IMG/VR virus record: IMGVR_UViG_3300024258_000005
Source: a virus
Reading direction: 5' to 3' (one strand)
Length of the DNA: 64,000 nucleotides
This document shows positions 1-64,000 of the stretch, piece by piece; within the stretch, counting starts at the first letter, position 1, and every line of letters begins with the position of its first letter. A program made the position numbers and the translations under genes. Under the pieces are notes generated by a model. That model was given only the letters and a program-made list of their open reading frames with translations. It had not been told where the DNA came from and ran no database searches.

Positions 1-134
1 ACATGGACAAAAATGAAAAACTTCCACAGGAAGAAAAAGTTCTAAATTATATAACAGGTGCTGTTGAACAAGATGTTGCAAAACATAGCGAACTTGCTTG
101 TGTTAAACGACTACTAAAACAATTTATAAAATAA
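1..134 (+). CDS. nrdB: Ribonucleotide reductase class Ia beta subunit, C-terminal fragment (5' end outside window)
   Basis: The frame starting at nt 3 reads MDKNEKLPQEEKVLNYITGAVEQDV...KQFIK*. PQE-x4-Y-x2-G resembles the NrdB C-terminal tail (E. coli APQEVEVSSYLVGQID) and lies directly upstream of nrdA. Confidence 0.75.
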   Translation, partial: MDKNEKLPQEEKVLNYITGAVEQDVAKHSELACVKRLLKQFIK

Positions 135-170
135 TAGGTTAGAATCATTTCTAACCCTAAAAGGAAATTA

Positions 171-3100
171 ATGATTAATATCATAAAAGATGATGGTTCT
201 AAAGAGGAATATAAGCCCGAGAAATCACAACAGCATTTAGGTTATGCTGTTGAAGGACTATCTAGGGTATCAATTTCAGAAATTGAAATGAGAGCTTCTC
301 TTTCAATCGAAGATGGAACAACGTCAAAAGAAATTCAACAAGCATTGATTAAATCTTGTGCTGATCACATTAGTGAAGATGAAGATGAATATCAAATTGC
401 AGCTGCTAGATTGTTAAATCAAGATATTCGTAAAGATGTTTACAAGCAATATACTCCAAAATCATTTATTGAAATGATTGATAAAGGGTGCGATGCTGGT
501 TATTATGATTCTGAATATTTATGGAAATATTACACAAGAGATGAAATTATTACTTATGGTAAATTAATTGATTATGACCGTGATGACAATTTTGTATATT
601 CAGGTTTAAAGAAAACAAAAGATTCTTATCTAGTTAAACAATTTGGTAAAATTCAAGAAACTCCTCAAGAGATGTTTCTATTAATTAACATATTTGCATT
701 TGCAAAGTACAAAGGTGCTTTAAGAGACAAATGGGTTAAAAATGGTTATGATATTTTATCTAACTTTGAAGCTAGTCTTCCTACTCCTGTTATGATTCAA
801 GTTCGATCGATGTTCAGAAAATATATTTCATGTTTTAGAGGAAATACTAAAATACGCATAGCTAATTTAGATTTTAAACTTATACAGGACATTGTTATTG
901 GTGATAAAGTTCAAACAATTCAAGGAAATCTTAAAGAAGTTGTTGCTATAAATATAAAAGAACATACAGATGAATTTATAACAATTAATTCATCATATGG
1001 ATTAAATGATGAATTTACATCAACTGATAATCATCCAATAAAAAGCATTTTATTTGATGATATAAAATGTATTAGAAACCAAACTCCTAGTAATACTAAA
1101 CCAATTTGCATAACTTCTCAAACTAAAGCAAAACATTGTTTAAAATCTAAAAATCATTATAAAAATGATTGTGAATTATTAAATACTGACTGGTCAACTA
1201 TATCAAAATTTGTAGAAGCAAAAGATTTATCAATACATGATTATATCGCCATTCCTTTTGATAATAAGATAATATGCGATAATTTATTTGATATGAAAGA
1301 TTTTATAAATGATGATAAATACAAATTAATAAATGGATATATAACAAAAGAGCATATTAAAGTTTTTAATTTAAATCGGTTAATTAAAGTTGATGCAGAT
1401 TTTATGTATATTCTTGGTTGGTTTGCTGCTGAAGGGTGTGTTGTAAATAATCATTTAAATTTCTCACTAAATATAAATGAGATGGATTATTTAATAGATA
1501 TTAAAGATAAGATAAAACGAGTCTTTAATATAGAAGGTAAAATATATGATAATGGTGATAATTCCGTATCGTTGCAGGTTTCTCATAAAATACTAGCAAA
1601 TTTCTTTAATATTATATTAAATAATGCTAAGGAGAAAAGAGAAGGTTCTGTAATTCATGAAAAGATATTATACGCTGATTATGAATCACAAAAATATTTT
1701 CTCAAAGGAATATTTCTAGGAGATGGGTTTTTAGCAAGTAATTATTTAGGATTAGATATTGTTGATAAGAGATTCATTGATTTTACAAATCATTGTTTAC
1801 TTAGAAATGGTTTTATTTCACAAAATAGTAAATATATAAATGCTGCTAACACTCAATGTTATAGAATTAATATTCGTTTTGGTTTAAATGCAGAATTTAT
1901 AAAATTTGTAGATAAACGAACAGAAAATTTTAAAATTATTAAACAATTAGAAAATATTAATAATATAAAGTCTCCTAAAAATATAGGATTTTTTCAAGAG
2001 AATATATTATATAGTAAAATTATTAATATTAAAAAATTTAAAGAGGTTGTTGAAGTCTATGATATTGAAGTTCAAGATGATCATACTTTTATAGCAAATG
2101 ATTATGGTGTACATAATTGTAACTTAATTCATCCAGGCGATAGTAATACTACATTAGCAGAAGCTTCTAAAATTATTATGAAACTTGTTGCTGCTGGTGC
2201 TGGTCTAGGAATCGGTAATACTGTTCGTGGATTAGATGCTGATATTGATAATGGTCGTTTATCACATACTGGTTGTTTACCAATTTATAAGGGTTATGAA
2301 AAATTGACTAAAGCTTTTGTTCAACCATCACGAGATGGTTCAAGTACTGTTTACCATCCTTTCTTCCATGTTGAAATAGAATCAATGATGGTATGGGGAA
2401 ATGCTAAAGGTACTGAAGAAACACGTATTCGTGAGATGGATCATGCTATTACATTTAGTGCTCTCTTTTGGGAACGTTATGCTAATGGTGAAGATATTAC
2501 ATTATTCTATTTAAATGATGTTAAAGATCTTGTTAACTTTATGGGTGATGATGAAAAATTCAAAGAGCTTTATGAAGGTTATGAGAAATCTGTTCCGGCT
2601 GAACGTAGAACAACTATTACAGCTGAAAGTATATTTGATACATTTGTAGATGAAAGACATTTACAATCTAGAGAATATACTGCTTTCTTGGATAATATTG
2701 GTAAACAAGGAATGTACAAAGTTCCTATTTTTATTAGTAATTTATGTACTGAAATAACTCAACCAATTTATCCTGTTCATGAACAAGGACATAAAAGAAA
2801 TATTAAATTCAATGATGCGGCTTCTGAAGAGAAGTATTGGGATCTACGAACTGAAGCATATTTCTATCCAGATAATGATGTTAAGCGTACAAGCTTTATG
2901 CGTCAAATGTCTGAGTTATATACTTTTGTTGATGCTGATCCTTTTGCGGAAGTAGATGAAGATAAAGTATATGATTACTTTACTAATCGTGGATTTCCAA
3001 ACCTAGCAGAAGTTGGTGTTTGTATTCTAGGTGGTGTAAATATGGGTCATACTACTGATAAGCGTTTACCAATTGTAAGTGAATACTTAGTTCGTTTCTT

Positions 3101-3914
3101 AGAAGAGTTAATTGATATGGGGACATATGATGTACCTGAAGTTGAAAAAGCTGCTAAGATGCGTAGAACATTAGGTATTGGTTTCAGTGATATATTCCAT
3201 TTAATGGCAATCAATAAAGTATTTTATAATACTAGAGAAGGTCGTCAATTTATTGCAAATAGAATTGAATTATGTACATATCATATGACAAGAACTTCTA
3301 TGGAACTTGCGAAAGAGCGTGGAGCATGTTTACTATTTAAAGACACTAAGTACTCTGATGGTCTATTACCAATAGATACTTATAACAAACATGTTGATGA
3401 ACTTATTGGTAAAAATACCGAATTTGATATTGATTGGCCTTGGCTTCGTGAGCAAATTTTGAAATATGGAATGAGACATTCTACATTGACAGCTAATGCT
3501 CCATTTGGAAGTTCTTCAATGGTTTCAAATTCAACTCCAGGGATTGAACCTCCAAGAGGTTTACAAGTTTCTAAAAAAGGTGTTACTAAATTAGTACCTG
3601 ATATTAGAAGATTTGGTAAATATTATACAACTGCATGGAGTGATGATTTTAACAATATTGATTATTTTAAATTTATTGCTGTTGTTCAGAAATTTATGGA
3701 TCAAACATTAAGTGTTAATCAATATCATAATATGATTAAAACTGATGGTAAGAAAAAGAAATCATTATTAATAGAAGAAATTTTAGTTGCTTGGTATTAT
3801 GGTTTAAAAACATTATACTATTCAAATATTAGAAGTACTGATCAAGCTGATGGTGATGATGAAATTGAAGAAGAAGAAGATGATGGTTGCGCAGGCGGCG
3901 GTTGTAAAGTATAG
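171..3914 (+). CDS. nrdA: Ribonucleotide reductase class Ia alpha subunit, intein-containing
   Basis: N-terminal ATP-cone-like start, ETPQEMF, SLPTPVM, SNLCTEI (catalytic N-x-C-x-E), GIGFSD, TANAPFGSSS, LKTLYY and the C-terminal redox pair DDGCAGGGCKV. RBS aagga lies upstream. Confidence 0.97.
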   Translation: MINIIKDDGSKEEYKPEKSQQHLGYAVEGLSRVSISEIEMRASLSIEDGTTSKEIQQALIKSCADHISEDEDEYQIAAARLLNQDIRKDVYKQYTPKSFIEMIDKGCDAGYYDSEYLWKYYTRDEIITYGKLIDYDRDDNFVYSGLKKTKDSYLVKQFGKIQETPQEMFLLINIFAFAKYKGALRDKWVKNGYDILSNFEASLPTPVMIQVRSMFRKYISCFRGNTKIRIANLDFKLIQDIVIGDKVQTIQGNLKEVVAINIKEHTDEFITINSSYGLNDEFTSTDNHPIKSILFDDIKCIRNQTPSNTKPICITSQTKAKHCLKSKNHYKNDCELLNTDWSTISKFVEAKDLSIHDYIAIPFDNKIICDNLFDMKDFINDDKYKLINGYITKEHIKVFNLNRLIKVDADFMYILGWFAAEGCVVNNHLNFSLNINEMDYLIDIKDKIKRVFNIEGKIYDNGDNSVSLQVSHKILANFFNIILNNAKEKREGSVIHEKILYADYESQKYFLKGIFLGDGFLASNYLGLDIVDKRFIDFTNHCLLRNGFISQNSKYINAANTQCYRINIRFGLNAEFIKFVDKRTENFKIIKQLENINNIKSPKNIGFFQENILYSKIINIKKFKEVVEVYDIEVQDDHTFIANDYGVHNCNLIHPGDSNTTLAEASKIIMKLVAAGAGLGIGNTVRGLDADIDNGRLSHTGCLPIYKGYEKLTKAFVQPSRDGSSTVYHPFFHVEIESMMVWGNAKGTEETRIREMDHAITFSALFWERYANGEDITLFYLNDVKDLVNFMGDDEKFKELYEGYEKSVPAERRTTITAESIFDTFVDERHLQSREYTAFLDNIGKQGMYKVPIFISNLCTEITQPIYPVHEQGHKRNIKFNDAASEEKYWDLRTEAYFYPDNDVKRTSFMRQMSELYTFVDADPFAEVDEDKVYDYFTNRGFPNLAEVGVCILGGVNMGHTTDKRLPIVSEYLVRFLEELIDMGTYDVPEVEKAAKMRRTLGIGFSDIFHLMAINKVFYNTREGRQFIANRIELCTYHMTRTSMELAKERGACLLFKDTKYSDGLLPIDTYNKHVDELIGKNTEFDIDWPWLREQILKYGMRHSTLTANAPFGSSSMVSNSTPGIEPPRGLQVSKKGVTKLVPDIRRFGKYYTTAWSDDFNNIDYFKFIAVVQKFMDQTLSVNQYHNMIKTDGKKKKSLLIEEILVAWYYGLKTLYYSNIRSTDQADGDDEIEEEEDDGCAGGGCKV
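831..2117 (+). mobile_element. Intein (429 aa) with LAGLIDADG homing endonuclease in nrdA
   Basis: Block A CFRGNTKI, block B TSTDNHP, LAGLIDADG motifs YILGWFAAEG and FLKGIFLGDG, block F VYDIEVQDDHTF, block G VHN followed by Cys+1. Removing it restores RKYIS-CNLIHPGDS (E. coli RQFSSCVLIECGDS). Confidence 0.95.
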
Positions 3915-3929
3915 TACCTTCGGGTACTA
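3912..3929 (+). terminator. cUUCGg tetraloop hairpin overlapping the nrdA stop
   Basis: tagtacc-ttcg-ggtacta, a perfect 7-bp stem. There is no U-tract on +, so it may be an RNA-stabilising hairpin rather than a terminator. Confidence 0.5.
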
Positions 3930-3946
3930 ATAAAAAAGGAAAAAAG

Positions 3947-4528
3947 ATGAAAAAAATTGATGAAAACTTTAATAAAGTATTTGAAGGCATGAGTGATGTA
4001 TTTGATGAAATGTTCACTAAAATTGACAAAGAATTAAATAAAGAAGATAATGATGGTAAAGTACATTTGGATTACAAGAATATTCAGACTCATATCAATA
4101 ATGCTAGTGAAGTTATTAGCGATGAGTTTGATACTATTTTATGTATTACTCGTGGGGGTCTCGTACCTGCTGGATTGCTTGCCTACCAATTAGGCATTAA
4201 AAATATTGTTAATATTAATATTTCTTCATATGAAGATGATAATTCTCAAGGTACAATTGATTTAGAAAAATTATCTAAAAAAGAGATTAAGATTCTAAGT
4301 AAAGCAAAAGGTATTTTAATTGTTGATGATATTATTGATACAGGTGATACTGTTCAAGCTCTTGCTATTTATTTAAATGAATTACAAGTAGCTGGTAAGA
4401 TTGTTTGTAACAATATTGAGATGTTTGCTTTAGTTACAAAACAAGTTGACAAGTGTAGTTATTATGTATATAACATGGAAGGTGATGACCGATGGATTGA
4501 ATTCCCGTGGAGTATTGGAATGTCGTGA
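3947..4528 (+). CDS. Type I phosphoribosyltransferase, xanthine/guanine PRTase (Gpt)-like
   Basis: ITRGGLVPAGLLAYQLG, INISSYEDD, PRPP loop ILIVDDIIDTGDT and C-terminal WIEFPW closely follow Gpt motifs. Confidence 0.88.
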   Translation: MKKIDENFNKVFEGMSDVFDEMFTKIDKELNKEDNDGKVHLDYKNIQTHINNASEVISDEFDTILCITRGGLVPAGLLAYQLGIKNIVNINISSYEDDNSQGTIDLEKLSKKEIKILSKAKGILIVDDIIDTGDTVQALAIYLNELQVAGKIVCNNIEMFALVTKQVDKCSYYVYNMEGDDRWIEFPWSIGMS

Positions 4529-4547
4529 TTAATAAATCTGACATGAC

Positions 4548-5201
4548 ATGACAAAAGAATTTATCATCAATAATTTTATTGATGATAATGGCCAGTTAGA
4601 TAGACAAGCTTTTTTAAAATATTATGATTGTGATTCAACTTCTATTTATAAATTGTTAAAAATATTAAATAATAAAATATTAAATTATGAATATTGGAAC
4701 AATAGAGAATATATAATTAATAATTTTCTTGATAAAAATAACATAATAGATAGAAAAATTATTGAATCTTTTTTTGGATGTGAAAGAACATCGATAGATA
4801 GACAGCTTAAAAAATTAAAAATAGATTATAATTATAAAAGAAAACAATTTAAAAGATCCAATAAAAGTAAATATGAATATAAAATTATTAATATTTTAAA
4901 AAAACTCAACCCAAATATAAAAATAACACATTCAACTTATAATATTATATCTCCATTAGAACTTGATATTTTTCTACCTGAATATAATATAGCTATTGAG
5001 TTTAATGGTCTATATTGGCATAGTTATTCTAAAAATAATAATGTTTCAAAAAGACAAGGAAATTTAGAATTTCATAATGGTGAAATATTAAAAGATGAAA
5101 ATTATATGTGGGAAAATACTATATTACATTTAGGTCAAAAAATTTTAAATGGTAGAATACTGTATAATGCTGGAAAAATAATATATAAAAGGAAAAATTA
5201 A
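4548..5201 (+). pseudogene. Internally deleted Hef-like (PD-(D/E)XK-type) homing endonuclease remnant
   Basis: ISPLELDIFLPEYNIAIEFNGLYWHSY matches the two full copies at 49.3-52.6 kb. It then lacks their whole GARECY...ELIRFCS...RRWS block and ends in GRILYNAGK, similar to their YRSIYDAGN terminus. Confidence 0.6.
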
Positions 5202-6592
5202 TGGCTAAAGAAATTGGCGATAAAAGAGAACGGAAATTAAAAATTAGTGTAGAAGAGGTTGAAATAACTATTAAGCAATTATTAGTTGATTTTGATCTAG
5301 ATTACAAAATTGAAAGATTCATTGACTCCAAATTGGACGTAATGTTAAATGAAACTCAAATATTAAAAAATAATGAATTAAAGAATAATAGAAACTATAA
5401 ATATCAATTTGATAATGATTTATTTGTTGAAATTTATGATTTTATATATCCATTAATTAAAGAAACAACTCAAAAAGATATTGCAAACTCTGCTAATGAT
5501 GAAAACTATGAACGTAAAATTGAAATTTATGATAATATATTTCAAGTAGTAGATTTAACAATGTACAAGATTGGAATCTCTAAAATTAAGTTGGTAACTT
5601 TCCATTATTTATTAAAAATGTTAGAAAAGAAAGCTGATGTAATAATGCAGCAAAGAAAGATTAAAATTATTCGTGGATATAAAACTTCAATTGAAATATT
5701 TTCGCATGAGCTTTTAACTATCATTGCACAGAATCCTGATTTAGAAAAATTTACTTTAACTTTAAGAAGTTTAATTGAACAGTGGCTTATAAAGTATAAT
5801 AACCGCACTAAAATTGGTCAATTTTATTACAGCATACTAATGATCAACCAAGAGCAAGTTATTGAGAAAATCTTGAGATATATGATGTTTACAGCTATTA
5901 AAAATATGAACCCTATTTACTTACGAGCTATCTTTAGTACATATGTAACATTAATTCATAAAAACATATTTTCATTTTATGCTTTAAAGCTTAGTAATGT
6001 TAAAGTTGGATATTTTAAACAACTAGAATCTCTTTTCGAAGATTCTTTGACAAATAATGTTCAAACAATTCAAGTAAATGAAATGATTGTTCAAAATCGG
6101 ATAATGTCATACGCTATGAAAAATAAAAAGTATTTTAAACACAATTATGAGTTTCTAATGGATGAATATAGTTCTAGTTTTATGGATTTAAACTATTTTG
6201 ACTTACTTTATAGTTATGATAAGAATATACCTATATTAGATTATTTCTTTTATTATTCGAAATTTTTAAAGCTTACACGAAACAGCTTTAGAAGTCAAAG
6301 TAAACTATATAAAATAAATTCTGATTTTTTTAAATCAAATAATAAGAAGACTTTAAAAATCTATATTAATGATTTAATACATGAAAGATTTTATGAATAT
6401 TTTTATGAAATATTTAAAGATAAAGACACTATTGATACTATATGTGAGACAATTGGTAATAACCTTCTAAAGAAAATTAATCAAAACAATTTTGTGACTA
6501 GTGATTTTAATAAATTACTATTAACATTTGATGATTATTTAAATCAATTAGGTCAACTGATTTCATCTATGCAAAAACTTATGAACGAATAG
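5201..6592 (+). CDS. Hypothetical protein (463 aa)
   Basis: Long ORF whose ATG overlaps the upstream stop (taatg); no motif recognised. Confidence 0.7.
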   Translation: MAKEIGDKRERKLKISVEEVEITIKQLLVDFDLDYKIERFIDSKLDVMLNETQILKNNELKNNRNYKYQFDNDLFVEIYDFIYPLIKETTQKDIANSANDENYERKIEIYDNIFQVVDLTMYKIGISKIKLVTFHYLLKMLEKKADVIMQQRKIKIIRGYKTSIEIFSHELLTIIAQNPDLEKFTLTLRSLIEQWLIKYNNRTKIGQFYYSILMINQEQVIEKILRYMMFTAIKNMNPIYLRAIFSTYVTLIHKNIFSFYALKLSNVKVGYFKQLESLFEDSLTNNVQTIQVNEMIVQNRIMSYAMKNKKYFKHNYEFLMDEYSSSFMDLNYFDLLYSYDKNIPILDYFFYYSKFLKLTRNSFRSQSKLYKINSDFFKSNNKKTLKIYINDLIHERFYEYFYEIFKDKDTIDTICETIGNNLLKKINQNNFVTSDFNKLLLTFDDYLNQLGQLISSMQKLMNE

Positions 6593-6658
6593 TTCATAGG
6601 TTTTCTTGTCCTTTATTCATAGTTCCTTGAACAAATATTAAAACTAGAAGGAGTACAC

Positions 6659-8032
6659 ATGGATTATTCAGCAGGTACTATGAGAAGTGCATTAGTAGGA
6701 AACACACAAAGTATTATAATTGAAAAATCATATATAGGTGTAATCAAAGAAGGTGTTAGTAAAGAACTTGATGGAAAATATTTAGTTCATATTCGAGAAC
6801 TTATGGGTTTGGATGGAGCGCTTAAACCTATATGGGTAAAAAATGAAGTACTTGGAAACAGATTTTCTAGATGGTTAGATTTAGAATCAAAAGATACAAA
6901 ATCTTCTGGTTCATATTTTCCATTGCAACCAGGTATGATGGTCAATGTTAGGTTCCGTGGTTATACAATGGAATCTGGATATATTTCAAATGTTGTTTCA
7001 TATTTACCACTTGTTGATAAACCAGGTGCAAGAGATACTTTTTATTTATTAAATAAGACTGTTAAAAATTCTTGGATTTACCAAGATGATGCTAGAAATT
7101 TAACACATATTATGCAGAGTGGGGGTAAGAGTAATATTACTTTAGATGATAATGGTATTACACTTCAAACTGGTGGTAAAGTCAAGACTAATGGTTTTGA
7201 AGTTTCAAAAACCGGTACAAGATTTGAATTTGGAAATGCTTCTATTTCTTTAGATAGTTCAGGTATTACTTTTAAAGTTGGAGACACTACTTTAACGATG
7301 TCGGAGACAGGTATTAATGTTAATACTCAAGGTGCTCTTGATATTGAATCAGGTAAGATGGCTAGGATAAAAGCTAGACGTTTAGAACTTGGTGCAAGTG
7401 AAGAAATGACATTACACTCTAATGTTCTAAGAGTAACTGGTTCAACTCAATGTTCTCTTGCCTCAAATGTAGTAAATATTAATAGTGTTATACATACTAA
7501 TATTGAGTCACAAGCTCAAGTTAATATTGCTGGATTAATGAAAACTAAAATTGCTGCTCCTGTATTAGATATAACAAGTTTAACTAATATCAATATTGCT
7601 GGACCAGTTATTACACTTTCAGGTCAAAATACAAATATTGATGGAACTGCTGCGCTTAATATATCAAGTGCTAGTATAGCAATGGATGGTATGCTATCAC
7701 ATGGTTTAGGTTTAGCTACTTCTACTAATACATCAATGGCTGCTACAAATTTAGCTCTTGGTCTTTCAACAGATGCTGCAAATATTGCTTTAGTTACTGG
7801 TTTAGGTTTATCCAATCCAGTATCAGCTATTGTTAATTCAACTATGGTTCAAGCTATTCCAGGTTCATGTGCTCCAGTTGGTGAGATATTAAAACCTGTA
7901 ATAACATCAGCGAAAGTTGGTAGCTCAACGACTGAAAAATTACAATACATTGCATCATCAAATGATAGTTATAATATAGCACTAAAAGATCAATTTGATG
8001 GATTAAGGAATACACATGAAATACGCGTCTAG
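6659..8032 (+). CDS. Baseplate central spike, gp5/VgrG-like (OB fold plus beta-helix)
   Basis: N-terminal GKYLVHI...GSYFPLQPGMMVNVRF resembles the gp5 OB fold. It is followed by periodic beta-strand repeats (SNITLDDNGITLQTG, ASISLDSSGITFKVG, TTLTMSETGINVNT), and a PAAR-like gene lies downstream. RBS aaggag. Confidence 0.75.
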   Translation: MDYSAGTMRSALVGNTQSIIIEKSYIGVIKEGVSKELDGKYLVHIRELMGLDGALKPIWVKNEVLGNRFSRWLDLESKDTKSSGSYFPLQPGMMVNVRFRGYTMESGYISNVVSYLPLVDKPGARDTFYLLNKTVKNSWIYQDDARNLTHIMQSGGKSNITLDDNGITLQTGGKVKTNGFEVSKTGTRFEFGNASISLDSSGITFKVGDTTLTMSETGINVNTQGALDIESGKMARIKARRLELGASEEMTLHSNVLRVTGSTQCSLASNVVNINSVIHTNIESQAQVNIAGLMKTKIAAPVLDITSLTNINIAGPVITLSGQNTNIDGTAALNISSASIAMDGMLSHGLGLATSTNTSMAATNLALGLSTDAANIALVTGLGLSNPVSAIVNSTMVQAIPGSCAPVGEILKPVITSAKVGSSTTEKLQYIASSNDSYNIALKDQFDGLRNTHEIRV

Positions 8033-11000
8033 TTTTGAAGATGTTTTTACAAACGGATATACTTCAGAGTCTCGTTCTCTTTTGGAGGCTGAAACTATAA
8101 ATTCAATAAATAATAACATGGACGATGCTACCGGAACGATTCTACCACCATGTCATTTGGATTTTGGAAACTTTGGAAATATAGAATTTCCTTGGATGGA
8201 TATTAAAGCTGCTCCTGTTAATTATAAATTATTTAATAAACTTCATCAATTATCAAATGTTATTCGATCTATTAATGATGCGTTTATATCTTTAATTTTA
8301 GAGTTTCAATGTTGTGGAATTGCTGAGCTTTATAATAATAGTATTATTCCTATTTTCGAATGGGTACTTAAAGATTTTATTGGTGTTTTAACTGATATTG
8401 CTAGTGGATTAATTCAAGGCAATCAAGCGTTTAAAGTTTTAGTTTGTGCTGTAAAACCGGTTCCGGCTAACCCTTGGTTAGGTATAGGGGGCGTGGATTA
8501 TTTAAGTACAGTATATTCATATTTAAATGGTTTTGAAGCTATTTATAATTGGATTATGGATGGGAATCCAGTAGATTTAATTTTAAATCCGGTTCAAGAT
8601 TTTTATAATAAAATTAGTTCTTGTACTCCAATTAATGCCCCAGTAACGGAAGTTAACCTTGAATTAGGAAGTGAAAGATTAAAAGAATTATTATCAAGTT
8701 ATAAAAATTCAGATAAGACCAGCCCAGAAGCAATTACTTCTGTTCAACAAACATTTAATGATTTTAAATCATATGAGAAAGATAAATTCGTAATACATAG
8801 AAAGATTACAGATTTAAAAAATCAAAAAATTATTTTAAGTTATGCTCCAGAAGAATTATATGCTATATTAAGAACTTTTGATATTGATGAAGAATTAAAA
8901 ACTTTAAATGATGAAGTTAAACAATTGAATACTGACAACGCTGAAACTATTAAAGCTTATAATGCTTATCAAGATGAAGAAATTGCAAGTACAATCATTG
9001 AGAGTACAAAATTATTATCAAGTGATAGATTAGTATCAAAAAATATTGATCAATTGTTAGTTGACAAATTTAATCCTACATGTTCATGTTTGACAAATAT
9101 TATAGGAATTAGTGCTTATAATTTACCCACTTATAGAACTATTCGAACTTGGGCTGATGTTGATAATCTTTCAAGTGAAGTTCATTGGGGAAGTAGAGAA
9201 ATTTGGAAAACTGCTTTAGAAAAAATTGATGATGGTTTATCTTTAGATACTGATATTGTTAACAATATCTTTATCAGTAGAAAAAATATACAAAAATTAT
9301 ATGATGATAATAATAGTAGTATTGATCGTGATAATAAAGTAACTCTTGAAGTTAATTCTTATAATTTTGGAAATAGTATATCTGGAAGTGACATAGATTA
9401 TAATTATATTGATGGTAATGGTGTTAGAGAAGATGAATCTTTTGATGTTTCAGTTGTTTCAAATCTTCCTTTTATAACTTGGGATACACAAAAGCTTTAT
9501 TTATATAGTGATGTGTATGCTCATTCTGATTCTGATGTTAGAACTATTTTTGATATTAATGCAGAAAGATACGACGAAAAAAATAGATTATTAAAAGACA
9601 TGGCTATTGTTACAAGTAGAAAAATTCAAATAGAATATAGAATGGAAGAAATTTGGAATAATCTCCGTAGAGCTGCTATTGATAAAATGAATTTTGAAAA
9701 ATTCTATGAAGCAACTAAAGATACAGATGAATCATTTTTAGATTTAGATATATTTCATGCTACAAGTTATAGCACTGGTTTTGAAAGTAGTTTAGATTTT
9801 CTATCAGGTGCAAACATGTTATCTAAACTTGGTGCTGGTTTTGATATGAATAAGTTTTTATTAGAATTTCAAATTACAGATTTTACATTTGATGAAGCTG
9901 AAACTGATATGGAAAACTTTGAATTTCTTAAAATTGAATGGATTGAACTTTCAAAAAGTGCTGGTCAGTATGACGGTTTAATTACTAGAATCGATAGTGT
10001 TATTAAAATTGATAATGTTGTAGTTGAAATTATTGATCAAAGTATTCAAGATTGTGGATGTGATATACTTTGTAAATTACTTCAATGGGTTTTAGATATT
10101 ATTTTAAGTACTGTTAATTCACTTATTGAGATGATAATTGCTAAAATTTTAAAGATGGTATTAAACGAACATGTTGCTTATATAATAAAAGTTATTTTAC
10201 AATATGCTCAATGTATTGCGGATATTGCGGCATTCAGTGATAATATAAGTGATATTAAAGCCAGAGCTTCTGCTATGAATGATGAAACATCTGGAGAAAA
10301 TGCTGGACTAAATCTTATGAAAGATCCTGCTTATTGTGATGCTCAGGCAACTGTTTTTAATACTTTAGATAAATTATTAATAGAAGATGAGATTCATGTT
10401 TCTCATGGTGATGCAAATGATTTAGATGATGATGATACTATTATATATCCTGATCCTAGTTTTGGTGTAATTGATACAGATAATACTCCAAATCCTGGAA
10501 ACATTCTTATTAATAATGGAACAACAGTTAAAGGTGATATTAAAGCAGGTAAATCAATACCTGAAGTAGAAATAATTTGTGCTGAGGATTTAAAACCTAG
10601 CTTAACTGCTGTTTTAGATCCAGTAAATCAATATGAAGTTCTACTTGTGTTTAAACCTAGTGATTATATAAATTCTGCACCTGTGGTTGAAGTGGAACAA
10701 GGTGATATTGTTACACCTGATGCATTAGATATAGATGGGAATATTATAAACACCAGTGAAGTAACAAGTCAAGTTCAATCACTTAGTGATCTTTTAAAAG
10801 TTGCAGAACAACAAGTACAAGAAGCTTTAAATGCTCCTGTGTATTTAGATACGGATTGCGAAATACATGCTACGCCAAATACAATGACATTATGTAGTAC
10901 TGATAATTTATTTATTGAAAGTACTTATATTATTGATGATGTGGGTGAAGAAGTTGTAGATTTTGATACATATGGTGAGCTATCTGCGAACGCAAATATA

Positions 11001-12902
11001 ACTGTAGATGTTAAATATGAATATTTCCCTGAAGATGATAATGCTGATGAAAATGGTATGGTTCAGATTCCAGAAAACGAAACATATAGAACATATACAA
11101 TACCTGATGGAACGATTACTGTTAATCCTCCTGTTGTTAATACGTGGGTTGAGATAGTTGATATTGATACTCCACAAATAGACGATTTTTCTTCTTCAAC
11201 TGAAACAGTTATAGAAAATTTTGAAACACTAAGTACATTAATTGAATTACAAACTAGTTTTAATTTAAACGGAGATATACTTGAGAAGCATTATGAAGAA
11301 ACAAGAACATTAACAGTTGATGCCCCATTTCGATTTATTGATTTAGAAATTTTAGTTACTTTTAAAAATTTAGTAAATAGTCTTGATGTTCGATTTGTTT
11401 TAGATGTTCTTGGTTCAGGTGAAGTATCATCTCCCTCATTATATGATGCAAATGTTAGATATAGAAATGTTGTTGATATAGGTTTTTTACAATCTACTAA
11501 TGGGGTCGTTTATCATATTAGTGATAGGCGATTATTATTTCTTTCACAAACGTTATTAAAAGATAATAGTCTTATAAAGGATCCTAGAGCAGTTGCGGAA
11601 GAAGCAGAAACTCAAAAGAATGCTGGTAATACTGAACTTGATAAATGTTTATTACCTGAAAATCAACAAGAAGTTGTTCAAGTACAACAAGGAATAACTG
11701 AAAATATTACAGCTGCTATTGATTCATTTAATAAAAGCACAGCGGCTTTAATTCCAGAAGTTGTTGAGATAGAACCAATTGATTATAATCCTATTCAATT
11801 GGATACTTTAAAATATTCAATTCCATTAATAGTATTAAATCAAGAACATAATATTATACTACAAATTGTTGACAAGAAGATATTTCTTCAGTTCAAATCT
11901 AATTCCTTGGTGATGTCTGCTCCTTTAATTATTGACCATGAGTTGGTACCTGATGATACTTATATGTTAGTTTTTGGTACAAATAATCTGATGGTTGATT
12001 TAAAATTAATTACTCAGGATAAAATCGTACATGAAATTAGAGGTATTAATTCATCTGGTGTTTCTTTACTTCCTACTATTATTGGTGGTAATGCTGATGG
12101 TACGGAATCATTCTGTGGTGCCACTCTTTTAGATTTAATATTTTCAAAAGGTGGTGGATTATCAGATGATTATTATAATAGATCTGTAATGTCATATATT
12201 CCTAGAACAGCTGCTGTTGTATTTGACTTTAGTGTAAGTCAAGGTTCAAGAGTATTTAACACTATTAATAAAGCAGGTGCTGTTTTTATTAAAGATCAAA
12301 CTGTACTAGATAGATTTAATAATCCTATTGAAGTGGCTGCTCAAAAAGCAGATTACTATGGTGATATTTTATCAAATAATTATTATCAAGTTCTAAATGG
12401 ATACATGGATAATTTCTTTTGTAGAGAGAATTTACAAAATAAAGATTTTACTGTTTCATTATGGTTAAATAAAATAGACACTGTTGAGAGTACACGACAT
12501 ATAATTTTAGCAGATGATATTAATCAGAATTATATTTATTATGATTCTGTTGCTAATAGAATAATTTTGGATATTTATTTAGAAGAGATTCAATTTGTAT
12601 TTATACAGTTGACAACTTGGACACATATAACATTTAAACATAATTATTACAGTAATCGTTTTGTTTTAGATATTCATGAATTGGATGGTGCTTCACACAC
12701 TCTAGCTATTAACTCAAGAATTCAATTTTCACTTATGAGTATTTTTGCTGAGTATAGTTATGACACTAAAAAATATATTAATGAATTCGGCGGATTATTA
12801 AGTACAGTATCAATATTCTTTACAGATATTGATTCACTAACTTATAATACTTTGCACAATGAACAGAGTATTTTAGTTAGAGGTATGGAGAATTTATTAT
12901 GA
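8016..12902 (+). CDS. Large putative virion/baseplate protein (1628 aa) with possible C-terminal LamG/concanavalin-like region
   Basis: Acidic ORF between the spike and PAAR genes. It has Cys clusters (QCCG, CSCL, DCGCDILC), and FTVSLWLNK...WTHITF near the C-terminus recalls LamG. Confidence 0.55.
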   Translation: MKYASSFEDVFTNGYTSESRSLLEAETINSINNNMDDATGTILPPCHLDFGNFGNIEFPWMDIKAAPVNYKLFNKLHQLSNVIRSINDAFISLILEFQCCGIAELYNNSIIPIFEWVLKDFIGVLTDIASGLIQGNQAFKVLVCAVKPVPANPWLGIGGVDYLSTVYSYLNGFEAIYNWIMDGNPVDLILNPVQDFYNKISSCTPINAPVTEVNLELGSERLKELLSSYKNSDKTSPEAITSVQQTFNDFKSYEKDKFVIHRKITDLKNQKIILSYAPEELYAILRTFDIDEELKTLNDEVKQLNTDNAETIKAYNAYQDEEIASTIIESTKLLSSDRLVSKNIDQLLVDKFNPTCSCLTNIIGISAYNLPTYRTIRTWADVDNLSSEVHWGSREIWKTALEKIDDGLSLDTDIVNNIFISRKNIQKLYDDNNSSIDRDNKVTLEVNSYNFGNSISGSDIDYNYIDGNGVREDESFDVSVVSNLPFITWDTQKLYLYSDVYAHSDSDVRTIFDINAERYDEKNRLLKDMAIVTSRKIQIEYRMEEIWNNLRRAAIDKMNFEKFYEATKDTDESFLDLDIFHATSYSTGFESSLDFLSGANMLSKLGAGFDMNKFLLEFQITDFTFDEAETDMENFEFLKIEWIELSKSAGQYDGLITRIDSVIKIDNVVVEIIDQSIQDCGCDILCKLLQWVLDIILSTVNSLIEMIIAKILKMVLNEHVAYIIKVILQYAQCIADIAAFSDNISDIKARASAMNDETSGENAGLNLMKDPAYCDAQATVFNTLDKLLIEDEIHVSHGDANDLDDDDTIIYPDPSFGVIDTDNTPNPGNILINNGTTVKGDIKAGKSIPEVEIICAEDLKPSLTAVLDPVNQYEVLLVFKPSDYINSAPVVEVEQGDIVTPDALDIDGNIINTSEVTSQVQSLSDLLKVAEQQVQEALNAPVYLDTDCEIHATPNTMTLCSTDNLFIESTYIIDDVGEEVVDFDTYGELSANANITVDVKYEYFPEDDNADENGMVQIPENETYRTYTIPDGTITVNPPVVNTWVEIVDIDTPQIDDFSSSTETVIENFETLSTLIELQTSFNLNGDILEKHYEETRTLTVDAPFRFIDLEILVTFKNLVNSLDVRFVLDVLGSGEVSSPSLYDANVRYRNVVDIGFLQSTNGVVYHISDRRLLFLSQTLLKDNSLIKDPRAVAEEAETQKNAGNTELDKCLLPENQQEVVQVQQGITENITAAIDSFNKSTAALIPEVVEIEPIDYNPIQLDTLKYSIPLIVLNQEHNIILQIVDKKIFLQFKSNSLVMSAPLIIDHELVPDDTYMLVFGTNNLMVDLKLITQDKIVHEIRGINSSGVSLLPTIIGGNADGTESFCGATLLDLIFSKGGGLSDDYYNRSVMSYIPRTAAVVFDFSVSQGSRVFNTINKAGAVFIKDQTVLDRFNNPIEVAAQKADYYGDILSNNYYQVLNGYMDNFFCRENLQNKDFTVSLWLNKIDTVESTRHIILADDINQNYIYYDSVANRIILDIYLEEIQFVFIQLTTWTHITFKHNYYSNRFVLDIHELDGASHTLAINSRIQFSLMSIFAEYSYDTKKYINEFGGLLSTVSIFFTDIDSLTYNTLHNEQSILVRGMENLL

Positions 12903-13183
12903 TAGTTGCTAAAGTAGGAGATGTTGCCCCAGGCATGTGTATGTGTGTTCCGTACCCACCTGGACCTTATCCTGCAACTGGTGTTGTAATGACTGGTTCA
13001 GCTTTAGTGTCAACTACTGGTATACCAATAGCTGACGCTTCAAGTATAGTAATGTACCCTTGTGGTACTAGTGTTATAATAGCAACAGGTGTTAATCTAT
13101 TGATGGCTGCTAGAACAGGAGATGTTGTTACTGGGTGTGGAGTAGGAACACTTACAGGAACAAGTACAATAACAAGTTTATAA
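12899..13183 (+). CDS. PAAR-like spike tip protein
   Basis: 94 aa, Gly/Cys-rich, with AKVGD...CMC, TGSALVSTTGIPIA, PCG and AARTGD repeats typical of PAAR/gp5.4. Confidence 0.8.
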   Translation: MIVAKVGDVAPGMCMCVPYPPGPYPATGVVMTGSALVSTTGIPIADASSIVMYPCGTSVIIATGVNLLMAARTGDVVTGCGVGTLTGTSTITSL

Positions 13184-13192
13184 AGGATATAA

Positions 13193-15277
13193 ATGAACAC
13201 AGCAATTCAGAGATTGATAACTGATACGGCAGCGCTAAAGATTACTTTAGATGAAAAGATTGTCGAAACAAACACCGTAGTTGATAATATTAATTCAACT
13301 AAAGATGTTGATGCAACAACTATTATTTTAAATAATTTAAATACTGATTTAATAACAACTGGAGTTTTAAACTTTACGGGTGATTCAACTACAGGAGCAA
13401 ATGCTTTATCTGATAGATTAATACTAAGAGGTAAAGATTTATTATTAATAGCTGACCAAACTGATCAGTTTATTTGTATAGCAACTGATTCATTAACTAG
13501 AGTTATTGATGTATTTTTACATATAAATGCTAAACGTTTTAATTTTACTCTTTTGGATATTTTAGAATTAGTAATATTAAAACAAGTAGAACTTTTAGAT
13601 TATTTAGAATCAAGAGCTTTAAACTTAACAGCAGCAGAAGTGCTTATAACATCTACAACTGCTAATGCTTTAAATAATGAAAAGATTGCTTTATTGAATT
13701 CATTTTCTTCAACTACTGGAGACTTTAAAAATATAATTGATGAATCAATGAATGTTTTAGATATCTTCCAAAAAATATTAGCGGTTAATTCGTCAGTTGG
13801 TGTTGCATTGAGTGTTACAAAACAAGCATGGTCTGAATTAGCCATTATGAATACTTTACAATATGAGGTAGAAGAAGAAGTTTTAGCTCCAGTTAATGAA
13901 GTCGAAACAGTAAATGTTTTATCTGATAGTTTTTTACTAAATAGTAAAGGATTGGGAACATTACATTTAAAATTCTTAAAATATATTCCGCAATTATTTT
14001 TAAACTCTGGAATATATAAATCTGGTTTATATAGTTATGTTGTTCTTAATGAACAAGATTCCTCGCCTTTAATTCCAACTATTCCAACTGAGTTTGAAAA
14101 ATTATTAGTAGGAGACATTAATCTTTTACCTAGAAATTTACCTATTCAATTAGAAGAAATTTTTGGATATATGAGTTTTGTTCAAAATTTAGATACAAGT
14201 GATGTTGCTCTTGAAACTTATTATGATACTTTAATATCTCCTATAATTAGCTTAATTGATTTTAAAGCTTTATTTGTATCTGATGATTATTTAAGTTTTA
14301 TTAATGGTTTATCTAATGGTTTAGATAGTACTAGCATTCCTGAATTTATTGAACAATATCATAATAGATTAAATGTTACAAAATTAAATAATGTTTTAGA
14401 TGATAAAAATATTTCTAGGAATGTTGAATTTCAAGAAGAAATGTTTTTACATGCTTCTTTATTTGATGGTACTAATACATTTTTTAATGCAGAACTTGTA
14501 ACTTTTATTCAAGATGCCTTTAATTCTTATAATGGTAGTTTTGATTACTTAACTGATATTGAAGACTATAAGGTGCAGTATAGAGTTGCTCATTTAGATG
14601 ATACATTAAGAATCAAAAATAATTCTGGTAAAATAAAAATAAAAGAATTTATTGATGATAAACTTACTGTAAATATATCTGATCTTCCTTATAAATATAT
14701 CACATATAGTGACGATCTTCAAATATATTATGCTGAGGTTCAATTTGGTGATATGACTTTTGTAATCAAAGGTGATACTTTAAGATTAGTATATGTTATT
14801 GATTATGAGGGACCTGGTGTTGAAACTATTTTACTTGAGAAGAGAACTTTAATTGTAGATTATAAAATTAGTGGTTATTTAATAAACTCTAATGATATAC
14901 ATTCACTAATATTAAATACATTAATAGAAAATAATATACAAAAAGAATCTGACTTAGTTGCTGGATTAGAAGCTAATAATGTTATAGATATTTCATTATT
15001 ATATGATGATGTTTTAGATGAATATAATATTGTCAAAGATAAAGAATCAATTGAAACAACAACTACTTATATTTCTGAGGATGCTGTTGATAGAATATCA
15101 ACTAACGTAACGAATGCTTATAGACAACAATTGATCGATGGGAATATTGATTATTCTCAAGCTAGAACAAGAAGTATTATTAGTGCTTTACGACATTTGA
15201 AATATCGACAAACATTGGAAGATTTTATTGATCTGACTTGGACGTCTGGTATTCCACACCCAACAAGGTTATTATAA
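13193..15277 (+). CDS. Hypothetical protein (694 aa), probably virion-associated
   Basis: Long acidic ORF with RBS aagga inside the structural cluster; no family recognised. Confidence 0.6.
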   Translation: MNTAIQRLITDTAALKITLDEKIVETNTVVDNINSTKDVDATTIILNNLNTDLITTGVLNFTGDSTTGANALSDRLILRGKDLLLIADQTDQFICIATDSLTRVIDVFLHINAKRFNFTLLDILELVILKQVELLDYLESRALNLTAAEVLITSTTANALNNEKIALLNSFSSTTGDFKNIIDESMNVLDIFQKILAVNSSVGVALSVTKQAWSELAIMNTLQYEVEEEVLAPVNEVETVNVLSDSFLLNSKGLGTLHLKFLKYIPQLFLNSGIYKSGLYSYVVLNEQDSSPLIPTIPTEFEKLLVGDINLLPRNLPIQLEEIFGYMSFVQNLDTSDVALETYYDTLISPIISLIDFKALFVSDDYLSFINGLSNGLDSTSIPEFIEQYHNRLNVTKLNNVLDDKNISRNVEFQEEMFLHASLFDGTNTFFNAELVTFIQDAFNSYNGSFDYLTDIEDYKVQYRVAHLDDTLRIKNNSGKIKIKEFIDDKLTVNISDLPYKYITYSDDLQIYYAEVQFGDMTFVIKGDTLRLVYVIDYEGPGVETILLEKRTLIVDYKISGYLINSNDIHSLILNTLIENNIQKESDLVAGLEANNVIDISLLYDDVLDEYNIVKDKESIETTTTYISEDAVDRISTNVTNAYRQQLIDGNIDYSQARTRSIISALRHLKYRQTLEDFIDLTWTSGIPHPTRLL

Positions 15278-15784
15278 ATGAAATATAAATACGACATTTC
15301 AGCTGAGAAAGAATTTAAAAGAGTTGCCACATTTAAAAGACCACCAAAAGGTTTTATTATCTTTGATAGTTATAACAATGAATGGTTTCCTCTTAAATTA
15401 GTAACAGTTGATAAGGTAGATTTTAATCTACGAATTTTAAAAGACGAATTTCACCGAACATTTGGTGGTAGTGCGATGCAAGAAATTTTTATGCCTTGGC
15501 ATTATACAGTAGAACTTATTTCAAAAAATTATTATTGTATGAATACAAGACCAATTGCTTATAAAAGTTTAATACCTGGATATGAAGATTATATATCCAT
15601 TTGTGTTGTAGGTGATAGTAATTTAGATATTTATTCACCTGAATTCTATAAAGTTATTGCTCACACAGTTATGAATCCAATTCATTATCTTCCAGGTTGG
15701 CGTTTAAATCCTGATGGTAATACAACTTTTCATAATCTGGGAAGTGGTTTTAAAGAAAATAGTTTAGAAAAGAATTTTAGATAA
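15278..15784 (+). CDS. N-acetylmuramoyl-L-alanine amidase (Amidase_2/T7 lysozyme)-fold protein, probably degenerate
   Basis: The ordered elements GFIIFDS, MPWHYTVE, NTRP, YISICVVGD and TFH align with the Amidase_2 pattern IIIH...GYHY.I...GRP...SIGIC..G...GH. Confidence 0.55.
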   Translation: MKYKYDISAEKEFKRVATFKRPPKGFIIFDSYNNEWFPLKLVTVDKVDFNLRILKDEFHRTFGGSAMQEIFMPWHYTVELISKNYYCMNTRPIAYKSLIPGYEDYISICVVGDSNLDIYSPEFYKVIAHTVMNPIHYLPGWRLNPDGNTTFHNLGSGFKENSLEKNFR

Positions 15785-15812
15785 GGAGATATAATGTATA
15801 GTTGGGAAAATA

Positions 15813-15956
15813 ATGATTAATCAGTTAGAAAAATTAAAAAAATTAGATTTAACTGAAAAGGAAGTAGAAGAGCTTGGAATTATTATTGAAGTATTTGATG
15901 ATTATCCGATAAAAGAAGAAGGAACTTTAGATGAGTTTAAATATAAAAATTTTTAA
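15813..15956 (+). CDS. Small hypothetical protein (47 aa)
   Basis: Hand-translated MINQLEKLKKLDLTEKEVEELGIIIEVFDDYPIKEEGTLDEFKYKNF* fills the gap before the next gene; the RBS is unclear. Confidence 0.35.
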   Translation: MINQLEKLKKLDLTEKEVEELGIIIEVFDDYPIKEEGTLDEFKYKNF

Positions 15957-16629
15957 AGATCGATCTATATTGCTTCATAATGATCGATATATTTACGATA
16001 AAGTAATTTATAAAAATTTGAAAACAAAAGTTGATATAATTTGCAAAGATCATGGATTATATCAACAATTACCAATTGTACATTTGCGGGGAAGCGGATG
16101 TTCCAAATGTAGTAAAGTTTATAAATATTCAACATTAAGTTTTATAGAAAAAGCTCAGATAATTCATCAAAATAAATACACTTATAAAAAAACAAAATAT
16201 GTAAACAATTCTAAACATTTAATAATAACATGTCCTCATCATGGTGATTTTAAACAAAACGCTAAAGGACATTTAAATAATAAAAATGGTTGTCCTATTT
16301 GTAAAATACCAAAAGGTGAATTAAAAATTAGAAAATTATTATTGGAAAATAATATAGAATTTACACATCATCAAAAATTTAAAGATTGTGCTTATAAAAA
16401 TAAATTATCGTTTGATTTTTATTTACCCAATTTGAATATGTGTATAGAATATGATGGTATTCAGCATTTTGAACCAGTTGAATATTTTGGTGGAGATAAA
16501 GTGTTTAAATTACAAATTAAAAAAGATTTAATTAAAACACAATATTGTGAAAAGAATAATATAAAATTAGTTAGAATAAAATATAATGATAATATATTAA
16601 AAGTATTGATAGGAGAACATATAATATGA
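15931..16629 (+). mobile_element. Putative free-standing homing endonuclease (two Cys/His repeats plus PD-(D/E)XK/Vsr-like nuclease; DUF723-like)
   Basis: Two repeats (ICKDHG..Q...HL.G.GCSKC and TCPHHG..Q...HL....GCPIC) followed by FDFYLP...IEYDGIQHF and LVRIKY. Confidence 0.75.
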
Positions 16630-17114
16630 TTAATCCATTAGAAAAAGTTAGACCTCGAGTTAATCATTTTAATTATAAAGATCATTCTCATTATGTTTAC
16701 GTTTATCTTAATCCTTTTAGGGAAGTTCAGTCTAAGTATAGATTACCTGGACAATTTATAGAATTTGCATATGAACCTATTTATGTAGGTAAGGGAACAA
16801 GTGGTAAGGGTTATCGTTTAAATCAGCATATTGCTGAATATTTAAAGAATGGTGAAGAAACAAGAAATCATCAAACAATACATAATGAAACAAAAAAGAA
16901 TGCTTTTAAAGAACTTGAGAAAAATATGAAAACATTTGGTCATACGAATGTTAAGTATCCTCGAGATTGGGAAGAGTATCAAAAAGATTGGGTTATAGTT
17001 ATTAAAGCTCTTAATAATCCAGATGCGTTATCTAGATTTGAAAGTACATTAATTAAAACGATTGGAACAGTTCGAAGAGGTACTGGTCCGTTGGTAAATG
17101 CCCTACTGGGTTAA
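16626..17114 (+). CDS. GIY-YIG (LEM-3-like) domain protein
   Basis: YVYVYLNP...PIYVGKG...RLNQH...FESTLI...G...GPLVN pattern. Confidence 0.65.
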   Translation: MINPLEKVRPRVNHFNYKDHSHYVYVYLNPFREVQSKYRLPGQFIEFAYEPIYVGKGTSGKGYRLNQHIAEYLKNGEETRNHQTIHNETKKNAFKELEKNMKTFGHTNVKYPRDWEEYQKDWVIVIKALNNPDALSRFESTLIKTIGTVRRGTGPLVNALLG

Positions 17115-17131
17115 ATAAAAAGGAAAAAAAA

Positions 17132-17503
17132 ATGAAAGAAAGATTACAGTCTGGTAAGATGACTATAAATTGGAACAACATGGATTATGTTGAAGTAGAG
17201 AAAGATGTTGATTGTTACATAGTACATTATATGTTTCGTCCTAAAATAAAAACAGAAAAGTTAAAGATTCTAAAAGAATTTAAAACTGTTACTTTAATGA
17301 GAGACTTTTTTCAGAAGATGAATTTCTTTGAAGTTGGAAATTATTTTGTAAATGCAAATAACTTTTCAGTTATAACTGATGATTCTTATAATGAAAAATC
17401 AAAAAAGAATACTGTTACATGTTATATGAAAAATACTGCTCCTTTAGAAATAGAAATTACTAGAGACCAATGGACATCAATTAAAAATACTAAGCTACTG
17501 TAG
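17132..17503 (+). CDS. Hypothetical protein (123 aa)
   Basis: ORF with RBS aagga; last gene of the + strand block. Confidence 0.65.
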   Translation: MKERLQSGKMTINWNNMDYVEVEKDVDCYIVHYMFRPKIKTEKLKILKEFKTVTLMRDFFQKMNFFEVGNYFVNANNFSVITDDSYNEKSKKNTVTCYMKNTAPLEIEITRDQWTSIKNTKLL

Positions 17504-17515
17504 CTTAGTATTTTT
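17483..17515. terminator. Bidirectional intrinsic terminator
   Basis: aaaaatactaagcta-ctg-tagcttagtattttt, a perfect 15-bp inverted repeat with A/T tracts, at the end of the + block. Confidence 0.75.
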
Positions 17516-17566
17516 CTTGTCTTTAAATTCAAAGAACTAGAAATCTATAAAAAATAAAAAATTTAC

Positions 17567-17600
17567 AGATTTTTGAAAAAACGATCTTTAAAGATAATAA
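17567..17600 (-). repeat. 34-bp element shared with 49262-49295 in inverted orientation
   Basis: Its reverse complement ttattatctttaaagatcgttttttcaaaaatct matches 49262-49295 with one mismatch. Confidence 0.85.
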
Positions 17601-17647
17601 CCATGTAAAATTATATATTAGTTGTTTATTTCGTTATCTAATTTTTC

Positions 17648-17776
17648 TATCTTTAAAGATCGAAAAATTTTATCTTTAAAGATCGAAAAATTTTATCTTT
17701 AAAGATCGAAAAATTTTATCTTTAAAGATCGAAAAATTTTATCTTTAAAGATCGAAAAATTTTATCTTTAAAGATA
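17648..17776. repeat. Tandem array of a 23-bp unit with a palindromic core (5 full copies plus 1 partial)
   Basis: Unit tatctttaaagatcgaaaaattt starts at 17648, 17671, 17694, 17717 and 17740, with a partial tatctttaaagata at 17763. The core atctttaaagat is a perfect palindrome and there are no spacers. Confidence 0.95.
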
Positions 17777-17807
17777 AATATTCCTCTGAACTGAGCCACA
17801 AGAAATT

Positions 17808-17834
17808 ATTGCATATACTTTGAGTATATGCAAT
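17808..17834 (-). terminator. Hairpin terminator downstream of the - strand block
   Basis: attgcatatact-ttg-agtatatgcaat, a 12-bp stem. Confidence 0.6.
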
Positions 17835-17914
17835 TTATTTTATTGTTCGATGATTTGTATTACCTTCGATATAAAACCTTGTAAACCTATAGATATGTGA
17901 AGATTACCCTATAT

Positions 17915-19252
17915 TTAAAATACTCTCCAATCTCCGTTTACATATAGAATTGTACTAACACTATCATTTACTGTTAGATTATAATCAGTACTTGAACCCA
18001 TAATAAGAACAGGTGAAGTTAGTATAACATTCTTGATATTAAAATTACTTTTAATATCAAGAATTTGAATTGATTCATTGTCAGCTAAGGGAGTTCCTAA
18101 TGTGACTATAATTGATCCATCTTTGTTTGGTACTAAATTAGTAATCGTAGCATCTGAACTTGTCATGGTAAATGCTACACCGGGCACATCTGCCGTAACT
18201 ATAATAGCTTGACCAATAACTACTGCAGTGACAACACTACCAACATTGGTATTAATAATATCTTTAATTCCAATTAAAATAGAAGTTTCACTTGAGTTTT
18301 GATTATTAATAATTATTGTAGATGTAAATGTTCCTGCTGTAACCCCTAATGTAAATGGAGTACCACCAACGTTAGCATCTACTGTAATAGAGGTTGCATT
18401 ATTTGTAATAGTAACTGGTTGAGCTGCAGCATTTAATGAAATAACAAGACCATCAATAATTTCAACAAGTGTAGTAAGATGATTTGGTGTTGTTATTGTT
18501 GCTGTCATTGTACCAGTTGTAACAACTGCAATATGAGATGTACCAGCAACATCCGATGTCACTGTAAAAGTTCCTAGTAAATCGGTTGCTGTTACACTAG
18601 TGTTTATAAGTACTTCATTATTAATAGCTAAAACTAATCCTGCTGTAATTTCTTCAATTGTTGCGCCTACACCTGAAGTAAAACCTATTAACGTACCATT
18701 GATTGTAACCTCATATAACGTGCTATCTACAGCTGTTATCGTATCAATCGTAGTAACCTGTGCATCTGTTGTTAAACTCGTATAACTCGCAGCTATGCCA
18801 TTTAGAGTAGCTGTATATAATGTTGAGTCCGTTACAACAAAATTTTCTAATACGTTTTGTTGAGCAACTGTAACACTAGTATGTAAACATGGAGTACCAT
18901 TAATAGTAACAGTATAAGGTGCATTGTCCAAAACAGCTATAGCGGAAATTTCATTTTTTTGTGCTGTAGTAACAGTTGTATCACATAATAAAAATTCATT
19001 ATCCTTAGAAGTATAATCATCTGTTACTGTTACATAATCTGGTGTAGTTGGTGTATCTATAATTTTCTTTAAATTGAAATTGATTTTATCAACCATTCTA
19101 TCATCACCTTCAGGAATAAAATATATTCCTGAAGCTTCTGGTGTGTCTGGACTAAAATCAAAAGTTCCATTATCATAATCTAATTGGTCCGCGGCTTCTC
19201 TTGCAATTTTATTTGCATCCGCTGCGGCGAATAAGTCATTTAATTCTGGCAT
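17915..19252 (-). CDS. Tail-fibre/virion decoration protein with three internal Y-x-x-T-x-N-G beta repeats
   Basis: Thr/Val-rich repeats YTVTINGT, YTATLNGI and YEVTINGT. The C-terminal IVTLG...IQILD...NF...LIMG...YNL......LYVNGDWRVF resembles a common phage fibre domain. Confidence 0.6.
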   Translation of the reverse strand: MPELNDLFAAADANKIAREAADQLDYDNGTFDFSPDTPEASGIYFIPEGDDRMVDKINFNLKKIIDTPTTPDYVTVTDDYTSKDNEFLLCDTTVTTAQKNEISAIAVLDNAPYTVTINGTPCLHTSVTVAQQNVLENFVVTDSTLYTATLNGIAASYTSLTTDAQVTTIDTITAVDSTLYEVTINGTLIGFTSGVGATIEEITAGLVLAINNEVLINTSVTATDLLGTFTVTSDVAGTSHIAVVTTGTMTATITTPNHLTTLVEIIDGLVISLNAAAQPVTITNNATSITVDANVGGTPFTLGVTAGTFTSTIIINNQNSSETSILIGIKDIINTNVGSVVTAVVIGQAIIVTADVPGVAFTMTSSDATITNLVPNKDGSIIVTLGTPLADNESIQILDIKSNFNIKNVILTSPVLIMGSSTDYNLTVNDSVSTILYVNGDWRVF

Positions 19253-19270
19253 AATTTTCCTTTGTTTATT

Positions 19271-21625
19271 TTATGTTAATTTAACTTCATTAACTTTGTG
19301 TTGTCCAAAAATATCAGTTGTACCGAATTTAAGAACAATTGTTGCATTATCACCTAATAAATCAAGTACGTCTTCGCCAATTAAATCATTCTCATCTACA
19401 AATACTTTAGAAGCAATTTGATCTGTATAAATACCTTGATCATAACCAACAGTAATATCATTTAATTCAATTGGAGCACCCATACCATCAGCAACTCTAA
19501 TGATTTCACCAATAGGGCCGGCTGAACCATTAGGATCTAAATTAGAGAATTTTAAATCAGAATCTAATTTAAGAGAAATATCAAATGTTGAATTAGGAAC
19601 ATTAAGATATATAACATAATCAATATTATTAATTGTGCCAGCAAGTACTTGAACTTTATCAATTACTGTAGAGAATACTGTATCAATATCTGCATCTGTA
19701 AGTGAACCAGGATTATTTACATATTTAAACATCTTCTGTAAGAATGGTAAAATAGTATCATAACGAACCATTTCAACCTGCAACTCTTCTGTTTGTTGAG
19801 CTAGTGCTTCATTAGAATCAGTATTTGCTGTGGCAACATTATCAATTTGTGTTTGAAGATTAGCAATGCTACCAATTTGTAAAGAAGTATCATAATCTAG
19901 GATTTTTTTATCAGTTGAACCCTCAACTGTATCATCTCCATTTATAATAGTTATTGAACCGGTAGTTGCGTTGTTTAATGTATTATCTAAAACATCTACT
20001 GCCGTTTTTACTGTATGACTTACTGAACCGGCAGTACCTATATTACCATTTAATAATAATAGTGCATCTTTATTTAAATTGATTTGTGTCATTGGCCAAT
20101 TTGTTGCCAAATATGTTGCTATATGCCCATCTGTTAATAATTTAAATCCTGTTGTGGATGCATCTGCAATCCAAGCTTGTAAGTTTAAATCCCCTACTTC
20201 AGATGCAGTTACTCCTGTAGCTGAAGTACCAAAATATGTTACAAATCTATCCATTATATCATTTGCAAATGCTTTATCTGTTTCGATTTTCATATCATAA
20301 AGAACTGTAGGTGTAAATACTGTTGTAGTTGCTCCTACATATGTTAGTGTATCATCTACTATTGTAGATGATATATTAGCAATTGCAAGTTCAACTGTAT
20401 CTACATCTGTTTCAAGTGTAGATATTTTAGAATCTTGTACTACATCAATTGCTTCTGTTGCAGATATTCTAACTATATTAGAATTTACAACAGCTGTTAA
20501 ATCAATTACTGTTTGATTTGATGAGGCACTTGATGCTGTAGCAGATGCTTCTAATGCATCGATATCAGCACGTAGTTGAATTGTATAATCAATAAGACCA
20601 TTTCCACTAGCATATATAGAATCATATATACTTTGAGGATTTAAATTTTCAATTGTAGTTAAACGAAGTTGTAATCCTAATGTATCATTAAGTCCTACAA
20701 TATCTGATAATGTATTATGTAAGCCAGTTAAAACTTTTACATCACCAATCAAACCTGAGTCATTATTTATATCTAAATTTCCAAGTCTTTGTTCTAAGTA
20801 ATTTACTTTGGGATTTACAAATGCAATTTGTGCATTTAAACTAGTTCTTGTTGTTTGTGCAAAGAATGTTAATCCACTTACATTATCCCCAACGAGTGAT
20901 AAAAGTCCTTCATATGTACCATCACCAAAAATCATATCTTTATTTAATTTATTATCTTTAACTAGTCCACTACCAACATCACCAATTATTGTTTGAACCT
21001 CTGCTAATCTTGGAACAAGACCAGTACCAGCTGCTGATGTAATAACTTGTTGATCAATTATATCATCTTGAGCGGCTGCAAGTTCTGTTGCTGTTTGTGT
21101 AACAATATCTGATATGCCTGTGAATTGTTGTAGTAAACCGCCTGTACCTGTAATACCAACAGCATCTTCTAATACATCAATCTGTTTTACCATACCTGTA
21201 TTAGAGTCACCTATAATATCAACAAGTGCTACTGTATCTGCTACAATACCACCATTTCCATCAACGCCTTCTAATTGTATTCGAAATGCTTCTAAACTAT
21301 CAACTGTAGTTGTTAATGCTTCATCTGTTAATTGTACGATTTTAGCAAAAATTGCATCATTAAATAAATTTATTCTTGAATCGATTTCTGCTTGTGCAGT
21401 TGCAATTAAAGCATCTAAGTCAAAAGTTACAGCACTTAATCCACCATCTTGCATTGCTTTGATATCATCAACTATATTAGCTAAATTTTGTGACATTACA
21501 GAATGGTAGCTAAAATGTGAATAACCAATTAGGTTTATATTTAAATATGGTACAGTTGTCGCCACAGGAACAATTACTTCACCTGTAGTTGTTTGTACAA
21601 TGTATGATTCATTGCTTAATGCCAT
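19271..21625 (-). CDS. Fibritin/whisker-like segmented coiled-coil fibre protein
   Basis: Heptad segments punctuated by IG-x4-G(L/M) loops (IIGDSNTGMVKQI, IIGDVGSGLVKD, LVGDNVSGL, IVGLNDTLGLQLRL), as in T4 Wac. Confidence 0.6.
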   Translation of the reverse strand: MALSNESYIVQTTTGEVIVPVATTVPYLNINLIGYSHFSYHSVMSQNLANIVDDIKAMQDGGLSAVTFDLDALIATAQAEIDSRINLFNDAIFAKIVQLTDEALTTTVDSLEAFRIQLEGVDGNGGIVADTVALVDIIGDSNTGMVKQIDVLEDAVGITGTGGLLQQFTGISDIVTQTATELAAAQDDIIDQQVITSAAGTGLVPRLAEVQTIIGDVGSGLVKDNKLNKDMIFGDGTYEGLLSLVGDNVSGLTFFAQTTRTSLNAQIAFVNPKVNYLEQRLGNLDINNDSGLIGDVKVLTGLHNTLSDIVGLNDTLGLQLRLTTIENLNPQSIYDSIYASGNGLIDYTIQLRADIDALEASATASSASSNQTVIDLTAVVNSNIVRISATEAIDVVQDSKISTLETDVDTVELAIANISSTIVDDTLTYVGATTTVFTPTVLYDMKIETDKAFANDIMDRFVTYFGTSATGVTASEVGDLNLQAWIADASTTGFKLLTDGHIATYLATNWPMTQINLNKDALLLLNGNIGTAGSVSHTVKTAVDVLDNTLNNATTGSITIINGDDTVEGSTDKKILDYDTSLQIGSIANLQTQIDNVATANTDSNEALAQQTEELQVEMVRYDTILPFLQKMFKYVNNPGSLTDADIDTVFSTVIDKVQVLAGTINNIDYVIYLNVPNSTFDISLKLDSDLKFSNLDPNGSAGPIGEIIRVADGMGAPIELNDITVGYDQGIYTDQIASKVFVDENDLIGEDVLDLLGDNATIVLKFGTTDIFGQHKVNEVKLT

Positions 21626-21628
21626 TCG

Positions 21629-22819
21629 TTATCCTTTGTTTATTTCATTTAATATCCAACTATTAACTGTTATTGCAGTTACTGTTGGAAAATTTGTATC
21701 GAGGTAGCTAATTACTTGTGCTTCAATAAGGCCATTATAATTAACATCAAACATTTCTGCTTTTAAAGTGTCAAAATATCCAGTTACGATATTAAGTAAA
21801 TCTATATTAATAAAATCATCTTTAAATGTAGTAAATGCTTCATCTATAAATTGTCTCATTATTGTATTGTACTTAGTAGTTAAATATGTATCAACTTGTT
21901 GTGCAATTAATGCGTCGTAGTTTGTACCTAGTAGTTCAGCTCTAAGAGTGTCGAACTTGGCATCTATAATTGTATCAAATGAACTGTTTAAAAAATCATC
22001 TTTAAACGTATTAAACATCTCTTGTACCTTTTCAGGTGTAAGTGATTTTAATAGGAGATTTTTTAACTCAATTTCTTTATCGAGTATAATTTTTATTTCA
22101 TTATTTTGATATACTGATGTTATCAAAAAACTATTCGAATCTATTAGCGCTTGAACAGCAGCAATACTTTCATCAGTAACAAACGTTATATGACTTTTAA
22201 CACGTTCTAATAAATTTATTAATTCAGTGCTAGTCAAAATCTGCATAGTATCATTTGTATTTGATAATATAAGTTCTAATTTTTCAAAAGATATAAATAC
22301 ATTTTCTTCAAGTTTTTGATCTAATATATTTGTTGTGTATTGCTCTACTAGATTTAAATCTATAAGAACTTCAGGATTCAGTTGAATCACTTTAATAATA
22401 CTATCAAATAAACCATTAGCTTCTAAATCAGTTATATTAGGAACTCTTGTTACAAAATGTAACTGGCTATATAATAATGCATGTATATCATTCATTAGAA
22501 TTTCGTCATAAACTTTAGTTGCATCACTCATCAATAGGATGATCTGCTCTTCAGTTATATAATAAGCTTCTAATGCTTGTTTAAATAGAATTTGTAATTC
22601 ATACTCGGTAAAAATATTAAGTAAATTATCCGGGTCAGCTATTGCTGATTCAATTTTAGTTCGATCAAGAAGAATATATTCTCTGTCGAACTTTATACGT
22701 TGATCAATAATTAAATTTAAATCATTTTGATTAGCGAATGTAACAGGATCATGTAGGGTACTATCTCTAAGTACAGAATCTGTTATAACTTCATAAATAG
22801 GGCTAGTGTAACCTGCCAT
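21629..22819 (-). CDS. Hypothetical helical virion protein (396 aa)
   Basis: Acidic ORF with an internal repeat (KDDFLN...FDTLRAEL / KDDFIN...FDTLKAEM) inside the tail operon. Confidence 0.55.
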   Translation of the reverse strand: MAGYTSPIYEVITDSVLRDSTLHDPVTFANQNDLNLIIDQRIKFDREYILLDRTKIESAIADPDNLLNIFTEYELQILFKQALEAYYITEEQIILLMSDATKVYDEILMNDIHALLYSQLHFVTRVPNITDLEANGLFDSIIKVIQLNPEVLIDLNLVEQYTTNILDQKLEENVFISFEKLELILSNTNDTMQILTSTELINLLERVKSHITFVTDESIAAVQALIDSNSFLITSVYQNNEIKIILDKEIELKNLLLKSLTPEKVQEMFNTFKDDFLNSSFDTIIDAKFDTLRAELLGTNYDALIAQQVDTYLTTKYNTIMRQFIDEAFTTFKDDFINIDLLNIVTGYFDTLKAEMFDVNYNGLIEAQVISYLDTNFPTVTAITVNSWILNEINKG

Positions 22820-22831
22820 TTTTTCTCCTTT

Positions 22832-25192
22832 TTATACTACTTGTATATTTAAATTAATTGAATCATAATCAAAGAAGAAATAAGGAGGAACAAAATTAAC
22901 TATATCAAATAGTTTTAAATCTGCTCCACCTAATTTATTATCCATTGCATTATAAATAATTCTGGCGCTGTTTGTTGTAAACACTTTGGGACTGATAACA
23001 TCGACATTTTTAATCATGTCATATATTTTAACAATTTCTTTTTCAAGTAGTGTCTCATAAAATTCAGTTTCAAACCCTTCAGCTGTTCGAAGAACTTTAT
23101 ATATTGTATCCTTCATATCATATTCAAGTTCTTCAATTGATTCATAATCAGATAAAGAGTATTTATATTTATCGATAATAAGATCGATTACAATAATATT
23201 TCTAGTAGTAAGAATATCACCATTAGTATTCTTATCAATAATATATTCTCTATATTTAGGTTCAATTGCAATCGTGTTATAAAATGATTGTGTTGTTCCT
23301 ACATTAAAACTAATTGTTTTAATATCTTTTTCCACTCGAAAGAAAGTATCTAGTTTAGTAAAGAACTTTTCTATATTAGAAAGTTTAAGATAATTTAATT
23401 CCAGAAAAGGTAAATGTAATACATATCTAGTTTCATCTTGAGTATTTAATATATCAAGTTCAGTGTAGTAAAAGTGATCTTGTTTTTTTACTAGTTGATT
23501 ATATGAACCAACAGAAGTGTAAGTCATTACAAGTAAAGTATCTTGATAAATATCAATTTCAATATCTGATAAATCATCTTCAAATAAACAATATTCATCT
23601 AGAAATCTTTGGTTGACAATTTGTTTAAATTCATTATGAATAGAAAGTTCCATATCAAATTTATTACTTCTAAGTTTATATGTATATAATGTATTGAAAT
23701 TTTTAAGTTCAAGACGAGTTTTTCTTTCAAAATAATCATATGTTATATAAAGACCTACAGAATTCTGTAACTTAGTAAGTCTATCAGTAGAAGTATCTGT
23801 TTTCAATTCTACTTTTATATTTGGTTGTACCATATATGCAGTATAATGATTAAATCTTTTCTTATAATAAAAAGGACTAATTAAATCGATACCTTCATAT
23901 GTTTTAGTTGGCATAAACAATTCTGATTGAAATTCTGATTCTTCTATGTTAAATGTATTTGTTGGCACTATACGTTGATTTGTATCTCTGATAATATTAT
24001 ATATAAATAAATGATTTTGAGAGTTAAAGAATTTTGGATCCACGAATGGGATACCATCATCCATTGTATACATAATTTCAAAATCATTAATTGATGTAAT
24101 TGAATTTCTTGTACTATTCTTTTTAATCATTTCGGTTTTTATATCTTCAATATCTTTAATATCCATACCAAGTTCACCACCACTTAAAGAAAGAACTTTT
24201 AAGTTGGTTTTAGAAGCAGTACTATAACCACCTTCATCCTCAGATGAAACAATAATATCTTCAAGATTGATCTCAGCAGAGTTTACATTACCTCCTGAAC
24301 CTTTAGTAAGCTTCGTTTCAATAATAATTTGATCACCCGCAAATAGCTTGCGACCATTAATACCATCACCAACTGTAAATATAAGTTGATTCTCGGCTAT
24401 CTTCAAATACAAGTTATCATCAAATTGGCTAGCATTAAATTTATTATATTTAATTTGCATTTGAGATAAATCACCATAACCTTTAATGTTATCAGTATCT
24501 AGTAAATATAAATCATCTAATTCAACTTCGGGTTTTTCATTTGCTTCATTTTTAATCCAAGCTTGAATCTCATAAATATCATCTAAACTAGGAATATCTA
24601 AAGAGAATGAAAATGTTTCGCCAATACCATAATCAGGTATGTTAAATTTGTGGAATGATCTTTTATATTGTCTAAGTCCATTATATTCAACCATGTACAT
24701 ATTTAAATCAGCGTTTAACGGATTCTGTACTTTACTTACTTCAAGTACATTAATTTCTGTATCTGAATATCTCTTTGCTGTTACAACTGAGTTATTTACA
24801 AAGATTTTTACATCTTCTTCTAATGTATAATTTAATCCTGAACCATCAACAAAACTCACATTTCTTTTAATATCATAAGTAATGATTTCACTTTCTCTTA
24901 ATCTGTATTCAGGGATAAGAAATGATATCTGCATTGAAGCAGGTGTACCAAAAGTAATGTTATAGTTTAGAATACTTGCGTGGAATAATAATGAACTAAA
25001 TTCTGTTGCTGTTGCAGGATTCATTTCGCGTAGCAGCTTATTATAATATATTGCATTATCATATTTAATGTTAGCAAATATATTAACTAATGTTCCAAGT
25101 GCTCCTGTTTTTAACAAAGCAGGATTACTAACTTTTAATGTATCACGAACTATATTTTCATAGTCTAAAAGTGTATCAGTAATACTTTTCAT
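22832..25192 (-). CDS. Baseplate wedge protein, T4 gp6/baseplate-J-like
   Basis: REMNPATATEFSSLLFHASILNY, IFTVGDGINGRKL, TKGSGGNV and RNSITSINDFE are gp6-type motifs. Confidence 0.8.
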   Translation of the reverse strand: MKSITDTLLDYENIVRDTLKVSNPALLKTGALGTLVNIFANIKYDNAIYYNKLLREMNPATATEFSSLLFHASILNYNITFGTPASMQISFLIPEYRLRESEIITYDIKRNVSFVDGSGLNYTLEEDVKIFVNNSVVTAKRYSDTEINVLEVSKVQNPLNADLNMYMVEYNGLRQYKRSFHKFNIPDYGIGETFSFSLDIPSLDDIYEIQAWIKNEANEKPEVELDDLYLLDTDNIKGYGDLSQMQIKYNKFNASQFDDNLYLKIAENQLIFTVGDGINGRKLFAGDQIIIETKLTKGSGGNVNSAEINLEDIIVSSEDEGGYSTASKTNLKVLSLSGGELGMDIKDIEDIKTEMIKKNSTRNSITSINDFEIMYTMDDGIPFVDPKFFNSQNHLFIYNIIRDTNQRIVPTNTFNIEESEFQSELFMPTKTYEGIDLISPFYYKKRFNHYTAYMVQPNIKVELKTDTSTDRLTKLQNSVGLYITYDYFERKTRLELKNFNTLYTYKLRSNKFDMELSIHNEFKQIVNQRFLDEYCLFEDDLSDIEIDIYQDTLLVMTYTSVGSYNQLVKKQDHFYYTELDILNTQDETRYVLHLPFLELNYLKLSNIEKFFTKLDTFFRVEKDIKTISFNVGTTQSFYNTIAIEPKYREYIIDKNTNGDILTTRNIIVIDLIIDKYKYSLSDYESIEELEYDMKDTIYKVLRTAEGFETEFYETLLEKEIVKIYDMIKNVDVISPKVFTTNSARIIYNAMDNKLGGADLKLFDIVNFVPPYFFFDYDSINLNIQVV

Positions 25193-25263
25193 AAATCTCC
25201 TTTTTTTATTTAATATTTGTTGGCTTGTTTGAAATTAACCTCAAGGAAATCTTAGAAAAGAAA

Positions 25264-25596
25264 TTAATCTTTTCTAAGAGAATCTAGGGCACCACCTGAG
25301 AAGTAAAATCCTAAGATGGCTAATATAATCATACCTAAATTAAAAGCCGCTATAATCGCTATAATCGCTTTATAGTCTACACCTATAGCATTAGCTGATA
25401 ATGCTAATGATATTGCTATAACATATATTAACGAGAAGATTAAAGCTATTGAACGTTGCATTAATTTGAACGCTGTGTACTCGCTAAACATAAAATTAAT
25501 TTGTTTGGTTTTTGTATCATCTGATATAGGAAGAGAGTTGATGAATTCAACTCTATCTGCTATATATTCTTTTGTTCCAAATATTTTTCCTATCAT
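25264..25596 (-). CDS. Holin-like membrane protein (3TM/GTA-type holin family)
   Basis: MIGKIFG... N-terminus, FKLMQRSIALIFSLIYVIA TM segment and C-terminal GMIILAILGFYFSGG, a pattern typical of this holin family. Confidence 0.65.
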   Translation of the reverse strand: MIGKIFGTKEYIADRVEFINSLPISDDTKTKQINFMFSEYTAFKLMQRSIALIFSLIYVIAISLALSANAIGVDYKAIIAIIAAFNLGMIILAILGFYFSGGALDSLRKD

Positions 25597-25608
25597 TTAT
25601 TTTCCTTC

Positions 25609-26775
25609 TTAAAATAATATATCTAATCTGATACAATATCTAAATGATTCATCATCTATTGGTGTAACACTGTTACCACCAGATAATTTAGCATAATCTA
25701 TTTGTTCGTATCTTCCGGTTACACCTAGTTTAATCTTTGGTGTAACATATATACCTGTATACACTTTAAAGGTATTTCCTAAATTACCCCATGAGTAAGC
25801 ATTTATATTTTCTAAATCGGTAGCATAACTTATCCAATGTTTAGAAGCATAAAAATACTCTGCACCGAAATAAGAATCTAATCTAAATATATTAGCATCA
25901 AAATCTTTCTTAGCTCCAACAAGAACACTATATCCAGTTCGTTTACCTTCATCGCTAAAGTTGATACCCGGACCTTCTAATGCTGTGCCAGTTGGTGATA
26001 TTTCTGTACCATCAAAATCTGTAACAGATACCCCGGCTATACCATAATATACCATTCCTGATGTATCTCGATCATCATACTGATAACCAACACCTGCGAA
26101 GTATAAATTTCCTAATGATTCTAATGTTTCTTCATCATATATCTTTTCATATATAATATTCGATACTGAAGCATTAATTCTAAACGTATGTTTATCAATT
26201 ACACTCTTTGTAAATAAATATCCTATATCACTTCCATTTCTAGAGTTTTCATATCTATCTTCTGGTAACTGGTAAATGTCATCTATTCTGGCACCATAAC
26301 CAAATTGTATTTTATGATTTTCATTTATATAATGGGTATAAAATACACCAGTCATATTAATATAATAAAATGTCATAAGAGCATCGCTAAGTTTTAAACC
26401 AGCAGTACTATGTTCACTAAACACACCATTCTTAAAACTAAAATTACCAACGCTGATAATATCATCAGGTGTTATAAATATGTTTAAATCTAATTCACTA
26501 ATTTCAAAATAATTCTCAGCTGGACGTATTTTATTATATGAACGAGAATATATCTCTGATCTACTTGTATAATTAATCGTACTATTAATAGTAACATATT
26601 TATTAAATATGATGTCATTATAAGTATTCAATATTATTCTATGTCCTTCGGCTTCTATATCATTTCCTAGAACTGTTCCACTACTACTGCCATACATAAA
26701 CTCTAGTTTGTTAAAATTTTTAAGTTCTACCGCGTATAAGTTTAAACAGATTACTAATATCATTAAATATTTCAT
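25609..26775 (-). CDS. Outer-membrane beta-barrel (porin-like; DUF3373-like by recall)
   Basis: Signal peptide MKYLMILVICLNLYA, alternating aromatic/hydrophobic beta-strands throughout, FGAEYFYASKHW segment, and a C-terminal BAM beta-signal YCIRLDILF ending in Phe. Confidence 0.75.
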   Translation of the reverse strand: MKYLMILVICLNLYAVELKNFNKLEFMYGSSSGTVLGNDIEAEGHRIILNTYNDIIFNKYVTINSTINYTSRSEIYSRSYNKIRPAENYFEISELDLNIFITPDDIISVGNFSFKNGVFSEHSTAGLKLSDALMTFYYINMTGVFYTHYINENHKIQFGYGARIDDIYQLPEDRYENSRNGSDIGYLFTKSVIDKHTFRINASVSNIIYEKIYDEETLESLGNLYFAGVGYQYDDRDTSGMVYYGIAGVSVTDFDGTEISPTGTALEGPGINFSDEGKRTGYSVLVGAKKDFDANIFRLDSYFGAEYFYASKHWISYATDLENINAYSWGNLGNTFKVYTGIYVTPKIKLGVTGRYEQIDYAKLSGGNSVTPIDDESFRYCIRLDILF

Positions 26776-27041
26776 AATTTATCTCCTATCTCACGTGAGT
26801 GCTTATCAATATCAAACCCTTTTGAAATCAAGCATTGCCCTAAATAAAATTTATCAAAGTCACTTACTTTGCCGTCTGTATACTCATAAAGTTCATTCTT
26901 TTTAACTACCCTTTTCCATCCAGAGATACTTTTTATCTCGGGCGAAATTAGATACTTGTTAAAATATATTTGACAGGATTCAGCATACACATGAGAAAAT
27001 GATAGCATTATAATAATGCATATCTTTTTTATATTTTTCAT
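26772..27041 (-). CDS. Small secreted (periplasmic) protein with two Cys
   Basis: Signal peptide MKNIKKICIIIMLSFSHVYA with an AxA-like cleavage site; the mature part has two Cys (ESCQ, GQCL). ATGA overlap with the porin gene. Confidence 0.6.
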   Translation of the reverse strand: MKNIKKICIIIMLSFSHVYAESCQIYFNKYLISPEIKSISGWKRVVKKNELYEYTDGKVSDFDKFYLGQCLISKGFDIDKHSREIGDKL

Positions 27042-28394
27042 TTACACTCCTATATATATTGCAGGGAAGATTATTTCGAATACTGTTCCGTTTCCGGATG
27101 TTTCACGAAGTTTTAAATCTCCTGCCTTTTCATTTAGTAACTCTTTATTTAAATAAAGACCTACACCTCTAACATTAACATCAGTTGGTTTTTTAAATAT
27201 GTTTGCTAATTTATGTAAAGAGTCTAATATGTATCCTTTAGATTCGCGAATTACAAACTCACCTGATGAATCTTTACTTGAATAGTATGGTTTAAATATG
27301 TCTTCATATTTCTCTTTACTAAGAAGTAGACCAGTTGTTCTATCTCTTAATCCTACACCATTATCTATAATATATAAATGTAAATCTTTAGTTACATTAT
27401 TAAATTTAACTTGTGTGACAATTCTTGATGAGTTTGCTTCTAAAGAATTTCTAAAATGATTAGATACAATATTTAAAAGGTCACCATTTTTTAATAGTCC
27501 ATCTAATTTGTATTTTCCTAAATTGGGATCTATTTTGATATTAAAATTTGATTTTTTATATATGTTCATTGAGTTCACACTGTACTCAATTATGTTTTTT
27601 AATGTTTTATTTCCCTTACTGTATTTCAAGTTTTTAAAATTACTCATACGCTGGAGAACATTATCTATTTGTTCTATACTAGAATATAATTGACCGAAGT
27701 CGAAGAAGAATTTTTCATTACACTTACAATCATAAATGGGAGATAATGTGCTTTGCATTTCAATTTCTAACTTTCTAATATTACCTTGAATAATAGCAAC
27801 AGGTGTATTAAGTTCATGATGAATATTCTCCGTTAGGATTTGCATATTCTTTTCTCTTAATGTATTACTTGTACTCATCATATCTAAAATTTTTCGTTTT
27901 CTTAATTTATATTCTAAACCGAAGAAGACAAAGGTGTATATTAAAAATAATATAATATTTATATTTATATACCCCATAAAAATATTGTCTATTAAAAGTT
28001 GTGTATTTGGAACTATATAAATTTGATAATCAGGAAATTCCATATATAAATTTAAATTATTAGTTAATGATAGTTCTTTACCACTAAAAGATAACTCTGG
28101 TTTTAAATAGGATTCTCTTTGTAATATATTATTTTCTTGTAGAGTATAAGTTGAATTATTGACAAATCCTATTTCAGAACAAGTTGTAATAATACATAAA
28201 TGTTGTAAATCAATTTCATCAAACTCTTCAATAATACTTATAATAGTAGAATTTATTCTATCCTTATATACTACATTTATTGTATAAAAATTTTCAAATA
28301 GTACAGCATTCATAATAAATATATTTAATAAAAGATATAAACTATAACGTGTACACGTTTTAATATTGTCATGGGTATACATTATATCTCCCAT
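27042..28394 (-). CDS. Membrane sensor histidine kinase
   Basis: Two TM segments flank a roughly 100-aa extracytoplasmic region. H box NIHHELNTP, N box NHFRNSLEA, G1 IIDNGVGL, F box DIFKPYYSSK, G2 GVGLYLNK and terminal GTVFEIIFP are all present. Confidence 0.93.
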   Translation of the reverse strand: MGDIMYTHDNIKTCTRYSLYLLLNIFIMNAVLFENFYTINVVYKDRINSTIISIIEEFDEIDLQHLCIITTCSEIGFVNNSTYTLQENNILQRESYLKPELSFSGKELSLTNNLNLYMEFPDYQIYIVPNTQLLIDNIFMGYININIILFLIYTFVFFGLEYKLRKRKILDMMSTSNTLREKNMQILTENIHHELNTPVAIIQGNIRKLEIEMQSTLSPIYDCKCNEKFFFDFGQLYSSIEQIDNVLQRMSNFKNLKYSKGNKTLKNIIEYSVNSMNIYKKSNFNIKIDPNLGKYKLDGLLKNGDLLNIVSNHFRNSLEANSSRIVTQVKFNNVTKDLHLYIIDNGVGLRDRTTGLLLSKEKYEDIFKPYYSSKDSSGEFVIRESKGYILDSLHKLANIFKKPTDVNVRGVGLYLNKELLNEKAGDLKLRETSGNGTVFEIIFPAIYIGV

Positions 28395-29053
28395 TTTTGC
28401 TGAGTGTAATACTCTTCTATTAAATCTCCATACGCTGAAACTCTATTACCATTTTTATTAATAATATGTTTATACATTTCAATCTCTTCACCTTTGTAAA
28501 CTAACTTTTTAGTTTCATCTATTGGTGTTTGGAAAAACTCTTCAAATTTTTGAATGAATTCAAAAATTTCAGGATTATATTTATTTAATGTGTGCCCTGT
28601 TATAAATTTAATTAAGCACTTTGGATTATGTTGTTTTAACATGATGGCTACATCGATGCCATCATATTCAATATTATTAATTACACCACCAAGTGTGATA
28701 TCTAGAATTCCAACATCTACTGTTTTATCAGGATCTTTAAGATATTTTTCTACTGTAAATCCAGCATAGTTGCCAGTTGCCATCATAATATTAAATTCTT
28801 TATATACATCACAATATTGAACTCTACTAAGCTCGTCTTTAATTAATTCAGCCATTCCAGTAAAATCATCCATTATAAGAATATTTGGATTTCCTTCTAT
28901 TTCTGGTTGACAGAAAAACATTTCAGGAACTTTGATACTATATTCTGCAGGTTTTAATTCTGCAGGTGTAATATATTCATCATTGAATTTCATTTTCTTT
29001 TTACGTGATTTAAAAGGGTTAATTGTTTGTATTATAGTAAGAATCTTATTCAT
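28382..29053 (-). CDS. Response regulator, receiver domain only (CheY-like)
   Basis: NILIMDDF (acidic pocket), DVGILDITL (phospho-Asp), DGIDVA, IKFITGH (conserved Thr) and a candidate Lys in IINKN. No HTH or other output domain is visible. Confidence 0.88.
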   Translation of the reverse strand: MNKILTIIQTINPFKSRKKKMKFNDEYITPAELKPAEYSIKVPEMFFCQPEIEGNPNILIMDDFTGMAELIKDELSRVQYCDVYKEFNIMMATGNYAGFTVEKYLKDPDKTVDVGILDITLGGVINNIEYDGIDVAIMLKQHNPKCLIKFITGHTLNKYNPEIFEFIQKFEEFFQTPIDETKKLVYKGEEIEMYKHIINKNGNRVSAYGDLIEEYYTQQKWEI

Positions 29054-29517
29054 TTCGTTTCCTTTATAACATCAGCTGTCTCATTTATAACTCTGATTAA
29101 ACTTTCATTAATTGCTCTGTATGCTCCAGGATCAATTTCATAAATAGTAACAAGTACCATTACAATTACTACCCAAGTAAATAAAACTCGTTTAGCATTT
29201 TCCCATGTTAACATTTCATATAATCTTTGTGTCCATGGTAAGTACTTTTTTCTTTCATTAATCATTTTATTAACAGTTGTTGATTTAATTGTTAATGCTT
29301 TATCTAAAAGAATAAGCATTTGTTTTTTATCTGATTTATTTGTCATATTAAATTCATTATATATTAGTACAAATAATTCATATGTCTCAGGGGATACTTT
29401 TTTTACTTCAAAAAATTTGCCCATAAGATCTTGTTTTTCATCATCAGAATTTTTATAGTTCAGTATATCAATTCTTAATTCTTCTAATTTATTACTTAAT
29501 GTAATATAATCTTCCAT
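29050..29517 (-). CDS. Membrane-anchored hypothetical protein (single C-proximal TM)
   Basis: Hydrophobic VLFTWVVIVMVLVTIY segment, RBS aaggagag, and an ATGA overlap with the response regulator. Confidence 0.7.
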   Translation of the reverse strand: MEDYITLSNKLEELRIDILNYKNSDDEKQDLMGKFFEVKKVSPETYELFVLIYNEFNMTNKSDKKQMLILLDKALTIKSTTVNKMINERKKYLPWTQRLYEMLTWENAKRVLFTWVVIVMVLVTIYEIDPGAYRAINESLIRVINETADVIKETK

Positions 29518-29541
29518 ACTCTCTCCTTTTTATTCTCGTGT

Positions 29542-30468
29542 TTAATTGTTGTCTAAACTATGTGCTTTTGACATATCTTCTATAAATTCATCAAATAATG
29601 GACCTTTACGGTCAGCATCACTATCATAAAATTTATAAACCATATCATTTGATTTATAACTTTGATTTATTGTTGATATGGCATTTTTGCCTCTATCACC
29701 AATTATTTGTTTAAATGGTAAATTGATAGGAGATACTCCCATAATTTTAACTAAGCCTCTAATATTGGTTGTGAATGGTGCAAATATAACTACCCAAACA
29801 GCATTGAAATATGGAACATCTATAAAGTATTTTTTATCAACATTTTCTGGAATGTCTGGTTTAATATAACCTTTCTTTAAAGCATCTATATATTTAAACC
29901 AACTTTCATGGTATCTAAAAATGTGGTTATTATAGTCGTCAATATAATTTATACTAAAATCACCAGCAAAGTGCAACTTACTTGCGTAATTAAGATTTCT
30001 TGATTTACCTGATATACTTTCATATTCAATATTTAATTGAGGAATATCAATATCAGTTGCAAGTTGACCAAAATCCTTTGCTACTTTATTAAAGTGACCT
30101 TTATTAAATGTACTTGTATCATTATTAGTAATATAATCTTTTTCATATGAACTAATAACCTCTGTCTCTGTCTCTGCTGTCGTAGATTTTAAAGTCTGAG
30201 CTGTATTAACCCATGAACCATGAACCATTTGAATATAATAATAACCATTAATATGAGGAGCGAAGCTACTATAATCAATAGTTACTTTCTCATGCATAAT
30301 TTGAATAAGTTTATCATATTTAGGATTAGTAGCATTATGTGCGGTATTAAATTTCTTACTAATTTGTTCTTTATATGTGGTGGAATCTTCTATTCCACTA
30401 ATATCAGATGTTATATCCGATTGAGTTACGGGTGTTGCTGTAGTACTATTAAATTCCGTTAATGGCAT
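29542..30468 (-). CDS. Tail tube-like paralogue (tube initiator/hub, gp48/gp54-like)
   Basis: PHINGYYY...DIDIPQL...GDFSINYIDD..NHIFRYHESW parallels the tube gene at 38.7 kb (PYIKGYFY...EFSIQYKDF...IFRIHRQW). Confidence 0.6.
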   Translation of the reverse strand: MPLTEFNSTTATPVTQSDITSDISGIEDSTTYKEQISKKFNTAHNATNPKYDKLIQIMHEKVTIDYSSFAPHINGYYYIQMVHGSWVNTAQTLKSTTAETETEVISSYEKDYITNNDTSTFNKGHFNKVAKDFGQLATDIDIPQLNIEYESISGKSRNLNYASKLHFAGDFSINYIDDYNNHIFRYHESWFKYIDALKKGYIKPDIPENVDKKYFIDVPYFNAVWVVIFAPFTTNIRGLVKIMGVSPINLPFKQIIGDRGKNAISTINQSYKSNDMVYKFYDSDADRKGPLFDEFIEDMSKAHSLDNN

Positions 30469-30496
30469 TTATTTTTCCTTTTAAATTATTAATTTT

Positions 30497-30556
30497 GAAG
30501 ACTTTATAAATTGAAAAAATTTGAATTTATAAAGTCTTCGAGTCTAAGACTCGAAG
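30497..30556 (-). terminator. Two overlapping hairpins after the 392-aa gene
   Basis: gaagactttataaatt (30497-30512) pairs with aatttataaagtcttc (30524-30539); cttcgagtct-a-agactcgaag (30536-30556) overlaps it. Confidence 0.55.
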
Positions 30557-31722
30557 TTAGCATCTTTACAAAATGCTTGTTTTGCTCGTAGTACTATTAA
30601 TAATAATAGAACCTTTCTAAGTTTTAATCGACTGCTATTGCTACCAGATTTCATAATACCTTTATACATTGTATTTAAAAGAGTATCGACATATTTCTTA
30701 AGCTTAGCAATTTGAACATTATTACCCTTAGCCGAAGTTATCTTAGACACTGTCTGTAATATATGCATACCACATATTTTTGTATCATCAATTTTGATAA
30801 TATTAAACATCAATTCATAAATATTTTTAAGATCATCTTCTGCATCGTCAGAGTTTAAAAACACTTCTGAATCAGTTAGGAACTTATTTGAAATTGAATA
30901 AGGATCTGCTTTAAGATACCTTCTATCGCTTTCGGATATTTTTTGAGGACGATGCATTAGATTCTTTTGTAGTTTGCTAACGGTACTTGCTACCTTAGAA
31001 CTTTCAATTGAATCAACTTCTGTACCCTTAACATCAGATGTTGCTCCGATAACAGATTTATTACCATCAGCATGTGCTTGATAATAATGTTTTTGTATTC
31101 CCATGAATACTTGTTCCATTCTTCCCCATGCTTGCATCAATATAACAACTAAACCTAAAGTAGGATGAGCTGGATCTTTTTGAACATATGGAAAGTATTT
31201 TTCATCTAGAGTTGGTGCAAAGTATTGTGTAATTGCTACAAATGGATTGGGATATTTTTTAAAAGTATGTGACTTACGAAATATACTTTGAATTAAAAAT
31301 TGTGCAATCTCATCTTGACAGCCATTAGGCATGAACTTATATTGTCTACCATTAAACACTTTAACATATATAAGAGCAATCGAAATTGTTCTTAATAAAT
31401 CATCATCTGCTCTTACCCCAATGTAATATACAAGGCTTAAAGTTTGATAATATAAAGAACTATACATTCTTGAATCAGGATGAAATCCAATTTGAGTAAA
31501 ACTACTAAGCATTTGTCTATCGCTTATGCCAAATATCTTTAATAATTTCTTATCAAGTGTATTAGGTGTTCTAAGTGCATTACAAAAACTAGAATGACCC
31601 ATAGAGTCATTGTTTAGTTTTCGAATGATAGCAATTAGTAGATTTTTAATCTCATCATATAGTACTTTATTTTTAAGTATTTTATCTGCAACGAACTCTA
31701 TTTCTTGTGGCATTTTATGCAT
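30544..31722 (-). CDS. Hypothetical protein (392 aa)
   Basis: Long ORF with an RBS; no family recognised. Confidence 0.65.
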   Translation of the reverse strand: MHKMPQEIEFVADKILKNKVLYDEIKNLLIAIIRKLNNDSMGHSSFCNALRTPNTLDKKLLKIFGISDRQMLSSFTQIGFHPDSRMYSSLYYQTLSLVYYIGVRADDDLLRTISIALIYVKVFNGRQYKFMPNGCQDEIAQFLIQSIFRKSHTFKKYPNPFVAITQYFAPTLDEKYFPYVQKDPAHPTLGLVVILMQAWGRMEQVFMGIQKHYYQAHADGNKSVIGATSDVKGTEVDSIESSKVASTVSKLQKNLMHRPQKISESDRRYLKADPYSISNKFLTDSEVFLNSDDAEDDLKNIYELMFNIIKIDDTKICGMHILQTVSKITSAKGNNVQIAKLKKYVDTLLNTMYKGIMKSGSNSSRLKLRKVLLLLIVLRAKQAFCKDANFES

Positions 31723-31736
31723 TTGAGTTCCTTAAA

Positions 31737-32498
31737 TTATCTTAGAGCTTTGGAGATTCCTGCGAAATTTTTAACACCTGAATCCGTAAGACCAGTTGAT
31801 TCTTCGAATAACTTCGGAGCAAGCATAGCTACCATATTAGTAACAGATTCAGTGATTGTATCATCAAGTGCTTTAGCATTCTTAGTAAATACATCAAAAT
31901 ATTCAGCATCTTGAACAGCAATAAAACTAGCAGTTCTTTCTTCTAGTATTTTTGGTAAAGCGATTCTACGCATGTTAGTGAATAAAGTGTTTTCAAATAA
32001 TGCATATTTTAAAAATAATTCATTATTAATTTCTGAACTAAGACCTGATTGAATACTAGCTTCTGTAAGGATTCTAGCTTCTGATTTATAATCAGCCAAT
32101 AGTGTACCTTCAAATAATGGAAGAGCGAAATCTTTATTAACAGAATTTGTAAAGTTCTTAGAGTAAATTTCCATTACTGTACTTTCTGTTAATTCTTGAG
32201 TATCAACTGCTTGACTAATTGTACGAGGCTTCATATTAACTTCGATAAAAATATCTTGTGTTGCTTCTAAAAGAACAGATAATTGTTCGAAGTAAGTGTC
32301 TTTTTCAGACTCTTCCAATACAGAAGTTAATCCCATAAAGAATCTACCGTCGTTTCCTAATTTAGCTTCTAGAGCTGGTTCGTTATAAGTATCAGCACCA
32401 ATAGTAGGTTGTTGAATACTAGCGGACTCTTCTAAAAGTTTCTTTGCGTTTGCACCAGCAGATGCTGCAGCAAACATAAATTGATTGTTATTATACAT
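31737..32498 (-). CDS. Putative prohead core/scaffolding protein
   Basis: Acidic and helical, with about 11 [ILV]-x-E-[S/A/G/E/N] sites (LLEES, VLEES, LLEAT, LTES, LTEAS, ITES, LFEES) like T4 gp21 cleavage sites. Confidence 0.45.
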   Translation of the reverse strand: MYNNNQFMFAAASAGANAKKLLEESASIQQPTIGADTYNEPALEAKLGNDGRFFMGLTSVLEESEKDTYFEQLSVLLEATQDIFIEVNMKPRTISQAVDTQELTESTVMEIYSKNFTNSVNKDFALPLFEGTLLADYKSEARILTEASIQSGLSSEINNELFLKYALFENTLFTNMRRIALPKILEERTASFIAVQDAEYFDVFTKNAKALDDTITESVTNMVAMLAPKLFEESTGLTDSGVKNFAGISKALR

Positions 32499-32513
32499 TT
32501 TATTTCCTATATT

Positions 32514-35369
32514 TTATTTATTTGGGACACAACGAGTGCCTTCTAAGTGATAACCTTGGTTACATTTGATATTACCATGCTGATCTGTACGTCCGCCTGG
32601 GAATGTTAAGTTCGGCTTATGTTGATTACCTTTACCTTTACCTTTACCTTTACCTTTACCTTTACTATGGTAATTGTCTTTATTGTAAGTTCTTGATGCT
32701 GCTTCAAGTTTTCTACTAGGCGCATCATATTCTTTTTCAACTTCATAATCACTAGTATTAAAACTATTAGATACCTTAGTATCTTGATTCTTCTTATTGA
32801 TATCATCAAATTGTTGGTTATAAGATTTTGTTTTTGCTTTATGCTTTTCAATTAATTCACGATGATTAGTTCTTGCTAGTGCATGTTTAGCAGGTTCTTT
32901 ATGCTTATCATGAACATCCATCTGCTTTTGAGCTTTAGCAATTTCAGCAACTATTTTATCTAAATCATCTGAACCACCAGCACCATATTGATTATTAAGT
33001 GCTTCCATTCTTTGTTCTTTACTAACTTTAAACATTTGATCAGATTTCATTAATAACTTATTAGCAGAAAGTTGACATAAGCCTTTCATTTCTGTAAATG
33101 ATATTTTACTAAAGATGCTACTACCAGTAAGAGATAAATAATCAGGTTGTGCTAATATAACATCAGATTTACCAATTATAAATACAGGATTCTCACTTAG
33201 TCCTAATCTCTTTAAAATATATTTCATGATATTTAAATCATTACCTAAAACAGAAGGTGGATAAGCCAATAATCCAGCTAAGTATTTTTGAGTATCAACA
33301 TAATTTAACATTTCATAAAGAGCTGTTAATGTATCTTGATTAAATATATATGTTTTGAAGTTATTTGGTTTCATAACAGTTTTTCTAATAACAACGTTCT
33401 TTTCAGTTCGCATGTTTGCATACTGCTGAGCTTGAATCATAGAGTTATCACCGTATTCTCTACCTATACGCTTAAACATTAAGTATACTTGAGTTTTGAT
33501 GATATTTTCAATATATGTTTCAATATTCTCTTTGTTATTATCTAACCATTGAGCAGCTTGTTGTTCTTTATCATTTTTATGTCTATTCATCATATCAACA
33601 GGTACAGAATTATTAATCATAATTGCTTGTTCCATTACAGAACTATGCATTGATTCATATATTGCAAATTTTAATTGATCAACATTCCAAACAATACCTT
33701 TATCTTGTAACGAACCAAGCATTTTAAATAAGCTGTCTTCACTAAAGTCTTTTCTATCACCTATAGTATCAAATATAATTTGTAAACTTTTCTTTTCATA
33801 AAGAGATACTTCTATACCATGTAGGATAGCAGTGAGTTCGCTTTGAATACCGGCAATATTATAAACTAGTGTAGATTTTCTATTTTGAGCAGCTGCTGCT
33901 GCTATTTCAGCTTCTCTGCTTTCTTGATTGATAAAAATTCTATCTGTTTTAGCATCTTTCAATATTTGATGTTGAGTATTTCTACGAGCAGTAAGTGCTT
34001 GTATTTTCATACTCGCTTCACTGTCTGTTATAGAAGCATCATTCATTAAATTATCGATTTGATTATCCAATGTATGAATTTCTAATGTAGCTTGTTCTAT
34101 ATCTTCAGCATTTGATTGACTAATACCTTTAGTATCAGATTTCGTATTATTAAACATTCCAGTCTGATGAGAAAATTTATCAAATGCTAGATTTAACTTA
34201 TTAACCATATTTAAAAGAAATGCTTCAAAATAATTATTACGTAAACTGTTAATCATTTTATCATAATTAACACTAACATCAATATCTTCACCATCTTTAT
34301 TTTTAAGACGAACTGTATTGTCTTTAATATTATCATCTATATCAACTAGGATACCATCTGTACCTTTATTACCAGCAGTATTAAAATGTATTAAAGAATC
34401 AACCATACTAAGGATCTTATTATAGTCTTGTGTCTTTTGTGCTAAGTATTGACGTTCAATACTAGAACTAACATTTACTTCATTTGGTAATCCTAAATGA
34501 CTATGAGAGTTGCCACTGTTTGTAACTCTAGTTCTAATGTTACTTGAAGTGCCTCTAGTATCATCAAAGAAGTCTGCAATATCTAAATGATTAATTTCAT
34601 TTAGTAAAAAGTTTACATCTTTTATTTGACCAGATTTTCTATCACCACCAAATAACTTATAGAATCTATTTCCAATAGAATCTTTAAGAGCAGAATTTTG
34701 ACGAGTCATACTAATTAAACCTTTATATGACTTATCTCCTGATGATTTTTTATATCCTGCTATCTTGATAAGTTTTACCATAGCAGAAATTGGATCAGTA
34801 TTGTTGTTTTTAGAAAATTCAATAAATTTAGCAACATCACTTCTTATTCTATAAGAATCATCTGCTATACCAACCTCAGATAAAGGAGTTGTTGGATATA
34901 ACATATCTTTTAAGAATAGAAAAGTTAATGAAAGTGCATCATCATATTTAATTTCTTGTAGTATTTCTTTTTGAATTAAATCATTAGTTAAAAGTAAAAA
35001 ATCATAATCATGTGAGCCATTTTTATTTGGATGTTCTATATAAATAGGATAGTTTACTTTATCTTTATAAAAGACATTACCTTCAATAATTTTATTAAAA
35101 TTCTGAAGAGATTTAAATGCTCTTTTCATTGTATTTCTTTTATTTCCTACATCAGTATTAGCGGTGGTAGGGGTACTAACAGGGTTGTTAAAATACTTAG
35201 CAATAACATCAGGTGTAATGTATTGTTGAATATCGTTTGAAGTTTTTTGCATTTGAGTATTCATAGTAATAAGATCCGCATAAGATTTAATACTATAATT
35301 ATCAATACATTGTTTTACATAATCTTCTACTTCCACTACGGGAAATGAACCAAAACGTATTTTCTTCAT
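32514..35369 (-). CDS. Large hypothetical (951 aa), probably an internal head protein; KG repeat and Cys motif at the C-terminus
   Basis: Long ORF with coiled-coil segments, ending in a KG repeat and CNQGYHLEGTRCVP. Confidence 0.6.
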   Translation of the reverse strand: MKKIRFGSFPVVEVEDYVKQCIDNYSIKSYADLITMNTQMQKTSNDIQQYITPDVIAKYFNNPVSTPTTANTDVGNKRNTMKRAFKSLQNFNKIIEGNVFYKDKVNYPIYIEHPNKNGSHDYDFLLLTNDLIQKEILQEIKYDDALSLTFLFLKDMLYPTTPLSEVGIADDSYRIRSDVAKFIEFSKNNNTDPISAMVKLIKIAGYKKSSGDKSYKGLISMTRQNSALKDSIGNRFYKLFGGDRKSGQIKDVNFLLNEINHLDIADFFDDTRGTSSNIRTRVTNSGNSHSHLGLPNEVNVSSSIERQYLAQKTQDYNKILSMVDSLIHFNTAGNKGTDGILVDIDDNIKDNTVRLKNKDGEDIDVSVNYDKMINSLRNNYFEAFLLNMVNKLNLAFDKFSHQTGMFNNTKSDTKGISQSNAEDIEQATLEIHTLDNQIDNLMNDASITDSEASMKIQALTARRNTQHQILKDAKTDRIFINQESREAEIAAAAAQNRKSTLVYNIAGIQSELTAILHGIEVSLYEKKSLQIIFDTIGDRKDFSEDSLFKMLGSLQDKGIVWNVDQLKFAIYESMHSSVMEQAIMINNSVPVDMMNRHKNDKEQQAAQWLDNNKENIETYIENIIKTQVYLMFKRIGREYGDNSMIQAQQYANMRTEKNVVIRKTVMKPNNFKTYIFNQDTLTALYEMLNYVDTQKYLAGLLAYPPSVLGNDLNIMKYILKRLGLSENPVFIIGKSDVILAQPDYLSLTGSSIFSKISFTEMKGLCQLSANKLLMKSDQMFKVSKEQRMEALNNQYGAGGSDDLDKIVAEIAKAQKQMDVHDKHKEPAKHALARTNHRELIEKHKAKTKSYNQQFDDINKKNQDTKVSNSFNTSDYEVEKEYDAPSRKLEAASRTYNKDNYHSKGKGKGKGKGKGNQHKPNLTFPGGRTDQHGNIKCNQGYHLEGTRCVPNK
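32628..32663 (-). repeat. Hexanucleotide microsatellite (aaaggt)n encoding a Lys-Gly run
   Basis: accttt repeated about six times on the + strand. Confidence 0.85.
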
Positions 35370-35384
35370 TTTATTCCTTTTATT

Positions 35385-36059
35385 TTATTTTCCATCACAT
35401 ATACTATTAAATTCACAATGTTTGCAAAAATGATGATTAGCACCAAGTATATTAAATGTTGTTGTTGGGAGAATTATTCTCTCTGTATGTTCTAAAGATT
35501 TTGTAAATTGTATTGTATTTAAATTATGATCAATTCTACCAAGTACGCTATCTATAATATAATTATATTCATAGGGTGCTATAACAAAATCATCTTTAAA
35601 ATATAGCTTATCTGATATATTTATTTGTTCTATATTCAATGCTGATTGGAAGTCAATTTTGAAATCAAATAACATAGCATCGTAATTTCGAGACATATAT
35701 TCATTATACTTATTAAATTTATTTATTTTAGATTCTCTTTGAATCAATTCAAGTTCAGAACTAAATTTCTTTTGGATATTATAATCATTCGGAAGTTCTT
35801 TAAATTGTTCATTAAACATAATATATAAATTACAACCTGAGTAAATATCGATCAAGTTATATGTTTTATCAGATACTGGGTTTTTTTCTGGCGATATAAA
35901 TGTTATATCGCCAGAATCTAAAGAGTTAACAATTGTAGGCTGAAAAGGTTTTTCTGTTGGATTAACATCCTTAGTTATAACCTTATCAACTACCCTTGTT
36001 TTTGCTTTATTGATAAGTTTATCAGGTCGCTTCGGAGCAACCATACCCATCAAATCCAT
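35385..36059 (-). CDS. Cas4/AddB-like Fe-S protein with a degenerate PD-(D/E)XK centre
   Basis: N-terminal IDIYSGCNLY (first Cys), central LGRID and C-terminal FCKHCEFNSIC (CxxC-x5-C) form the four-Cys staple arrangement. Confidence 0.55.
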   Translation of the reverse strand: MDLMGMVAPKRPDKLINKAKTRVVDKVITKDVNPTEKPFQPTIVNSLDSGDITFISPEKNPVSDKTYNLIDIYSGCNLYIMFNEQFKELPNDYNIQKKFSSELELIQRESKINKFNKYNEYMSRNYDAMLFDFKIDFQSALNIEQINISDKLYFKDDFVIAPYEYNYIIDSVLGRIDHNLNTIQFTKSLEHTERIILPTTTFNILGANHHFCKHCEFNSICDGK

Positions 36060-36068
36060 ATCTTATCC

Positions 36069-36350
36069 TTATTTATCGTTCTTAGGTTTATTATCAGGCT
36101 CATTTTTAGGAGCTTTGATTGGTTTGGGAACACTAGGTGCTTTACTTTGATTCTTAGTCCATTCTACTTTAGCACGAGGACCATACTTTCTAGCAATTGC
36201 TACTTTAGCAGCAACAAATAATTTTTTAAAACGTGCAGCTTTCTTTTGTTGAATATCACCAGCATCTTTTGCCATTTTCATAGCTATAACTGCAATAGCA
36301 GCATTCTTTTTAGATTCACGAGTTCTACGAACCATTGAAGTTTGTGTCAT
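36069..36350 (-). CDS. Small basic protein (93 aa), possibly an internal head/DNA-binding protein
   Basis: K/A/R-rich helical ORF with RBS aagga. Confidence 0.6.
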   Translation of the reverse strand: MTQTSMVRRTRESKKNAAIAVIAMKMAKDAGDIQQKKAARFKKLFVAAKVAIARKYGPRAKVEWTKNQSKAPSVPKPIKAPKNEPDNKPKNDK

Positions 36351-36568
36351 TATTTTTCCTTTTCTTTATCTTTGTTTATTTTAGATTTAATATGTGTATG
36401 TTTTAAAAATTCTTTAATAACACCATATAAATAATCATCATAAAAATCAATTATATTTGTTTCTTTAAACTTACATTCAAACTCTAAATCTAATGATGCA
36501 ATGTGATGCTTAACTATACTATAGTCGCTCTCATTTGAGACTACTATGCTTTTTACTATCTTTTTCAT
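36350..36568 (-). CDS. Hypothetical protein (72 aa)
   Basis: ORF whose stop overlaps the next ATG (taatg). Confidence 0.55.
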   Translation of the reverse strand: MKKIVKSIVVSNESDYSIVKHHIASLDLEFECKFKETNIIDFYDDYLYGVIKEFLKHTHIKSKINKDKEKEK

Positions 36569-36573
36569 ATTTT

Positions 36574-37953
36574 TTACTTGTCAGAGAAACCCATTAGCTT
36601 ACGCTTCAGGTTCTTTTCTTCAGGTTTATTATATTTATAATCTTTTCTATCAAATTCATTTCTATTTTCATGAACTGTTTCAATACGTTTTGAATTTTTA
36701 GATAAGTAATCTTCTATTTCACCATCAACAGTGCTTAGTTTTTGTGATAAATAAATTGATGCTTCTCTATCAATATCAAATGTACCTTTCTTTAAATCAC
36801 GAACCATATCATCTAAGAACATACGGTACTTAGTTAAAGTAATTATATTCTCTTTGTTTAACTGATCAGACTCATCTGATACATGTAAGAAACTTAATAG
36901 TTGTTCTGGATTATTGTGAAAACCTTTTTGCATTACACGAATGATTTTTCTGTAATCTTTTGATTGACTAATATTAGCAATCATTAAGAATTTGTACATA
37001 TCAACAAGTTTCTCAGCTAGACACTTACGGTATCTAAGTAATGTATTAAACTCTTCATCTTTCTTATTTGTAGCTTTTTTGAATAAGCTTTCAATAAATA
37101 CGGTAAATACAGAATTGTATTGTGCTTTATAAAAACCTCTAATGAATCCAGCAAAGCCGCTTGGTAGTTCAACATCATCCATAACACCATTCTTCTCAAC
37201 ACATGAAGCAACTATAGTATTGATGCCATCAATTGGTGCTTTCTTATTTTGAGTTCTACTTAAAGAATTAAATAATTTACGAACTTCAGGATTAACATCA
37301 ATATTATCATAATTAAGAATATTGTTATTACTAGCACCTAATGAAGTACCTTTCATTGCTAAAAGACTTTTGGTACCGAATAAAGCTTTACCTAATCCAC
37401 CTAGAAGTCTTTCAGAAGCATCATCAGCAGCTCTAGCATATCTTGCAGGCATTAATAAACTGATACCCATAACAGTTAATGCACCAAATGCAACTAAAGG
37501 AACGGATGGTATAGCCCCTGTAGCTGCAAATATACCACTAGCAGCAGCAGCCATACCTAATCCAATACCTTCTTCAAATTGCTCTAATTCATGATTCGAA
37601 GAACCCTTATACTTAACATTAAATTGCTCAACAGTAGCTTCTAATATAATTTCTTGTGAGAAACTTAAATCACTTGTTGAATTTTCGCGAATTAATGAAT
37701 CATATGTATTTGTGTATAATTCGCTAAGAACTTCATTCTCAATAAAAGCTTTTATTGTCTCATTCTTTTGATACGTTGAATTTTCCATAAAGAATTGTTT
37801 AGAGTATTTACTTTCCATAAATCTTTCATAATTTACTTCTGCATGTTCTGCTATACTAACATCTGAGAAAATAGTATCTGTAGACTCTTCTATCTTTGTA
37901 GATAATTTTCCATAAAGATCAAAAAATAGTTCTTGACTGTGTGATAATTTCAT
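36574..37953 (-). CDS. Putative internal virion/ejection protein with a Gly/Ala-rich hydrophobic segment
   Basis: An acidic N-terminal region with IEES and ILEA-type sites precedes GIGLGMAAAASGIFAATGAIPSVPLVAFGALTVMGISLL. Confidence 0.5.
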   Translation of the reverse strand: MKLSHSQELFFDLYGKLSTKIEESTDTIFSDVSIAEHAEVNYERFMESKYSKQFFMENSTYQKNETIKAFIENEVLSELYTNTYDSLIRENSTSDLSFSQEIILEATVEQFNVKYKGSSNHELEQFEEGIGLGMAAAASGIFAATGAIPSVPLVAFGALTVMGISLLMPARYARAADDASERLLGGLGKALFGTKSLLAMKGTSLGASNNNILNYDNIDVNPEVRKLFNSLSRTQNKKAPIDGINTIVASCVEKNGVMDDVELPSGFAGFIRGFYKAQYNSVFTVFIESLFKKATNKKDEEFNTLLRYRKCLAEKLVDMYKFLMIANISQSKDYRKIIRVMQKGFHNNPEQLLSFLHVSDESDQLNKENIITLTKYRMFLDDMVRDLKKGTFDIDREASIYLSQKLSTVDGEIEDYLSKNSKRIETVHENRNEFDRKDYKYNKPEEKNLKRKLMGFSDK

Positions 37954-37954
37954 A

Positions 37955-38545
37955 TTAATAACCTTCTAATTTTAATTGGTCTTTTACTGAATTAAGTAGT
38001 GCATCATTTGATGGTGTGCCTAGTTCATGTGGAGAACCTTGATTTTCTGAGTTTTGCATCATCTTATGCATCTCGTTCATAATTTTCTCATACCCTTCTT
38101 CATTTTTACTTTCTTCTTTCTTAGAAGAGTTCAATTTGACGAATGCGTTAATTTTGTGATTTTCTATATCAATTGACATCTTGATATATTTTTGAATCAT
38201 ATCTTCATACTTAATAAGCATCTCTTGTACTTGAGCTAGAGTTTCAAATTGAGTAAGAATATAACTAGAGTTAATACCAGCTAATTTATAATTCTTTTCT
38301 TCTGTATATCTTTCAACTAATCTATTACTTCGATCAATCATATCATCTATGATCTTTTCTTTTGATTTTAAAGAAGTAATTTTTATCTCAGCCTCTTCAA
38401 TTTTATTATTTATATAGTTTAGTTGCTTGTTTAAATTACTTCCATAATTTTGTAAAGAGAATGTATCAATTTCATTTTCTTTTGACAATGTATCATGAGT
38501 TACTTTAATATTTGTACTACGAGTTTTGTAGTCTTTCTTTTCCAT
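37955..38545 (-). CDS. Coiled-coil hypothetical protein (196 aa)
   Basis: ORF with RBS aggag and a heptad pattern. Confidence 0.65.
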   Translation of the reverse strand: MEKKDYKTRSTNIKVTHDTLSKENEIDTFSLQNYGSNLNKQLNYINNKIEEAEIKITSLKSKEKIIDDMIDRSNRLVERYTEEKNYKLAGINSSYILTQFETLAQVQEMLIKYEDMIQKYIKMSIDIENHKINAFVKLNSSKKEESKNEEGYEKIMNEMHKMMQNSENQGSPHELGTPSNDALLNSVKDQLKLEGY

Positions 38546-38575
38546 TTTAAATCTCCTAACGGTTCATCTATTTTA

Positions 38576-38586
38576 TTATTTGTTAC
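38576..38586 (-). promoter_or_regulatory. Candidate late promoter GTAACAAATAA
   Basis: Same motif at 41702, 49113, 54356 and 55276, each upstream of a structural gene start. Confidence 0.5.
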
Positions 38587-38717
38587 ATCAATCGATATTT
38601 CAATAGAGTATTTCTATAGTAACTTTTCTATCATAAAAGATCATAAAATAATTACAATAGAAATACTCTCTGGTATAAACCACAAGAAATTTACTAAGAC
38701 CAAGGTCTTAGTAAATA

Positions 38718-39491
38718 TTATACAGGTATGTTTGTTTCGTTAGTAGCGAAGTTATTATATAGTTCACTAGTTTTAGTGAATATTTTTGCACCGTTAAGGA
38801 TACCAACCGCTTTTGTCATTACTGTATCATTTGTTTCATCTAATGGAAAACCATCAAATTTATATTGAACAGTAGGTTTAACAAATGAGTTATCTGTAAT
38901 ATTAGCATCATAAGCAGACTTAAGGTCTGTCATTGGCTGAACACCATCAAAGTAATCAATCTTAATAATATCAGATTCTTTCCAAGCGATTTGAGAATCG
39001 CCAACTTGACGAACAATAGGTTTTGTTTGGATAACCATACAAGCACCTTTATATTCAGCAGCTGAGAATGTTTCTGCAATTGTAGAAGCACCTAAATAAG
39101 GATTAATATAAGAAGTCCATTGTCTATGAATACGGAAAATAGGAGCTCCCCAGAAGTCTTTATATTGTATAGAAAATTCACGAGTAATAGTCTGGCCAGT
39201 AATGAAACTTGAATCTACACCACCCTGTCCTTGAATATCTTGTAGATTAATCTGACGATCTCCAGGAGGAGTGTAAGATTCTGCTGATACAAGTAAAAAT
39301 TCTTTAGCTTGTGTTCTAGTAATTTCAGAAGTAGCGTTATTAAAGATCTTACCTGGTACACCAAAGAATACATAGAAGTATCCTTTAATATATGGGTGAT
39401 CACCTTCAGACTTACTAGAACCACCTAAGTAACCAGTACCATCGACATTTAATGCCGATGTGTTTAATTTTATTTTATCAATGTATGCCAT
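38718..39491 (-). CDS. Tail tube protein
   Basis: Lies immediately downstream of the sheath gene, with gp19-like SAESYTPP...TREFSIQYKD...IFRIHRQW and VQYKFD. RBS aaggagg. Confidence 0.8.
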   Translation of the reverse strand: MAYIDKIKLNTSALNVDGTGYLGGSSKSEGDHPYIKGYFYVFFGVPGKIFNNATSEITRTQAKEFLLVSAESYTPPGDRQINLQDIQGQGGVDSSFITGQTITREFSIQYKDFWGAPIFRIHRQWTSYINPYLGASTIAETFSAAEYKGACMVIQTKPIVRQVGDSQIAWKESDIIKIDYFDGVQPMTDLKSAYDANITDNSFVKPTVQYKFDGFPLDETNDTVMTKAVGILNGAKIFTKTSELYNNFATNETNIPV

Positions 39492-39503
39492 AATTTAGCC
39501 TCC

Positions 39504-41636
39504 TTATACCACAATGATTGGAATATCAATTGACTCTAATGTTCCAACAGGTTTAACTGTAATTGTTAATCTTAATTTATATGTTTCATCATTAAATGTA
39601 GCTTTTACACTTGCTGATTCAAAAATACCATCAACTACGTTCTCAGGTGTAATAACCCATTTTGCAAGTTCACCTTCTGTACGAGTAACAGCAGTATCAA
39701 TTACACTACCAATAGCTTTAGTTTGTAAAAGATCTTTAAGTAATTTAGGAAGATCTTTACGAATTCTATGAAGAACTTTAACTATATTAATACGACTAAG
39801 CTTAGATGCTTTTTTGTACATTGTAAGTTGATCAATAATATAAGTACCATCAGGCTCTACAATTACTGTATTTACTTGCTCATTTCTAAGCTTTTCAATT
39901 TCCAATGAAGTAGGCGCATAAGTCAAGTTAAGTGTAGTACTAGCTAAAGTACCTTTAACCATATTTGCAACAGGTTCAGTAATAGAAAAAGTATTATCAA
40001 TACGTAAGTGACTAATCATAGCGTAGTATGATAAAGGCATATACATTCTTAAGTTATTAGCGGTTCTATGCGTTTTATTAAGCTGTCCAGAGTAAAGTGC
40101 AGAGTTATATGAACTTTGGAATAAACGCTCTTTACGAGTAGTTAAATCGCGGTCTACAAGCTCTTTAGTAATAATCGTAGGATCATAATTTAAAGGCATA
40201 GATAAAATTGGCATACTTAAACCAATATCATCAGCAAGATTAATAATAGCAACATTTACATCTATATTTTCAGTCCAATCAGGAATATAATCGAAATCAT
40301 ATTTAGGATAAAGAACTTCTCTAAGATCTTCAGTGTTGTTATAGAAATTTAACATAAGCTCTTTAGCATTTTGTGAACCAGCGGCGCTAGTGCCTTGCAT
40401 GTTAAGTTTACCATTCATGTGAAGATTTTCACCATCGGTACCAGTATAAAGTTTCATAGAATAATCCATTAACTTTGAATAAATCATATGACGTAATAAA
40501 GGAGCTTCACTCATTACTAAAATACCAAGAGGAGAGAATGTTAAATTATAAAATGCTTCTTCGCCATCAACAATATAACCATCAACAGATGCTCCAGTAA
40601 CAGCAGCAGATACAAATGTAATTTGAGAATCAGTGATTAAGATTTGCTTAGCGACTTCAGTAGCTGTATCATCAATATATTTAATAACAACATCACCTGT
40701 AGCAGCAGTGTTAGTAATAACAGCAGTTAAACGTTGAGTCGGAACTCTAACATTAACACCATTTTCAACTATAATCTCATCATATGTTTCAACTTTAACT
40801 TCATAAAATTTATCATCAGTAACTGAGTCAGCAATGATTAAACGTTGATCAGTAAGATCATCAATAGTTGCACCAGCAGCCATATCTTGAGCAAACTCTT
40901 CATTAACATTTAATGTAGCAAATTCATTAGCATCTTTAAAAACAGTATTTACAAATAAATCATTACCTGTAGTTTTGTCAATAATAGGCTCATTAGTAAT
41001 AGCATCATTTTCAATTAAAGAAAATACAACTGGGTCACCAAGAGATTTAATACCATTAATTGTTTCTTCATATACTTCTGCTTGTACAAAGTTAAACTTA
41101 TAATTAGTTTCACCATTTACATCACTATCCATTTTTTCATGTCCAGCAGCAGGTTCAAATGTTACAAAAATTGAGTTATATCCTTCACCACGAGCAGTTG
41201 CTAATGCAGAAAGAACCACATCACTATCTGGTAATCCTAATGGAGTTTCACCTGGTAAATAAGGAATGTAATTCATATCTGTTTTAGATACAATTCCTGG
41301 GTAAGATTTATATTCGCCTTCTGGTTCTTCAACTGTACCAATGTTACGAATAACATTATTAGCATATGTAGCATCATCTGGTAATAGTCTGTAAGTAATT
41401 ACGTTATCTGTTTGAGCAGCAGCTAAACCATATAGGTAACTTTTACCATATTTTTTAATATCTTCTCGACCTAAAGAGTATTTGAAAGCATCAATAGAAT
41501 CATGTTTCTTAAAGTCTTCTCTACCATATTTAAAAAAACCTGGTAGTAATATTGTTCGAGAACCGTTAATTGTTGTAGTGATTGTACTTCTGTCTATAAC
41601 AGATGTAGTTACACTAGGAATAATTGGGATATACAT
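39504..41636 (-). CDS. Tail sheath protein
   Basis: TYRLLPDDATYAN, ATARGEGYN and a C-terminal sheath domain (TEPVAN..KG, LRNEQVNTVI, LSRINIVKVLHRI, ITVKPVGTLESIDI). Confidence 0.9.
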   Translation of the reverse strand: MYIPIIPSVTTSVIDRSTITTTINGSRTILLPGFFKYGREDFKKHDSIDAFKYSLGREDIKKYGKSYLYGLAAAQTDNVITYRLLPDDATYANNVIRNIGTVEEPEGEYKSYPGIVSKTDMNYIPYLPGETPLGLPDSDVVLSALATARGEGYNSIFVTFEPAAGHEKMDSDVNGETNYKFNFVQAEVYEETINGIKSLGDPVVFSLIENDAITNEPIIDKTTGNDLFVNTVFKDANEFATLNVNEEFAQDMAAGATIDDLTDQRLIIADSVTDDKFYEVKVETYDEIIVENGVNVRVPTQRLTAVITNTAATGDVVIKYIDDTATEVAKQILITDSQITFVSAAVTGASVDGYIVDGEEAFYNLTFSPLGILVMSEAPLLRHMIYSKLMDYSMKLYTGTDGENLHMNGKLNMQGTSAAGSQNAKELMLNFYNNTEDLREVLYPKYDFDYIPDWTENIDVNVAIINLADDIGLSMPILSMPLNYDPTIITKELVDRDLTTRKERLFQSSYNSALYSGQLNKTHRTANNLRMYMPLSYYAMISHLRIDNTFSITEPVANMVKGTLASTTLNLTYAPTSLEIEKLRNEQVNTVIVEPDGTYIIDQLTMYKKASKLSRINIVKVLHRIRKDLPKLLKDLLQTKAIGSVIDTAVTRTEGELAKWVITPENVVDGIFESASVKATFNDETYKLRLTITVKPVGTLESIDIPIIVV

Positions 41637-41701
41637 TTATTTTCCTTATATTTGTTTTCCGTAAAAGTTTATTTTCCATTTTAATTTTCTATTTTATTTA
41701 A

Positions 41702-41712
41702 TTATTTGTTAC
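41702..41712 (-). promoter_or_regulatory. Candidate late promoter GTAACAAATAA upstream of the sheath gene
   Basis: Exact motif copy 66 nt upstream of the sheath ATG, just after the HNH insertion. Confidence 0.5.
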
Positions 41713-41753
41713 TTGTCTTGAATTTCAGGACAAGAATAGGAGGATAATCCTCC

Positions 41754-42548
41754 TCATGTTATTATTAATAGTTCTTTTAACAATTTTAATTGCTGATTAG
41801 TATAAAAATTTTGCGGATCTTTATTATTTTTTTTAGCATTACACTGTCTACATAATACAACAGCATTTGTTCTAGTTAATCCAAAACCTTTAGATAAAGG
41901 TTTATGGTGATCTATTTCTAAACCATCTTTCGTGTCACAATTAAAACATTTATGATCAAATAAATTAAAAGTATAATTAATATCAAATCTATTATAATTT
42001 TCATTAATATTTAATTTTAACTCTCGTCTATTATTATCTAATATTTTTTGAGTCAGTTTTCCTTTATTTGATTGTTTATACTTTAAACGAATTGTTTTAT
42101 AATTTTTAGGATCATTTTTTACATAATTATAATGTTTCTGTTTATATTTATCTGAATTAATTGCATAATCTATTTTATAATTTTTAGAATTATTTTTTTG
42201 AATTTTATCTTTATTTTTTATATAATATTCTTTGTTTTTTTCTTGAATTAATTTTTTATTTTTTAAATTTGATTTTTTAGATTGATTCAGAATCTTTTTT
42301 CGGTATTCAGAATCTTCGTTATACCTAATTTTTCTTTGTGTTATATATTTTTTACTATTTTTGTAATTATATAATTTTACACAATATTTGCACTTAGATT
42401 TAAGACCCAAATGTAATTTATCAGTAAAACCAAAATTACAGATAAGATGGTTAGTATCACAATGTTTACATTTTTTAAATATAGTATTTAACCACTTATC
42501 AGTGGTACTTCTAGACAAGTATATACCACTCAATACGTAATGAATCAT
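41754..42548 (-). mobile_element. HNH homing endonuclease
   Basis: C-terminal KCFNCD...IDHHKPLSKG...TNAVVLCRQCNAKK, an N-terminal CKHC...CKYC zinc finger and a Lys-rich linker. Confidence 0.9.
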
Positions 42549-43323
42549 TGACTTCGAGCCATTTAGTTAGTGTTGTGAATCTAGCGAAACATCTATAGTT
42601 TGCTGAATATCTTGAAGTCTCAGTTCCTAGATCAGTTACAGCTGGAATACTGTAACCTTGAACATCTTCGTGTTCGATAGCATAAAGACCAGCTTCATTA
42701 AATGCAAAAGGTCCTAATTCATTCTCACCAACTTCTTTATAAAGTTCATCACTTCTAATAATCATTGTATATTTAATTGTAGTATATGCTTCAACATCTA
42801 TATCTTGACCATTAATTAGAATACTATGATTCTCTTTAACAATTTCAATACTACCCCCTTCGTCGCTTTGAATCTTTTTCATTCTACCATTATGTAAATA
42901 TTGGTATCTTAAATTTAAATTTGTTGACGTTTCTGTATCTAAAGAATTATCAGCAAACTTACCTGCATCCGCAAGATCTAAATCATTATCAAATGGACCA
43001 ATCTTATTTGGTTGTGCTGAAACATCTGCTCCACCTCTACCAACACCAAAATATCTAATTTTAAAATTAGTTAAATCGATATCAGATGGAGGCATTAAAC
43101 TTAATCCAGAAATATCTGCAAGTTTCTGAGCTAGGAACTCACGCCCAGAAAGTAATACTAAGTTTGGTGTTTCAAGAACTTTTCCGTCCTTATCACTAAT
43201 TACAACATAACCTCTCACTGGTTTGTCATAATGCTTTTTAACTTCGGCGTCTGTTAATTCAGCTTTTGATGTATCTACTGGAGTGAGAACTTTCTCATCC
43301 ACATGACTAATAGTTTTTATCAT
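42511..43323 (-). CDS. Baseplate/tail-fibre attachment protein (P2 gpH N-terminal-like)
   Basis: NLVLLSGREFLAQ...YFGVGRGG...FNEAGLY...ARF pattern. Confidence 0.6.
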   Translation of the reverse strand: MIKTISHVDEKVLTPVDTSKAELTDAEVKKHYDKPVRGYVVISDKDGKVLETPNLVLLSGREFLAQKLADISGLSLMPPSDIDLTNFKIRYFGVGRGGADVSAQPNKIGPFDNDLDLADAGKFADNSLDTETSTNLNLRYQYLHNGRMKKIQSDEGGSIEIVKENHSILINGQDIDVEAYTTIKYTMIIRSDELYKEVGENELGPFAFNEAGLYAIEHEDVQGYSIPAVTDLGTETSRYSANYRCFARFTTLTKWLEVNDSLRIEWYILV

Positions 43324-43331
43324 TTTAATTC

Positions 43332-45956
43332 CTAAATTTTATTTCCATTTATATATGATGCATCGGCATCTTCAGTAAAGTTATGGATACCTGTTACATC
43401 ATTTACAATAACAATATTATAATTGTCATCTAAAGTTGTTTTACTTGAGTTATTTTCAGCTTCTAAATCTTTATGTATTTTATAAAGAATATTACCATCT
43501 AAATCATATGTATCATCAGCATTTTTAATAACCCAATAGTCAATAATTAACTGGCTATATAGAATTGTTTTATTGAGTGCATTTGTTTCAAACAATGTTT
43601 GATGTATACCCATATCATCTAAAGTACTATGTTCAGAAAAAGTATTATCTACTCTTACTTGATATGCAGCACTTGTACCACATGTAACTCGCTGCATCTT
43701 ATCTCTTATCACTTGAAGTAGTGAATCAGCATTCTGATAACTTAATTCTGCTTTGAAGAAATATTGTTGAAACATATCCATAACAGGATCAAAGAATTCT
43801 TCTTTGAATGTTGAACTTAATAGATATCTTTTAAATAAATCATTTACAAAATACGTTACAAAATTATCTTCCTTTACGGTTTCAACTAACATACGTTTAT
43901 AATTATTTAAGTATAAATCAATAAATTCACTTGGTGAGCTCATTGCTTCAATTGCTTGAACAACTCTAGGATATTTATCAACAAAGTTATTTTTTAAGAT
44001 ATCATACACAGATGAATTTAATCCAGTATACTCTTCATCATCCATAGCAATAAGATTAAACAATTCTTTTGTTGTAGTAGGAGTATATGTTTCATAAATA
44101 AACGTTACTTTTTCTAGCAGTAATTGATTAGCTATTCTATCAGCACTAGTGTGTGTATCATCATATAAAAGATCAGTTCTATAAAATTCTTCTAATCGTA
44201 CAAAGAATCCTTCAAACGTTTCTGGGACATTACCAGCTAAGTGTTCATGAAATTGTTCTATATTAAAAATCTTAGTAGTTTTTAGTTGATTAGATTGACC
44301 AAGTAAAGCATTTAATCTTCTTTTAAATTCTTGAAATGCTCCATGTTCATGTCTCATATCTTTATAGTATAAAATCAGATTATAAATTTCAATTAATTGA
44401 TCTTTTGGATAAAGTAGATATGTAAATTGTCGTTCTTGTATCTCATAATCACCATACTTCCAAGGTTGTCCAAGAAGAGCACTTTTAACTTCTAATTCTT
44501 TTAATCTAATAAATGTTAACATATCAACATACTCAGACATAGGCATCTTAACAACTAAACTACCTATCTTAAAAGTAAATATATCATCTTGTGTCTTAGT
44601 CATCGCAAACATTCTAACTAAGTCAGGAAGATATTCCATATTATCAACAGTATCACTTGTACCAAATTGGATATATAAAATATTAGTTATAATAGGAAAC
44701 ACATTCTTTGATTCTTGATTATAAACATCAGCGTCAAAATAATCTTGACGCTTCATTAAGTATTTACTAGTTCTAAGATTATCACCATATATTTCTGTTT
44801 GAATTGATAATGGATCATTTATTAAAACCGGTTCCAAAACATAAACTAATTGTTCTGGACTTCTATTATTACTATTAGCATTAAAGTGTACAGTTAAACT
44901 AGTTGTACCTGCGTCAATTACAAACTCATCAATAAAATCAAATTGTAATTTAACATTATCAGGTAATGTCCACAAAGGATCTAAATCATTATAAAATTCA
45001 ATTAAGTATTCTACTCTGTTTTCTGCTCTAACAATATTTGGTGTTATGGTATAAGTTAATGTATCATCAATAAATGAATTAATGTCAACTGTTCCATAAT
45101 TGCCTAGAATATCAAAAAGGCTGTCAACATAATACATCTTAAATAATGTAGGAGTACTATATTGAAAATATTGAGCGTCTGTTAATTCTAATGCATCATT
45201 ATATAAATCATAATGTTTTTGAGTAAATGTAATTTCTGTCTGACCTCTTTCAATAATAATATTATCTGAATGATCAAGTTTAAAATTTACAGCTCTTGGT
45301 AGCGTCCAGGTGTCTTCATCTAAAGGTCTTTCCTCCGGATAAAATTTAACAACATAAGTTACTTTGTTTAAATATTTATGAATTGTTGGATATACTTTAA
45401 AATTAATATCTATATCTTTATGAGTACTAACATTAATATTTTGTTCCATATATTCATCAGGAATTGAATGATCATTATTTAAATAGTATTTATTAACTAC
45501 TGTAGGTTGTTCATATTTAGATGTAATTTTACGTTGTTCAACTCGAACATTATAAAAATTTAAATCATGATAAAATTCACTTATAATATCATTAAAAATA
45601 TCATAAGTATTGTTACTTCCTTTTGTTTCAAATAATTGCTGTAACATGTACGCAGTTTTTGTTTTTAATAAATCTGGATAATTGTTACTTATTTTATTTG
45701 ATATACCAAATTGTTTAAATAAGTTATTGATAAATTTCTTTGACGGTTGTTGATTAACAAAATTTATTACCTCTTGTGGTTCAGTAACATATAAATCAAC
45801 AAGAAATTCATATAATAAACCTTTGATATCATCTTGATTATTATTTGTATTAAAAATAGGTGTATCTGTGATAATTTCAGAATATTCCATAAGGGAATTT
45901 TTAAGAAATTTTATATCAGGGGCATCGAGGGTATTCGAGACTGATACGTCAATCAT
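43332..45956 (-). CDS. Large baseplate wedge protein (gp7/P2 gpI-like)
   Basis: FKQFG...LQQLFETKGS resembles the L-x-x-x-KGT wedge motif; baseplate gene context. Confidence 0.5.
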   Translation of the reverse strand: MIDVSVSNTLDAPDIKFLKNSLMEYSEIITDTPIFNTNNNQDDIKGLLYEFLVDLYVTEPQEVINFVNQQPSKKFINNLFKQFGISNKISNNYPDLLKTKTAYMLQQLFETKGSNNTYDIFNDIISEFYHDLNFYNVRVEQRKITSKYEQPTVVNKYYLNNDHSIPDEYMEQNINVSTHKDIDINFKVYPTIHKYLNKVTYVVKFYPEERPLDEDTWTLPRAVNFKLDHSDNIIIERGQTEITFTQKHYDLYNDALELTDAQYFQYSTPTLFKMYYVDSLFDILGNYGTVDINSFIDDTLTYTITPNIVRAENRVEYLIEFYNDLDPLWTLPDNVKLQFDFIDEFVIDAGTTSLTVHFNANSNNRSPEQLVYVLEPVLINDPLSIQTEIYGDNLRTSKYLMKRQDYFDADVYNQESKNVFPIITNILYIQFGTSDTVDNMEYLPDLVRMFAMTKTQDDIFTFKIGSLVVKMPMSEYVDMLTFIRLKELEVKSALLGQPWKYGDYEIQERQFTYLLYPKDQLIEIYNLILYYKDMRHEHGAFQEFKRRLNALLGQSNQLKTTKIFNIEQFHEHLAGNVPETFEGFFVRLEEFYRTDLLYDDTHTSADRIANQLLLEKVTFIYETYTPTTTKELFNLIAMDDEEYTGLNSSVYDILKNNFVDKYPRVVQAIEAMSSPSEFIDLYLNNYKRMLVETVKEDNFVTYFVNDLFKRYLLSSTFKEEFFDPVMDMFQQYFFKAELSYQNADSLLQVIRDKMQRVTCGTSAAYQVRVDNTFSEHSTLDDMGIHQTLFETNALNKTILYSQLIIDYWVIKNADDTYDLDGNILYKIHKDLEAENNSSKTTLDDNYNIVIVNDVTGIHNFTEDADASYINGNKI

Positions 45957-45973
45957 TATATTCTCCTTTTGGG

Positions 45974-47041
45974 TTATGTTTGAGGTAATATATTACCATC
46001 TAAATCTCTAATTATATTTACAGCATCTTCTGTAAAAACTTGTTTTTGTGTAACTACTCCTGTTGTATCAGGATTTCCATCTAATGGTGATTGATAGTTT
46101 ATAAAGCTCCAATAAATTTCCTGAAGATCATATACTGTTTTCATTATAGGACTAATGAACATACCTGCAAATGGATCATATGGCACATTAGGATCAGGAA
46201 TATTTGGTGCAACATAAGTTGGATCAGGAATATAACAATCAATTTCTTCAATCTTTACAACAAGATCATTATTGTAAATAATACTTTGATCTATAATAAT
46301 TTTAGTTTTAAGCTTTACCTTATCATTTAAATAAAGTAATACCGAATTCAGTTTATCTTTTTGTGATTGACTTAATTCTGTTAATACACCATTAACATCT
46401 ACATAATCAGTATATAAACTTTGAACACAATCATAACCAGCATTAAAGTTATCTATCATTGAATTTCTACTTTCTAAAAGAGTAGCGTAATTTTCATATA
46501 AACTACTATCATAAAATTTGCGAAATTCTTTTACATAATAATAATGTTCAATAATGTTCATTTCATTTACGTCATCAATTGACCAGTTACTTGTTTCAAA
46601 TTGTATTTCATATATATTTAAATCTTTTACTGAGTGTACAAAATTAACTGTGTCAACATAAAAGAATTCATTTGTACTTCTATGTTGATAAAAATTAAAA
46701 ATATCTCCTGGTAATGGTTCAATAACAGCCATCATCGTTAATGTCCCACGAGTCTTACGTATTACACCTTGATTACTTTCATCATTCTCTGTTGTATAAT
46801 TTAATGGAGCGCTTTGAAGAACCGGGGTAAAATCGAATATATCATAACTTCTACCATAACCAGAAACATCAATAACATCGAGCTCATCATGAACTCCTTT
46901 AGTTAAAGGTATATTCTGTTTATAATATCGAATGCTTAAACTATTGATCGTTGAATTCAAAGCATAATGTTCTATCTTATTTAAATATTCAGCATATATA
47001 TCATATGCATACATATCTTGATGCAAAGTATCAGCATTCAT
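45974..47041 (-). CDS. Virion structural protein, possibly neck/head-closure-like
   Basis: IEPLPGDIFNF...FFYVDTV...YEIQF resembles the beta-barrel of head-closure proteins. Confidence 0.4.
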   Translation of the reverse strand: MNADTLHQDMYAYDIYAEYLNKIEHYALNSTINSLSIRYYKQNIPLTKGVHDELDVIDVSGYGRSYDIFDFTPVLQSAPLNYTTENDESNQGVIRKTRGTLTMMAVIEPLPGDIFNFYQHRSTNEFFYVDTVNFVHSVKDLNIYEIQFETSNWSIDDVNEMNIIEHYYYVKEFRKFYDSSLYENYATLLESRNSMIDNFNAGYDCVQSLYTDYVDVNGVLTELSQSQKDKLNSVLLYLNDKVKLKTKIIIDQSIIYNNDLVVKIEEIDCYIPDPTYVAPNIPDPNVPYDPFAGMFISPIMKTVYDLQEIYWSFINYQSPLDGNPDTTGVVTQKQVFTEDAVNIIRDLDGNILPQT

Positions 47042-47054
47042 TTTAATCCTTTTT

Positions 47055-47876
47055 TTACTCTAACTTGAATTGTATTTCTTCTTCTTGAGCGATTGAAATT
47101 GTTACAGTAATTTGAACCCTTGTAACAATACCATCAGACTCTTCATTATAAACAATATCTACAAGACTAAAATCAGTATTATAAATATTTGTTAATGTTT
47201 GTGTAAAATCAGTTATCTCTTCTAGAATATTCTTCTGAGTAAAATAATTTGATTTTGTTTGAAGAGATTCTTTTATAGTGCTACCAAACTCACCAGAAAA
47301 AGGAATAGAACCTTTTCGTGTTCGAACGAATCTAGAAAACATTACACCTAAAAATTCAGACTTATCAGTTATCTTATTAAAATAACCAGAGTTTAAATTT
47401 GTATCAAATAGTGTTTCAGACGATTTAATAAATTTCTCAACACTTCTAAAGTTTCTATATTTAGAATAGAACCAATTGAGAACTAATTCATTAAAATTTT
47501 TAGTTGAAAACGCATCAATACTAATAGTGTTTTCTACATCAGTTGGAGCTCTACGAATAGCATCTACTAATATTTTTGTTACTAATTCTGATTCAACAAA
47601 AGAAGATAAAAATTTATTCTTATCTAAATACATTACACCATTATTAAATATAACATACTCATAATATTCGAAGAATATTAATCCTATTTCATTTTGTTGA
47701 GTCAGGATAAATGAATCTAATCTAATAGACTCACTAAAATGAATTCGATGATCTGCTAAATAGTTCATAAGTTTTTGCATCTTAATAACATCATTACGTG
47801 TTATAATTGTTTCATTATATGTTATTTTTTGAGCTTTTATATTAACTAAATCTTTTACAGATATATCTAAAAACAT
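47055..47876 (-). CDS. Baseplate wedge subunit with a C-terminal gp25/GPW-like domain
   Basis: FVRTRKGSIPFSGEFGSTI matches the T..GE/S..P..FGS gp25 motif. Confidence 0.7.
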   Translation of the reverse strand: MFLDISVKDLVNIKAQKITYNETIITRNDVIKMQKLMNYLADHRIHFSESIRLDSFILTQQNEIGLIFFEYYEYVIFNNGVMYLDKNKFLSSFVESELVTKILVDAIRRAPTDVENTISIDAFSTKNFNELVLNWFYSKYRNFRSVEKFIKSSETLFDTNLNSGYFNKITDKSEFLGVMFSRFVRTRKGSIPFSGEFGSTIKESLQTKSNYFTQKNILEEITDFTQTLTNIYNTDFSLVDIVYNEESDGIVTRVQITVTISIAQEEEIQFKLE

Positions 47877-47960
47877 TTATTTTCCTTTTTGCTTTCGCTT
47901 TTTATTCTTCTACATGTGGTTATCTCGAAATTCATAAAGAAGCCCTTTGACAAGCCTCAA

Positions 47961-48203
47961 CTAGAAACCTGATGCTTTGCTCATCCTTTCGGATTTATTA
48001 CTTGCTATTTTCTTTTGTGAGTCTATAAGAAAATCTCTCATATATATTGGCAAAGAAAAATATTCAGTAAACCCTAGAGTTAGCCCATCATATGCAACTG
48101 CACTTTGATAACGGACTAATTCGAATTCATAAATATTTGTATGGTCTTCACTAGTTGTAAACAGATAACGCTTTAAGAAAGAAGTCTTGTTCAGGATTAA
48201 CAT
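47961..48203 (-). CDS. gp51-like/tail chaperone extension ORF (possibly reached by frameshift)
   Basis: EYFSLPIYMRDFLI resembles the gp51/gpT-type motif. It overlaps the upstream chaperone by 53 nt in the +1 frame. Confidence 0.55.
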   Translation of the reverse strand: MLILNKTSFLKRYLFTTSEDHTNIYEFELVRYQSAVAYDGLTLGFTEYFSLPIYMRDFLIDSQKKIASNKSERMSKASGF

Positions 48204-49092
48204 TATCCCATTTAAAATCTGGTTTTGAACAACCTAGATTACTACACTTAATATCTAAATAAAAACTTGGTGTAAATTCAACTAATGGTACAATAGTTTC
48301 ATCTGCTAATAATTTAGCTTGTAATTCCATTGGCATTTTTTGAATTGTAGGAATAACTTCTTTTACTTTATCACTTAGTTCAAAAAGCTCGCCTTCGTTT
48401 AGAATTTCTATTCTTTTAATATAAACAGAAAATAATTCGATTGCACTAAGTACATCACCCACTTCTTCAATGTCATCACGCATATCAGAATTTTCTTTAC
48501 TTGTTATTATTTGAATTCTTTCTGTTTCAGTTGGCATACCATAAAATACAGTAAATCCTGGAACTATCTCAGAAGCTAATTCATAGCTTTCAAAACCTAT
48601 TTCATTATCCCAAGTTTTACTAATTGTATCGGGATGCATTAATGATAATGGTTCAGGTGAATGTGTATCTGCTGTTCCACATGCTGGACATTTAATCATC
48701 TTTTCTGGTAGCTTAGCAAACGTTGCATCAAGTAATGCAAATGTCATCATAGCTTTATCAGGTGGTGTTAAATGATCTTCAAAATCTTCAACAGAATCAA
48801 ACTTTAATCCTTCAAAACGGGCATGTGCAAATATTACACGATTAAACGATTTTACAAATTCAGCACCTGATGCTTTCATTGTTCTAAGTCTAAGTTCTTC
48901 ACTTCCATTAACTGGTTGAATAAAAACCTTTGTGCCTAAAATTGGTAAATCAATTTCTACTTCTCGCGTCCCTGCTAAGTTAGCTAGAGCGGATAATGCT
49001 CCTTCTAAGTTTGCAACTTTTTTTACTGTTTTTACTGGCTGTGCAACTTCAGCTGATGCTGTTTGTTGTGCCACTGGTATTTCATCTAACAT
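48151..49092 (-). CDS. Baseplate hub/tail assembly chaperone, T4 gp26-like
   Basis: EIDLPILGTKVFIQP...EELRL, IKCPACG, a second Cys pair IKCSNLGC and terminal DFF. Confidence 0.7.
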   Translation of the reverse strand: MLDEIPVAQQTASAEVAQPVKTVKKVANLEGALSALANLAGTREVEIDLPILGTKVFIQPVNGSEELRLRTMKASGAEFVKSFNRVIFAHARFEGLKFDSVEDFEDHLTPPDKAMMTFALLDATFAKLPEKMIKCPACGTADTHSPEPLSLMHPDTISKTWDNEIGFESYELASEIVPGFTVFYGMPTETERIQIITSKENSDMRDDIEEVGDVLSAIELFSVYIKRIEILNEGELFELSDKVKEVIPTIQKMPMELQAKLLADETIVPLVEFTPSFYLDIKCSNLGCSKPDFKWDNVNPEQDFFLKALSVYN

Positions 49093-49112
49093 TTTTGTAT
49101 CCTTTTATATAT

Positions 49113-49123
49113 CTATTTGTTAC
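49113..49123 (-). promoter_or_regulatory. Candidate late promoter GTAACAAATAG
   Basis: Motif copy 21 nt upstream of the chaperone ATG. Confidence 0.45.
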
Positions 49124-49261
49124 TAATCATTACAATCTACTATTATTATTTCTATGTTAATATATTTTTATCTTTATAGATAATACTGTCTAAAATTTTC
49201 TATCTTTTGGGGTAATTTTTTTAGTTAACTATATCAAACACTAAGTGGCAAAATATCGCCA

Positions 49262-49295
49262 TTATTATCTTTAAAGATCGTTTTTTAAAAAATCT
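49262..49295 (+). repeat. 34-bp element shared with 17567-17600 in inverted orientation
   Basis: ttattatctttaaagatcgttttttaaaaaatct has one mismatch to the reverse complement of 17567-17600 and contains the array core. Confidence 0.85.
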
Positions 49296-49304
49296 CGAAT
49301 TTTT

Positions 49305-50819
49305 TTAAGATAAATAATTTTTTATAAAACTCATGTTACCTGAGTCATATATAACTCGATATTTATTTTCTATCATATTTTGAATCTCTGTTTTTTCAGA
49401 ATCAAAAGTATCCAAAAGGGCTTCTAATTTATGCTTTTGAAATTTTATTCTTGAATATAATTCATTATTTTTAAAATAAAAATAATTAGGATTTGATATT
49501 GTATTATGTTTAAAATTTAATGTTTTATACAAATTACCATTACTCCATCTCCTATTAGCATATGAAATTAATATGTCTGGTTTATAATGTATCTCGAAGT
49601 ATTTTAATAATTTACTTGCAGCTCCTGGTACCTGAAGATTTAATTTTGAACAAAATCTAATTAATTCAAAACTAATATTTTTATCATATCTACTTTTACC
49701 AAAAGTCATAACAGATACCAATTCATCTGTTGCGTTACTAAATAATCCTAATTGTATAGAACTTTGACATTTACCTTGTAAATGGTTTTCATCTAAAAAA
49801 TTATTAGTTAAAGAATTATCAATCTCTTTAATATAACATTCTCTTGCTCCGATTTTAAATTCAACTTTTCCTAAAGCATTTCTTATTTGACTTTTCCAAA
49901 TTTCTTTTTTCTTTTCCCATTCATTTTCAAATATATGAAACAATTGATAACCTTTTGATTCACAAGCTACTGTTTTTTTAATATGTCTGTTTTTATTATA
50001 ATTTAAATTATTTTGTTTATCATTAACGTTATTTAAACCATAACTATGCCAATATAAACCGTTAAATTCAATTGCAACCTTATAATCAGGTATTAATATA
50101 TCAAGCTCTAGAGGAGATATAAGAGTCCTATCACTTTGCTTAATATCTAATCCTAAAGATTCTACAAAATCCGCAACCTCTTTTTCAGGACTTGATATTA
50201 AACCATTAGTGTATACAATATTAAGATATTGCATTCTTTTGTTAATATTAGATTTAGAAATATTAAAATGCAAAACCATTTTATCGATATCAAGTATATT
50301 ATTTGTAATAAAATTTTTTATAATATATTGTTTATTGTAATCTTTTATATTTGTAAAATGTTTATATGTACTTGAGACAGCCCCATATTTTAATATACAT
50401 GTTTCTTTTACTTTTTTTTGAACTACTGGAACTTGCATATGATTATCAACCCCATATTTCTTTCGACATGTATTTTTAGTTTTCTTATTTTTAGTTATCT
50501 TTTTTTCTTCTGTCCAACTTTTTGATATTTGTTTTCTTAAAACTGAATCTTTATTTCTGCATGTGATTGAACAATATTGTCTAAATAAATTCTTTTCATT
50601 ATCAAATTTTGTATGATTTTTACAATCAATAGAACGACATTCTATATGTGATTTATTCATAACATATAAGTAAATTCTAGCTTTATCTGAATATACATCA
50701 TATGTTGTTTCTAATATTAGATCCCATATAGGAAGATCTAATATTTTTTTATTATTAGAACGTAATTTTAATGGGTCTTTCGATTTTATATATGGTGCTA
50801 TTGTTGTTATATCATTCAA
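49305..50819 (-). mobile_element. Hef-like homing endonuclease (504 aa)
   Basis: ISPLELDILIPDYKVAIEFNGLYWHS, LFHIFENEW, GARECY, ELIRFCS, ISYANRRWS; variable Cys-containing N-terminus. Confidence 0.8.
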
Positions 50820-50865
50820 TTTTTTTCCTTTTCTAACGATTCCTATACAGTTTTAATTTCTATGT

Positions 50866-50901
50866 TATTAACAAACAATCCATATGGATTGTTTGTTAAT
50901 A
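50866..50901. repeat. 36-bp perfect palindrome between the two Hef-like genes
   Basis: tattaacaaacaatccatatggattgtttgttaata is self-complementary. Confidence 0.9.
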
Positions 50902-50953
50902 TATTATACACTAAGGGGTAAATTTTGAGCATTATTGTCTTTATCAAATATTT

Positions 50954-52591
50954 TTAATAACTTTTGATAAAACTTAAATTTCCAGCGTCATATATAGATC
51001 TATACCCGTCTTCGATCATATTCTGCATTTCTGTTTTTAATGGATCAAAAACTTCCAATTGTTTTTCTAATTTATGTTTCTGGAATTTTACACGTGAATA
51101 TAATATATCATTATTTTTAAAATAAAAATAATTGGGGTTAGATATTGTATTAACTTTAAAATTTAAAGTCTTATATAAATGACCAGTACTCCACCGTCTA
51201 TTTGCATAACTAATTAAACCATTAGGTTTATAATTTATTTCAAAATGTTTTAATAATTTACTTGCAGCTCCTGGTACTTGTAGATTTAATTTTGAACAAA
51301 ATCTAATTAATTCGAAATCAATATTCTTATTGAATCTACTTTTCCCAAAAGTCATAACAGAAACCAATTCATCCGTTACTTTACTAAACAATCCTAATCT
51401 AATAGAGCTTTGACATTTACCTTGTAAATGATTAATATCCAAAAAATTATTAGTTAAAGAATTATCAATCTCTTTGATGTAACATTCTCTTGCACCTAAA
51501 CGATATTTACATTTTCCTAAAGCATTTCTTATTTGACTTTTCCAAATATTTTTCTTATTATCCCATTCATTTTCAAATATATGAAACAATTGAAAATTTT
51601 TATTTTCACATGCTTCTGTTTTTTTAACATGTCTATTTTTATTATATTTAAGATCTCCTTGATTATAATTAGTGTTATTTAAACCATAACTATGCCAATA
51701 TAAACCGTTAAACTCAATAGCAATATTATGATCAGGTATTATTATATCAAGCTCTAGAGGAGATATAAGAGTCCTATCACTCTGTTTAATATCAACATCT
51801 AAACTTTTAATAAAATCAGCAACTTCTTGTTCTGCTCTTGATATACCATTTTTAGATTTAAAATCTATGTTATTTAATTTCAAAAAATTATATGCTGTTA
51901 TTTTATTAATATTAAAATATTCACAAAACTTTAGAAGATTAATAGTCTCATCTGGTAAAATAAAATGTTTTTTTATATATGCTTTATTGTAATTGTTATA
52001 ATTTGTAATATTTAACTGTTGATGATGTCGGTCTTTATAAACATGTGGAACTTTATTATTTCTATGTAAATTTTTTATTTGATTTTGATTAGTTACTCCA
52101 TACTTATTAAATATTGTTTTTTGTAGCTTCTGTTGTCGTATACTGTGTTTATCATCGTGAACACAATCACAAAAAGTATTAAAAAAATTAGTGCTCTTAT
52201 TAAAGGTTTTCGTATTAAAACAATTTGAAGATTCACAAATTAATTCTTGTTCTGATAAATCATAAACTAAGATAAACATTCGAACAAGTATACTTCCTTT
52301 AAAAAATTTCGTATCTTCTAATATTTTGTCATAAATGATATCATCTTGTAATTTTTTTAGATTTATAAGTTGTCCATCTTTTCGTATATATTCAGTTAAA
52401 TTATATTTTTCAATTAAAACTAAATTTCTTTTAATCTTTAGTTTTCTTAATTCAATTTTAATAGAAATTAATTCTTCTTTATTTTTTTCAATCTCTATTA
52501 AAATTGAAGAATTTTTCTGTTTTTTGTCTTGCAATTTCAATAATTGAATTTTTCTTTTAATCTCTATATATTTTTTATATAATAATAACAT
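50954..52591 (-). mobile_element. Hef-like homing endonuclease (545 aa), tandem paralogue
   Basis: Same C-terminal motifs as the 504-aa copy, with identical DNA stretches (e.g. tcaagctctagaggagatataagagtcctatcact in both). Confidence 0.8.
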
Positions 52592-52674
52592 ACTTTTTTC
52601 CTTTTTGAATAACGTATAGTGGCTTATAATTTCTATGTTAATAATATATTATCAATTAAGATAATATATTATTA

Positions 52675-52704
52675 ATTATAGTATTAGAATTCTAATACTA
52701 TAAT
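52675..52704. terminator. 30-bp perfect palindrome immediately after the major capsid stop
   Basis: attatagtattagaattctaatactataat is self-complementary. Confidence 0.7.
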
Positions 52705-52708
52705 GTTA

Positions 52709-54328
52709 TTATACTAGGCCTAAAGCTGTAGCATAACCTTTAAGACGAATTGTACCAAGTGCTTCATTTCTTACTATACCAATCCAGTTACGAGATTTGA
52801 TGAAAGAACGTTTAACACTATCAGTAGTTTCTGTGATTACATAAAGAGGTTTATGGCTTATTTCAACAATTGAACTCTGAGCTAAACTTTCAGATTTCGG
52901 GATTAAGTGAATTAAATCATTTCCAACAGCATGTGAAGTAATAACTTCTAGCTTAGAGAAAGAGCCTGTTTCACCAGAGAAACCTGTTTCACCTTCAAAA
53001 CCTTCGAATTTTACAGCGAATGATTGCATTGACTTAAGAACAGCAGCAGAATCAATACCAGTAACTAAATACTTGATTTCAAAACGAGTAGCTTTCTTAA
53101 TTGTCTCTTGAAGAGCGATAAGAACAGGAATGATATTTTTGAAGATATCTTGAACTGAAGCTGGTTTAGTATCAGTAGCACCTGAGATAGTTGATAAATC
53201 AATTTCTCTATAGTGACCGTATTCCATAGCAGCAGGAATGTTAGACTCAAGTAAATCAGCGATTTCGAAATCTCTGTTTAGTTTGATTTGGTCTTTTACA
53301 TAAGACTTAAGTTGTGCAATGATATCTAAATTGTAAAGAGATTTCCAATCTTGGATAACTTCTTCAATGTTTTCGATTTCAAAAGAATCTTCAATATCAC
53401 AGTTGATATCAAGTACATCTTGTTTTGGACGAGCTTTAGTTACAGCAAGACCGTTACCAACACCCATAATTCTAAGTTTAGCATCAATAGTAACAGAAGC
53501 TACTGCAGCACCACCCATAGAGATAGCAGACCATGTAATGTCACCAGACTCAAAATTAATTTGACCTTGGATTTTAAATGTAGCTACTTCAGAACCTGGA
53601 GTTGTTACATAAGCATTTGTAGCAGCATCAAAAGCTAATAGTGGGTCAGCAGTTGGATAAAGTTTAATACCTTCAGCTGCAAAGTTACCACGAGCATCGG
53701 CAACCGCAATCATATCGATAGGATAATCAAGTGCACCATCAGTAGCACCAACATCAGCATTAATAACAACGTTAGTAATTTTGAAGTTACGCTTATTAAG
53801 ACGGAACTGAGAATAGTTAGTTGTAGATGTACCTTCGAATAGTTTTCCAAATGCATTACCAGATTGACCAACAGTAATCATTTCATGACCTGTACGAACA
53901 GATTTAGTAGCAGTTGGGAATTCTAATTCAGTTACATTACCTTTATGGTCAATAACTTTAGAGATCCATTTAAGACGTGGAATTGTCATTGTAGGAACTG
54001 CAGATGGGTAAACACTTACAACTTTTGATAATAGAGGATCAGAATAGATATCTACTAGCATTGGGAAAGATGTTACAGCATAAGTAATAGCATCAGGGCT
54101 ACCAAGTAAAGAAGCAGACTCTTCTAAAAGTACTTCACGTTGACGATCAAACATACCTTTAATTCTACGAGACTCAGACTCTTCAAGTCCTTCAAGTAGT
54201 TTATTTGCATATGAATCATAAGTAACTTGATCAGTTACAATTGACATAGCTGATGTAGCTTCTTCGAATAACTCAGAGTTTTCTGTGATATAACAGTTAA
54301 AGTTTTCTAAAATTAGATTTTCGTTCAT
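52709..54328 (-). CDS. Major capsid protein
   Basis: Directly downstream of the prohead protease. It has an acidic propeptide with ILE/ITE/LEES sites, strongly biased codon usage (gct/act/tct/cgt) and is followed by a strong hairpin. Confidence 0.85.
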   Translation of the reverse strand: MNENLILENFNCYITENSELFEEATSAMSIVTDQVTYDSYANKLLEGLEESESRRIKGMFDRQREVLLEESASLLGSPDAITYAVTSFPMLVDIYSDPLLSKVVSVYPSAVPTMTIPRLKWISKVIDHKGNVTELEFPTATKSVRTGHEMITVGQSGNAFGKLFEGTSTTNYSQFRLNKRNFKITNVVINADVGATDGALDYPIDMIAVADARGNFAAEGIKLYPTADPLLAFDAATNAYVTTPGSEVATFKIQGQINFESGDITWSAISMGGAAVASVTIDAKLRIMGVGNGLAVTKARPKQDVLDINCDIEDSFEIENIEEVIQDWKSLYNLDIIAQLKSYVKDQIKLNRDFEIADLLESNIPAAMEYGHYREIDLSTISGATDTKPASVQDIFKNIIPVLIALQETIKKATRFEIKYLVTGIDSAAVLKSMQSFAVKFEGFEGETGFSGETGSFSKLEVITSHAVGNDLIHLIPKSESLAQSSIVEISHKPLYVITETTDSVKRSFIKSRNWIGIVRNEALGTIRLKGYATALGLV

Positions 54329-54355
54329 TTTAATTCCTTAGGGTTTTTATATTAA

Positions 54356-54366
54356 TTATTTGTTAT
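54356..54366 (-). promoter_or_regulatory. Candidate late promoter ATAACAAATAA upstream of the capsid gene
   Basis: Near-exact motif 28 nt upstream of the ATG, adjacent to the hairpin tatagcttt-aaaa-aaagctata (54366-54387). Confidence 0.45.
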
Positions 54367-54405
54367 ATAGCTTTAAAAAAAGCTATAATTTTTTCTCTAA
54401 AATTT

Positions 54406-55200
54406 TTATATTTTAAATGAGAAACTTTTTATTGTATTTTTAGTTAATGATAAATCAATTAAATAATTAATTGATTCTTCAATAGTACCTTCTATACAAC
54501 TACCATCGATAGAACAAGCACATACTTGTTCACCATCTAAATCAAATTGAGCATATCCGTTTCCAGATGACTCCATAATGATTTCCGTAATATCTTTCTT
54601 ATGGTCCGAAAGTTCTTTTACAAGAGCTAACGGATCAGTGCTTTCATTTATGAACTCATAGATAACAGCTGATGAATGACTTGGATTAGAAACAACATCA
54701 AACGTTAATGCTTTTAATCCAACAGGGTTAACCATTGTAACTCCAGTAGGAGATTTAGTGCTAGCACCAAATGCTCTTAATGAGAATCCTATAGTTACCT
54801 TGTCTTTTAGAAGACGATAGAAATCCATACCTGCACTGTTTGTGAGAGTTTCACATTCAGCAGTAATAAATTTACCATCATAATCTAATTTCGTATAAAG
54901 TACACAAGAGTCTTTAAGACTAATGGTACTTGAACGTTTCATTTTTGCAGCTGTATCGCCTTGAGGACTTGGATGATCCATTTCACCTAGTAACTTACGC
55001 TCTGACGCTTTTGGTGCTAATTGATTAACAATAACTTGCAATACTTCATCAGTATATGCTCGACCGTTATTGTTAGTAACACCTTCTTCTTGTAATTTAG
55101 CTTTGAACTTTATTTTTTGTTCTCCGCCAAATGTACTTTCTTCAAGAAGTTCTACATCCATAGAAACATAAGCTGATTCATGAATAATATTAAAATCCAT
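54406..55200 (-). CDS. Prohead maturation protease, T4 gp21-like
   Basis: NNNGRAY, LGEMDHP (catalytic His), IGFSLRAFG (Ser), TFDVVSNPSH (Asp). Confidence 0.92.
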   Translation of the reverse strand: MDFNIIHESAYVSMDVELLEESTFGGEQKIKFKAKLQEEGVTNNNGRAYTDEVLQVIVNQLAPKASERKLLGEMDHPSPQGDTAAKMKRSSTISLKDSCVLYTKLDYDGKFITAECETLTNSAGMDFYRLLKDKVTIGFSLRAFGASTKSPTGVTMVNPVGLKALTFDVVSNPSHSSAVIYEFINESTDPLALVKELSDHKKDITEIIMESSGNGYAQFDLDGEQVCACSIDGSCIEGTIEESINYLIDLSLTKNTIKSFSFKI

Positions 55201-55275
55201 ATATTTCTCCTTTGGTTAGATCTGCAGATTTAACTTTGAACAGAATGCAGGGATAATGTCTACATTCTGCTGTAT

Positions 55276-55286
55276 TTATTTGTTAC
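55276..55286 (-). promoter_or_regulatory. Candidate late promoter GTAACAAATAA upstream of the protease gene
   Basis: Exact motif copy 76 nt upstream of the ATG. Confidence 0.5.
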
Positions 55287-55326
55287 CTAACAATATTATT
55301 CTAGTTCAAATAATTTAGAAAACTAT

Positions 55327-56595
55327 TTAATCTGTTGAGTTCAGTGGATCGAGTTCTCCACCTAAATATATACCACTAAACGATGGTGTGTATGGAATTA
55401 GGGTGTAAAATTGATTTAAATGGTTTCTTCCTTCTGCTCTAAGAGCATATTTACATTGAACTGTACTACCTCTTTCCATGTAAAATGCGAATCCATCATT
55501 CCATGTAACTGTACTAGTGTCAAAGTCAAAATCAACAACAATGTCACTTTGATCAACATAAAAAGCATTTGAATCAGAAGTATAGTTGTAATAAATGAAT
55601 GCTCTAATTTTTGAACTCCATGAAACAAAATATGAGTTATTTGTGACTAAATATCCAACAGTACAACCAACAAAATAAGCGCTACAGTGATCAATAGTTG
55701 AATGAGTCTTTGGTATATAGTTTTCATATTCACCAATTGTACATGTGTAAAAATTTACTGCCATGTGATCGTTAGCAAATCCTGTGTGATAAAATGACAG
55801 TAACATGTTATCACAATTCCAAAACTCAGCATCTCCATGCATTGCATTAAATTGTATATCCATAACAAGATTATTAACCCCTTCAGCATGGATTGGACAA
55901 AAATTTGTCGAATATCCACAGAAGTCAAAAACACCACTAAAAGAACAAGTTAAATGCATTGATTGTGGAGGAATAGAATTTTTCATAAATATTAATGGAA
56001 TAGCATCATCATTTAATGTATATGTATGTTTACCTATATTAAATGCATTATCTAGTACTTGCATGAAAGTTGTAGGAACAACAAATACATCCGCATTATA
56101 TGCAGTACTCGCTAATTCTGGAGTTTGCATAGTTATAATAACATGTCCAAGATTCATATTAATGATTTGTACTTGTTCAGTTATAACATATCCATTTAAA
56201 ATAGTTACAGTGATTGTAAATGTCGCAGCATCAGTTACAGAGTTACAGTAATCAATACAAGATTGAAGATCTGTATAATCTCCTCCAACGCCAACAGTCA
56301 CATCTATATTCTCTGTTAAAACAACAGCTGCCGGAGCAGGAATATCTGCAATTGCTTCTGTAACGAATGCTATAAGGTCTGTTGCACCTGCTTCAAAATA
56401 TTCTGAAACGAATGCTGTACTTGCTGCTGCTAAAGAATCATCATCAAGAGAAGGAGTAGGCACTAATGGACTACTAGTAAATGTTTTTATCCCAGAGATT
56501 GATTGATCATCCACATTAGTAACACTTTGATTAAAATTATCATCTAGCTCAGCATGAGTTAAGCTTGTCCCTTTTGCTATTCTAGTAGTTACCAT
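55327..56595 (-). CDS. Tail fibre/tailspike receptor-binding protein
   Basis: N-terminal RIAKGTSLTHAELDDNF anchor motif, fibre repeat ISGIKTFTSSPLVPT...ASTAFV, then VTVGVGGDYTDLQ typical of the start of a beta-helix. Confidence 0.7.
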   Translation of the reverse strand: MVTTRIAKGTSLTHAELDDNFNQSVTNVDDQSISGIKTFTSSPLVPTPSLDDDSLAAASTAFVSEYFEAGATDLIAFVTEAIADIPAPAAVVLTENIDVTVGVGGDYTDLQSCIDYCNSVTDAATFTITVTILNGYVITEQVQIINMNLGHVIITMQTPELASTAYNADVFVVPTTFMQVLDNAFNIGKHTYTLNDDAIPLIFMKNSIPPQSMHLTCSFSGVFDFCGYSTNFCPIHAEGVNNLVMDIQFNAMHGDAEFWNCDNMLLSFYHTGFANDHMAVNFYTCTIGEYENYIPKTHSTIDHCSAYFVGCTVGYLVTNNSYFVSWSSKIRAFIYYNYTSDSNAFYVDQSDIVVDFDFDTSTVTWNDGFAFYMERGSTVQCKYALRAEGRNHLNQFYTLIPYTPSFSGIYLGGELDPLNSTD

Positions 56596-57151
56596 GTTTC
56601 AACCTTGCATTATGATTTCTTAACATTGATTTAAAATCCATACTAATTGTTTCGCTTCTTTTGATAAATTCAAAAGGCATTAAATTACCAGTAAGAATTT
56701 GCTCACCACAATATGCGCCAAATTTATATGTAGCATCCGCAGGATATTCAGCCATTAGTTGTTCATATACAGCTTTAGGTATTACACTTCCTGTAATGAT
56801 ACTTGTACCAGCATGCGGATATCTTGAAGCATCCATCTCATGATCAGGACAACCACTAAGTTTAGATAACCATATACTACCGGCTTTCTTAGGTTGAACC
56901 AACTTATGAACAATATCTCCACCATTAACTCTTACTACAAATTCAGTCTTAACTAAAGGCAATAGTTCTTTAAAAGCATCTTGATAATTTCCTGAGAATA
57001 CTTCACTTCTGAAATCAGAATTAGTAATATGTTCACTGCTAGCATCATCATAAATTAATATGTTCTCTATAGGTATAAATTTTAATATTGAATCAATTGT
57101 ATCTTGACATTCAACATCTGTTTGAATGATACACGTTGTCTTTGTTAACAT
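56582..57151 (-). CDS. Glycosyltransferase family 2-like (GT-A) protein, possibly degenerate
   Basis: ILIYDDASSE (V-D-D-G-S-T-D equivalent) and VKTEFVVRVNGGD at the position where DxD is normally found. Confidence 0.5.
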   Translation of the reverse strand: MLTKTTCIIQTDVECQDTIDSILKFIPIENILIYDDASSEHITNSDFRSEVFSGNYQDAFKELLPLVKTEFVVRVNGGDIVHKLVQPKKAGSIWLSKLSGCPDHEMDASRYPHAGTSIITGSVIPKAVYEQLMAEYPADATYKFGAYCGEQILTGNLMPFEFIKRSETISMDFKSMLRNHNARLKHGNY

Positions 57152-57174
57152 TATTAGTTCCTCGGCATCTTTAA

Positions 57175-57273
57175 TTAAGATTTGTTTTTAATTTTTAAAT
57201 TTTTGTCCAATCTTCCGCTAGCATATCGATTTGAGATGCTAGCTATGGGACAATTATATTGTCTACGTTTCAT
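57175..57273 (-). CDS. Small basic ORF (32 aa)
   Basis: Hand-translated MKRRQYNCPIASISNRYASGRLDKNLKIKNKS*; starts 2 nt after the previous stop. Confidence 0.35.
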   Translation of the reverse strand: MKRRQYNCPIASISNRYASGRLDKNLKIKNKS

Positions 57274-57275
57274 AT

Positions 57276-57491
57276 CTATCTGAGGTTGTCATCATTATTT
57301 CCTTTTAAAATTTGAAATTCAGACCACTGAGTACAAGTATCGTACTCGTCTAAATCGCTCGTATCGTTAGTTAACGTTGATAACTCACCATTAACTAACT
57401 CCAACACAGGTTTTGCTTTCCACGCCATATACTTGAGATATGTAGCGCGATAAATACATTTAGATATAACTACTAAACTATATAAATTCAT
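57276..57491 (-). CDS. Hypothetical protein (71 aa; start revised from the ORF track)
   Basis: RBS ggaaataat precedes the ATG at 57491 (MNLYSLVV...), avoiding a 65-nt overlap with the upstream gene. Confidence 0.5.
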   Translation of the reverse strand: MNLYSLVVISKCIYRATYLKYMAWKAKPVLELVNGELSTLTNDTSDLDEYDTCTQWSEFQILKGNNDDNLR

Positions 57492-57504
57492 ATTATTTCC
57501 ATTT

Positions 57505-58113
57505 TTAAGGATCAGTTGGTTTATTAAAAACAACATGAGCCCCTTCATATTTAACTCTATGTTGAGCATCTGTCAACATTAATTTTGTATCATTAACGTC
57601 AACAGTGTTTCCGTTAATTGCAAATTCAATTGCACTTTGAAGTGTATTTAATTGATCTTGCATCCTAGCAAAATCTAATTCAGATACTGGTGAGCTTGTT
57701 AATGTTCTATCATGGTGTGCCCATACTTCACCAGCACTTACAACATTTAAACTAGAACCTGTATCAATTGCTAATGCATTACCAGTAGTTTCTAAGGATA
57801 AAAGAACAGTACCGGAATCTGCCCCCAAGAATGGATTTAATCCACCAGTAGCAAAAAGATTTCCATCAACATTTAATGTATAATCACCGCTCCATGGTTT
57901 TAATCTCCATCCATTTAATAATTCAATATAAGGAGCAATTGTTTTTGTATTTGAGATATATTCTCCACCAATAGATCTGAATGCTTGAGGGAATGTTAAA
58001 TTTTTATCTAACTGTGACCATCTCTTCCAATCAGAATATAATGTTTGTGCATTAAACTCATAAGAATTGACAGCAATGTAAATTATTAGTTCCGGGCCTG
58101 AAAATGTAAACAT
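57505..58113 (-). CDS. Conserved-looking phage structural protein (202 aa)
   Basis: LYSDWKRW...PQAFRSIGG...LNGWRLKP...LNVDGNLF pattern recalled from phage fibre-associated gene clusters. Confidence 0.5.
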   Translation of the reverse strand: MFTFSGPELIIYIAVNSYEFNAQTLYSDWKRWSQLDKNLTFPQAFRSIGGEYISNTKTIAPYIELLNGWRLKPWSGDYTLNVDGNLFATGGLNPFLGADSGTVLLSLETTGNALAIDTGSSLNVVSAGEVWAHHDRTLTSSPVSELDFARMQDQLNTLQSAIEFAINGNTVDVNDTKLMLTDAQHRVKYEGAHVVFNKPTDP

Positions 58114-58152
58114 TGCGTATCTCCTTTATGATGTTGTATTTGCATATTGCTT

Positions 58153-58350
58153 TTACTTATCTATTTGTTTCCTGATGCAATCTTTAACGAACACTTTTTT
58201 ATCGCCCTTGATTTTTAAGAAGCACCAACCGTTTGCTAATAAAAATGCTTCATCTTGTATCTCTTCTGGATCAGAAGGGAGATCAAAAGCATTATCAATA
58301 TTAATTGCTATTTGAGATTGATCTTCCTTCTTTATTTTTTTACGTGCCAT
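58153..58350 (-). CDS. Hypothetical protein (65 aa)
   Basis: ORF with RBS aagga. Confidence 0.55.
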   Translation of the reverse strand: MARKKIKKEDQSQIAINIDNAFDLPSDPEEIQDEAFLLANGWCFLKIKGDKKVFVKDCIRKQIDK

Positions 58351-58370
58351 ATTTAATCCTTTTTAATTTA

Positions 58371-58883
58371 TTATATATTTCTACCCATCGAATTTTTTCG
58401 AGAGAAACTACCATTCTTCATAAAAGGTAAACTACCTTCTGCGAATCTCCAATCATTTGTAAATGTGAACAATTTTAATCTTTCTGAGTAATCAAATGGT
58501 AAAGATTCTGTCATTAATACACCGGCTAATTTCCATTCATCTTGTAACACATAAAATAATTCTTCATATGTACAAGATGTTTTAACTTGAATTTCTTTTG
58601 TCTTGAAAAATATCTCAAGCGTCTCATTAATTACTAACTTAGGCTTTTTAACTTCAGGAACTGGTGTAACATCCATTAATGTTAAACACCAATCTGGTTC
58701 AACTAATACAAGAATTTTACCATTTTGTGTAATTTTAAAAGTTCCACCTAATACATTAACAGTTGTACCAATAGTATCATCATCTAGTACTAAATCTAAT
58801 TCAATATCTAAAAATGTATTTTTAGTATCACACATAATCTTATAGCGTTTTTTATTTGCAATTTCTTTACTCATCTTACTCAT
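58371..58883 (-). CDS. Hypothetical protein (170 aa)
   Basis: ORF with an RBS; ELFYVLQDEW...LPF...NDWRF loosely resembles the 202-aa neighbour. Confidence 0.55.
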   Translation of the reverse strand: MSKMSKEIANKKRYKIMCDTKNTFLDIELDLVLDDDTIGTTVNVLGGTFKITQNGKILVLVEPDWCLTLMDVTPVPEVKKPKLVINETLEIFFKTKEIQVKTSCTYEELFYVLQDEWKLAGVLMTESLPFDYSERLKLFTFTNDWRFAEGSLPFMKNGSFSRKNSMGRNI

Positions 58884-58901
58884 CTTTATTCCTTAAAATT
58901 T

Positions 58902-60635
58902 TTAATTATTTTTATACCATCTATCAACACGTTGTTGAATAGGTATAGAAGTATCTTCTGCTGGTATTGGCGTCAGGTTTAAAAATATATCATCATAACC
59001 AATTGAAAATATTCTTGCATATCCATTAACACCACCAGCACCATGTATAATAGTATATGTTGAATCTGTAACATTTTCTATACCAGCTACATCTGTAGCT
59101 GTTTGTGGATTAGTTCCTTGATATAAACGAACTTCTGTTCCAACAACTAAGCCTGTAAATGTTAATTGTGATGAAGTTACTACATTAATATTTGGACCGG
59201 TATTAATTAAAAAATTACTACCGTTTGAATTTAATGTTATACTTCCACCACTAGTGTTTGTTATTTCTGCTATATTACAATTTGTGGCATTATATGTACC
59301 TGCTTTTTCAAATTCCATTTTACCATTAACAATTGTAACATCATCGAAGTCAATAACCTCTTCTAATATTAAATGTCCTAGAACTGAAAGTCCATTCGGT
59401 AAAGCTCCTAGTTTAACTCTAACTTGTCCTGTTGTTTTAATTGAATTAAATTTAGTAGTACTTGCTAGTTGTGCTAGAATTTCTTTTTGTACAGTTATTG
59501 AAAAATTTGATGTTACTGTACTTGTATCTGTTGAGGTTGCTCTAACAATAATAAGATGTGAAGTAGCATTAGCATGTATAATATTAGCAGCATCCGCTAC
59601 TGTAACTATACCAGTACTTGTACCAATAGCAAATCTTCCACCGGCATTATCATCTAATGAATATGTTACTGTATCAGCAAAGTTAATATCTTCTGCGAAT
59701 GCAACGATACCTACTGTATCACCATTAACACAAATTTCATTAATTATATTCTCTGAAGCATTGATATCACTTAAAGGACTAATAGGTATAGGGGTATCAT
59801 TTATTACTGCTATATTAATAATTAGTTCAGTAAAAGTTAAATCCGCTGACGTACTTCTTACTGTAATATTATGATTCGTATTAACTGCCCATGATATTAA
59901 AGATGCATTAGCTACTGTTACAACACCAGTAGTAGAATTAATAGTAAATCTTCCACCCGCATTATCTGTTAATGAATAAGTTATTGTTTCAACATCAGGA
60001 TCAACAGCGAATGCTGTTATACCTACAGTTGTACCATTTGGATCAGCATCAGAAATCTGATTAGTTGTTGCATCTGTATCTGAGGTGGGTCCAACATGAG
60101 CATTTCTAGGAGTTAAATTCCAACTAATTGAATCAATACCAAGGTCCATGTGCCATGCTGTACCAGAATCAACGGTAAATCTAATTCTTATTTTAAATGT
60201 TGAATTTGAGTAAGCAGCAAAATCAGTATTTGCCAATTTCCACGTCGCATCACTTCCGGTTAATCCTGGATAACTAAGGACTACTCCCCATGCTGTACCA
60301 TTCCAACCTTCTATATATAAAGAACCGAAACTTCCACTAAATCTATGAGAATAATAAACACTAAAATCTATAAAACTTGTACTTAAATCGATTACCGGTG
60401 ATTCCATTGTATATACATCACCAAATGCACCAGGTGAGGATGCCTCTACATAAACATACCCAGCTGAACTTTGTCCAGTTAGAGGACCAACACCAGTAGA
60501 ACGAGTTTCATTTACGTCAAAACCCCATTTTCTATTTGTAGCTGCTCCTGAGTTTCCGGTTGTACCATCACCATTCGTAAATAGCCACTCTAATGTACTT
60601 GCATCATTAGCAGCATCAAAAGTATATGTAGCCAT
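58902..60635 (-). CDS. Virion adhesin-like protein: MAM-like domain, two cadherin repeats and a C-terminal beta domain
   Basis: GYVYVEASS...MESP...YY....G.FGSLYI...W...IRF...DLGIDSI (MAM-like); ITYSLTDNAGGRFTINSTTGVVTVA and VTYSLDDNAGGRFAIGTSTGIVTVA (cadherin-like). Confidence 0.75.
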   Translation of the reverse strand: MATYTFDAANDASTLEWLFTNGDGTTGNSGAATNRKWGFDVNETRSTGVGPLTGQSSAGYVYVEASSPGAFGDVYTMESPVIDLSTSFIDFSVYYSHRFSGSFGSLYIEGWNGTAWGVVLSYPGLTGSDATWKLANTDFAAYSNSTFKIRIRFTVDSGTAWHMDLGIDSISWNLTPRNAHVGPTSDTDATTNQISDADPNGTTVGITAFAVDPDVETITYSLTDNAGGRFTINSTTGVVTVANASLISWAVNTNHNITVRSTSADLTFTELIINIAVINDTPIPISPLSDINASENIINEICVNGDTVGIVAFAEDINFADTVTYSLDDNAGGRFAIGTSTGIVTVADAANIIHANATSHLIIVRATSTDTSTVTSNFSITVQKEILAQLASTTKFNSIKTTGQVRVKLGALPNGLSVLGHLILEEVIDFDDVTIVNGKMEFEKAGTYNATNCNIAEITNTSGGSITLNSNGSNFLINTGPNINVVTSSQLTFTGLVVGTEVRLYQGTNPQTATDVAGIENVTDSTYTIIHGAGGVNGYARIFSIGYDDIFLNLTPIPAEDTSIPIQQRVDRWYKNN

Positions 60636-62113
60636 TATCTAACCTTTATTGTTATTTTTGTTGTAGTGCAAACATAAGCTGCACCACTAATACCGATATC
60701 TAAATCTAAATCACCTAAATCAAGGATATTACCTTGAGCTTCAATTTGTGGTTTATCCATACTTGGTATTAAAATATTATCTATTTTATTTGACTTAGCT
60801 GAATCGTATAATCTATCAAGTGTATTAACAATTGTATATGCATCAACTAAAGTTCTATTAGGTTCAGTAATTGAAGTATCATACGCACCAATAAATTCTA
60901 AATTTTGTCCACCAACTTCTCTAAGAAGTACCTGTAGTCTATTTCTACTTTGGTATAAATAAGCATACATATAGAAGTCATAAAGGTCAGCATCTGCTCC
61001 ACCTGGACTATAAGAGGTTTTTGTGGGTATAGCAACACCTAAACCACCATCCCATTTTGCTAATAGAATATTACCCATATCATAAATACCAGCTGCTCCT
61101 AATCCACTATAAAGTGTATTATTATTATCAACTGTTCCAACAATAAAGTCATCTATATTATCACCAAGAGAAGTTTTAAAATTTCCACTAACACTTTGTT
61201 CAGCTTTAATTAATTGAATACTATCTGTTTGATCTGGACCAATAGATAAATTACTACCCTTTGACGAATTAAGAAATGTAACTATTCCTGTACTAACATC
61301 TTGTCTGCCTTGGGGTTGAATATCATCAGCTGTATCATTACCAACAATACCTGCATAATCTTCAATAACTAAACTATAACCAACGGGTTGAGAAGTACTA
61401 CCAGAAAAAGCCGCACCTGTAAAAAGGCCGGTATATCCTTTAATTGGATAAAATGGTGTTGCCAATTGACCGAATAAACTTGTATTACTTTTATCATTAT
61501 TAGCCATAACAGTAAAACCATTAATATTAATATCTCTAGTATAAGAATATATTAATTGGTCAAATGTACCATAAGCACCATTTACTGTTCGTGTATCCCA
61601 TATTGCATCATTAAAAACAATAACAGAATCGGTTGCAGATGCATTACTATTACCATCAAAACCAATTCCACCACAAGAAATTAAATTACCATTCCATGTT
61701 AAATTTGCACCAGCTTTGATTAACATGAATGGTCTTGTTGTTGACGCCCATGCATCATTTTTAGCTCTACTTGTACCAAAATCCAAGTTAACATCTTTTT
61801 CTACAACACTAGGGAAATGTTGAGTATTTATATAACTTCCATCAACATTACTTGAATTAAATCCTATAGTTAATGTTCCAGCTACCTCAATATCAATAAC
61901 AGATTGACTTCCTGTACCGATTAATAATTGTTCTTGTATCTTATCTAGACCGTTTATAGTTAATGTACCATTTACTACTAATCTATTACCACCACAATTA
62001 TATACTTTATATGCTCCAAAATCAGTAACTGTCGCGCCATTACCAGATAATCCAGCCAATGAGGTATCAGTACCTGACTGTGTAATAACTGTCCCATTTA
62101 GTAAAAACCCCAT
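60635..62113 (-). CDS. Putative tail/fibre-associated structural protein (492 aa)
   Basis: Beta-rich, starts GTVITQSGTDTSLAGL, and its stop overlaps the next ATG (taatg). Confidence 0.55.
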   Translation of the reverse strand: MGFLLNGTVITQSGTDTSLAGLSGNGATVTDFGAYKVYNCGGNRLVVNGTLTINGLDKIQEQLLIGTGSQSVIDIEVAGTLTIGFNSSNVDGSYINTQHFPSVVEKDVNLDFGTSRAKNDAWASTTRPFMLIKAGANLTWNGNLISCGGIGFDGNSNASATDSVIVFNDAIWDTRTVNGAYGTFDQLIYSYTRDININGFTVMANNDKSNTSLFGQLATPFYPIKGYTGLFTGAAFSGSTSQPVGYSLVIEDYAGIVGNDTADDIQPQGRQDVSTGIVTFLNSSKGSNLSIGPDQTDSIQLIKAEQSVSGNFKTSLGDNIDDFIVGTVDNNNTLYSGLGAAGIYDMGNILLAKWDGGLGVAIPTKTSYSPGGADADLYDFYMYAYLYQSRNRLQVLLREVGGQNLEFIGAYDTSITEPNRTLVDAYTIVNTLDRLYDSAKSNKIDNILIPSMDKPQIEAQGNILDLGDLDLDIGISGAAYVCTTTKITIKVR

Positions 62114-62166
62114 ATTATATCCTTGTTAATATTTATAGATGTACCCCTAAAGGTACATACTAAATA

Positions 62167-62997
62167 CTACACTATTGGCATAGCAGTAGCAACTAATCCA
62201 AGTTTTGCTCTAAATACATTCTCAATACTCACAATATTAAGAGATGTAACTTTAGTTACATCTAATTTATTTGCTTGGATATCAGTAATAGAAGTTTCGT
62301 TTGCTTCAACACGATTTTCTAAATCACCAATTGAACCAACACCTCCACCTGTAATTTCTGTAATTTGTTCTTGTAGTGCAACGTCAGCATCAGTACGAGC
62401 AGCAGTCTCAACATCTACAGCATCTTTAACAGATTTAGCAACAGAACCAACAACAGTATCATCGCCGTTTAAAACATCTAGTTCACCTTCAGTAGCAGTG
62501 ATTGCAGCAGATTGCGCAGCATCAACAGCTTCAGTCGCAGCCATACGAGTCTCTTGTACAAGTTTATCCTCCTCAAGAGCAGCAACTCTTGCCTCACCCT
62601 CAATAAGTGCATTATTAATTACAGTATCAAGAGCAGCTTCAGCAGTTTCAGCACGTAGTTGTTCAGCATCAATTTTATTATTTAGAACAGCTTCAGCAGC
62701 TTCAGCACGTACAGTTTCAGCAGTGATTTGACTTCCAAGAGCAGCAGTATTTCCTTCAACCGTAGTTAAACGACCTTCTAATCCAGATATTTGAGTAATG
62801 ATATTTTGCCCAACAGTAATTTCTCCGTCACCAACACCATCAAGTGCAACATCAATCGCAGAAAGTTTGTCTTGTAGTGTAGCTACATCCGTGTTATGAA
62901 TAGATGCAAATTCAGAAATTTTCTGTGTTACATACTCATCTACAGAAAGCCCCATTGCTTCCATTAACTCAATTAGTTTTAGTTCTAATTCATTCAT
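62167..62997 (-). CDS. Coiled-coil fibre protein
   Basis: Repeats ETVRAEAAEAVL and EQLRAETAEAAL, plus an LNGDDTVVGS motif also seen in the 784-aa whisker-like protein (INGDDTVEGS). Confidence 0.65.
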   Translation of the reverse strand: MNELELKLIELMEAMGLSVDEYVTQKISEFASIHNTDVATLQDKLSAIDVALDGVGDGEITVGQNIITQISGLEGRLTTVEGNTAALGSQITAETVRAEAAEAVLNNKIDAEQLRAETAEAALDTVINNALIEGEARVAALEEDKLVQETRMAATEAVDAAQSAAITATEGELDVLNGDDTVVGSVAKSVKDAVDVETAARTDADVALQEQITEITGGGVGSIGDLENRVEANETSITDIQANKLDVTKVTSLNIVSIENVFRAKLGLVATAMPIV

Positions 62998-63005
62998 TTA
63001 TAATC

Positions 63006-63395
63006 CTATGATTTAATTTTAGTTTTGACGACATTGCGGTCAATTTTTTTACAAATAGTATAAAACTCAGATTTTTGTTCAGATATTATTCTATAGTATT
63101 TACATAGTTTATTGCCTTTAATTTTAACGTTTATTAAATTCATTCGATCAATTGGATATATGTTTTTATTAATAATTTGTTCTTTGTAAATAATTTGTAA
63201 ATTATTTGTTTTAGCATTATTTATATAAATAAAATAGATCAGTAAACCGAACATCAAGAAAGAAACAATCCCTAATATAATAAACATTTGAATAGTTTTA
63301 TAAATAGGGTTTGTTTCTTTTTCAATTTTAACTTTAGTATTGACGGCTAATGCTTCAGCAAGCTCTTCGAGCTTTGATTGTAATTCGTTTTCCAT
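63006..63395 (-). CDS. Single-TM membrane protein (129 aa)
   Basis: Hydrophobic IQMFIILGIVSFLMFGLLIYFIYI segment. Confidence 0.55.
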   Translation of the reverse strand: MENELQSKLEELAEALAVNTKVKIEKETNPIYKTIQMFIILGIVSFLMFGLLIYFIYINNAKTNNLQIIYKEQIINKNIYPIDRMNLINVKIKGNKLCKYYRIISEQKSEFYTICKKIDRNVVKTKIKS

Positions 63396-63640
63396 ATTGT
63401 ACTTCCATAATTTTTATCTTGACCAATAGTATTCCACATACCCGTCAATTCTTTGATTTTATATTCTGTTCCATCACTATATATAGCATAAAGTATATCT
63501 TTATTAAATATGTCTTCTTCTGTATTATTATCTAATAAATTTAATGATTCTTTTCTCCAAATATCTTCATGTATAAATACAAGAATTTTAGAATAACTAT
63601 GGGTGTCACTTACAATTTGATTTAATTCGTTTCCTGTCAT
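63347..63640 (-). CDS. Hypothetical protein (97 aa)
   Basis: RBS aagga 6 nt upstream of the ATG. Confidence 0.55.
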   Translation of the reverse strand: MTGNELNQIVSDTHSYSKILVFIHEDIWRKESLNLLDNNTEEDIFNKDILYAIYSDGTEYKIKELTGMWNTIGQDKNYGSTIWKTNYNQSSKSLLKH

Positions 63641-63650
63641 ATGTATCCTT

Positions 63651-63698
63651 TAATTCTCTGTTGTATCTTTCTTCGAAGAAAGATACAACAGAGAATTA
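63651..63698. repeat. 48-bp perfect palindrome
   Basis: taattctctgttgtatctttcttcgaagaaagatacaacagagaatta is self-complementary. Confidence 0.9.
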
Positions 63699-63703
63699 TT
63701 AAA

Positions 63704-63727
63704 CTAACCCAGCCTAAGCTGGGTTAG
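63704..63727 (-). terminator. GC-rich hairpin over the stop of the terminal partial gene
   Basis: ctaacccagc-ctaa-gctgggttag, a 10-bp stem. Confidence 0.6.
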
Positions 63728-64000
63728 AGTAGTTTCTTTCCAATGAAGCAACCAGTGAAACACTATTTGCATTTGAACGACCAATTGTCGAAGTTGCTTT
63801 TACATATTGAGCTTTATCAAGTCCAATTGCAACAACTGTTACAGCTGCATCTTGTGCAGATGTTCTACCACCTTGTACATTACCATCATAATCAAATGTG
63901 AATTGTACTTCAGAACCAGTAACATTACCAGCAATATCTACATCTTCATTATCTTGAACGATAAGAGCATCAACATCACCAAAGTTGTTACCATTAGCAT
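63714..64000 (-). CDS. C-terminal fragment of an abundant-looking structural protein (5' end outside window)
   Basis: Hand-translated ...ANGNNFGDVDALIVQD...FTFDYDGNVQGGRT...VAIGLDKAQYV...SLERNYSNPA*, with strongly biased codons. Confidence 0.7.
   Translation of the reverse strand, partial: ANGNNFGDVDALIVQDNEDVDIAGNVTGSEVQFTFDYDGNVQGGRTSAQDAAVTVVAIGLDKAQYVKATSTIGRSNANSVSLVASLERNYSNPA

Follow-up and report, generated by a model that had tools for sequence, protein, structure and literature searches.

Our analysis concerns six genes on the minus strand, at positions 25264-29517 of a 64,000-nucleotide stretch of viral DNA (the window), which is part of a low-GC phage contig of approximately 260 kb carrying the phage hallmark genes for a tail sheath, a major head protein, a prohead protease and an intein-bearing RNR. 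Read in the direction of transcription, the six genes encode a tail-anchored membrane protein, a stand-alone receiver, a membrane sensor histidine kinase, a small secreted protein, an outer-membrane porin and a holin-like protein. An earlier note on this DNA had described the genes as co-oriented and coupled; all six open reading frames were found on the minus strand at the coordinates given below, and the junctions, which were read directly, bear out the tight coupling. ATGA start/stop overlaps are present at 29050-29053 and 26772-26775, and the receiver and kinase frames overlap by 13 nt, or by 1 nt within TAATG if the kinase begins at its second methionine, the start that matches the database protein P0001 (446 aa). 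The TAA stop codon of the kinase abuts the ATG of the secreted-protein gene, and a 12-nt spacer containing GAAGGA precedes the holin-like gene.

The stop codon of this last gene is overlaid by a terminator-like hairpin (25250..25279, minus strand) with a 12-bp stem and a 6-nt loop, after which there is a 71-nt intergenic region. The hairpin has a fold energy of -17.4 kcal/mol (z = -3.1) and is the sole terminator-like site in 24800-30700, where approximately 1.1 would be expected by chance. The cassette is situated within a late structural module in the window. The neighbours had previously been named as a tube paralogue and a baseplate wedge; the former keeps a weaker label, based on a sub-threshold Phage_TTP_15 match and a PHROG virion-protein match, and the latter name, given to a 786-aa protein, finds no support in its sequence.

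The 450-aa protein (27042..28394, minus strand) is, as judged from its sequence, a predicted HisKA-class sensor kinase with an H-box and a Bergerat ATP-binding domain. A first transmembrane segment is followed by a periplasmic domain of approximately 100 aa with conserved D62 and C67, a second transmembrane segment, a DHp domain with H193 and the catalytic ATPase domain; additional features are a CxC motif within the loop of the DHp domain and an insert that separates the F box from the G2 box. The HATPase_c match lies above its Pfam cut-off (30.0 against 26.4 bits) and the HisKA match below it (19.3 against 26.9 bits). The kinase has 95 homologues; it keeps every catalytic box, with the H, N, G1, F and G2 boxes invariant; the Bergerat-domain invariants are N316/E319/A320, D344-G346-G348, F367 and R409-G410-G412. 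H193, within HHELNTP, is invariant in alignment A2, and a strict regular expression finds the H-box in 19 of the 23 kinases of our census. The kinase profile aligns to HK853 (4jas) with E 1.6e-7 and with the phospho-accepting histidine in register. The kinase identity first proposed for this product holds.

The preceding gene (28382..29053, minus strand) encodes a 223-aa protein that we assign to a divergent REC family, recognised by its modelled fold and its active-site residues. A variable N-terminal tail (residues 1-55) leads into the REC fold, which carries a beta-hairpin insert at 181-194, and the protein has no output domain. The pocket comprises D62/D63, the putative phospho-acceptor D118, T152 and K200; across 94 aligned sequences D63 and D118 never vary, conservation reaches 90% or more at D62, T120 and K200, and T152 lies within a TG(H/N) motif in most loci. 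The Response_reg match falls below its Pfam cut-off (21.2 against 30.2 bits). The AF2 model has a pLDDT of 91.8 and a pTM of 0.82, and Foldseek gives 144 PDB matches for it at E<=0.001 (TMt up to 0.76), the top ones, among those listed, being almost all REC domains; when the receiver profile is compared with PDB sequences, CheY and Spo0F match best. The family is broad, with 215 clusters (more than 200 at 50% identity). The confident REC fold, the pocket kept across the 94 sequences and the lack of an output domain all agree with the original description of an output-less receiver.

The first gene of the trio (29050..29517, minus strand) encodes a 155-aa protein with one transmembrane segment near its C-terminus (approximately residues 111-129), which is preceded by a cytoplasmic helical bundle (residues 1-100) and followed by an external tail of approximately 25 aa. 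The AF2 model is all helical (pLDDT 78) and its fold matches are generic helical bundles only (Z 7-9.6); no Pfam, PHROG or Atlas family was matched, and the protein family has almost no invariant residues. An Hpt domain was considered and rejected, with no histidine in residues 1-100, none conserved in the family, and Hpt domains matching the fold only among many generic bundles (Z 7.4-8.6). Because the fold match is generic and so few residues are invariant, it is from synteny only that we infer this protein to be the most likely candidate for the output partner of the receiver. The cytoplasmic location of its bulk suggests a target or docking site for the receiver, and not a periplasmic modulator of the kinase.

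Downstream of the kinase, the 89-aa secreted protein (26772..27041, minus strand) has a signal peptide ending in VYA and a mature part of approximately 69 aa, in which a GWxR core is invariant and which has two cysteines in this clade; it matches no known family in Pfam, PHROG or NCBIfam. The 388-aa protein (25609..26775, minus strand) is a DUF3373 outer-membrane porin by its Pfam match (PF11853, 39.4 bits against a cut-off of 26.1), signal peptide, C-terminal Phe and barrel fold. Its Atlas model has a TM of 0.80 to a DUF3373 cluster and porins as feature neighbours, with Porin_O_P and carbohydrate porins among the neighbouring Atlas clusters. DUF3373 porins are classified as TCDB 1.B.62 (PMC4827864). 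The identities proposed earlier for these two proteins hold, as does the distribution of the products across the envelope compartments, with which the signal peptides of the barrel and the 89-aa protein and the transmembrane segments of the kinase, the 155-aa protein and the 110-aa protein agree.

The 110-aa protein encoded by the last gene (25264..25596, minus strand) has two transmembrane segments, at 50-68 and 77-95. It matches phrog_9646 (E 2.7e-11), the function of which is listed as unknown, and no holin family in Pfam or NCBIfam; the description as holin-like is nevertheless supported, because M15 peptidase (endolysin) genes directly follow its homologues in two Roseobacter phage lineages, CRP-831 and CRP-143. 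In the window it does not lie beside an endolysin gene, the next gene being that of the 786-aa protein, which has no family match.

Our census comprises 23 distinct loci of the kinase, some of them in complete phage genomes 126-223 kb long; the complete IMG/VR genomes have one copy of the module each, and one genome has terminal repeats. The kinase was found in no cultured phage, and a scan of 185,579 bacterial species genomes, which was pattern-based and can miss distant relatives, placed it in only two short MAG contigs. The flanks of the module are phage genes, for example those for RNAP beta, divDNAB, RNR and an S77 protease. The receiver adjoins the kinase in 21 of the 22 loci with upstream DNA, and directly upstream of the receiver there is a homologue of the 155-aa protein, or a gene of the same architecture, in 20 of 21 such loci. 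Gene order is constant across the loci, even at kinase identities of 27-30%, and the pairwise identities of five genes correlate (r = 0.61-0.87), with r = 0.87 for kinase against receiver. The universal core of the system is the tail-anchored helical membrane protein, the receiver and the kinase. At one locus (L005) the kinase, small protein and porin stand without an adjacent receiver or membrane protein, which suggests that the kinase may have other substrates. The secreted-protein gene is present in 12 of the 23 loci, always directly 3' of the kinase, and the porin gene comes after it; the nine porins found all carry a signal peptide and end in F or Y. The secreted protein and porin are an old accessory extension, present in a sub-clade that takes in the window; since two complete genomes (G002 and G003) keep the trio and no barrel was found in them, this pair is dispensable. 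The catalytic residues are clearly under purifying selection, and we somewhat favour vertical inheritance of the module in a group of large and jumbo phages, all uncultured.

On balance, we lean towards a phage-specific two-component operon, in which an envelope-sensing kinase signals through the receiver to the membrane protein, with the porin and the secreted protein as optional parts. The preservation of the kinase boxes and the receiver pocket suggests that both proteins are catalytically competent. The kinase would read a periplasmic or envelope cue during infection by means of its Cys-bearing periplasmic domain of approximately 100 aa, autophosphorylate on H193 and hand the phosphoryl group on to the receiver at D118. 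Because it has no output domain, the phospho-receiver would act by protein contact; its most likely target would be the cytoplasmic bundle of the co-encoded, translationally coupled membrane protein, and this contact would switch a membrane-associated step of infection. In the outer membrane and periplasm of the host, the porin and secreted protein may form an optional input branch that admits or presents the cue. The holin-like gene, which is probably co-transcribed with the operon here, would not be needed by the system. More tentatively, the operon could be an autonomous, virus-owned phosphorelay that passes a cue, admitted in one clade by the porin and its secreted co-factor, through the receiver to the tail-anchored protein and so times a late decision by the conditions outside the cell, be it lysis, delay or a response to superinfection.

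The earlier note had instead proposed a lysis-timing phosphorelay, in which sensing of the envelope or of superinfecting phage leads the receiver to act, for example on the adjacent holin, so that lysis is delayed or triggered in the manner of T4 lysis inhibition. Several features of this locus speak for that reading: the place of its homologues in other phages marks the 110-aa gene as holin-like, the gene begins 12 nt after the porin gene with its own RBS, it is closely followed by the only terminator-like hairpin, and the cassette sits among late structural genes. Its weakness emerges from the other loci, since only 2 of the 23 loci, those of the window and its closest relative (L001), combine the module with the holin-like gene, and no homologue of that gene was detected in five further, related phage records, which include three complete module-bearing genomes. 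The module is found in unrelated genomic contexts elsewhere, and no endolysin turned up in the ORFs of the window that were scanned. Lying outside the conserved module, the holin-like gene is a lineage-specific neighbour, and the initial picture of it as a component is corrected accordingly. As the conserved unit is the trio, and even the porin is dispensable, a phosphorelay resembling lysis inhibition would be at most a lineage-specific use; as a general function it is not sustained, and we consider the proposal improbable. The core could also control a different holin. The idea that an envelope signal modulates lysis timing is shared with T4 (RI antiholin, T holin), but none of the proteins is homologous to RI, RIII or T, the mechanism here would be phosphotransfer, and the link to a holin is limited to those two loci.

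A hijack of host signalling, with the kinase phosphorylating host regulators or the receiver serving as a phosphate sink or decoy, and envelope or stress responses being reprogrammed as a result, appears unlikely to us, although a receiver with no output domain and the L005 kinase with no receiver beside it would both suit it, and stand-alone receivers are established as phosphate sinks in chemotaxis systems. The near-constant adjacency of kinase and receiver and their correlated divergence are the signature of a cognate, insulated pair, and the co-conserved membrane protein would be left unexplained. There is a rather smaller chance that the effectors are the porin and the secreted protein, acting as an uptake or permeability module that supplies a solute needed during the long infection of a jumbo phage and is only tuned by the two-component part. 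The porin family of the barrel, with carbohydrate porins among its neighbouring clusters, is in keeping with this, and the pho-regulon genes of cyanophages are a precedent for nutrient-acquisition genes in phages; however, half or more of the loci lack the porin pair, as do two complete genomes that have the trio, the receiver cannot directly regulate transcription, and the small protein matches no binding-protein family. It is very improbable that the genes are a recently captured host operon, carried as a passive moron that does nothing specific for the phage. The DUF3373 porins are a bacterial family, with clusters of similar size mostly from Campylobacterota, but the pattern-based scan placed the kinase in the two short MAG contigs only and in none of the bacterial chromosomes that it covered, and the block in such chromosomes, which the earlier note had named as grounds for refutation, was likewise absent; gene order is conserved across phages with kinases 27-62% identical, and selection has maintained the catalytic residues. 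The view that the operon belongs to the phage, and was not taken recently from a host, therefore stands.

A comparison of the phage-specific operon with the single-domain-receiver systems (CheA-CheY, Spo0F, DivK and CpdR) highlights a common HisKA/HATPase_c kinase and a REC domain with a DD...D...T...K pocket, with output that in the phage module would likewise be by protein contact and not by DNA binding. The phage module differs in its occurrence in lytic-type large phages and its own divergent families, in the N-terminal tail and beta-hairpin insert that its receiver adds to the CheY type, and in the orphan tail-anchored protein that almost always precedes the receiver. In three-component systems such as LiaFSR, and with small-protein modulators such as SafA and MzrA, a membrane accessory protein is likewise found with a kinase and regulator, the likeness being a third membrane protein in the operon; we take these to have no homology to the phage trio, in which the bulk of the accessory protein is presumably cytoplasmic.

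The known examples of environment sensing by phages mostly involve receptors for peptides or quorum signals, encoded by temperate phages, or a reliance on host regulators. The agr genes of phiCDHM1 (including the AgrC kinase), VqmA of VP882, arbitrium and the kinases of giant algal viruses are also virus-borne sensory proteins, but they are single borrowed parts or peptide/quorum receptors; none is known to be a conserved, virus-restricted operon of kinase, receiver and membrane partner or to be joined to a porin, and the earlier note had already pointed out that the first three lack this architecture. BFVD contains scattered viral REC and HK proteins, including 'CheY-like receiver' entries from uncultured Caudovirales and phaeovirus and klosneuvirus kinases, and our literature search found no description of a virus-restricted operon of this kind. 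Here a complete module of kinase, receiver and partner is confined to viruses, and one clade has its own outer-membrane porin. If the module is active, large phages would possess their own transmembrane signalling channel, a sensory pathway that is virus-owned and not borrowed from the host, and whether lytic phages sense anything, and what, could be tested directly with three small proteins that are expressible in E. coli. A phage outer-membrane porin gene beside a holin-type gene has precedents in the lambdoid prophage porins PA-2 Lc and DLP12 NmpC, which are encoded near the lysis genes; these are OmpC-family proteins of temperate phages with no link to a kinase, whereas here a DUF3373 porin and a GWxR protein are part of a two-component operon.

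Our comparisons, made at the level of sequence, show that a kinase predicted to be catalytically intact and an output-less receiver predicted to be phosphorylatable are co-inherited with a membrane partner. The six minus-strand open reading frames that the earlier note assigned to 25264-29517 were found exactly in place, and in the order of transcription encode a TM protein (155 aa), the receiver (223 aa), the kinase (450 aa, 27042-28394), a small secreted protein (89 aa), a porin-like barrel (388 aa) and a holin-like protein (110 aa). Junctions read from the sequence include ATGA stop/start overlaps at 29050-29053 and 26772-26775 and a kinase stop codon that abuts the ATG of the small secreted protein gene with no gap; the receiver and kinase genes overlap by 13 nt, or by a 1-nt TAATG if the kinase begins at its second methionine, as in P0001, the database copy of this kinase. 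The 110-aa gene is preceded by a 12-nt spacer that contains a GAAGGA ribosome-binding site, and a terminator-like hairpin over the stop codon of this gene (fold energy -17.4 kcal/mol, z = -3.1) is the sole such site in 24800-30700. A sigma-70 promoter scan returned fewer matches than the shuffled expectation, and neither Rfam families nor tRNAs were found in the window.

The kinase scores above the Pfam cut-off for HATPase_c and below it for HisKA. When seven divergent homologues are aligned, no variation is seen in the H-box HHELNTP (H193), the N-box or the G1 (DNGxG), F and G2 (RGxGL) boxes, and alignment of the kinase profile to the model kinase HK853 places the phospho-histidine in register. 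The two TM segments of the kinase enclose a periplasmic domain of about 100 aa in which an Asp and a Cys are conserved. The receiver falls below the cut-off for Pfam Response_reg; in an alignment of 94 sequences D63 and D118 never vary and D62, T120 and K200 rarely do, and its AlphaFold model (pLDDT 91.8) has a REC fold with an extra beta-hairpin and no second domain. Almost all of the Foldseek matches listed for this model are REC domains. An exhaustive HMMER search gathered 215 representative clusters of the receiver family, whose longer members carry no recognisable additional domain. The TM protein is a helical bundle (residues 1-100) with a C-proximal TM anchor; it belongs to no Pfam, PHROG or Atlas family and its fold matches only generic helical bundles. 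An Hpt domain was considered for this protein and rejected, as it has no conserved histidine.

Searches detected 95 homologues of the kinase, many of them encoded on contigs 100-295 kb long. To describe their contexts, each surrounding open reading frame was scored with profiles of all six genes, giving a census of 23 distinct kinase loci in which the same kinase boxes recur. Of the 22 loci with upstream DNA, 21 have the receiver immediately before the kinase, and a tail-anchored protein, homologous or of the same architecture, lies upstream of the receiver in 20 of 21. Gene order is constant across loci, even where kinase identity is only 27-30%, and the pairwise identities of the five genes are mutually correlated (r = 0.61-0.87). 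The flanks vary among loci, with a structural module in the window and in its closest relative (L001) and, elsewhere, prohead protease, RNAP beta, an actin-like ALP_N protein, RNR or divDNAB; the flanking genes of all loci are phage-like. An IMG/VR scan was run with an alignment as query, and the module is present as a single copy in complete IMG/VR genomes of 222,650 bp (with terminal repeats), 193.7 kb and 126 kb. The earlier note had allowed that the same block might be found in bacterial chromosomes; a pattern-based scan of 185,579 bacterial and archaeal species genomes recovered the kinase only on two short MAG contigs (2 and 5.8 kb), with the trio of TM protein, receiver and kinase on the longer. 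From this distribution, with its phage flanks, complete phage genomes and near-absence from species genomes, we conclude that the block is phage-restricted and old, and not a recent capture from a host. DNA and protein searches of cultured phages found no relative of the kinase or the cassette, nor any of the window's capsid protein.

The two MAG contigs (L016 and L017, the 2-kb and 5.8-kb contigs, from MAGs labelled Ca. Gracilibacteria and Cloacimonadota) are phage-like in content; both are probably pieces of phage genomes that were binned into the MAGs, and no host can be reliably assigned from them. Three loci that otherwise differ in arrangement have an actin-like ALP_N/ParM-type gene no more than about 1 kb from the kinase (L005, 8385-9290; L009, 9910-10860; L029, 9710-10633), and in L005 the positions of the TM protein and receiver are taken by this gene and a Q/P-rich 236-aa protein. 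In two further loci (L003, 13379-14182; L019, 10293-10781) the product of the gene that follows the cassette begins MILEINK(K/R).L(L/V)(L/V)E.

The small secreted protein combines a signal peptide with an invariant GWxR core. Its gene comes after that of the kinase in 12 of the 23 loci, and is in turn followed by the porin gene in nine. The barrel scores above the cut-off for DUF3373, which is TCDB family 1.B.62 (PMC4827864), and runs from a signal peptide to a terminal Phe; its structure resembles DUF3373 and porin clusters, and its alignment is too variable to serve a pattern scan of bacterial genomes. Since the trio occurs in two complete genomes from which the barrel is wholly absent, it constitutes an autonomous core of TM protein, receiver and kinase, to which the secreted protein and porin are an optional extension. 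Most loci keep the periplasmic domain of about 100 aa in the kinase, with or without the small secreted protein. The length of the periplasmic loop fails to track the presence of the small protein, a result that lends no support to a dependence of the sensor on it. Kinases of the porin-bearing clade have a Cys pair in the loop between the DHp helices (CxC in the window, CxxC or CxxxC in relatives) and an insert of about 35 aa between the F and G2 boxes, both missing from the more distant kinases of L007 and L009; this arrangement could serve as a redox- or metal-responsive input on the cytoplasmic side.

The 110-aa protein has two TM segments and matches phrog_9646, a PHROG of unknown function. 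Its relatives in cultured phages are confined to two lineages of Roseobacter phages, where an M15 peptidase gene follows it immediately, either overlapping or after a 4-nt gap; because this is the classic position of a holin, the label holin-like is reasonable, and to this extent the holin proposed for the end of the operon has support. The window and L001 are the only loci in which the gene occurs with the module, and five related phage records, of which three are complete, have no detectable homologue. It is a lineage-specific neighbour, probably co-transcribed with the operon in the window, and not a component of the system.

We propose that an envelope cue would activate the kinase, that the phosphoryl group would pass from H193 of the kinase to D118 of the receiver, and that the phosphorylated receiver would act by contact with a target protein. 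The favoured target is the co-encoded tail-anchored helical bundle, because it is co-conserved with the receiver (20 of 21 loci) and translationally coupled to it; the porin and secreted protein may constitute an input branch to this pathway. A role in lysis timing, which the earlier note built around the holin, is a rival reading that we downgrade on the restricted occurrence of the 110-aa gene. The operon might otherwise hijack host signalling, serve as an uptake module or, least probably, be carried as a passive moron.

The phage operon resembles two-component systems with a CheY- or Spo0F-type receiver, sharing their defining fold and active-site residues; unlike those systems, its kinase and receiver form divergent virus-only families. 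Catalogued viral REC and HK proteins are scattered, including among uncultured Caudovirales and giant algal viruses. In the literature, including the two main surveys of jumbo and huge phages, we found no description of a conserved phage operon of kinase, receiver and partner, nor of such an operon joined to a porin.

The window belongs to a low-GC phage (about 28% GC) on a contig of about 260 kb, and its genes include tail sheath, major head protein, prohead protease, an intein-bearing RNR and homing endonucleases. The RNR large subunit (171-3914) is split by an intein that carries a LAGLIDADG homing endonuclease domain, and adjoining the RNR gene at 3947-5201 are one gene with a phosphoribosyltransferase domain and another whose N-terminal part has a weak PvuRts1I-like match. 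Three genes of homing-endonuclease type flank core structural genes, two adjoining the major head protein gene and one the tail sheath gene; they lie at 50954-52591 (phrog_3339, E 1e-113), 49305-50819 (DUF7487 with a Vsr-like domain) and 41754-42548 (HNH). A 951-aa protein encoded at 32514-35369, for which no family match was found, is possibly a tape-measure protein or an internal virion protein; its C-terminal end consists of a (GK)6 repeat and, after it, a short tail that contains Cys.

Follow-up and report, generated by a model that had tools for sequence, protein, structure and literature searches.

A 64,000-nt stretch of DNA from an uncultured virus (hereafter the window) encodes a predicted porin-type beta-barrel and a small secreted protein that is modelled as its plug, and both genes lie in one operon with a sensor histidine kinase and a stand-alone receiver. 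We propose that the plugged porin is an accessory arm of the kinase operon, gating or reporting the signal of the kinase. The function is inferred without experimental backing, and the host has not been identified; we put the proposal slightly above even odds (probability about 0.55).

Judged by its genes, the window is phage DNA. It is AT-rich (23-34% G+C) and carries genes for a tail sheath and a head-like protein, a ribonucleotide reductase and two homing endonucleases (Table 1). The barrel protein recurs letter for letter on a 260-kb contig, and the source is therefore a jumbo phage. The DNA is present in seawater metagenomes. No match was found among GenBank phages (blastn with the operon, tblastn with the barrel), and pattern scans with the barrel alignment and with the ribonucleotide reductase found no relative in 185,579 species genomes, one genome for each species. 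No tRNAs were found in the window.

Three further genes of the window deserve mention. One product gave weak matches to the Peptidase_S80 and S77 prohead proteases (E 4e-4 and 8e-4) and may thus be a head maturation protease of the phiKZ kind. The head-protein-like gene is followed directly downstream by a tandem pair of genes for homing or HNH endonucleases, each about 500 aa long (phrog_3339, E 1e-113 to 1e-125). The large subunit of the ribonucleotide reductase is 1247 aa long, and only residues ~646-1246 matched the family, in two stretches; for the unexplained N-terminal half, an extension, an intein and a fusion are all conceivable.

Table 1. Positions of the features discussed, in window coordinates
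Feature	Coordinates	Strand	Basis
Ribonucleotide reductase large subunit gene	171-3914	+	family match
Promoter-like motif AACAAATATTAAA	25209-25221	-	past the hairpin, 16 nt before the 786-aa structural gene
Terminator-like hairpin	25250..25279	-	terminator scan; overlaps the end of the 110-aa gene
110-aa two-TM protein	25264..25596	-	phrog_9646, E 2.7e-11
388-aa predicted outer-membrane beta-barrel	25609..26775	-	Pfam, AlphaFold2, porin fold matches, signal peptide, terminal Phe
89-aa secreted protein	26772..27041	-	ATGA overlap with the barrel gene, alignments, AlphaFold2, complex prediction
450-aa sensor histidine kinase	27042..28394	-	HATPase_c, motifs, topology
223-aa stand-alone receiver	28382..29053	-	Response_reg, alignment, weak PDB receiver matches
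155-aa protein	29050..29517	-	first gene of the conserved five-gene block; homologues in the same position
16-bp inverted repeat	30497..30539	-	between the 392-aa and 308-aa genes, read from the sequence
Tail sheath gene	39504-41636		phage marker
Tandem homing or HNH endonuclease genes	49305-52591	-	phrog_3339
Head-protein-like gene	52709-54328		phage marker
Possible head maturation protease gene	54406-55200	-	weak Peptidase_S80 and S77 matches

The predicted porin and its small partner

The initial annotation had described the longer gene as a full porin of about 370 mature residues, with a signal peptide, amphipathic strands and a terminal Phe, recalling the DUF3373 type, and had stated that a predicted structure other than a transmembrane barrel would refute it. 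Its two open reading frames, of 388 and 89 aa, were both recovered on the minus strand (Table 1), and the description of the protein was borne out. An AlphaFold2 model built with 34 homologues (pLDDT 91.1, pTM 0.88) contained 16 long antiparallel strands. Short turns lay on the side of the termini, and the opposite side carried the long loops L3 (residues 114-139, which include a short helix), L4, L6 and L7. The signal peptide comprises residues 1-15 approximately, leaving ~372 mature residues. All 34 homologues have a signal-peptide-like N-terminus, and their C-terminal residue, preceded by an alternating hydrophobic last strand, is Phe in 33 and Trp in one. Insertion by the BAM complex is inferred from this terminal-Phe beta-signal; there are no localisation or heat-modifiability data. 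In a Foldseek search the model resembled the solved porins OmpM1, AlgE, OprB, OmpT, OmpF and PorB (E ~1e-11 to 1e-10), with TM-scores of 0.5-0.55 that mark the resemblance of the model to them as generic similarity of fold. The refutation thus did not occur: going by these models, the 388-aa protein is a Sec-exported 16-strand porin-type barrel with a predicted outer-membrane location.

The barrel matched Pfam PF11853 (DUF3373) with E 5.1e-10 and 39.4 bits against a gathering cut-off of 26.1, and the homologue from one relative (L009) also exceeded the cut-off (27.7 bits). The match aligned only positions 170-367 of the 409 of the Pfam model. DUF3373 was the sole Pfam report at E <= 0.1, without a Porin_1 or Porin_4 signature, and searches of NCBIfam, PADLOC and PHROG returned no match. 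The closest structure in the ESM Atlas was a DUF3373 cluster (TM 0.80 by query over an alignment of 351 residues), both sides of this comparison being predicted models. With DUF3373, classified in TCDB as 1.B.62 'Putative Bacterial Porin', the barrel thus shares an HMM match above the cut-off and a superposable predicted porin fold. Proteins of that family measure 505+/-71 aa, with about 490-505 aa as the usual size, and have 18 predicted strands (PMC4827864), whereas the phage proteins have 370-430 aa and 16 modelled strands and lack the N-terminal extension, the HMM match beginning at position 170. Because score and fold are met and size, N-terminal extension and strand number are not, we regard the barrel, on sequence comparison, as a shortened, phage-restricted branch of DUF3373.

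Among the loops of the barrel, L3 is the most conserved and has a fixed length of 26 residues. The lengths of L4 and L6 vary among the homologues. Taken overall, the extracellular loops are not less conserved than the strands (0.42 vs 0.42).

The small gene is joined closely to both of its neighbours. Its TGA stop overlaps the ATG of the barrel gene (ATGA), an arrangement from which we read the two genes as translationally coupled, and its own ATG abuts the stop of the kinase gene (TAAATG). The product was predicted to have a signal peptide and three helices (AlphaFold2 pLDDT 78). Residues C23, G41, W42, R44, L67 and C70 are invariant, and the protein is probably disulfide-bonded. Its C-terminal tail, though unstructured, holds a conserved RxIG motif (R83 and I85 at 92%, G86 at 83%). 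A lipobox is absent: the first mature Cys lies at least 2-3 residues past the point where cleavage is predicted, and an L-[AS]-[GA]-C context is missing. The family is small, with only 11 clusters at 90% identity, most of which come from contigs of 63-281 kb, the remainder from short fragments. None of the 11 contained a Pfam domain, and NCBIfam, PADLOC and PHROG gave no match for the small protein of the window. A fold match to methyltransferase dimerisation helices was rejected (the best Z was only 4.4 and the alignment took in the signal peptide); this weak result is the lack of a meaningful match and not evidence of a new fold.

The two-Cys secreted protein had been suggested as a plug or partner of the barrel, and complex prediction supported the suggestion in silico. 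We modelled the mature barrel (34-row alignment) with the mature small protein (12-row alignment), using unpaired alignments and three controls. The complex reached an ipSAE of 0.79, 0.80 and 0.80, as against 0.00 for the best of the three controls. The partner had a pLDDT of 84-85, and there were 84-87 confident contacts, at least 95% of them common between runs. In calibration, 58 of 80 solved complexes attained the ipSAE mark, as did 2 of 110 mismatched pairs; this serves as a rough guide only, since our own alignments were used here. The score expresses the confidence of a model and has no experiment behind it.

In the model, the small protein touched the N- and C-terminal ends of the barrel, every short turn (T1-T7, at about residues 56-64, 96-108, 145-157, 188-190, 236-240, 291-300 and 345-347) and residues 126-131 of L3. 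The termini and short turns of outer-membrane barrels face the periplasm, and the partner is therefore placed on the periplasmic mouth, its tail (residues 81-89) reaching the constriction loop L3. The modelled face is the only one open to a periplasmic protein, and no topology had been given to the model. Conservation was not significantly enriched at the interface in a permutation test (p ~0.16 for each chain). That the small protein plugs or gates the barrel from the periplasm has the backing of the model without being shown. In LptD-LptE and CsgG-CsgE, as in the predicted pair, a small partner, co-encoded or co-assembled with a barrel, fills its lumen or caps its periplasmic mouth. Those barrels are much larger or oligomeric machines for secretion or insertion, and LptE is a lipoprotein; to our knowledge, neither system is carried by phages or linked to a kinase.

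The kinase operon

The genes of the operon overlap or abut on the minus strand, and hairpins bracket the unit. The kinase matched HATPase_c above the cut-off (E 7.3e-7) and HisKA below it (E 1.2e-3). It retains complete H, N, G1, F and G2 boxes, which are conserved across seven aligned cassettes. Two TM segments enclose a periplasmic loop of ~100 aa, at about residues 35-133, with a CxxxxC motif (Cys 67 and 72), which may be a redox- or metal-sensing site, going by the motif alone. A sequence search of the PDB gave no match for the kinase. The receiver matched Response_reg below the cut-off (E 3.3e-4), and the acidic DD pair, the phospho-acceptor Asp in LDITLG, the Thr and the Lys are conserved in the seven cassettes. 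An extension of ~55 aa precedes the domain at its N-terminus, no output domain can be recognised, and its PDB sequence search returned only weak receiver matches. In NCBIfam there were weak matches to PhoR, AtoS, BaeS and CpxA for the kinase and to CpdR for the receiver. Kinase and receiver thus carry all residues of a two-component system as far as alignment can tell, and phosphotransfer between them is inferred. Kinase boxes and receiver residues are the same as those of classical HisKA systems with single-domain receivers of the CheY, DivK or CpdR kind; unlike those systems, the operon is encoded by a phage, is very divergent and has a conserved 155-aa membrane protein in front.

This 155-aa protein is helical in its N-terminal part and carries a single TM segment at the C-terminus. 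Homologues occupy the equivalent position in L001, L004, L005, L008, L009 and L013. No family match was found in Pfam, PHROG, NCBIfam or PADLOC, nor a usable match in the ESM Atlas. At the other end, the 110-aa two-TM protein is encoded by the last gene of the unit in the window and has homologues only in the closest relatives (L001-L004); it is holin-like only by size and topology. PADLOC also gave no match for the kinase, and its weak matches of the receiver to SspD (E 0.0042) and of the 110-aa protein to Cmr6 (E 0.045) were taken as noise.

Signals for transcription were sought around the unit. The inverted repeat between the 392-aa and 308-aa genes may be its upstream boundary. Past the terminator-like hairpin lies the 13-mer AACAAATATTAAA, whose only other exact copy in the window is at 6630-6642 (+), each copy being just upstream of a large structural gene. 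With up to two mismatches, the motif had 43 matches, above all shuffles (mean 28). A promoter scan gave no excess over shuffles. Three seawater metatranscriptome runs contained read-sized contigs identical to parts of the barrel, small-protein and kinase genes at a depth of 2-6; none were seen in these runs for the receiver and 155-aa genes. They are at most a weak hint that the operon is expressed, as carry-over of DNA is not excluded.

Distribution of the pair and its link to the kinase

A search of 1.84 billion proteins gave 38 representatives of the barrel family at 50% identity; two were fragments, and the others measured 326-434 aa. Neither phmmer nor a profile search with the 34-sequence barrel alignment reached a cellular DUF3373 protein, and the sampled members were phage-borne. 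We sampled nine distinct contexts, including that of the weakest representative (E 8.7e-4). All nine were on phage-like or jumbo-sized contigs, and all nine had homologous genes for the small protein and the histidine kinase. Genes for the receiver and the 155-aa protein were present wherever the contig reached far enough. Gene order was constant except in L011 (small protein, barrel, kinase), and the flanking genes varied. As in the window, the stop of the small gene overlaps or abuts the barrel start in 10 of 11 further cassettes. Of our readings, the one with the firmest computational support is that of an outer-membrane porin encoded by the phage together with a periplasmic plug of its own. 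That the porin-plug pair belongs functionally with the phage kinase operon is well supported by such gene-context data, because the pair was always found beside kinase genes.

In the relative L013, the barrel was only 24% identical to that of the window, whereas identity reached 54% in the receiver and 40% in both the kinase and the adjacent 786-aa structural protein. The faster divergence of the barrel compared with kinase and receiver would likewise be expected of a surface protein caught in an arms race. A GH108 lysozyme-type gene (L013:2448-3155) lies directly upstream of the cassette in this relative, the flanking structural genes being otherwise syntenic with the window. In L007, a 222-kb relative, two M15 peptidase genes precede the cassette, and a gene of a second outer-membrane barrel family (DUF481) stands three genes downstream of it (L007:4171-5153 and 10952-11686).

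The kinase does occur without the pair. An IMG/VR scan with the kinase alignment yielded 11 loci, the open reading frames of which were then searched with HMMs. Small protein and barrel were both present in three and both absent in L016, L019 and L021-L023. L015 (7435-8131) has an intact small gene followed by a 118-aa open reading frame and then by unrelated genes. The 118-aa frame is an apparent N-terminal remnant of the barrel, pointing to recent loss; in the kinase tree, L015 is sister to L014, whose barrel is intact. Among the barrel-less records are two complete jumbo-phage genomes, of 194 kb and 223 kb, which have terminal repeats and lack a barrel throughout. Both keep the trio of 155-aa-like protein, receiver and kinase without barrel or small protein (L019:3326-6795 and L023:4561-6894, respectively). 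A 198-aa protein with a signal peptide is encoded between receiver and kinase in L019. The CxxxxC motif of the kinase loop was kept in all seven kinases from barrel cassettes and in three of the five examined from barrel-less loci, and was dismissed for this reason as a tracker of barrel presence.

On a maximum-likelihood kinase tree, the presence pattern requires at least four gains or losses of the pair. The porin-plug pair is therefore an accessory module. Since the kinase-receiver core persists without it, the kinase does not need the pair, and mere co-expression is possible. The repeated losses keep simpler readings alive, namely a co-expressed nutrient porin or a surface decoy.

Proposed mechanism, alternatives and significance

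By comparative genomics, the operon core consists of the C-terminally anchored 155-aa membrane protein, the stand-alone receiver and the two-TM sensor kinase, and the barrel and small protein are its accessory outer-membrane module. In the mechanism that we propose, the small protein, sitting on all periplasmic turns of the modelled barrel with its RxIG tail up the lumen to L3, would act as plug or gate. By inference, the gated pore may control what reaches the CxxxxC loop of the kinase, or may report the state of the outer membrane to it. The kinase would then phosphorylate the receiver; this step too is inferred, and the signal is unidentified. Lacking a DNA-binding domain, the receiver would presumably act by contacting other proteins; its output is unidentified.

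A stronger version, which we hold only tentatively and by analogy, is that the pair forms the outer-membrane arm of a virus-encoded signalling device spanning the envelope, in which the plug would report surface events to the kinase and the receiver would adjust the programme of infection. Equally tentative are its possible signals, for example damage to the outer membrane, superinfection by a phage or a solute outside the cell, and its possible output, for example the timing of lysis. The nearest mechanistic analogue of barrel, small protein and kinase is the RcsF-OMP-Rcs system. In Enterobacteria, the small disulfide-bonded envelope protein RcsF sits inside a porin lumen or at its mouth, with the globular domain in the periplasm, and is tied to the Rcs phosphorelay, a histidine-kinase relay by which the state of the outer membrane is reported. 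RcsF is a lipoprotein that uses the housekeeping porins OmpA/C/F and signals via IgaA to a hybrid kinase. The small protein of the window, in contrast, has no homology to RcsF and no lipobox and is paired with a dedicated barrel, and the analogy is one of mechanism only.

Rather less probable, in our estimate, is that the barrel is a stand-alone diffusion porin, the product of an auxiliary gene that improves the uptake of solutes or nutrients in a long infection; the small protein would then merely help assembly or serve as a gate, with the kinase operon no more than a transcriptional neighbour. A general porin fold with a conserved constriction of fixed length at L3 is what such a porin would have, the pair is dispensable relative to kinase and receiver, and other phage-borne porins exist in BFVD. 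It is the linkage that tells against an independent porin: every sampled barrel adjoins kinase genes, even where identity falls to 23-30% and the flanks differ, and in the sampled contexts no barrel was found alone on a phage contig.

The initial annotation had also noted that outer-membrane proteins of phages are usually small, and had raised a receptor decoy or a block of superinfection among the roles of a full porin. Phages indeed carry small outer-membrane proteins and only rarely OmpC-type porins, as lysogenic-conversion genes. One of these, Lc of phage PA-2, is a full-size porin in the host outer membrane with a proposed role at the surface or in superinfection. According to PMC5381585, which cites Highton 1985, nmpC of the qsr' prophage also encodes a full-size phage porin, and NmpC was proposed to alter the surface or to block superinfection. 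The remark on size thus stands for the barrel itself, which is full-size, but full-size phage porins have precedents in nmpC and in several BFVD models. Phage porins being already known, the size of the barrel alone is not its novelty. NmpC (qsr'/DLP12 prophage) and Lc resemble it as full-size porins encoded by phages. They differ from it in belonging to the OmpC/OmpF family, the window barrel having no Porin_1 match, and in being lysogenic-conversion genes of temperate lambdoid phages without a co-encoded plug protein or kinase operon.

That the barrel serves, like these, in superinfection exclusion or as a receptor decoy, altering the surface of the infected cell or replacing a host porin used as receptor, seems to us unlikely. 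Its evolution, faster than that of its operon neighbours, and the variable lengths of L4 and L6 would suit such a protein, and phage porins proposed to block superinfection (PMC5381585, citing Highton 1985) offer a precedent. The equal conservation of extracellular loops and strands nevertheless speaks against it, no lysogeny genes were seen in the window, and the plug protein and the kinase linkage would be left unexplained.

We are as doubtful that barrel and plug are an accessory of lysis timing or outer-membrane disruption, helping to breach or sense the envelope at lysis. This weak link rests on the holin-like 110-aa gene, which closes the unit before the terminator-like hairpin, and on the GH108 and M15 genes upstream of the cassettes in L013 and L007. 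The 110-aa gene, however, occurs only in the closest relatives and its family, phrog_9646, has no known function; the GH108 and M15 genes lie in a tail module and may encode virion lysins; and a stable 16-strand porin is not a known device for disrupting membranes. Least of all do we favour a dedicated export channel with the small protein as cargo, a secreted phage signal later sensed by the kinase: small protein, barrel and kinase are co-encoded and the modelled tail enters the lumen from the periplasm, but a 16-strand barrel constricted by L3 leaves too little room for a folded domain of 8 kDa with a disulfide bond, and the sensor loop of the kinase is kept in phages without the small and barrel genes.

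We found no description of the cassette in the literature on DUF3373, on phage-encoded porins or on phage two-component systems. Uncultured, mostly jumbo-sized phages thus appear to carry a private porin lineage with a dedicated predicted periplasmic plug inside a two-component operon. The uncharacterised DUF3373 family gains a testable partner hypothesis, and the compact, genetically isolated barrel-plug pair lends itself to the study of porin gating. If the pair does gate the signal or report to the kinase, large viruses equip both membranes of the host with a sensory apparatus of their own, which opens the question of what an infected cell "listens" to; were the envelope-spanning version true, the cassette would be a phage-built analogue of RcsF-OMP-Rcs signalling.

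Follow-up and report, generated by a model that had tools for sequence, protein, structure and literature searches.

A phage-encoded histidine kinase and a receiver-only response regulator form the core of a six-gene operon that may sense the host envelope

Introduction

Two-component systems are seen as cellular equipment. What, then, does a pair consisting of a histidine kinase and a response regulator do in viral DNA? The pair studied here lies in a stretch of 64,000 nucleotides (IMG/VR record IMGVR_UViG_3300024258_000005), the whole of which is called the window in the following, and had first been noticed in a reading of the letters and open reading frames without database searches (the sequence-only reading). 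Our literature search returned no paper matching 'phage-encoded histidine kinase / two-component' phrases. The papers that were found treat phage-borne kinases as single auxiliary or accessory genes only (PMC10987575, PMC4936722), and a review of jumbo phages mentions only a divergent cREC domain, which is never tied to kinases. The interpretation that we favor, and consider reasonably probable, is that the pair belongs to a working signaling module of an uncultured jumbo-phage lineage, that this module senses the periplasm or the envelope, and that it is neither a relic nor a recent copy of host genes.

Results

Genetic organization

The genes for the kinase (HK) and the response regulator (RR) lie at the center of an operon of six translationally coupled genes at positions 25264-29517. 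The features, in operon order, are:

U155, 29050-29517, minus strand: bitopic membrane protein, 155 aa, first gene of the operon
RR, 28382-29053, minus strand: receiver-only response regulator, 223 aa
HK, 27042-28394, minus strand: membrane histidine kinase, assigned to class I, 450-aa ORF
S89, 26772-27041, minus strand: secreted small periplasmic protein, 89 aa
OMP, 25609-26775, minus strand: putative outer-membrane beta-barrel, DUF3373 / TCDB 1.B.62 putative porin, 388 aa
M110, 25264-25596, minus strand: protein of 110 aa with 2-3 transmembrane segments, last gene of the operon in the window
Terminator-like hairpin, 25250-25279, minus strand: 12-bp stem, overlapping the M110 stop

From U155 to M110, successive genes are spaced by -4, -1 (counted from the probable start of HK), 0, -4 and +12 nt. 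The U155 stop and the RR start overlap by 4 nt, the S89 ATG directly abuts the HK stop, and the S89 stop and the OMP start overlap as ATGA. The likelier start of HK is the ATG at 28382: it is preceded by a GGGAGAT ribosome-binding site, and TAATG marks its overlap with the stop of RR. A start at this position would give a protein of 446 aa, which is also the length of the called protein P0001; HK residues are nevertheless numbered here according to the 450-aa ORF. At the junctions that were read, ribosome-binding sites precede U155, HK and S89.

Upstream of U155, at a distance of 24 nt and with an AAGGAG-type ribosome-binding site in between, lies a tail-tube-like gene, and the module as a whole sits among virion genes in the window. 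Late expression is probable because of this neighborhood. The timing itself is a guess, since promoter-like signals of the sigma-70 type were fewer in the region than in shuffled sequences and the 24-nt gap leaves little room for a promoter. The hairpin at 25250-25279 probably marks where the transcript of the operon ends on its 3' side; hairpin-type sites as such were not more numerous in the region than in shuffles. That the pair belongs to an operon, and is no isolated moron, had not been mentioned in the sequence-only reading.

The histidine kinase

By its motifs and its predicted fold, HK is a class I (HisKA-type) histidine kinase. All boxes that the sequence-only reading had listed (H, N, G1, F, G2) were found and are invariant in alignment A1. 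The H box reads IHHELNTP, with H193 as the phospho-acceptor and with H193, E194 and P198 invariant in A1. It is followed by the N box (N312/N316), the G1 box (D344-G346-G348), the F box (F367), the G2 box (R409-G410-G412) and then G436-T437, which are likewise invariant in A1. This conservation holds across the family: H193, P198, N316, D344, G346, G348, G410 and G412 are kept in all 205 full-length members, E194 in 203 of them, and position 367 is F or Y in 202.

The features that had been called odd turned out to be properties of the family or of a part of it. The HHE variant of the H box is a family signature, H192 being present in 172 of the 205 members. The YDCKC motif in the DHp hairpin is real as well (residues 220-224); it is a CxC motif in the window and mostly CxxC in the relatives, and is restricted to a part of the family (55 of 97 members with a long lid versus 24 of 107 with a short one). 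Insertions on both sides of the F box do exist and occur together in about half of the family, yet the sizes given for them, roughly 13 and 35 aa, were slightly too large. From G1 to F there are 18 residues compared to the canonical 9, and from F to G2 there are 42 compared to 10-19, which corresponds to inserts of about 9 and about 30 aa.

In Pfam, HK matched HATPase_c with 30 bits (E=7.3e-7), above the cut-off of 26.4, whereas its match to HisKA (19.3 bits, E=1.2e-3) was below the cut-off of 26.9; a precomputed PF00512 match is present in some of its relatives. Profile matches in the PDB were SrrB and HK853, and in Foldseek the model matched HK853, CpxA, WalK, ZraS and LOV-FixL chimeras with E-values of 1e-9 to 1e-11. 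The AF2 model (pLDDT 82.9, above 90 over residues 10-160) shows a first transmembrane segment (TM1), a PAS/PDC-like periplasmic sensor, TM2, the DHp helices (132-216 and 233-257) and a CA domain (265-447) with an enlarged ATP lid. No HAMP domain is present in the model, and TM2 runs unbroken into the DHp helix. The periplasmic domain carries a CxxxxC pair (C67, C72), which is kept in 164-167 of the 205 members and probably forms a disulfide that stabilizes the domain.

The response regulator

The DD, D and T residues of the receiver had been noted before and are D62, D63, D118 and T152. K200, which was missing from that list, is also present and makes the active-site quintet complete. In alignment A5, which comprises 37 RRs with 20-64% identity to the window RR, D63, D118 and K200 never vary, and the conservation of D62 and T152 reaches at least 90%.

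Sequence profiles recognize this receiver poorly. The match to Pfam Response_reg reached 21.2 bits (E=3.3e-4; cut-off 30.2), none of 30 RR homologues has a precomputed Pfam match, the PDB profile search returned only E>=0.03, and the sole NCBIfam match, to CpdR, was very weak (E=0.024). Because these scores and that of HisKA are below the curated cut-offs, the assignment of RR and of the HisKA domain rests on the motifs and the predicted folds. The AF2 model of RR (pLDDT 90.5) is a confident REC fold of the CheY-like (beta-alpha)5 type. Its top listed Foldseek matches were almost all REC domains, with those of ComE, DrrB, CheY-like proteins, RcsB and Spo0F at the top, in addition to two chains of the GTPase YsxC; the target-normalized TM-score was at most 0.74.

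In the model, an N-terminal extension of about 55 aa, consisting of an amphipathic F/K-rich segment and a linker, precedes the REC domain (~55-222); residues 1-45 are disordered. The F/K-rich composition and, by hydrophobic moment, the amphipathic character of the N-terminus are found in most members. The REC domain contains two beta-hairpin inserts, 121-131 and 181-194. The latter lies between T152 and K200 and represents the insert after the Thr that the sequence-only reading had pointed out together with the extension. The protein ends with helix alpha5 of the REC domain (204-222). Neither an HTH, the absence of which had been stated before, nor another output domain was seen in the model or by Foldseek, and no HTH family was found in RR in the Pfam and NCBIfam searches. 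A receiver without output is not odd in itself; proteins made of a REC domain alone, among them CheY, Spo0F and DivK, are common.

The known anti-phage defense systems were considered for the operon as well and rejected: the PADLOC models gave only a chance-level match of RR to SspD (E=0.004, 14.8 bits).

U155, S89, OMP and M110

U155 consists of a helical cytoplasmic N-terminal domain of ~110 aa, one transmembrane segment and a periplasmic tail of ~30 aa. No family match was found in Pfam, PHROG or NCBIfam, and the ESM Atlas gave no usable match. Sequence conservation in alignment A3 is low, with no invariant column, and the architecture is kept. Homologues of U155 adjoin RR on its upstream side in 22 distinct loci, including loci in which HK has only 26-29% identity. 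An HPt or Spo0B-like phosphotransferase was rejected, as there is no conserved His; a weak SPOB_a match occurs in one of 17 U155 members. Likewise rejected was an HTH protein, the look-alike stretch in the window copy not being conserved. A complex prediction with RR 48-223 and U155 1-112 (alignments A5 and A3) returned 'no answer' with a score of 0.00, which counts neither way.

S89 has a Sec signal peptide ending in ...HVYA-ES and no L-x-x-C lipobox. Alignment A4 shows a K-S-x-x-G-W-x-R motif, in which G41, W42 and R44 are invariant and S38 is nearly so. S89 had no match in Pfam, PHROG or NCBIfam, and no similarity to RcsF or CpxP was detected. The ESM Atlas gave sub-threshold leads (0.77), one of them to a 'periplasmic protein' cluster of Campylobacterota.

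OMP is a putative outer-membrane beta-barrel of the DUF3373 porin type. It matched DUF3373 above the Pfam cut-off (39.4 bits, E=5.1e-10; cut-off 26.1), and like these porins it has an N-terminal signal-like segment and a C-terminal Phe (...LDILF). DUF3373 has been placed among the putative porins of TCDB 1.B.62, a family of ~505 aa (PMC4827864). In contrast to these, OMP is shorter (388 aa), phage-encoded and co-translated with S89 and the kinase. The homology search with OMP returned phage-clade proteins only, and no DUF3373 match was found anywhere in 14 control genomes and one other. The signal peptide, the DUF3373 match and the terminal Phe suggest that the host is a diderm.

M110 matched phrog_9646 (2.7e-11), a family of unknown function, and would be holin-like by size and topology alone. 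It occurs only in the window and in L001 and L002, three loci in all; L001 and L002 are places of a single sequence. M110 is therefore outside the conserved core.

Distribution and phage origin

The module was compared across 27 distinct loci. RR is found in 25 of them, U155 in 22, S89 (directly after HK) in 14 and OMP (following S89) in 11. The trio of U155, RR and HK thus recurs in 22-25 of the 27 loci, down to 26% identity. The gene order within the module is constant, whereas the flanking genes differ. Divergences of the components correlate pairwise (HK-RR: Spearman 0.64, Mantel p=0.001), as is expected from shared descent alone.

The sequence-only reading had taken the pair to be phage-encoded, and this is borne out by its surroundings. 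The window contains genes for a tail sheath, a major head protein, RNR and a homing endonuclease, and relatives of the module lie in phage genomes of 187-222 kb that are complete, have direct terminal repeats and carry exactly one such RR each. The composition of the module equals that of the rest of the window. No integrase was seen, as would fit a lytic lifestyle, and no tRNA genes were found in the window. In the search for cultured relatives, neither blastn of positions 25000-31000 nor tblastn of HK, the major head protein and the tail sheath gave a match in 50,697 phage records.

At 50% identity, the HK family falls into at least 250 clusters. Among 1.84 billion representatives, 352 matched at E<=1e-3. 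In 185,579 bacterial species genomes a single relative was found, on a 2-kb contig (L026) that carries RR, HK and S89. Its label 'Candidatus Gracilibacteria' was rejected as a clue to the host, as the contig is most simply a phage fragment binned by its low GC content. In these searches, the family behaves as a discrete group that occurs only in phage-like and metagenome contigs and is not nested among bacterial kinases.

The periplasmic domain of HK was also compared with the presence of S89. Wherever S89 is present and the topology of HK could be resolved (12 rows, 10 distinct loci), the periplasmic loop is 95-121 aa long and has the CxxxxC pair. However, the link of S89 and OMP to the sensor is loose, because about half of the loci lack both and five loci that lack them still have the long periplasmic domain.

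Discussion

Proposed mode of action

In our interpretation, HK would reside in the inner membrane of the infected cell, a diderm, with its PAS/PDC-like domain of ~95 aa facing the periplasm. A change in this domain would be passed through TM2 directly into the DHp helix, the CA domain would autophosphorylate H193, and the phosphoryl group would then be transferred to D118 of the adjacent RR. Having no output domain, RR would therefore have to work through contacts with other proteins, or else serve as a shuttle or sink for phosphate. Its amphipathic N-terminal segment probably holds it at the membrane. Gene order makes U155, encoded next to RR, the best candidate for the target of RR. In the sub-clade of the window, S89 and the DUF3373 barrel come from the same message and are probably the outer part of the sensing path, with S89 as a periplasmic co-sensor or ligand and the barrel as the outer-membrane component. 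The whole operon would then be a phage-made sensor that spans the envelope. As to the process under control, our guess is a late decision related to the envelope or to lysis.

Alternative interpretations

A different possibility, which the sequence-only reading had raised beside insulation from host systems, is that the module is directed at the signaling of the host. HK would phosphorylate response regulators of the host, or the phage receiver would drain a host kinase, whereby an envelope, motility or stress pathway would be switched off or redirected and the phage partner would be secondary. The form of RR would fit this, as phosphate sinks, e. g. those of the CheY type, usually are stand-alone REC proteins. 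Moreover, one sub-clade (L003/L004, L008) has kept HK, S89 and OMP with no RR or U155 adjacent, and L007 has two further canonical REC proteins after HK, which means that the sets of partners can change. Phage-borne phoR has been proposed to act on the PhoB of the host (PMC10987575). Yet RR lies beside HK in 25 of 27 loci and the two diverge in parallel, and the module has persisted in phages that share 26-60% identity and presumably infect different hosts. Also, the HK family is far from all bacterial kinases sampled, which would not result from mimicry of a host kinase. Taken together, we regard this interpretation as unlikely.

We likewise see only a small chance that the module is a sensor for lysis timing or superinfection, which would read envelope damage or secondary adsorption and, through RR and U155, hold back or set off lysis at its membrane step, M110 acting as the holin. 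Every part of the module would be located at the envelope, the last product of the operon is small and has 2-3 transmembrane segments, and the position among virion genes makes late expression probable. The proposed holin, however, is confined to the window and L001/L002 and has no known function. Furthermore, no endolysin, spanin or holin family was found beside the module, neither in the window nor in the ten scanned flanking proteins of the relatives.

Communication between phages is very unlikely. According to this idea, S89 or a G-W-x-R fragment of it would be secreted and cross the outer membrane via the barrel, and the HK of neighboring infected cells would read its concentration. Co-translation does join a small secreted protein to an outer-membrane channel of its own and to a kinase that faces the periplasm, and the S89 motif mixes invariant and variable positions. 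But there is no sign of processing of S89, and a folded protein of ~69 aa would not pass a porin. In addition, half of the family is without S89 and OMP, and the fact that the S89 core is invariant even between very distant phages speaks against a specific signal.

That the pair is a non-functional passenger, either a decaying island of host origin or bacterial DNA wrongly assembled into a phage contig, might be read from the weak Pfam scores and from the unusual inserts if these are taken as drift, but is already contradicted, and hardly credible, in view of catalytic residues kept to 100% over 205 diverged members, intact and coupled reading frames, the presence of the module in complete phage genomes with terminal repeats, a composition matching the rest of the window and the lack of a counterpart in the bacterial genomes searched.

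The envelope-sensing phage module is thus the reading that we retain. That the pair is not an obvious relic had also been the view of the sequence-only reading, and strong purifying selection on the catalytic residues in 205 HKs and 37 RRs agrees with it.

Implications

What is seen here is a complete kinase-receiver pair with accessory proteins of its own that has been inherited and has diversified within a phage lineage. If our interpretation is true, large phages of the virulent type measure the envelope of the host during infection and do not merely run a fixed program. This would open a testable route to how phages time late decisions, and it would give DUF3373-type barrels their first function in a phage context. 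For synthetic biology, it would provide an orthogonal kinase-receiver pair far from the bacterial ones.

A bolder extension, which we put forward as a speculation with a low chance of being right, is that jumbo phages run an autonomous circuit across the envelope, made up of the barrel, a secreted co-sensor or signal, the kinase, the tethered receiver and a bitopic effector. By this, the infected cell could perceive superinfection, infections of its neighbors or damage to the envelope, and a late decision, for example the time of lysis, could be adjusted. In phages of diderm hosts, such a circuit would be what lysis inhibition is in T4, or a parallel to arbitrium signaling, with a kinase as its basis.

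Comparison with known systems

The pair HK853-RR468 of Thermotoga maritima (PDB 3DGE and others) shares with the phage pair the arrangement TM-sensor-TM-DHp-CA without HAMP, the complete set of boxes and an adjacent REC-only partner. The identity in structural alignments is only 14-16%, however. The phage kinase differs by its HHE box, the Cys pair at the tip of the DHp and the F-box inserts of ~9 and ~30 aa; the phage REC differs by its two beta-hairpin inserts and the amphipathic N-terminal extension; and the phage system is phage-borne and includes U155 as a third gene. With CheY, Spo0F, DivK and CpdR, receivers that work through protein contacts or as links of a phosphorelay, RR has in common that it consists of REC only and has the five active-site residues, and Spo0F and CheY-like proteins were among its Foldseek matches. 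Beyond the REC superfamily there is no homology, and no HPt or Spo0B-like partner was identified.

In the CpxP-CpxA-CpxR and RcsF-OMP-IgaA-RcsCDB systems, a kinase in the inner membrane works with accessory sensors in the periplasm or the outer membrane. The phage operon likewise brings together a kinase of the inner membrane, a small protein of the periplasm and a component of the outer membrane, and CpxA matches the HK core, but this is an analogy in the way of working only: S89 is not a lipoprotein and is unlike CpxP and RcsF in sequence, and RR has no DNA-binding domain.

The best structural matches of HK among viral proteins were DHp-CA kinases of Ectocarpus siliculosus virus 1 (EsV-1), Feldmannia virus and Klosneuvirus-like viruses and a few BFVD entries named 'uncultured Caudovirales phage'. 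The EsV-1 kinases are hybrid kinases of viruses that infect eukaryotes. Most of the giant-virus kinases have ~550-1,190 aa compared to 450 in HK, identities are 11-19%, and the BFVD phage entries are uncharacterized. Phage-borne histidine kinase genes with intact catalytic residues are also known from soil viromes, where phoR/phoB occur as auxiliary genes that cluster with bacterial references and were read as host-derived (PMC10987575), and from the Pseudomonas satellite prophage AH14b, which encodes a histidine kinase (PMC4936722). Unlike these, the family of the window is separate from bacterial kinases, has its own RR and partners and is inherited in a jumbo-phage lineage.

Organization of the kinase-receiver operon

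The pair of a histidine kinase (HK) and a response regulator (RR) that the sequence-only reading had recognized as an intact two-component system is confirmed, and both ORFs lie exactly where it had placed them. Its interpretation of the pair is only partly supported, because the module turned out to be larger than that reading saw: it is a phage-lineage signaling module of three to six genes that has a genuine kinase and receiver at its base. Judged from the sequences, a signaling function of this module is plausible. In the window the pair forms the center of an operon, the genes of which follow each other downstream along the minus strand:

29050-29517, minus strand: U155, 155 aa, with a helical cytoplasmic domain, one TM segment and a short periplasmic tail
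28382-29053, minus strand: RR, receiver-only regulator, 223 aa
27042-28394, minus strand: HK, membrane histidine kinase, 450-aa ORF
26772-27041, minus strand: S89, secreted protein, 89 aa
25609-26775, minus strand: OMP, barrel protein, 388 aa, DUF3373 above the cut-off, with signal peptide and terminal Phe
25264-25596, minus strand: M110, 110 aa, two to three TM segments, phrog_9646 (unknown function), closing the operon

The junctions measure, in this order, -4, -1, 0, -4 and +12 nt, and ribosome-binding sites were read at those of U155, HK and S89. The likelier start of HK is the ATG at 28382, which has GGGAGAT as the ribosome-binding site upstream and overlaps the RR stop as TAATG; it yields a protein of 446 aa, the same as the called protein P0001. 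A hairpin with a 12-bp stem overlaps the stop of the last gene. A tail-tube-like virion protein gene is among the neighbors of the operon, and the gap between U155 and the upstream virion gene is only 24 nt; hence the operon is probably transcribed by read-through from the late structural genes. The likeness of M110 to a holin is limited to size and topology, and the gene occurs only in the window and its closest relative (L001/L002, one sequence recorded in two places).

The kinase

In Pfam, HK matched HATPase_c above and HisKA below the cut-off; NCBIfam gave weak matches to generic kinases only. The kinase motifs are complete, as had been read from the sequence: IHHELNTP with H193, N312/N316, D344-x-G346-x-G348, F367, R409-G410-x-G412 and G436-T437 (numbering of the 450-aa ORF). 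These positions are invariant in an alignment of 31 members with 29-63% identity to HK. Among 205 full-length members pooled from two database searches, H193, P198, N316, D344, G346, G348, G410 and G412 are conserved in all 205. That eight residues of the catalytic core are kept in every member indicates strong purifying selection on catalysis.

The oddities that had been pointed out in HK are real, some of them in modified form. The HHE H box is a signature of the family (172 of 205 members). The cysteine motif in the DHp hairpin occurs in part of the family only, as CxC in the window and mostly as CxxC in the relatives. The inserts around the F box, which had been put at about 13 and 35 residues, required correction: 18 residues separate G1 from F, against nine canonically, and 42 separate F from G2, against 10-19. 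Their lengths are bimodal in the family, about half of which has both inserts. A periplasmic CxxxxC pair (C67, C72), which had been overlooked, is kept in 164-167 of the 205 members.

The AlphaFold model of HK has a pLDDT of 82.9, exceeding 90 over residues 10-160. In this model a long periplasmic helix continues TM1, a small alpha/beta domain is formed by residues 63-129, and TM2 runs unbroken into DHp helix 1 (132-216); therefore a HAMP domain is not present. The hairpin tip (217-232), which bears the YDCKC motif, is of low confidence; it is followed by DHp helix 2 (233-257) and the CA domain with an extra ATP-lid helix (388-399). Foldseek matched the model to LOV-FixL chimeras (over more than 400 columns), HK853, CpxA, WalK and ZraS. 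The predicted structure thus fits a PAS/PDC-like sensor joined to a class I kinase core.

The receiver

For RR the Response_reg score is below the Pfam cut-off, and none of 30 RR homologues has a precomputed Pfam match. In an alignment of 37 RR sequences D63, D118 and K200 are invariant, and D62 and T152 nearly so. The model is confident (pLDDT 90.5). It shows a REC fold at about residues 55-222 with two beta-hairpin inserts, one just past the acceptor Asp (121-131) and one ahead of beta5 (181-194); residues 1-45 are disordered. Nothing beyond REC is attached. Receiver domains make up nearly all of the best structural matches, among them ComE, DrrB, CheY-like proteins, RcsB, Spo0F and NtrC1. 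This bears out the earlier statement that RR is without a DNA-binding output.

The N-terminus of RR is variable. In most members its first residues form a short amphipathic segment that is rich in F and K and has a high hydrophobic moment (type MNFLKKLFK). By its likeness to MinD-type targeting sequences this segment may be a membrane-targeting helix. In distant RRs (L010, L012, L014, L018, L024) the linker between this segment and REC (columns ~140-175 of alignment A2) contains a four-cysteine motif, a CxxC pair and two further cysteines, which looks like a zinc ribbon; the motif is absent from the RR of the window.

The HisKA and REC profile scores are under the Pfam thresholds; motifs and modeled folds place HK among the class I histidine kinases and RR in the REC superfamily. 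The closest working analogues of the pair are HK853-RR468 and other kinases with stand-alone receivers (CheY, Spo0F, DivK). A kinase that is combined with both a periplasmic protein and a component of the outer membrane is reminiscent of Cpx and Rcs by analogy only; family searches found no homology to Cpx or Rcs components.

Conservation of the module

The DNA around homologues was fetched from ENA, Logan, NCBI and IMG/VR, which gave 27 distinct loci. RR is directly upstream of HK in 25 of them and U155 upstream of RR in 22; S89 follows HK in 14 and the barrel follows S89 in 11. The order of the module genes is constant and the flanking genes vary: they are virion genes in the window and L001, and genes for a ParM/Alp-like actin and an RNA polymerase beta subunit in L003. 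The U155-RR-HK trio is retained even in members of only 26-29% identity. The divergences of the components correlate pairwise (HK-RR rho 0.64, Mantel p=0.001), which shows co-inheritance, not physical contact.

Several loci depart from the full set. A sub-clade made up of L003/L004 and L008 (the latter record 14% complete) has HK-S89-OMP but neither RR nor U155 beside it, and in L003 a P/Q-rich protein of 236 aa (7287-7997) occupies their place. In L007 two small canonical stand-alone REC genes (7388-8192, plus strand; Response_reg 2.1e-9 and 8.8e-5) replace S89-OMP, so that this phage has three receivers around one kinase. In L019, L022 and L024 the periplasmic loop of HK is short or absent and S89-OMP is absent. 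In all S89 loci where the topology of HK could be resolved (12 rows, 10 distinct loci), there is a periplasmic loop of 95-121 aa with the CxxxxC pair; the periplasmic domain is also kept in five loci without S89.

A lineage on phage-like contigs

The window is phage DNA. It is AT-rich throughout (GC ~23-34%), and among its genes are those of a ribonucleotide reductase, the tail sheath, the major head protein and two HNH homing endonucleases. Searches of 50,697 deposited phage genomes detected no relative of it, by DNA or by protein. Its own HK is recorded on contigs of up to 260 kb, and there are complete phage genomes, 187-222 kb long (CheckV 100%) and with direct terminal repeats, that contain exactly one RR of the family each.

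When 1.84 billion cluster representatives were scanned exhaustively with HK by phmmer, 352 proteins reached E<=1e-3; 257 of them reached E<=1e-10 and 44 reached E<=1e-30. Ordinary kinases of bacteria, of which this library must contain a great many, stayed below significance. A non-exhaustive pattern-plus-tblastn scan of one genome per species (185,579 species) found one true relative, L026 (WFMP01000054.1, 2032 bp), in a Candidatus Gracilibacteria MAG bin. Since this contig itself carries RR-HK-S89, it is probably a mis-binned phage fragment rather than a bacterial copy. Within the limits of these sequence searches, the HK family forms a lineage of its own, whose known members all come from phage-like contigs.

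Hybrid kinases are recorded in giant algal and amoebal viruses. BFVD contains a few unstudied kinase entries labeled 'uncultured Caudovirales'. Soil viromes contain phoR and phoB as auxiliary genes of a host-like type (PMC10987575), and a kinase gene is located on a satellite prophage (PMC4936722). Our literature searches turned up no description of a complete two-component operon that belongs to a phage lineage.

Possible role of the module

The analysis shows that the catalytic sites are intact, that the genes are translationally coupled and keep their order, and that the module is restricted to phage-like contigs; the topology is a predicted one. The following mode of action is proposed. 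The PAS/PDC-like domain of HK would sense a periplasmic or envelope cue, and in the sub-clade of the window S89 and the barrel would take part in sensing. H193 would become phosphorylated and pass the phosphoryl group to D118 of RR. RR, which its N-terminal helix may tether to the membrane, would then alter its contact with a partner; the best candidate for this partner is U155, being the gene with the most faithful linkage. As all parts are envelope-located, the module lies among late genes and its last gene is holin-like, our guess is that it governs an envelope- or lysis-related late decision. The holin-like gene, however, is limited to the window and L001/L002, and no lysis enzyme adjoins the module in the loci scanned. 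Given the signal peptide and the BAM-type terminal Phe of the barrel, the host must be diderm.

Other features of the window

The exact 13-mer AACAAATATTAAA is located at 25209-25221 (minus strand), 16 nt 5' of the start of a 786-aa gene; TTCCTTGA lies further upstream, just past the hairpin of the operon. A second exact copy of AACAAATATTAAA is found at 6630-6642 (plus strand) ahead of the gene at 6659. With at most one mismatch there are six sites against 2.4 expected, a count reached in 6 of 100 shuffles, which is suggestive of a phage promoter and not significant on its own.

The large subunit of the ribonucleotide reductase (171-3914, plus strand) has 1247 aa, and its best profile match spans residues 646-1246 only; its N-terminal half is unusually long or insertion-bearing. 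The two HNH homing endonuclease genes (49305-50819 and 50954-52591, both minus strand) are adjacent paralogues (phrog_3339, E 1e-113 to 1e-125) and, when the minus strand is read, directly follow the gene of the major head protein (52709-54328).
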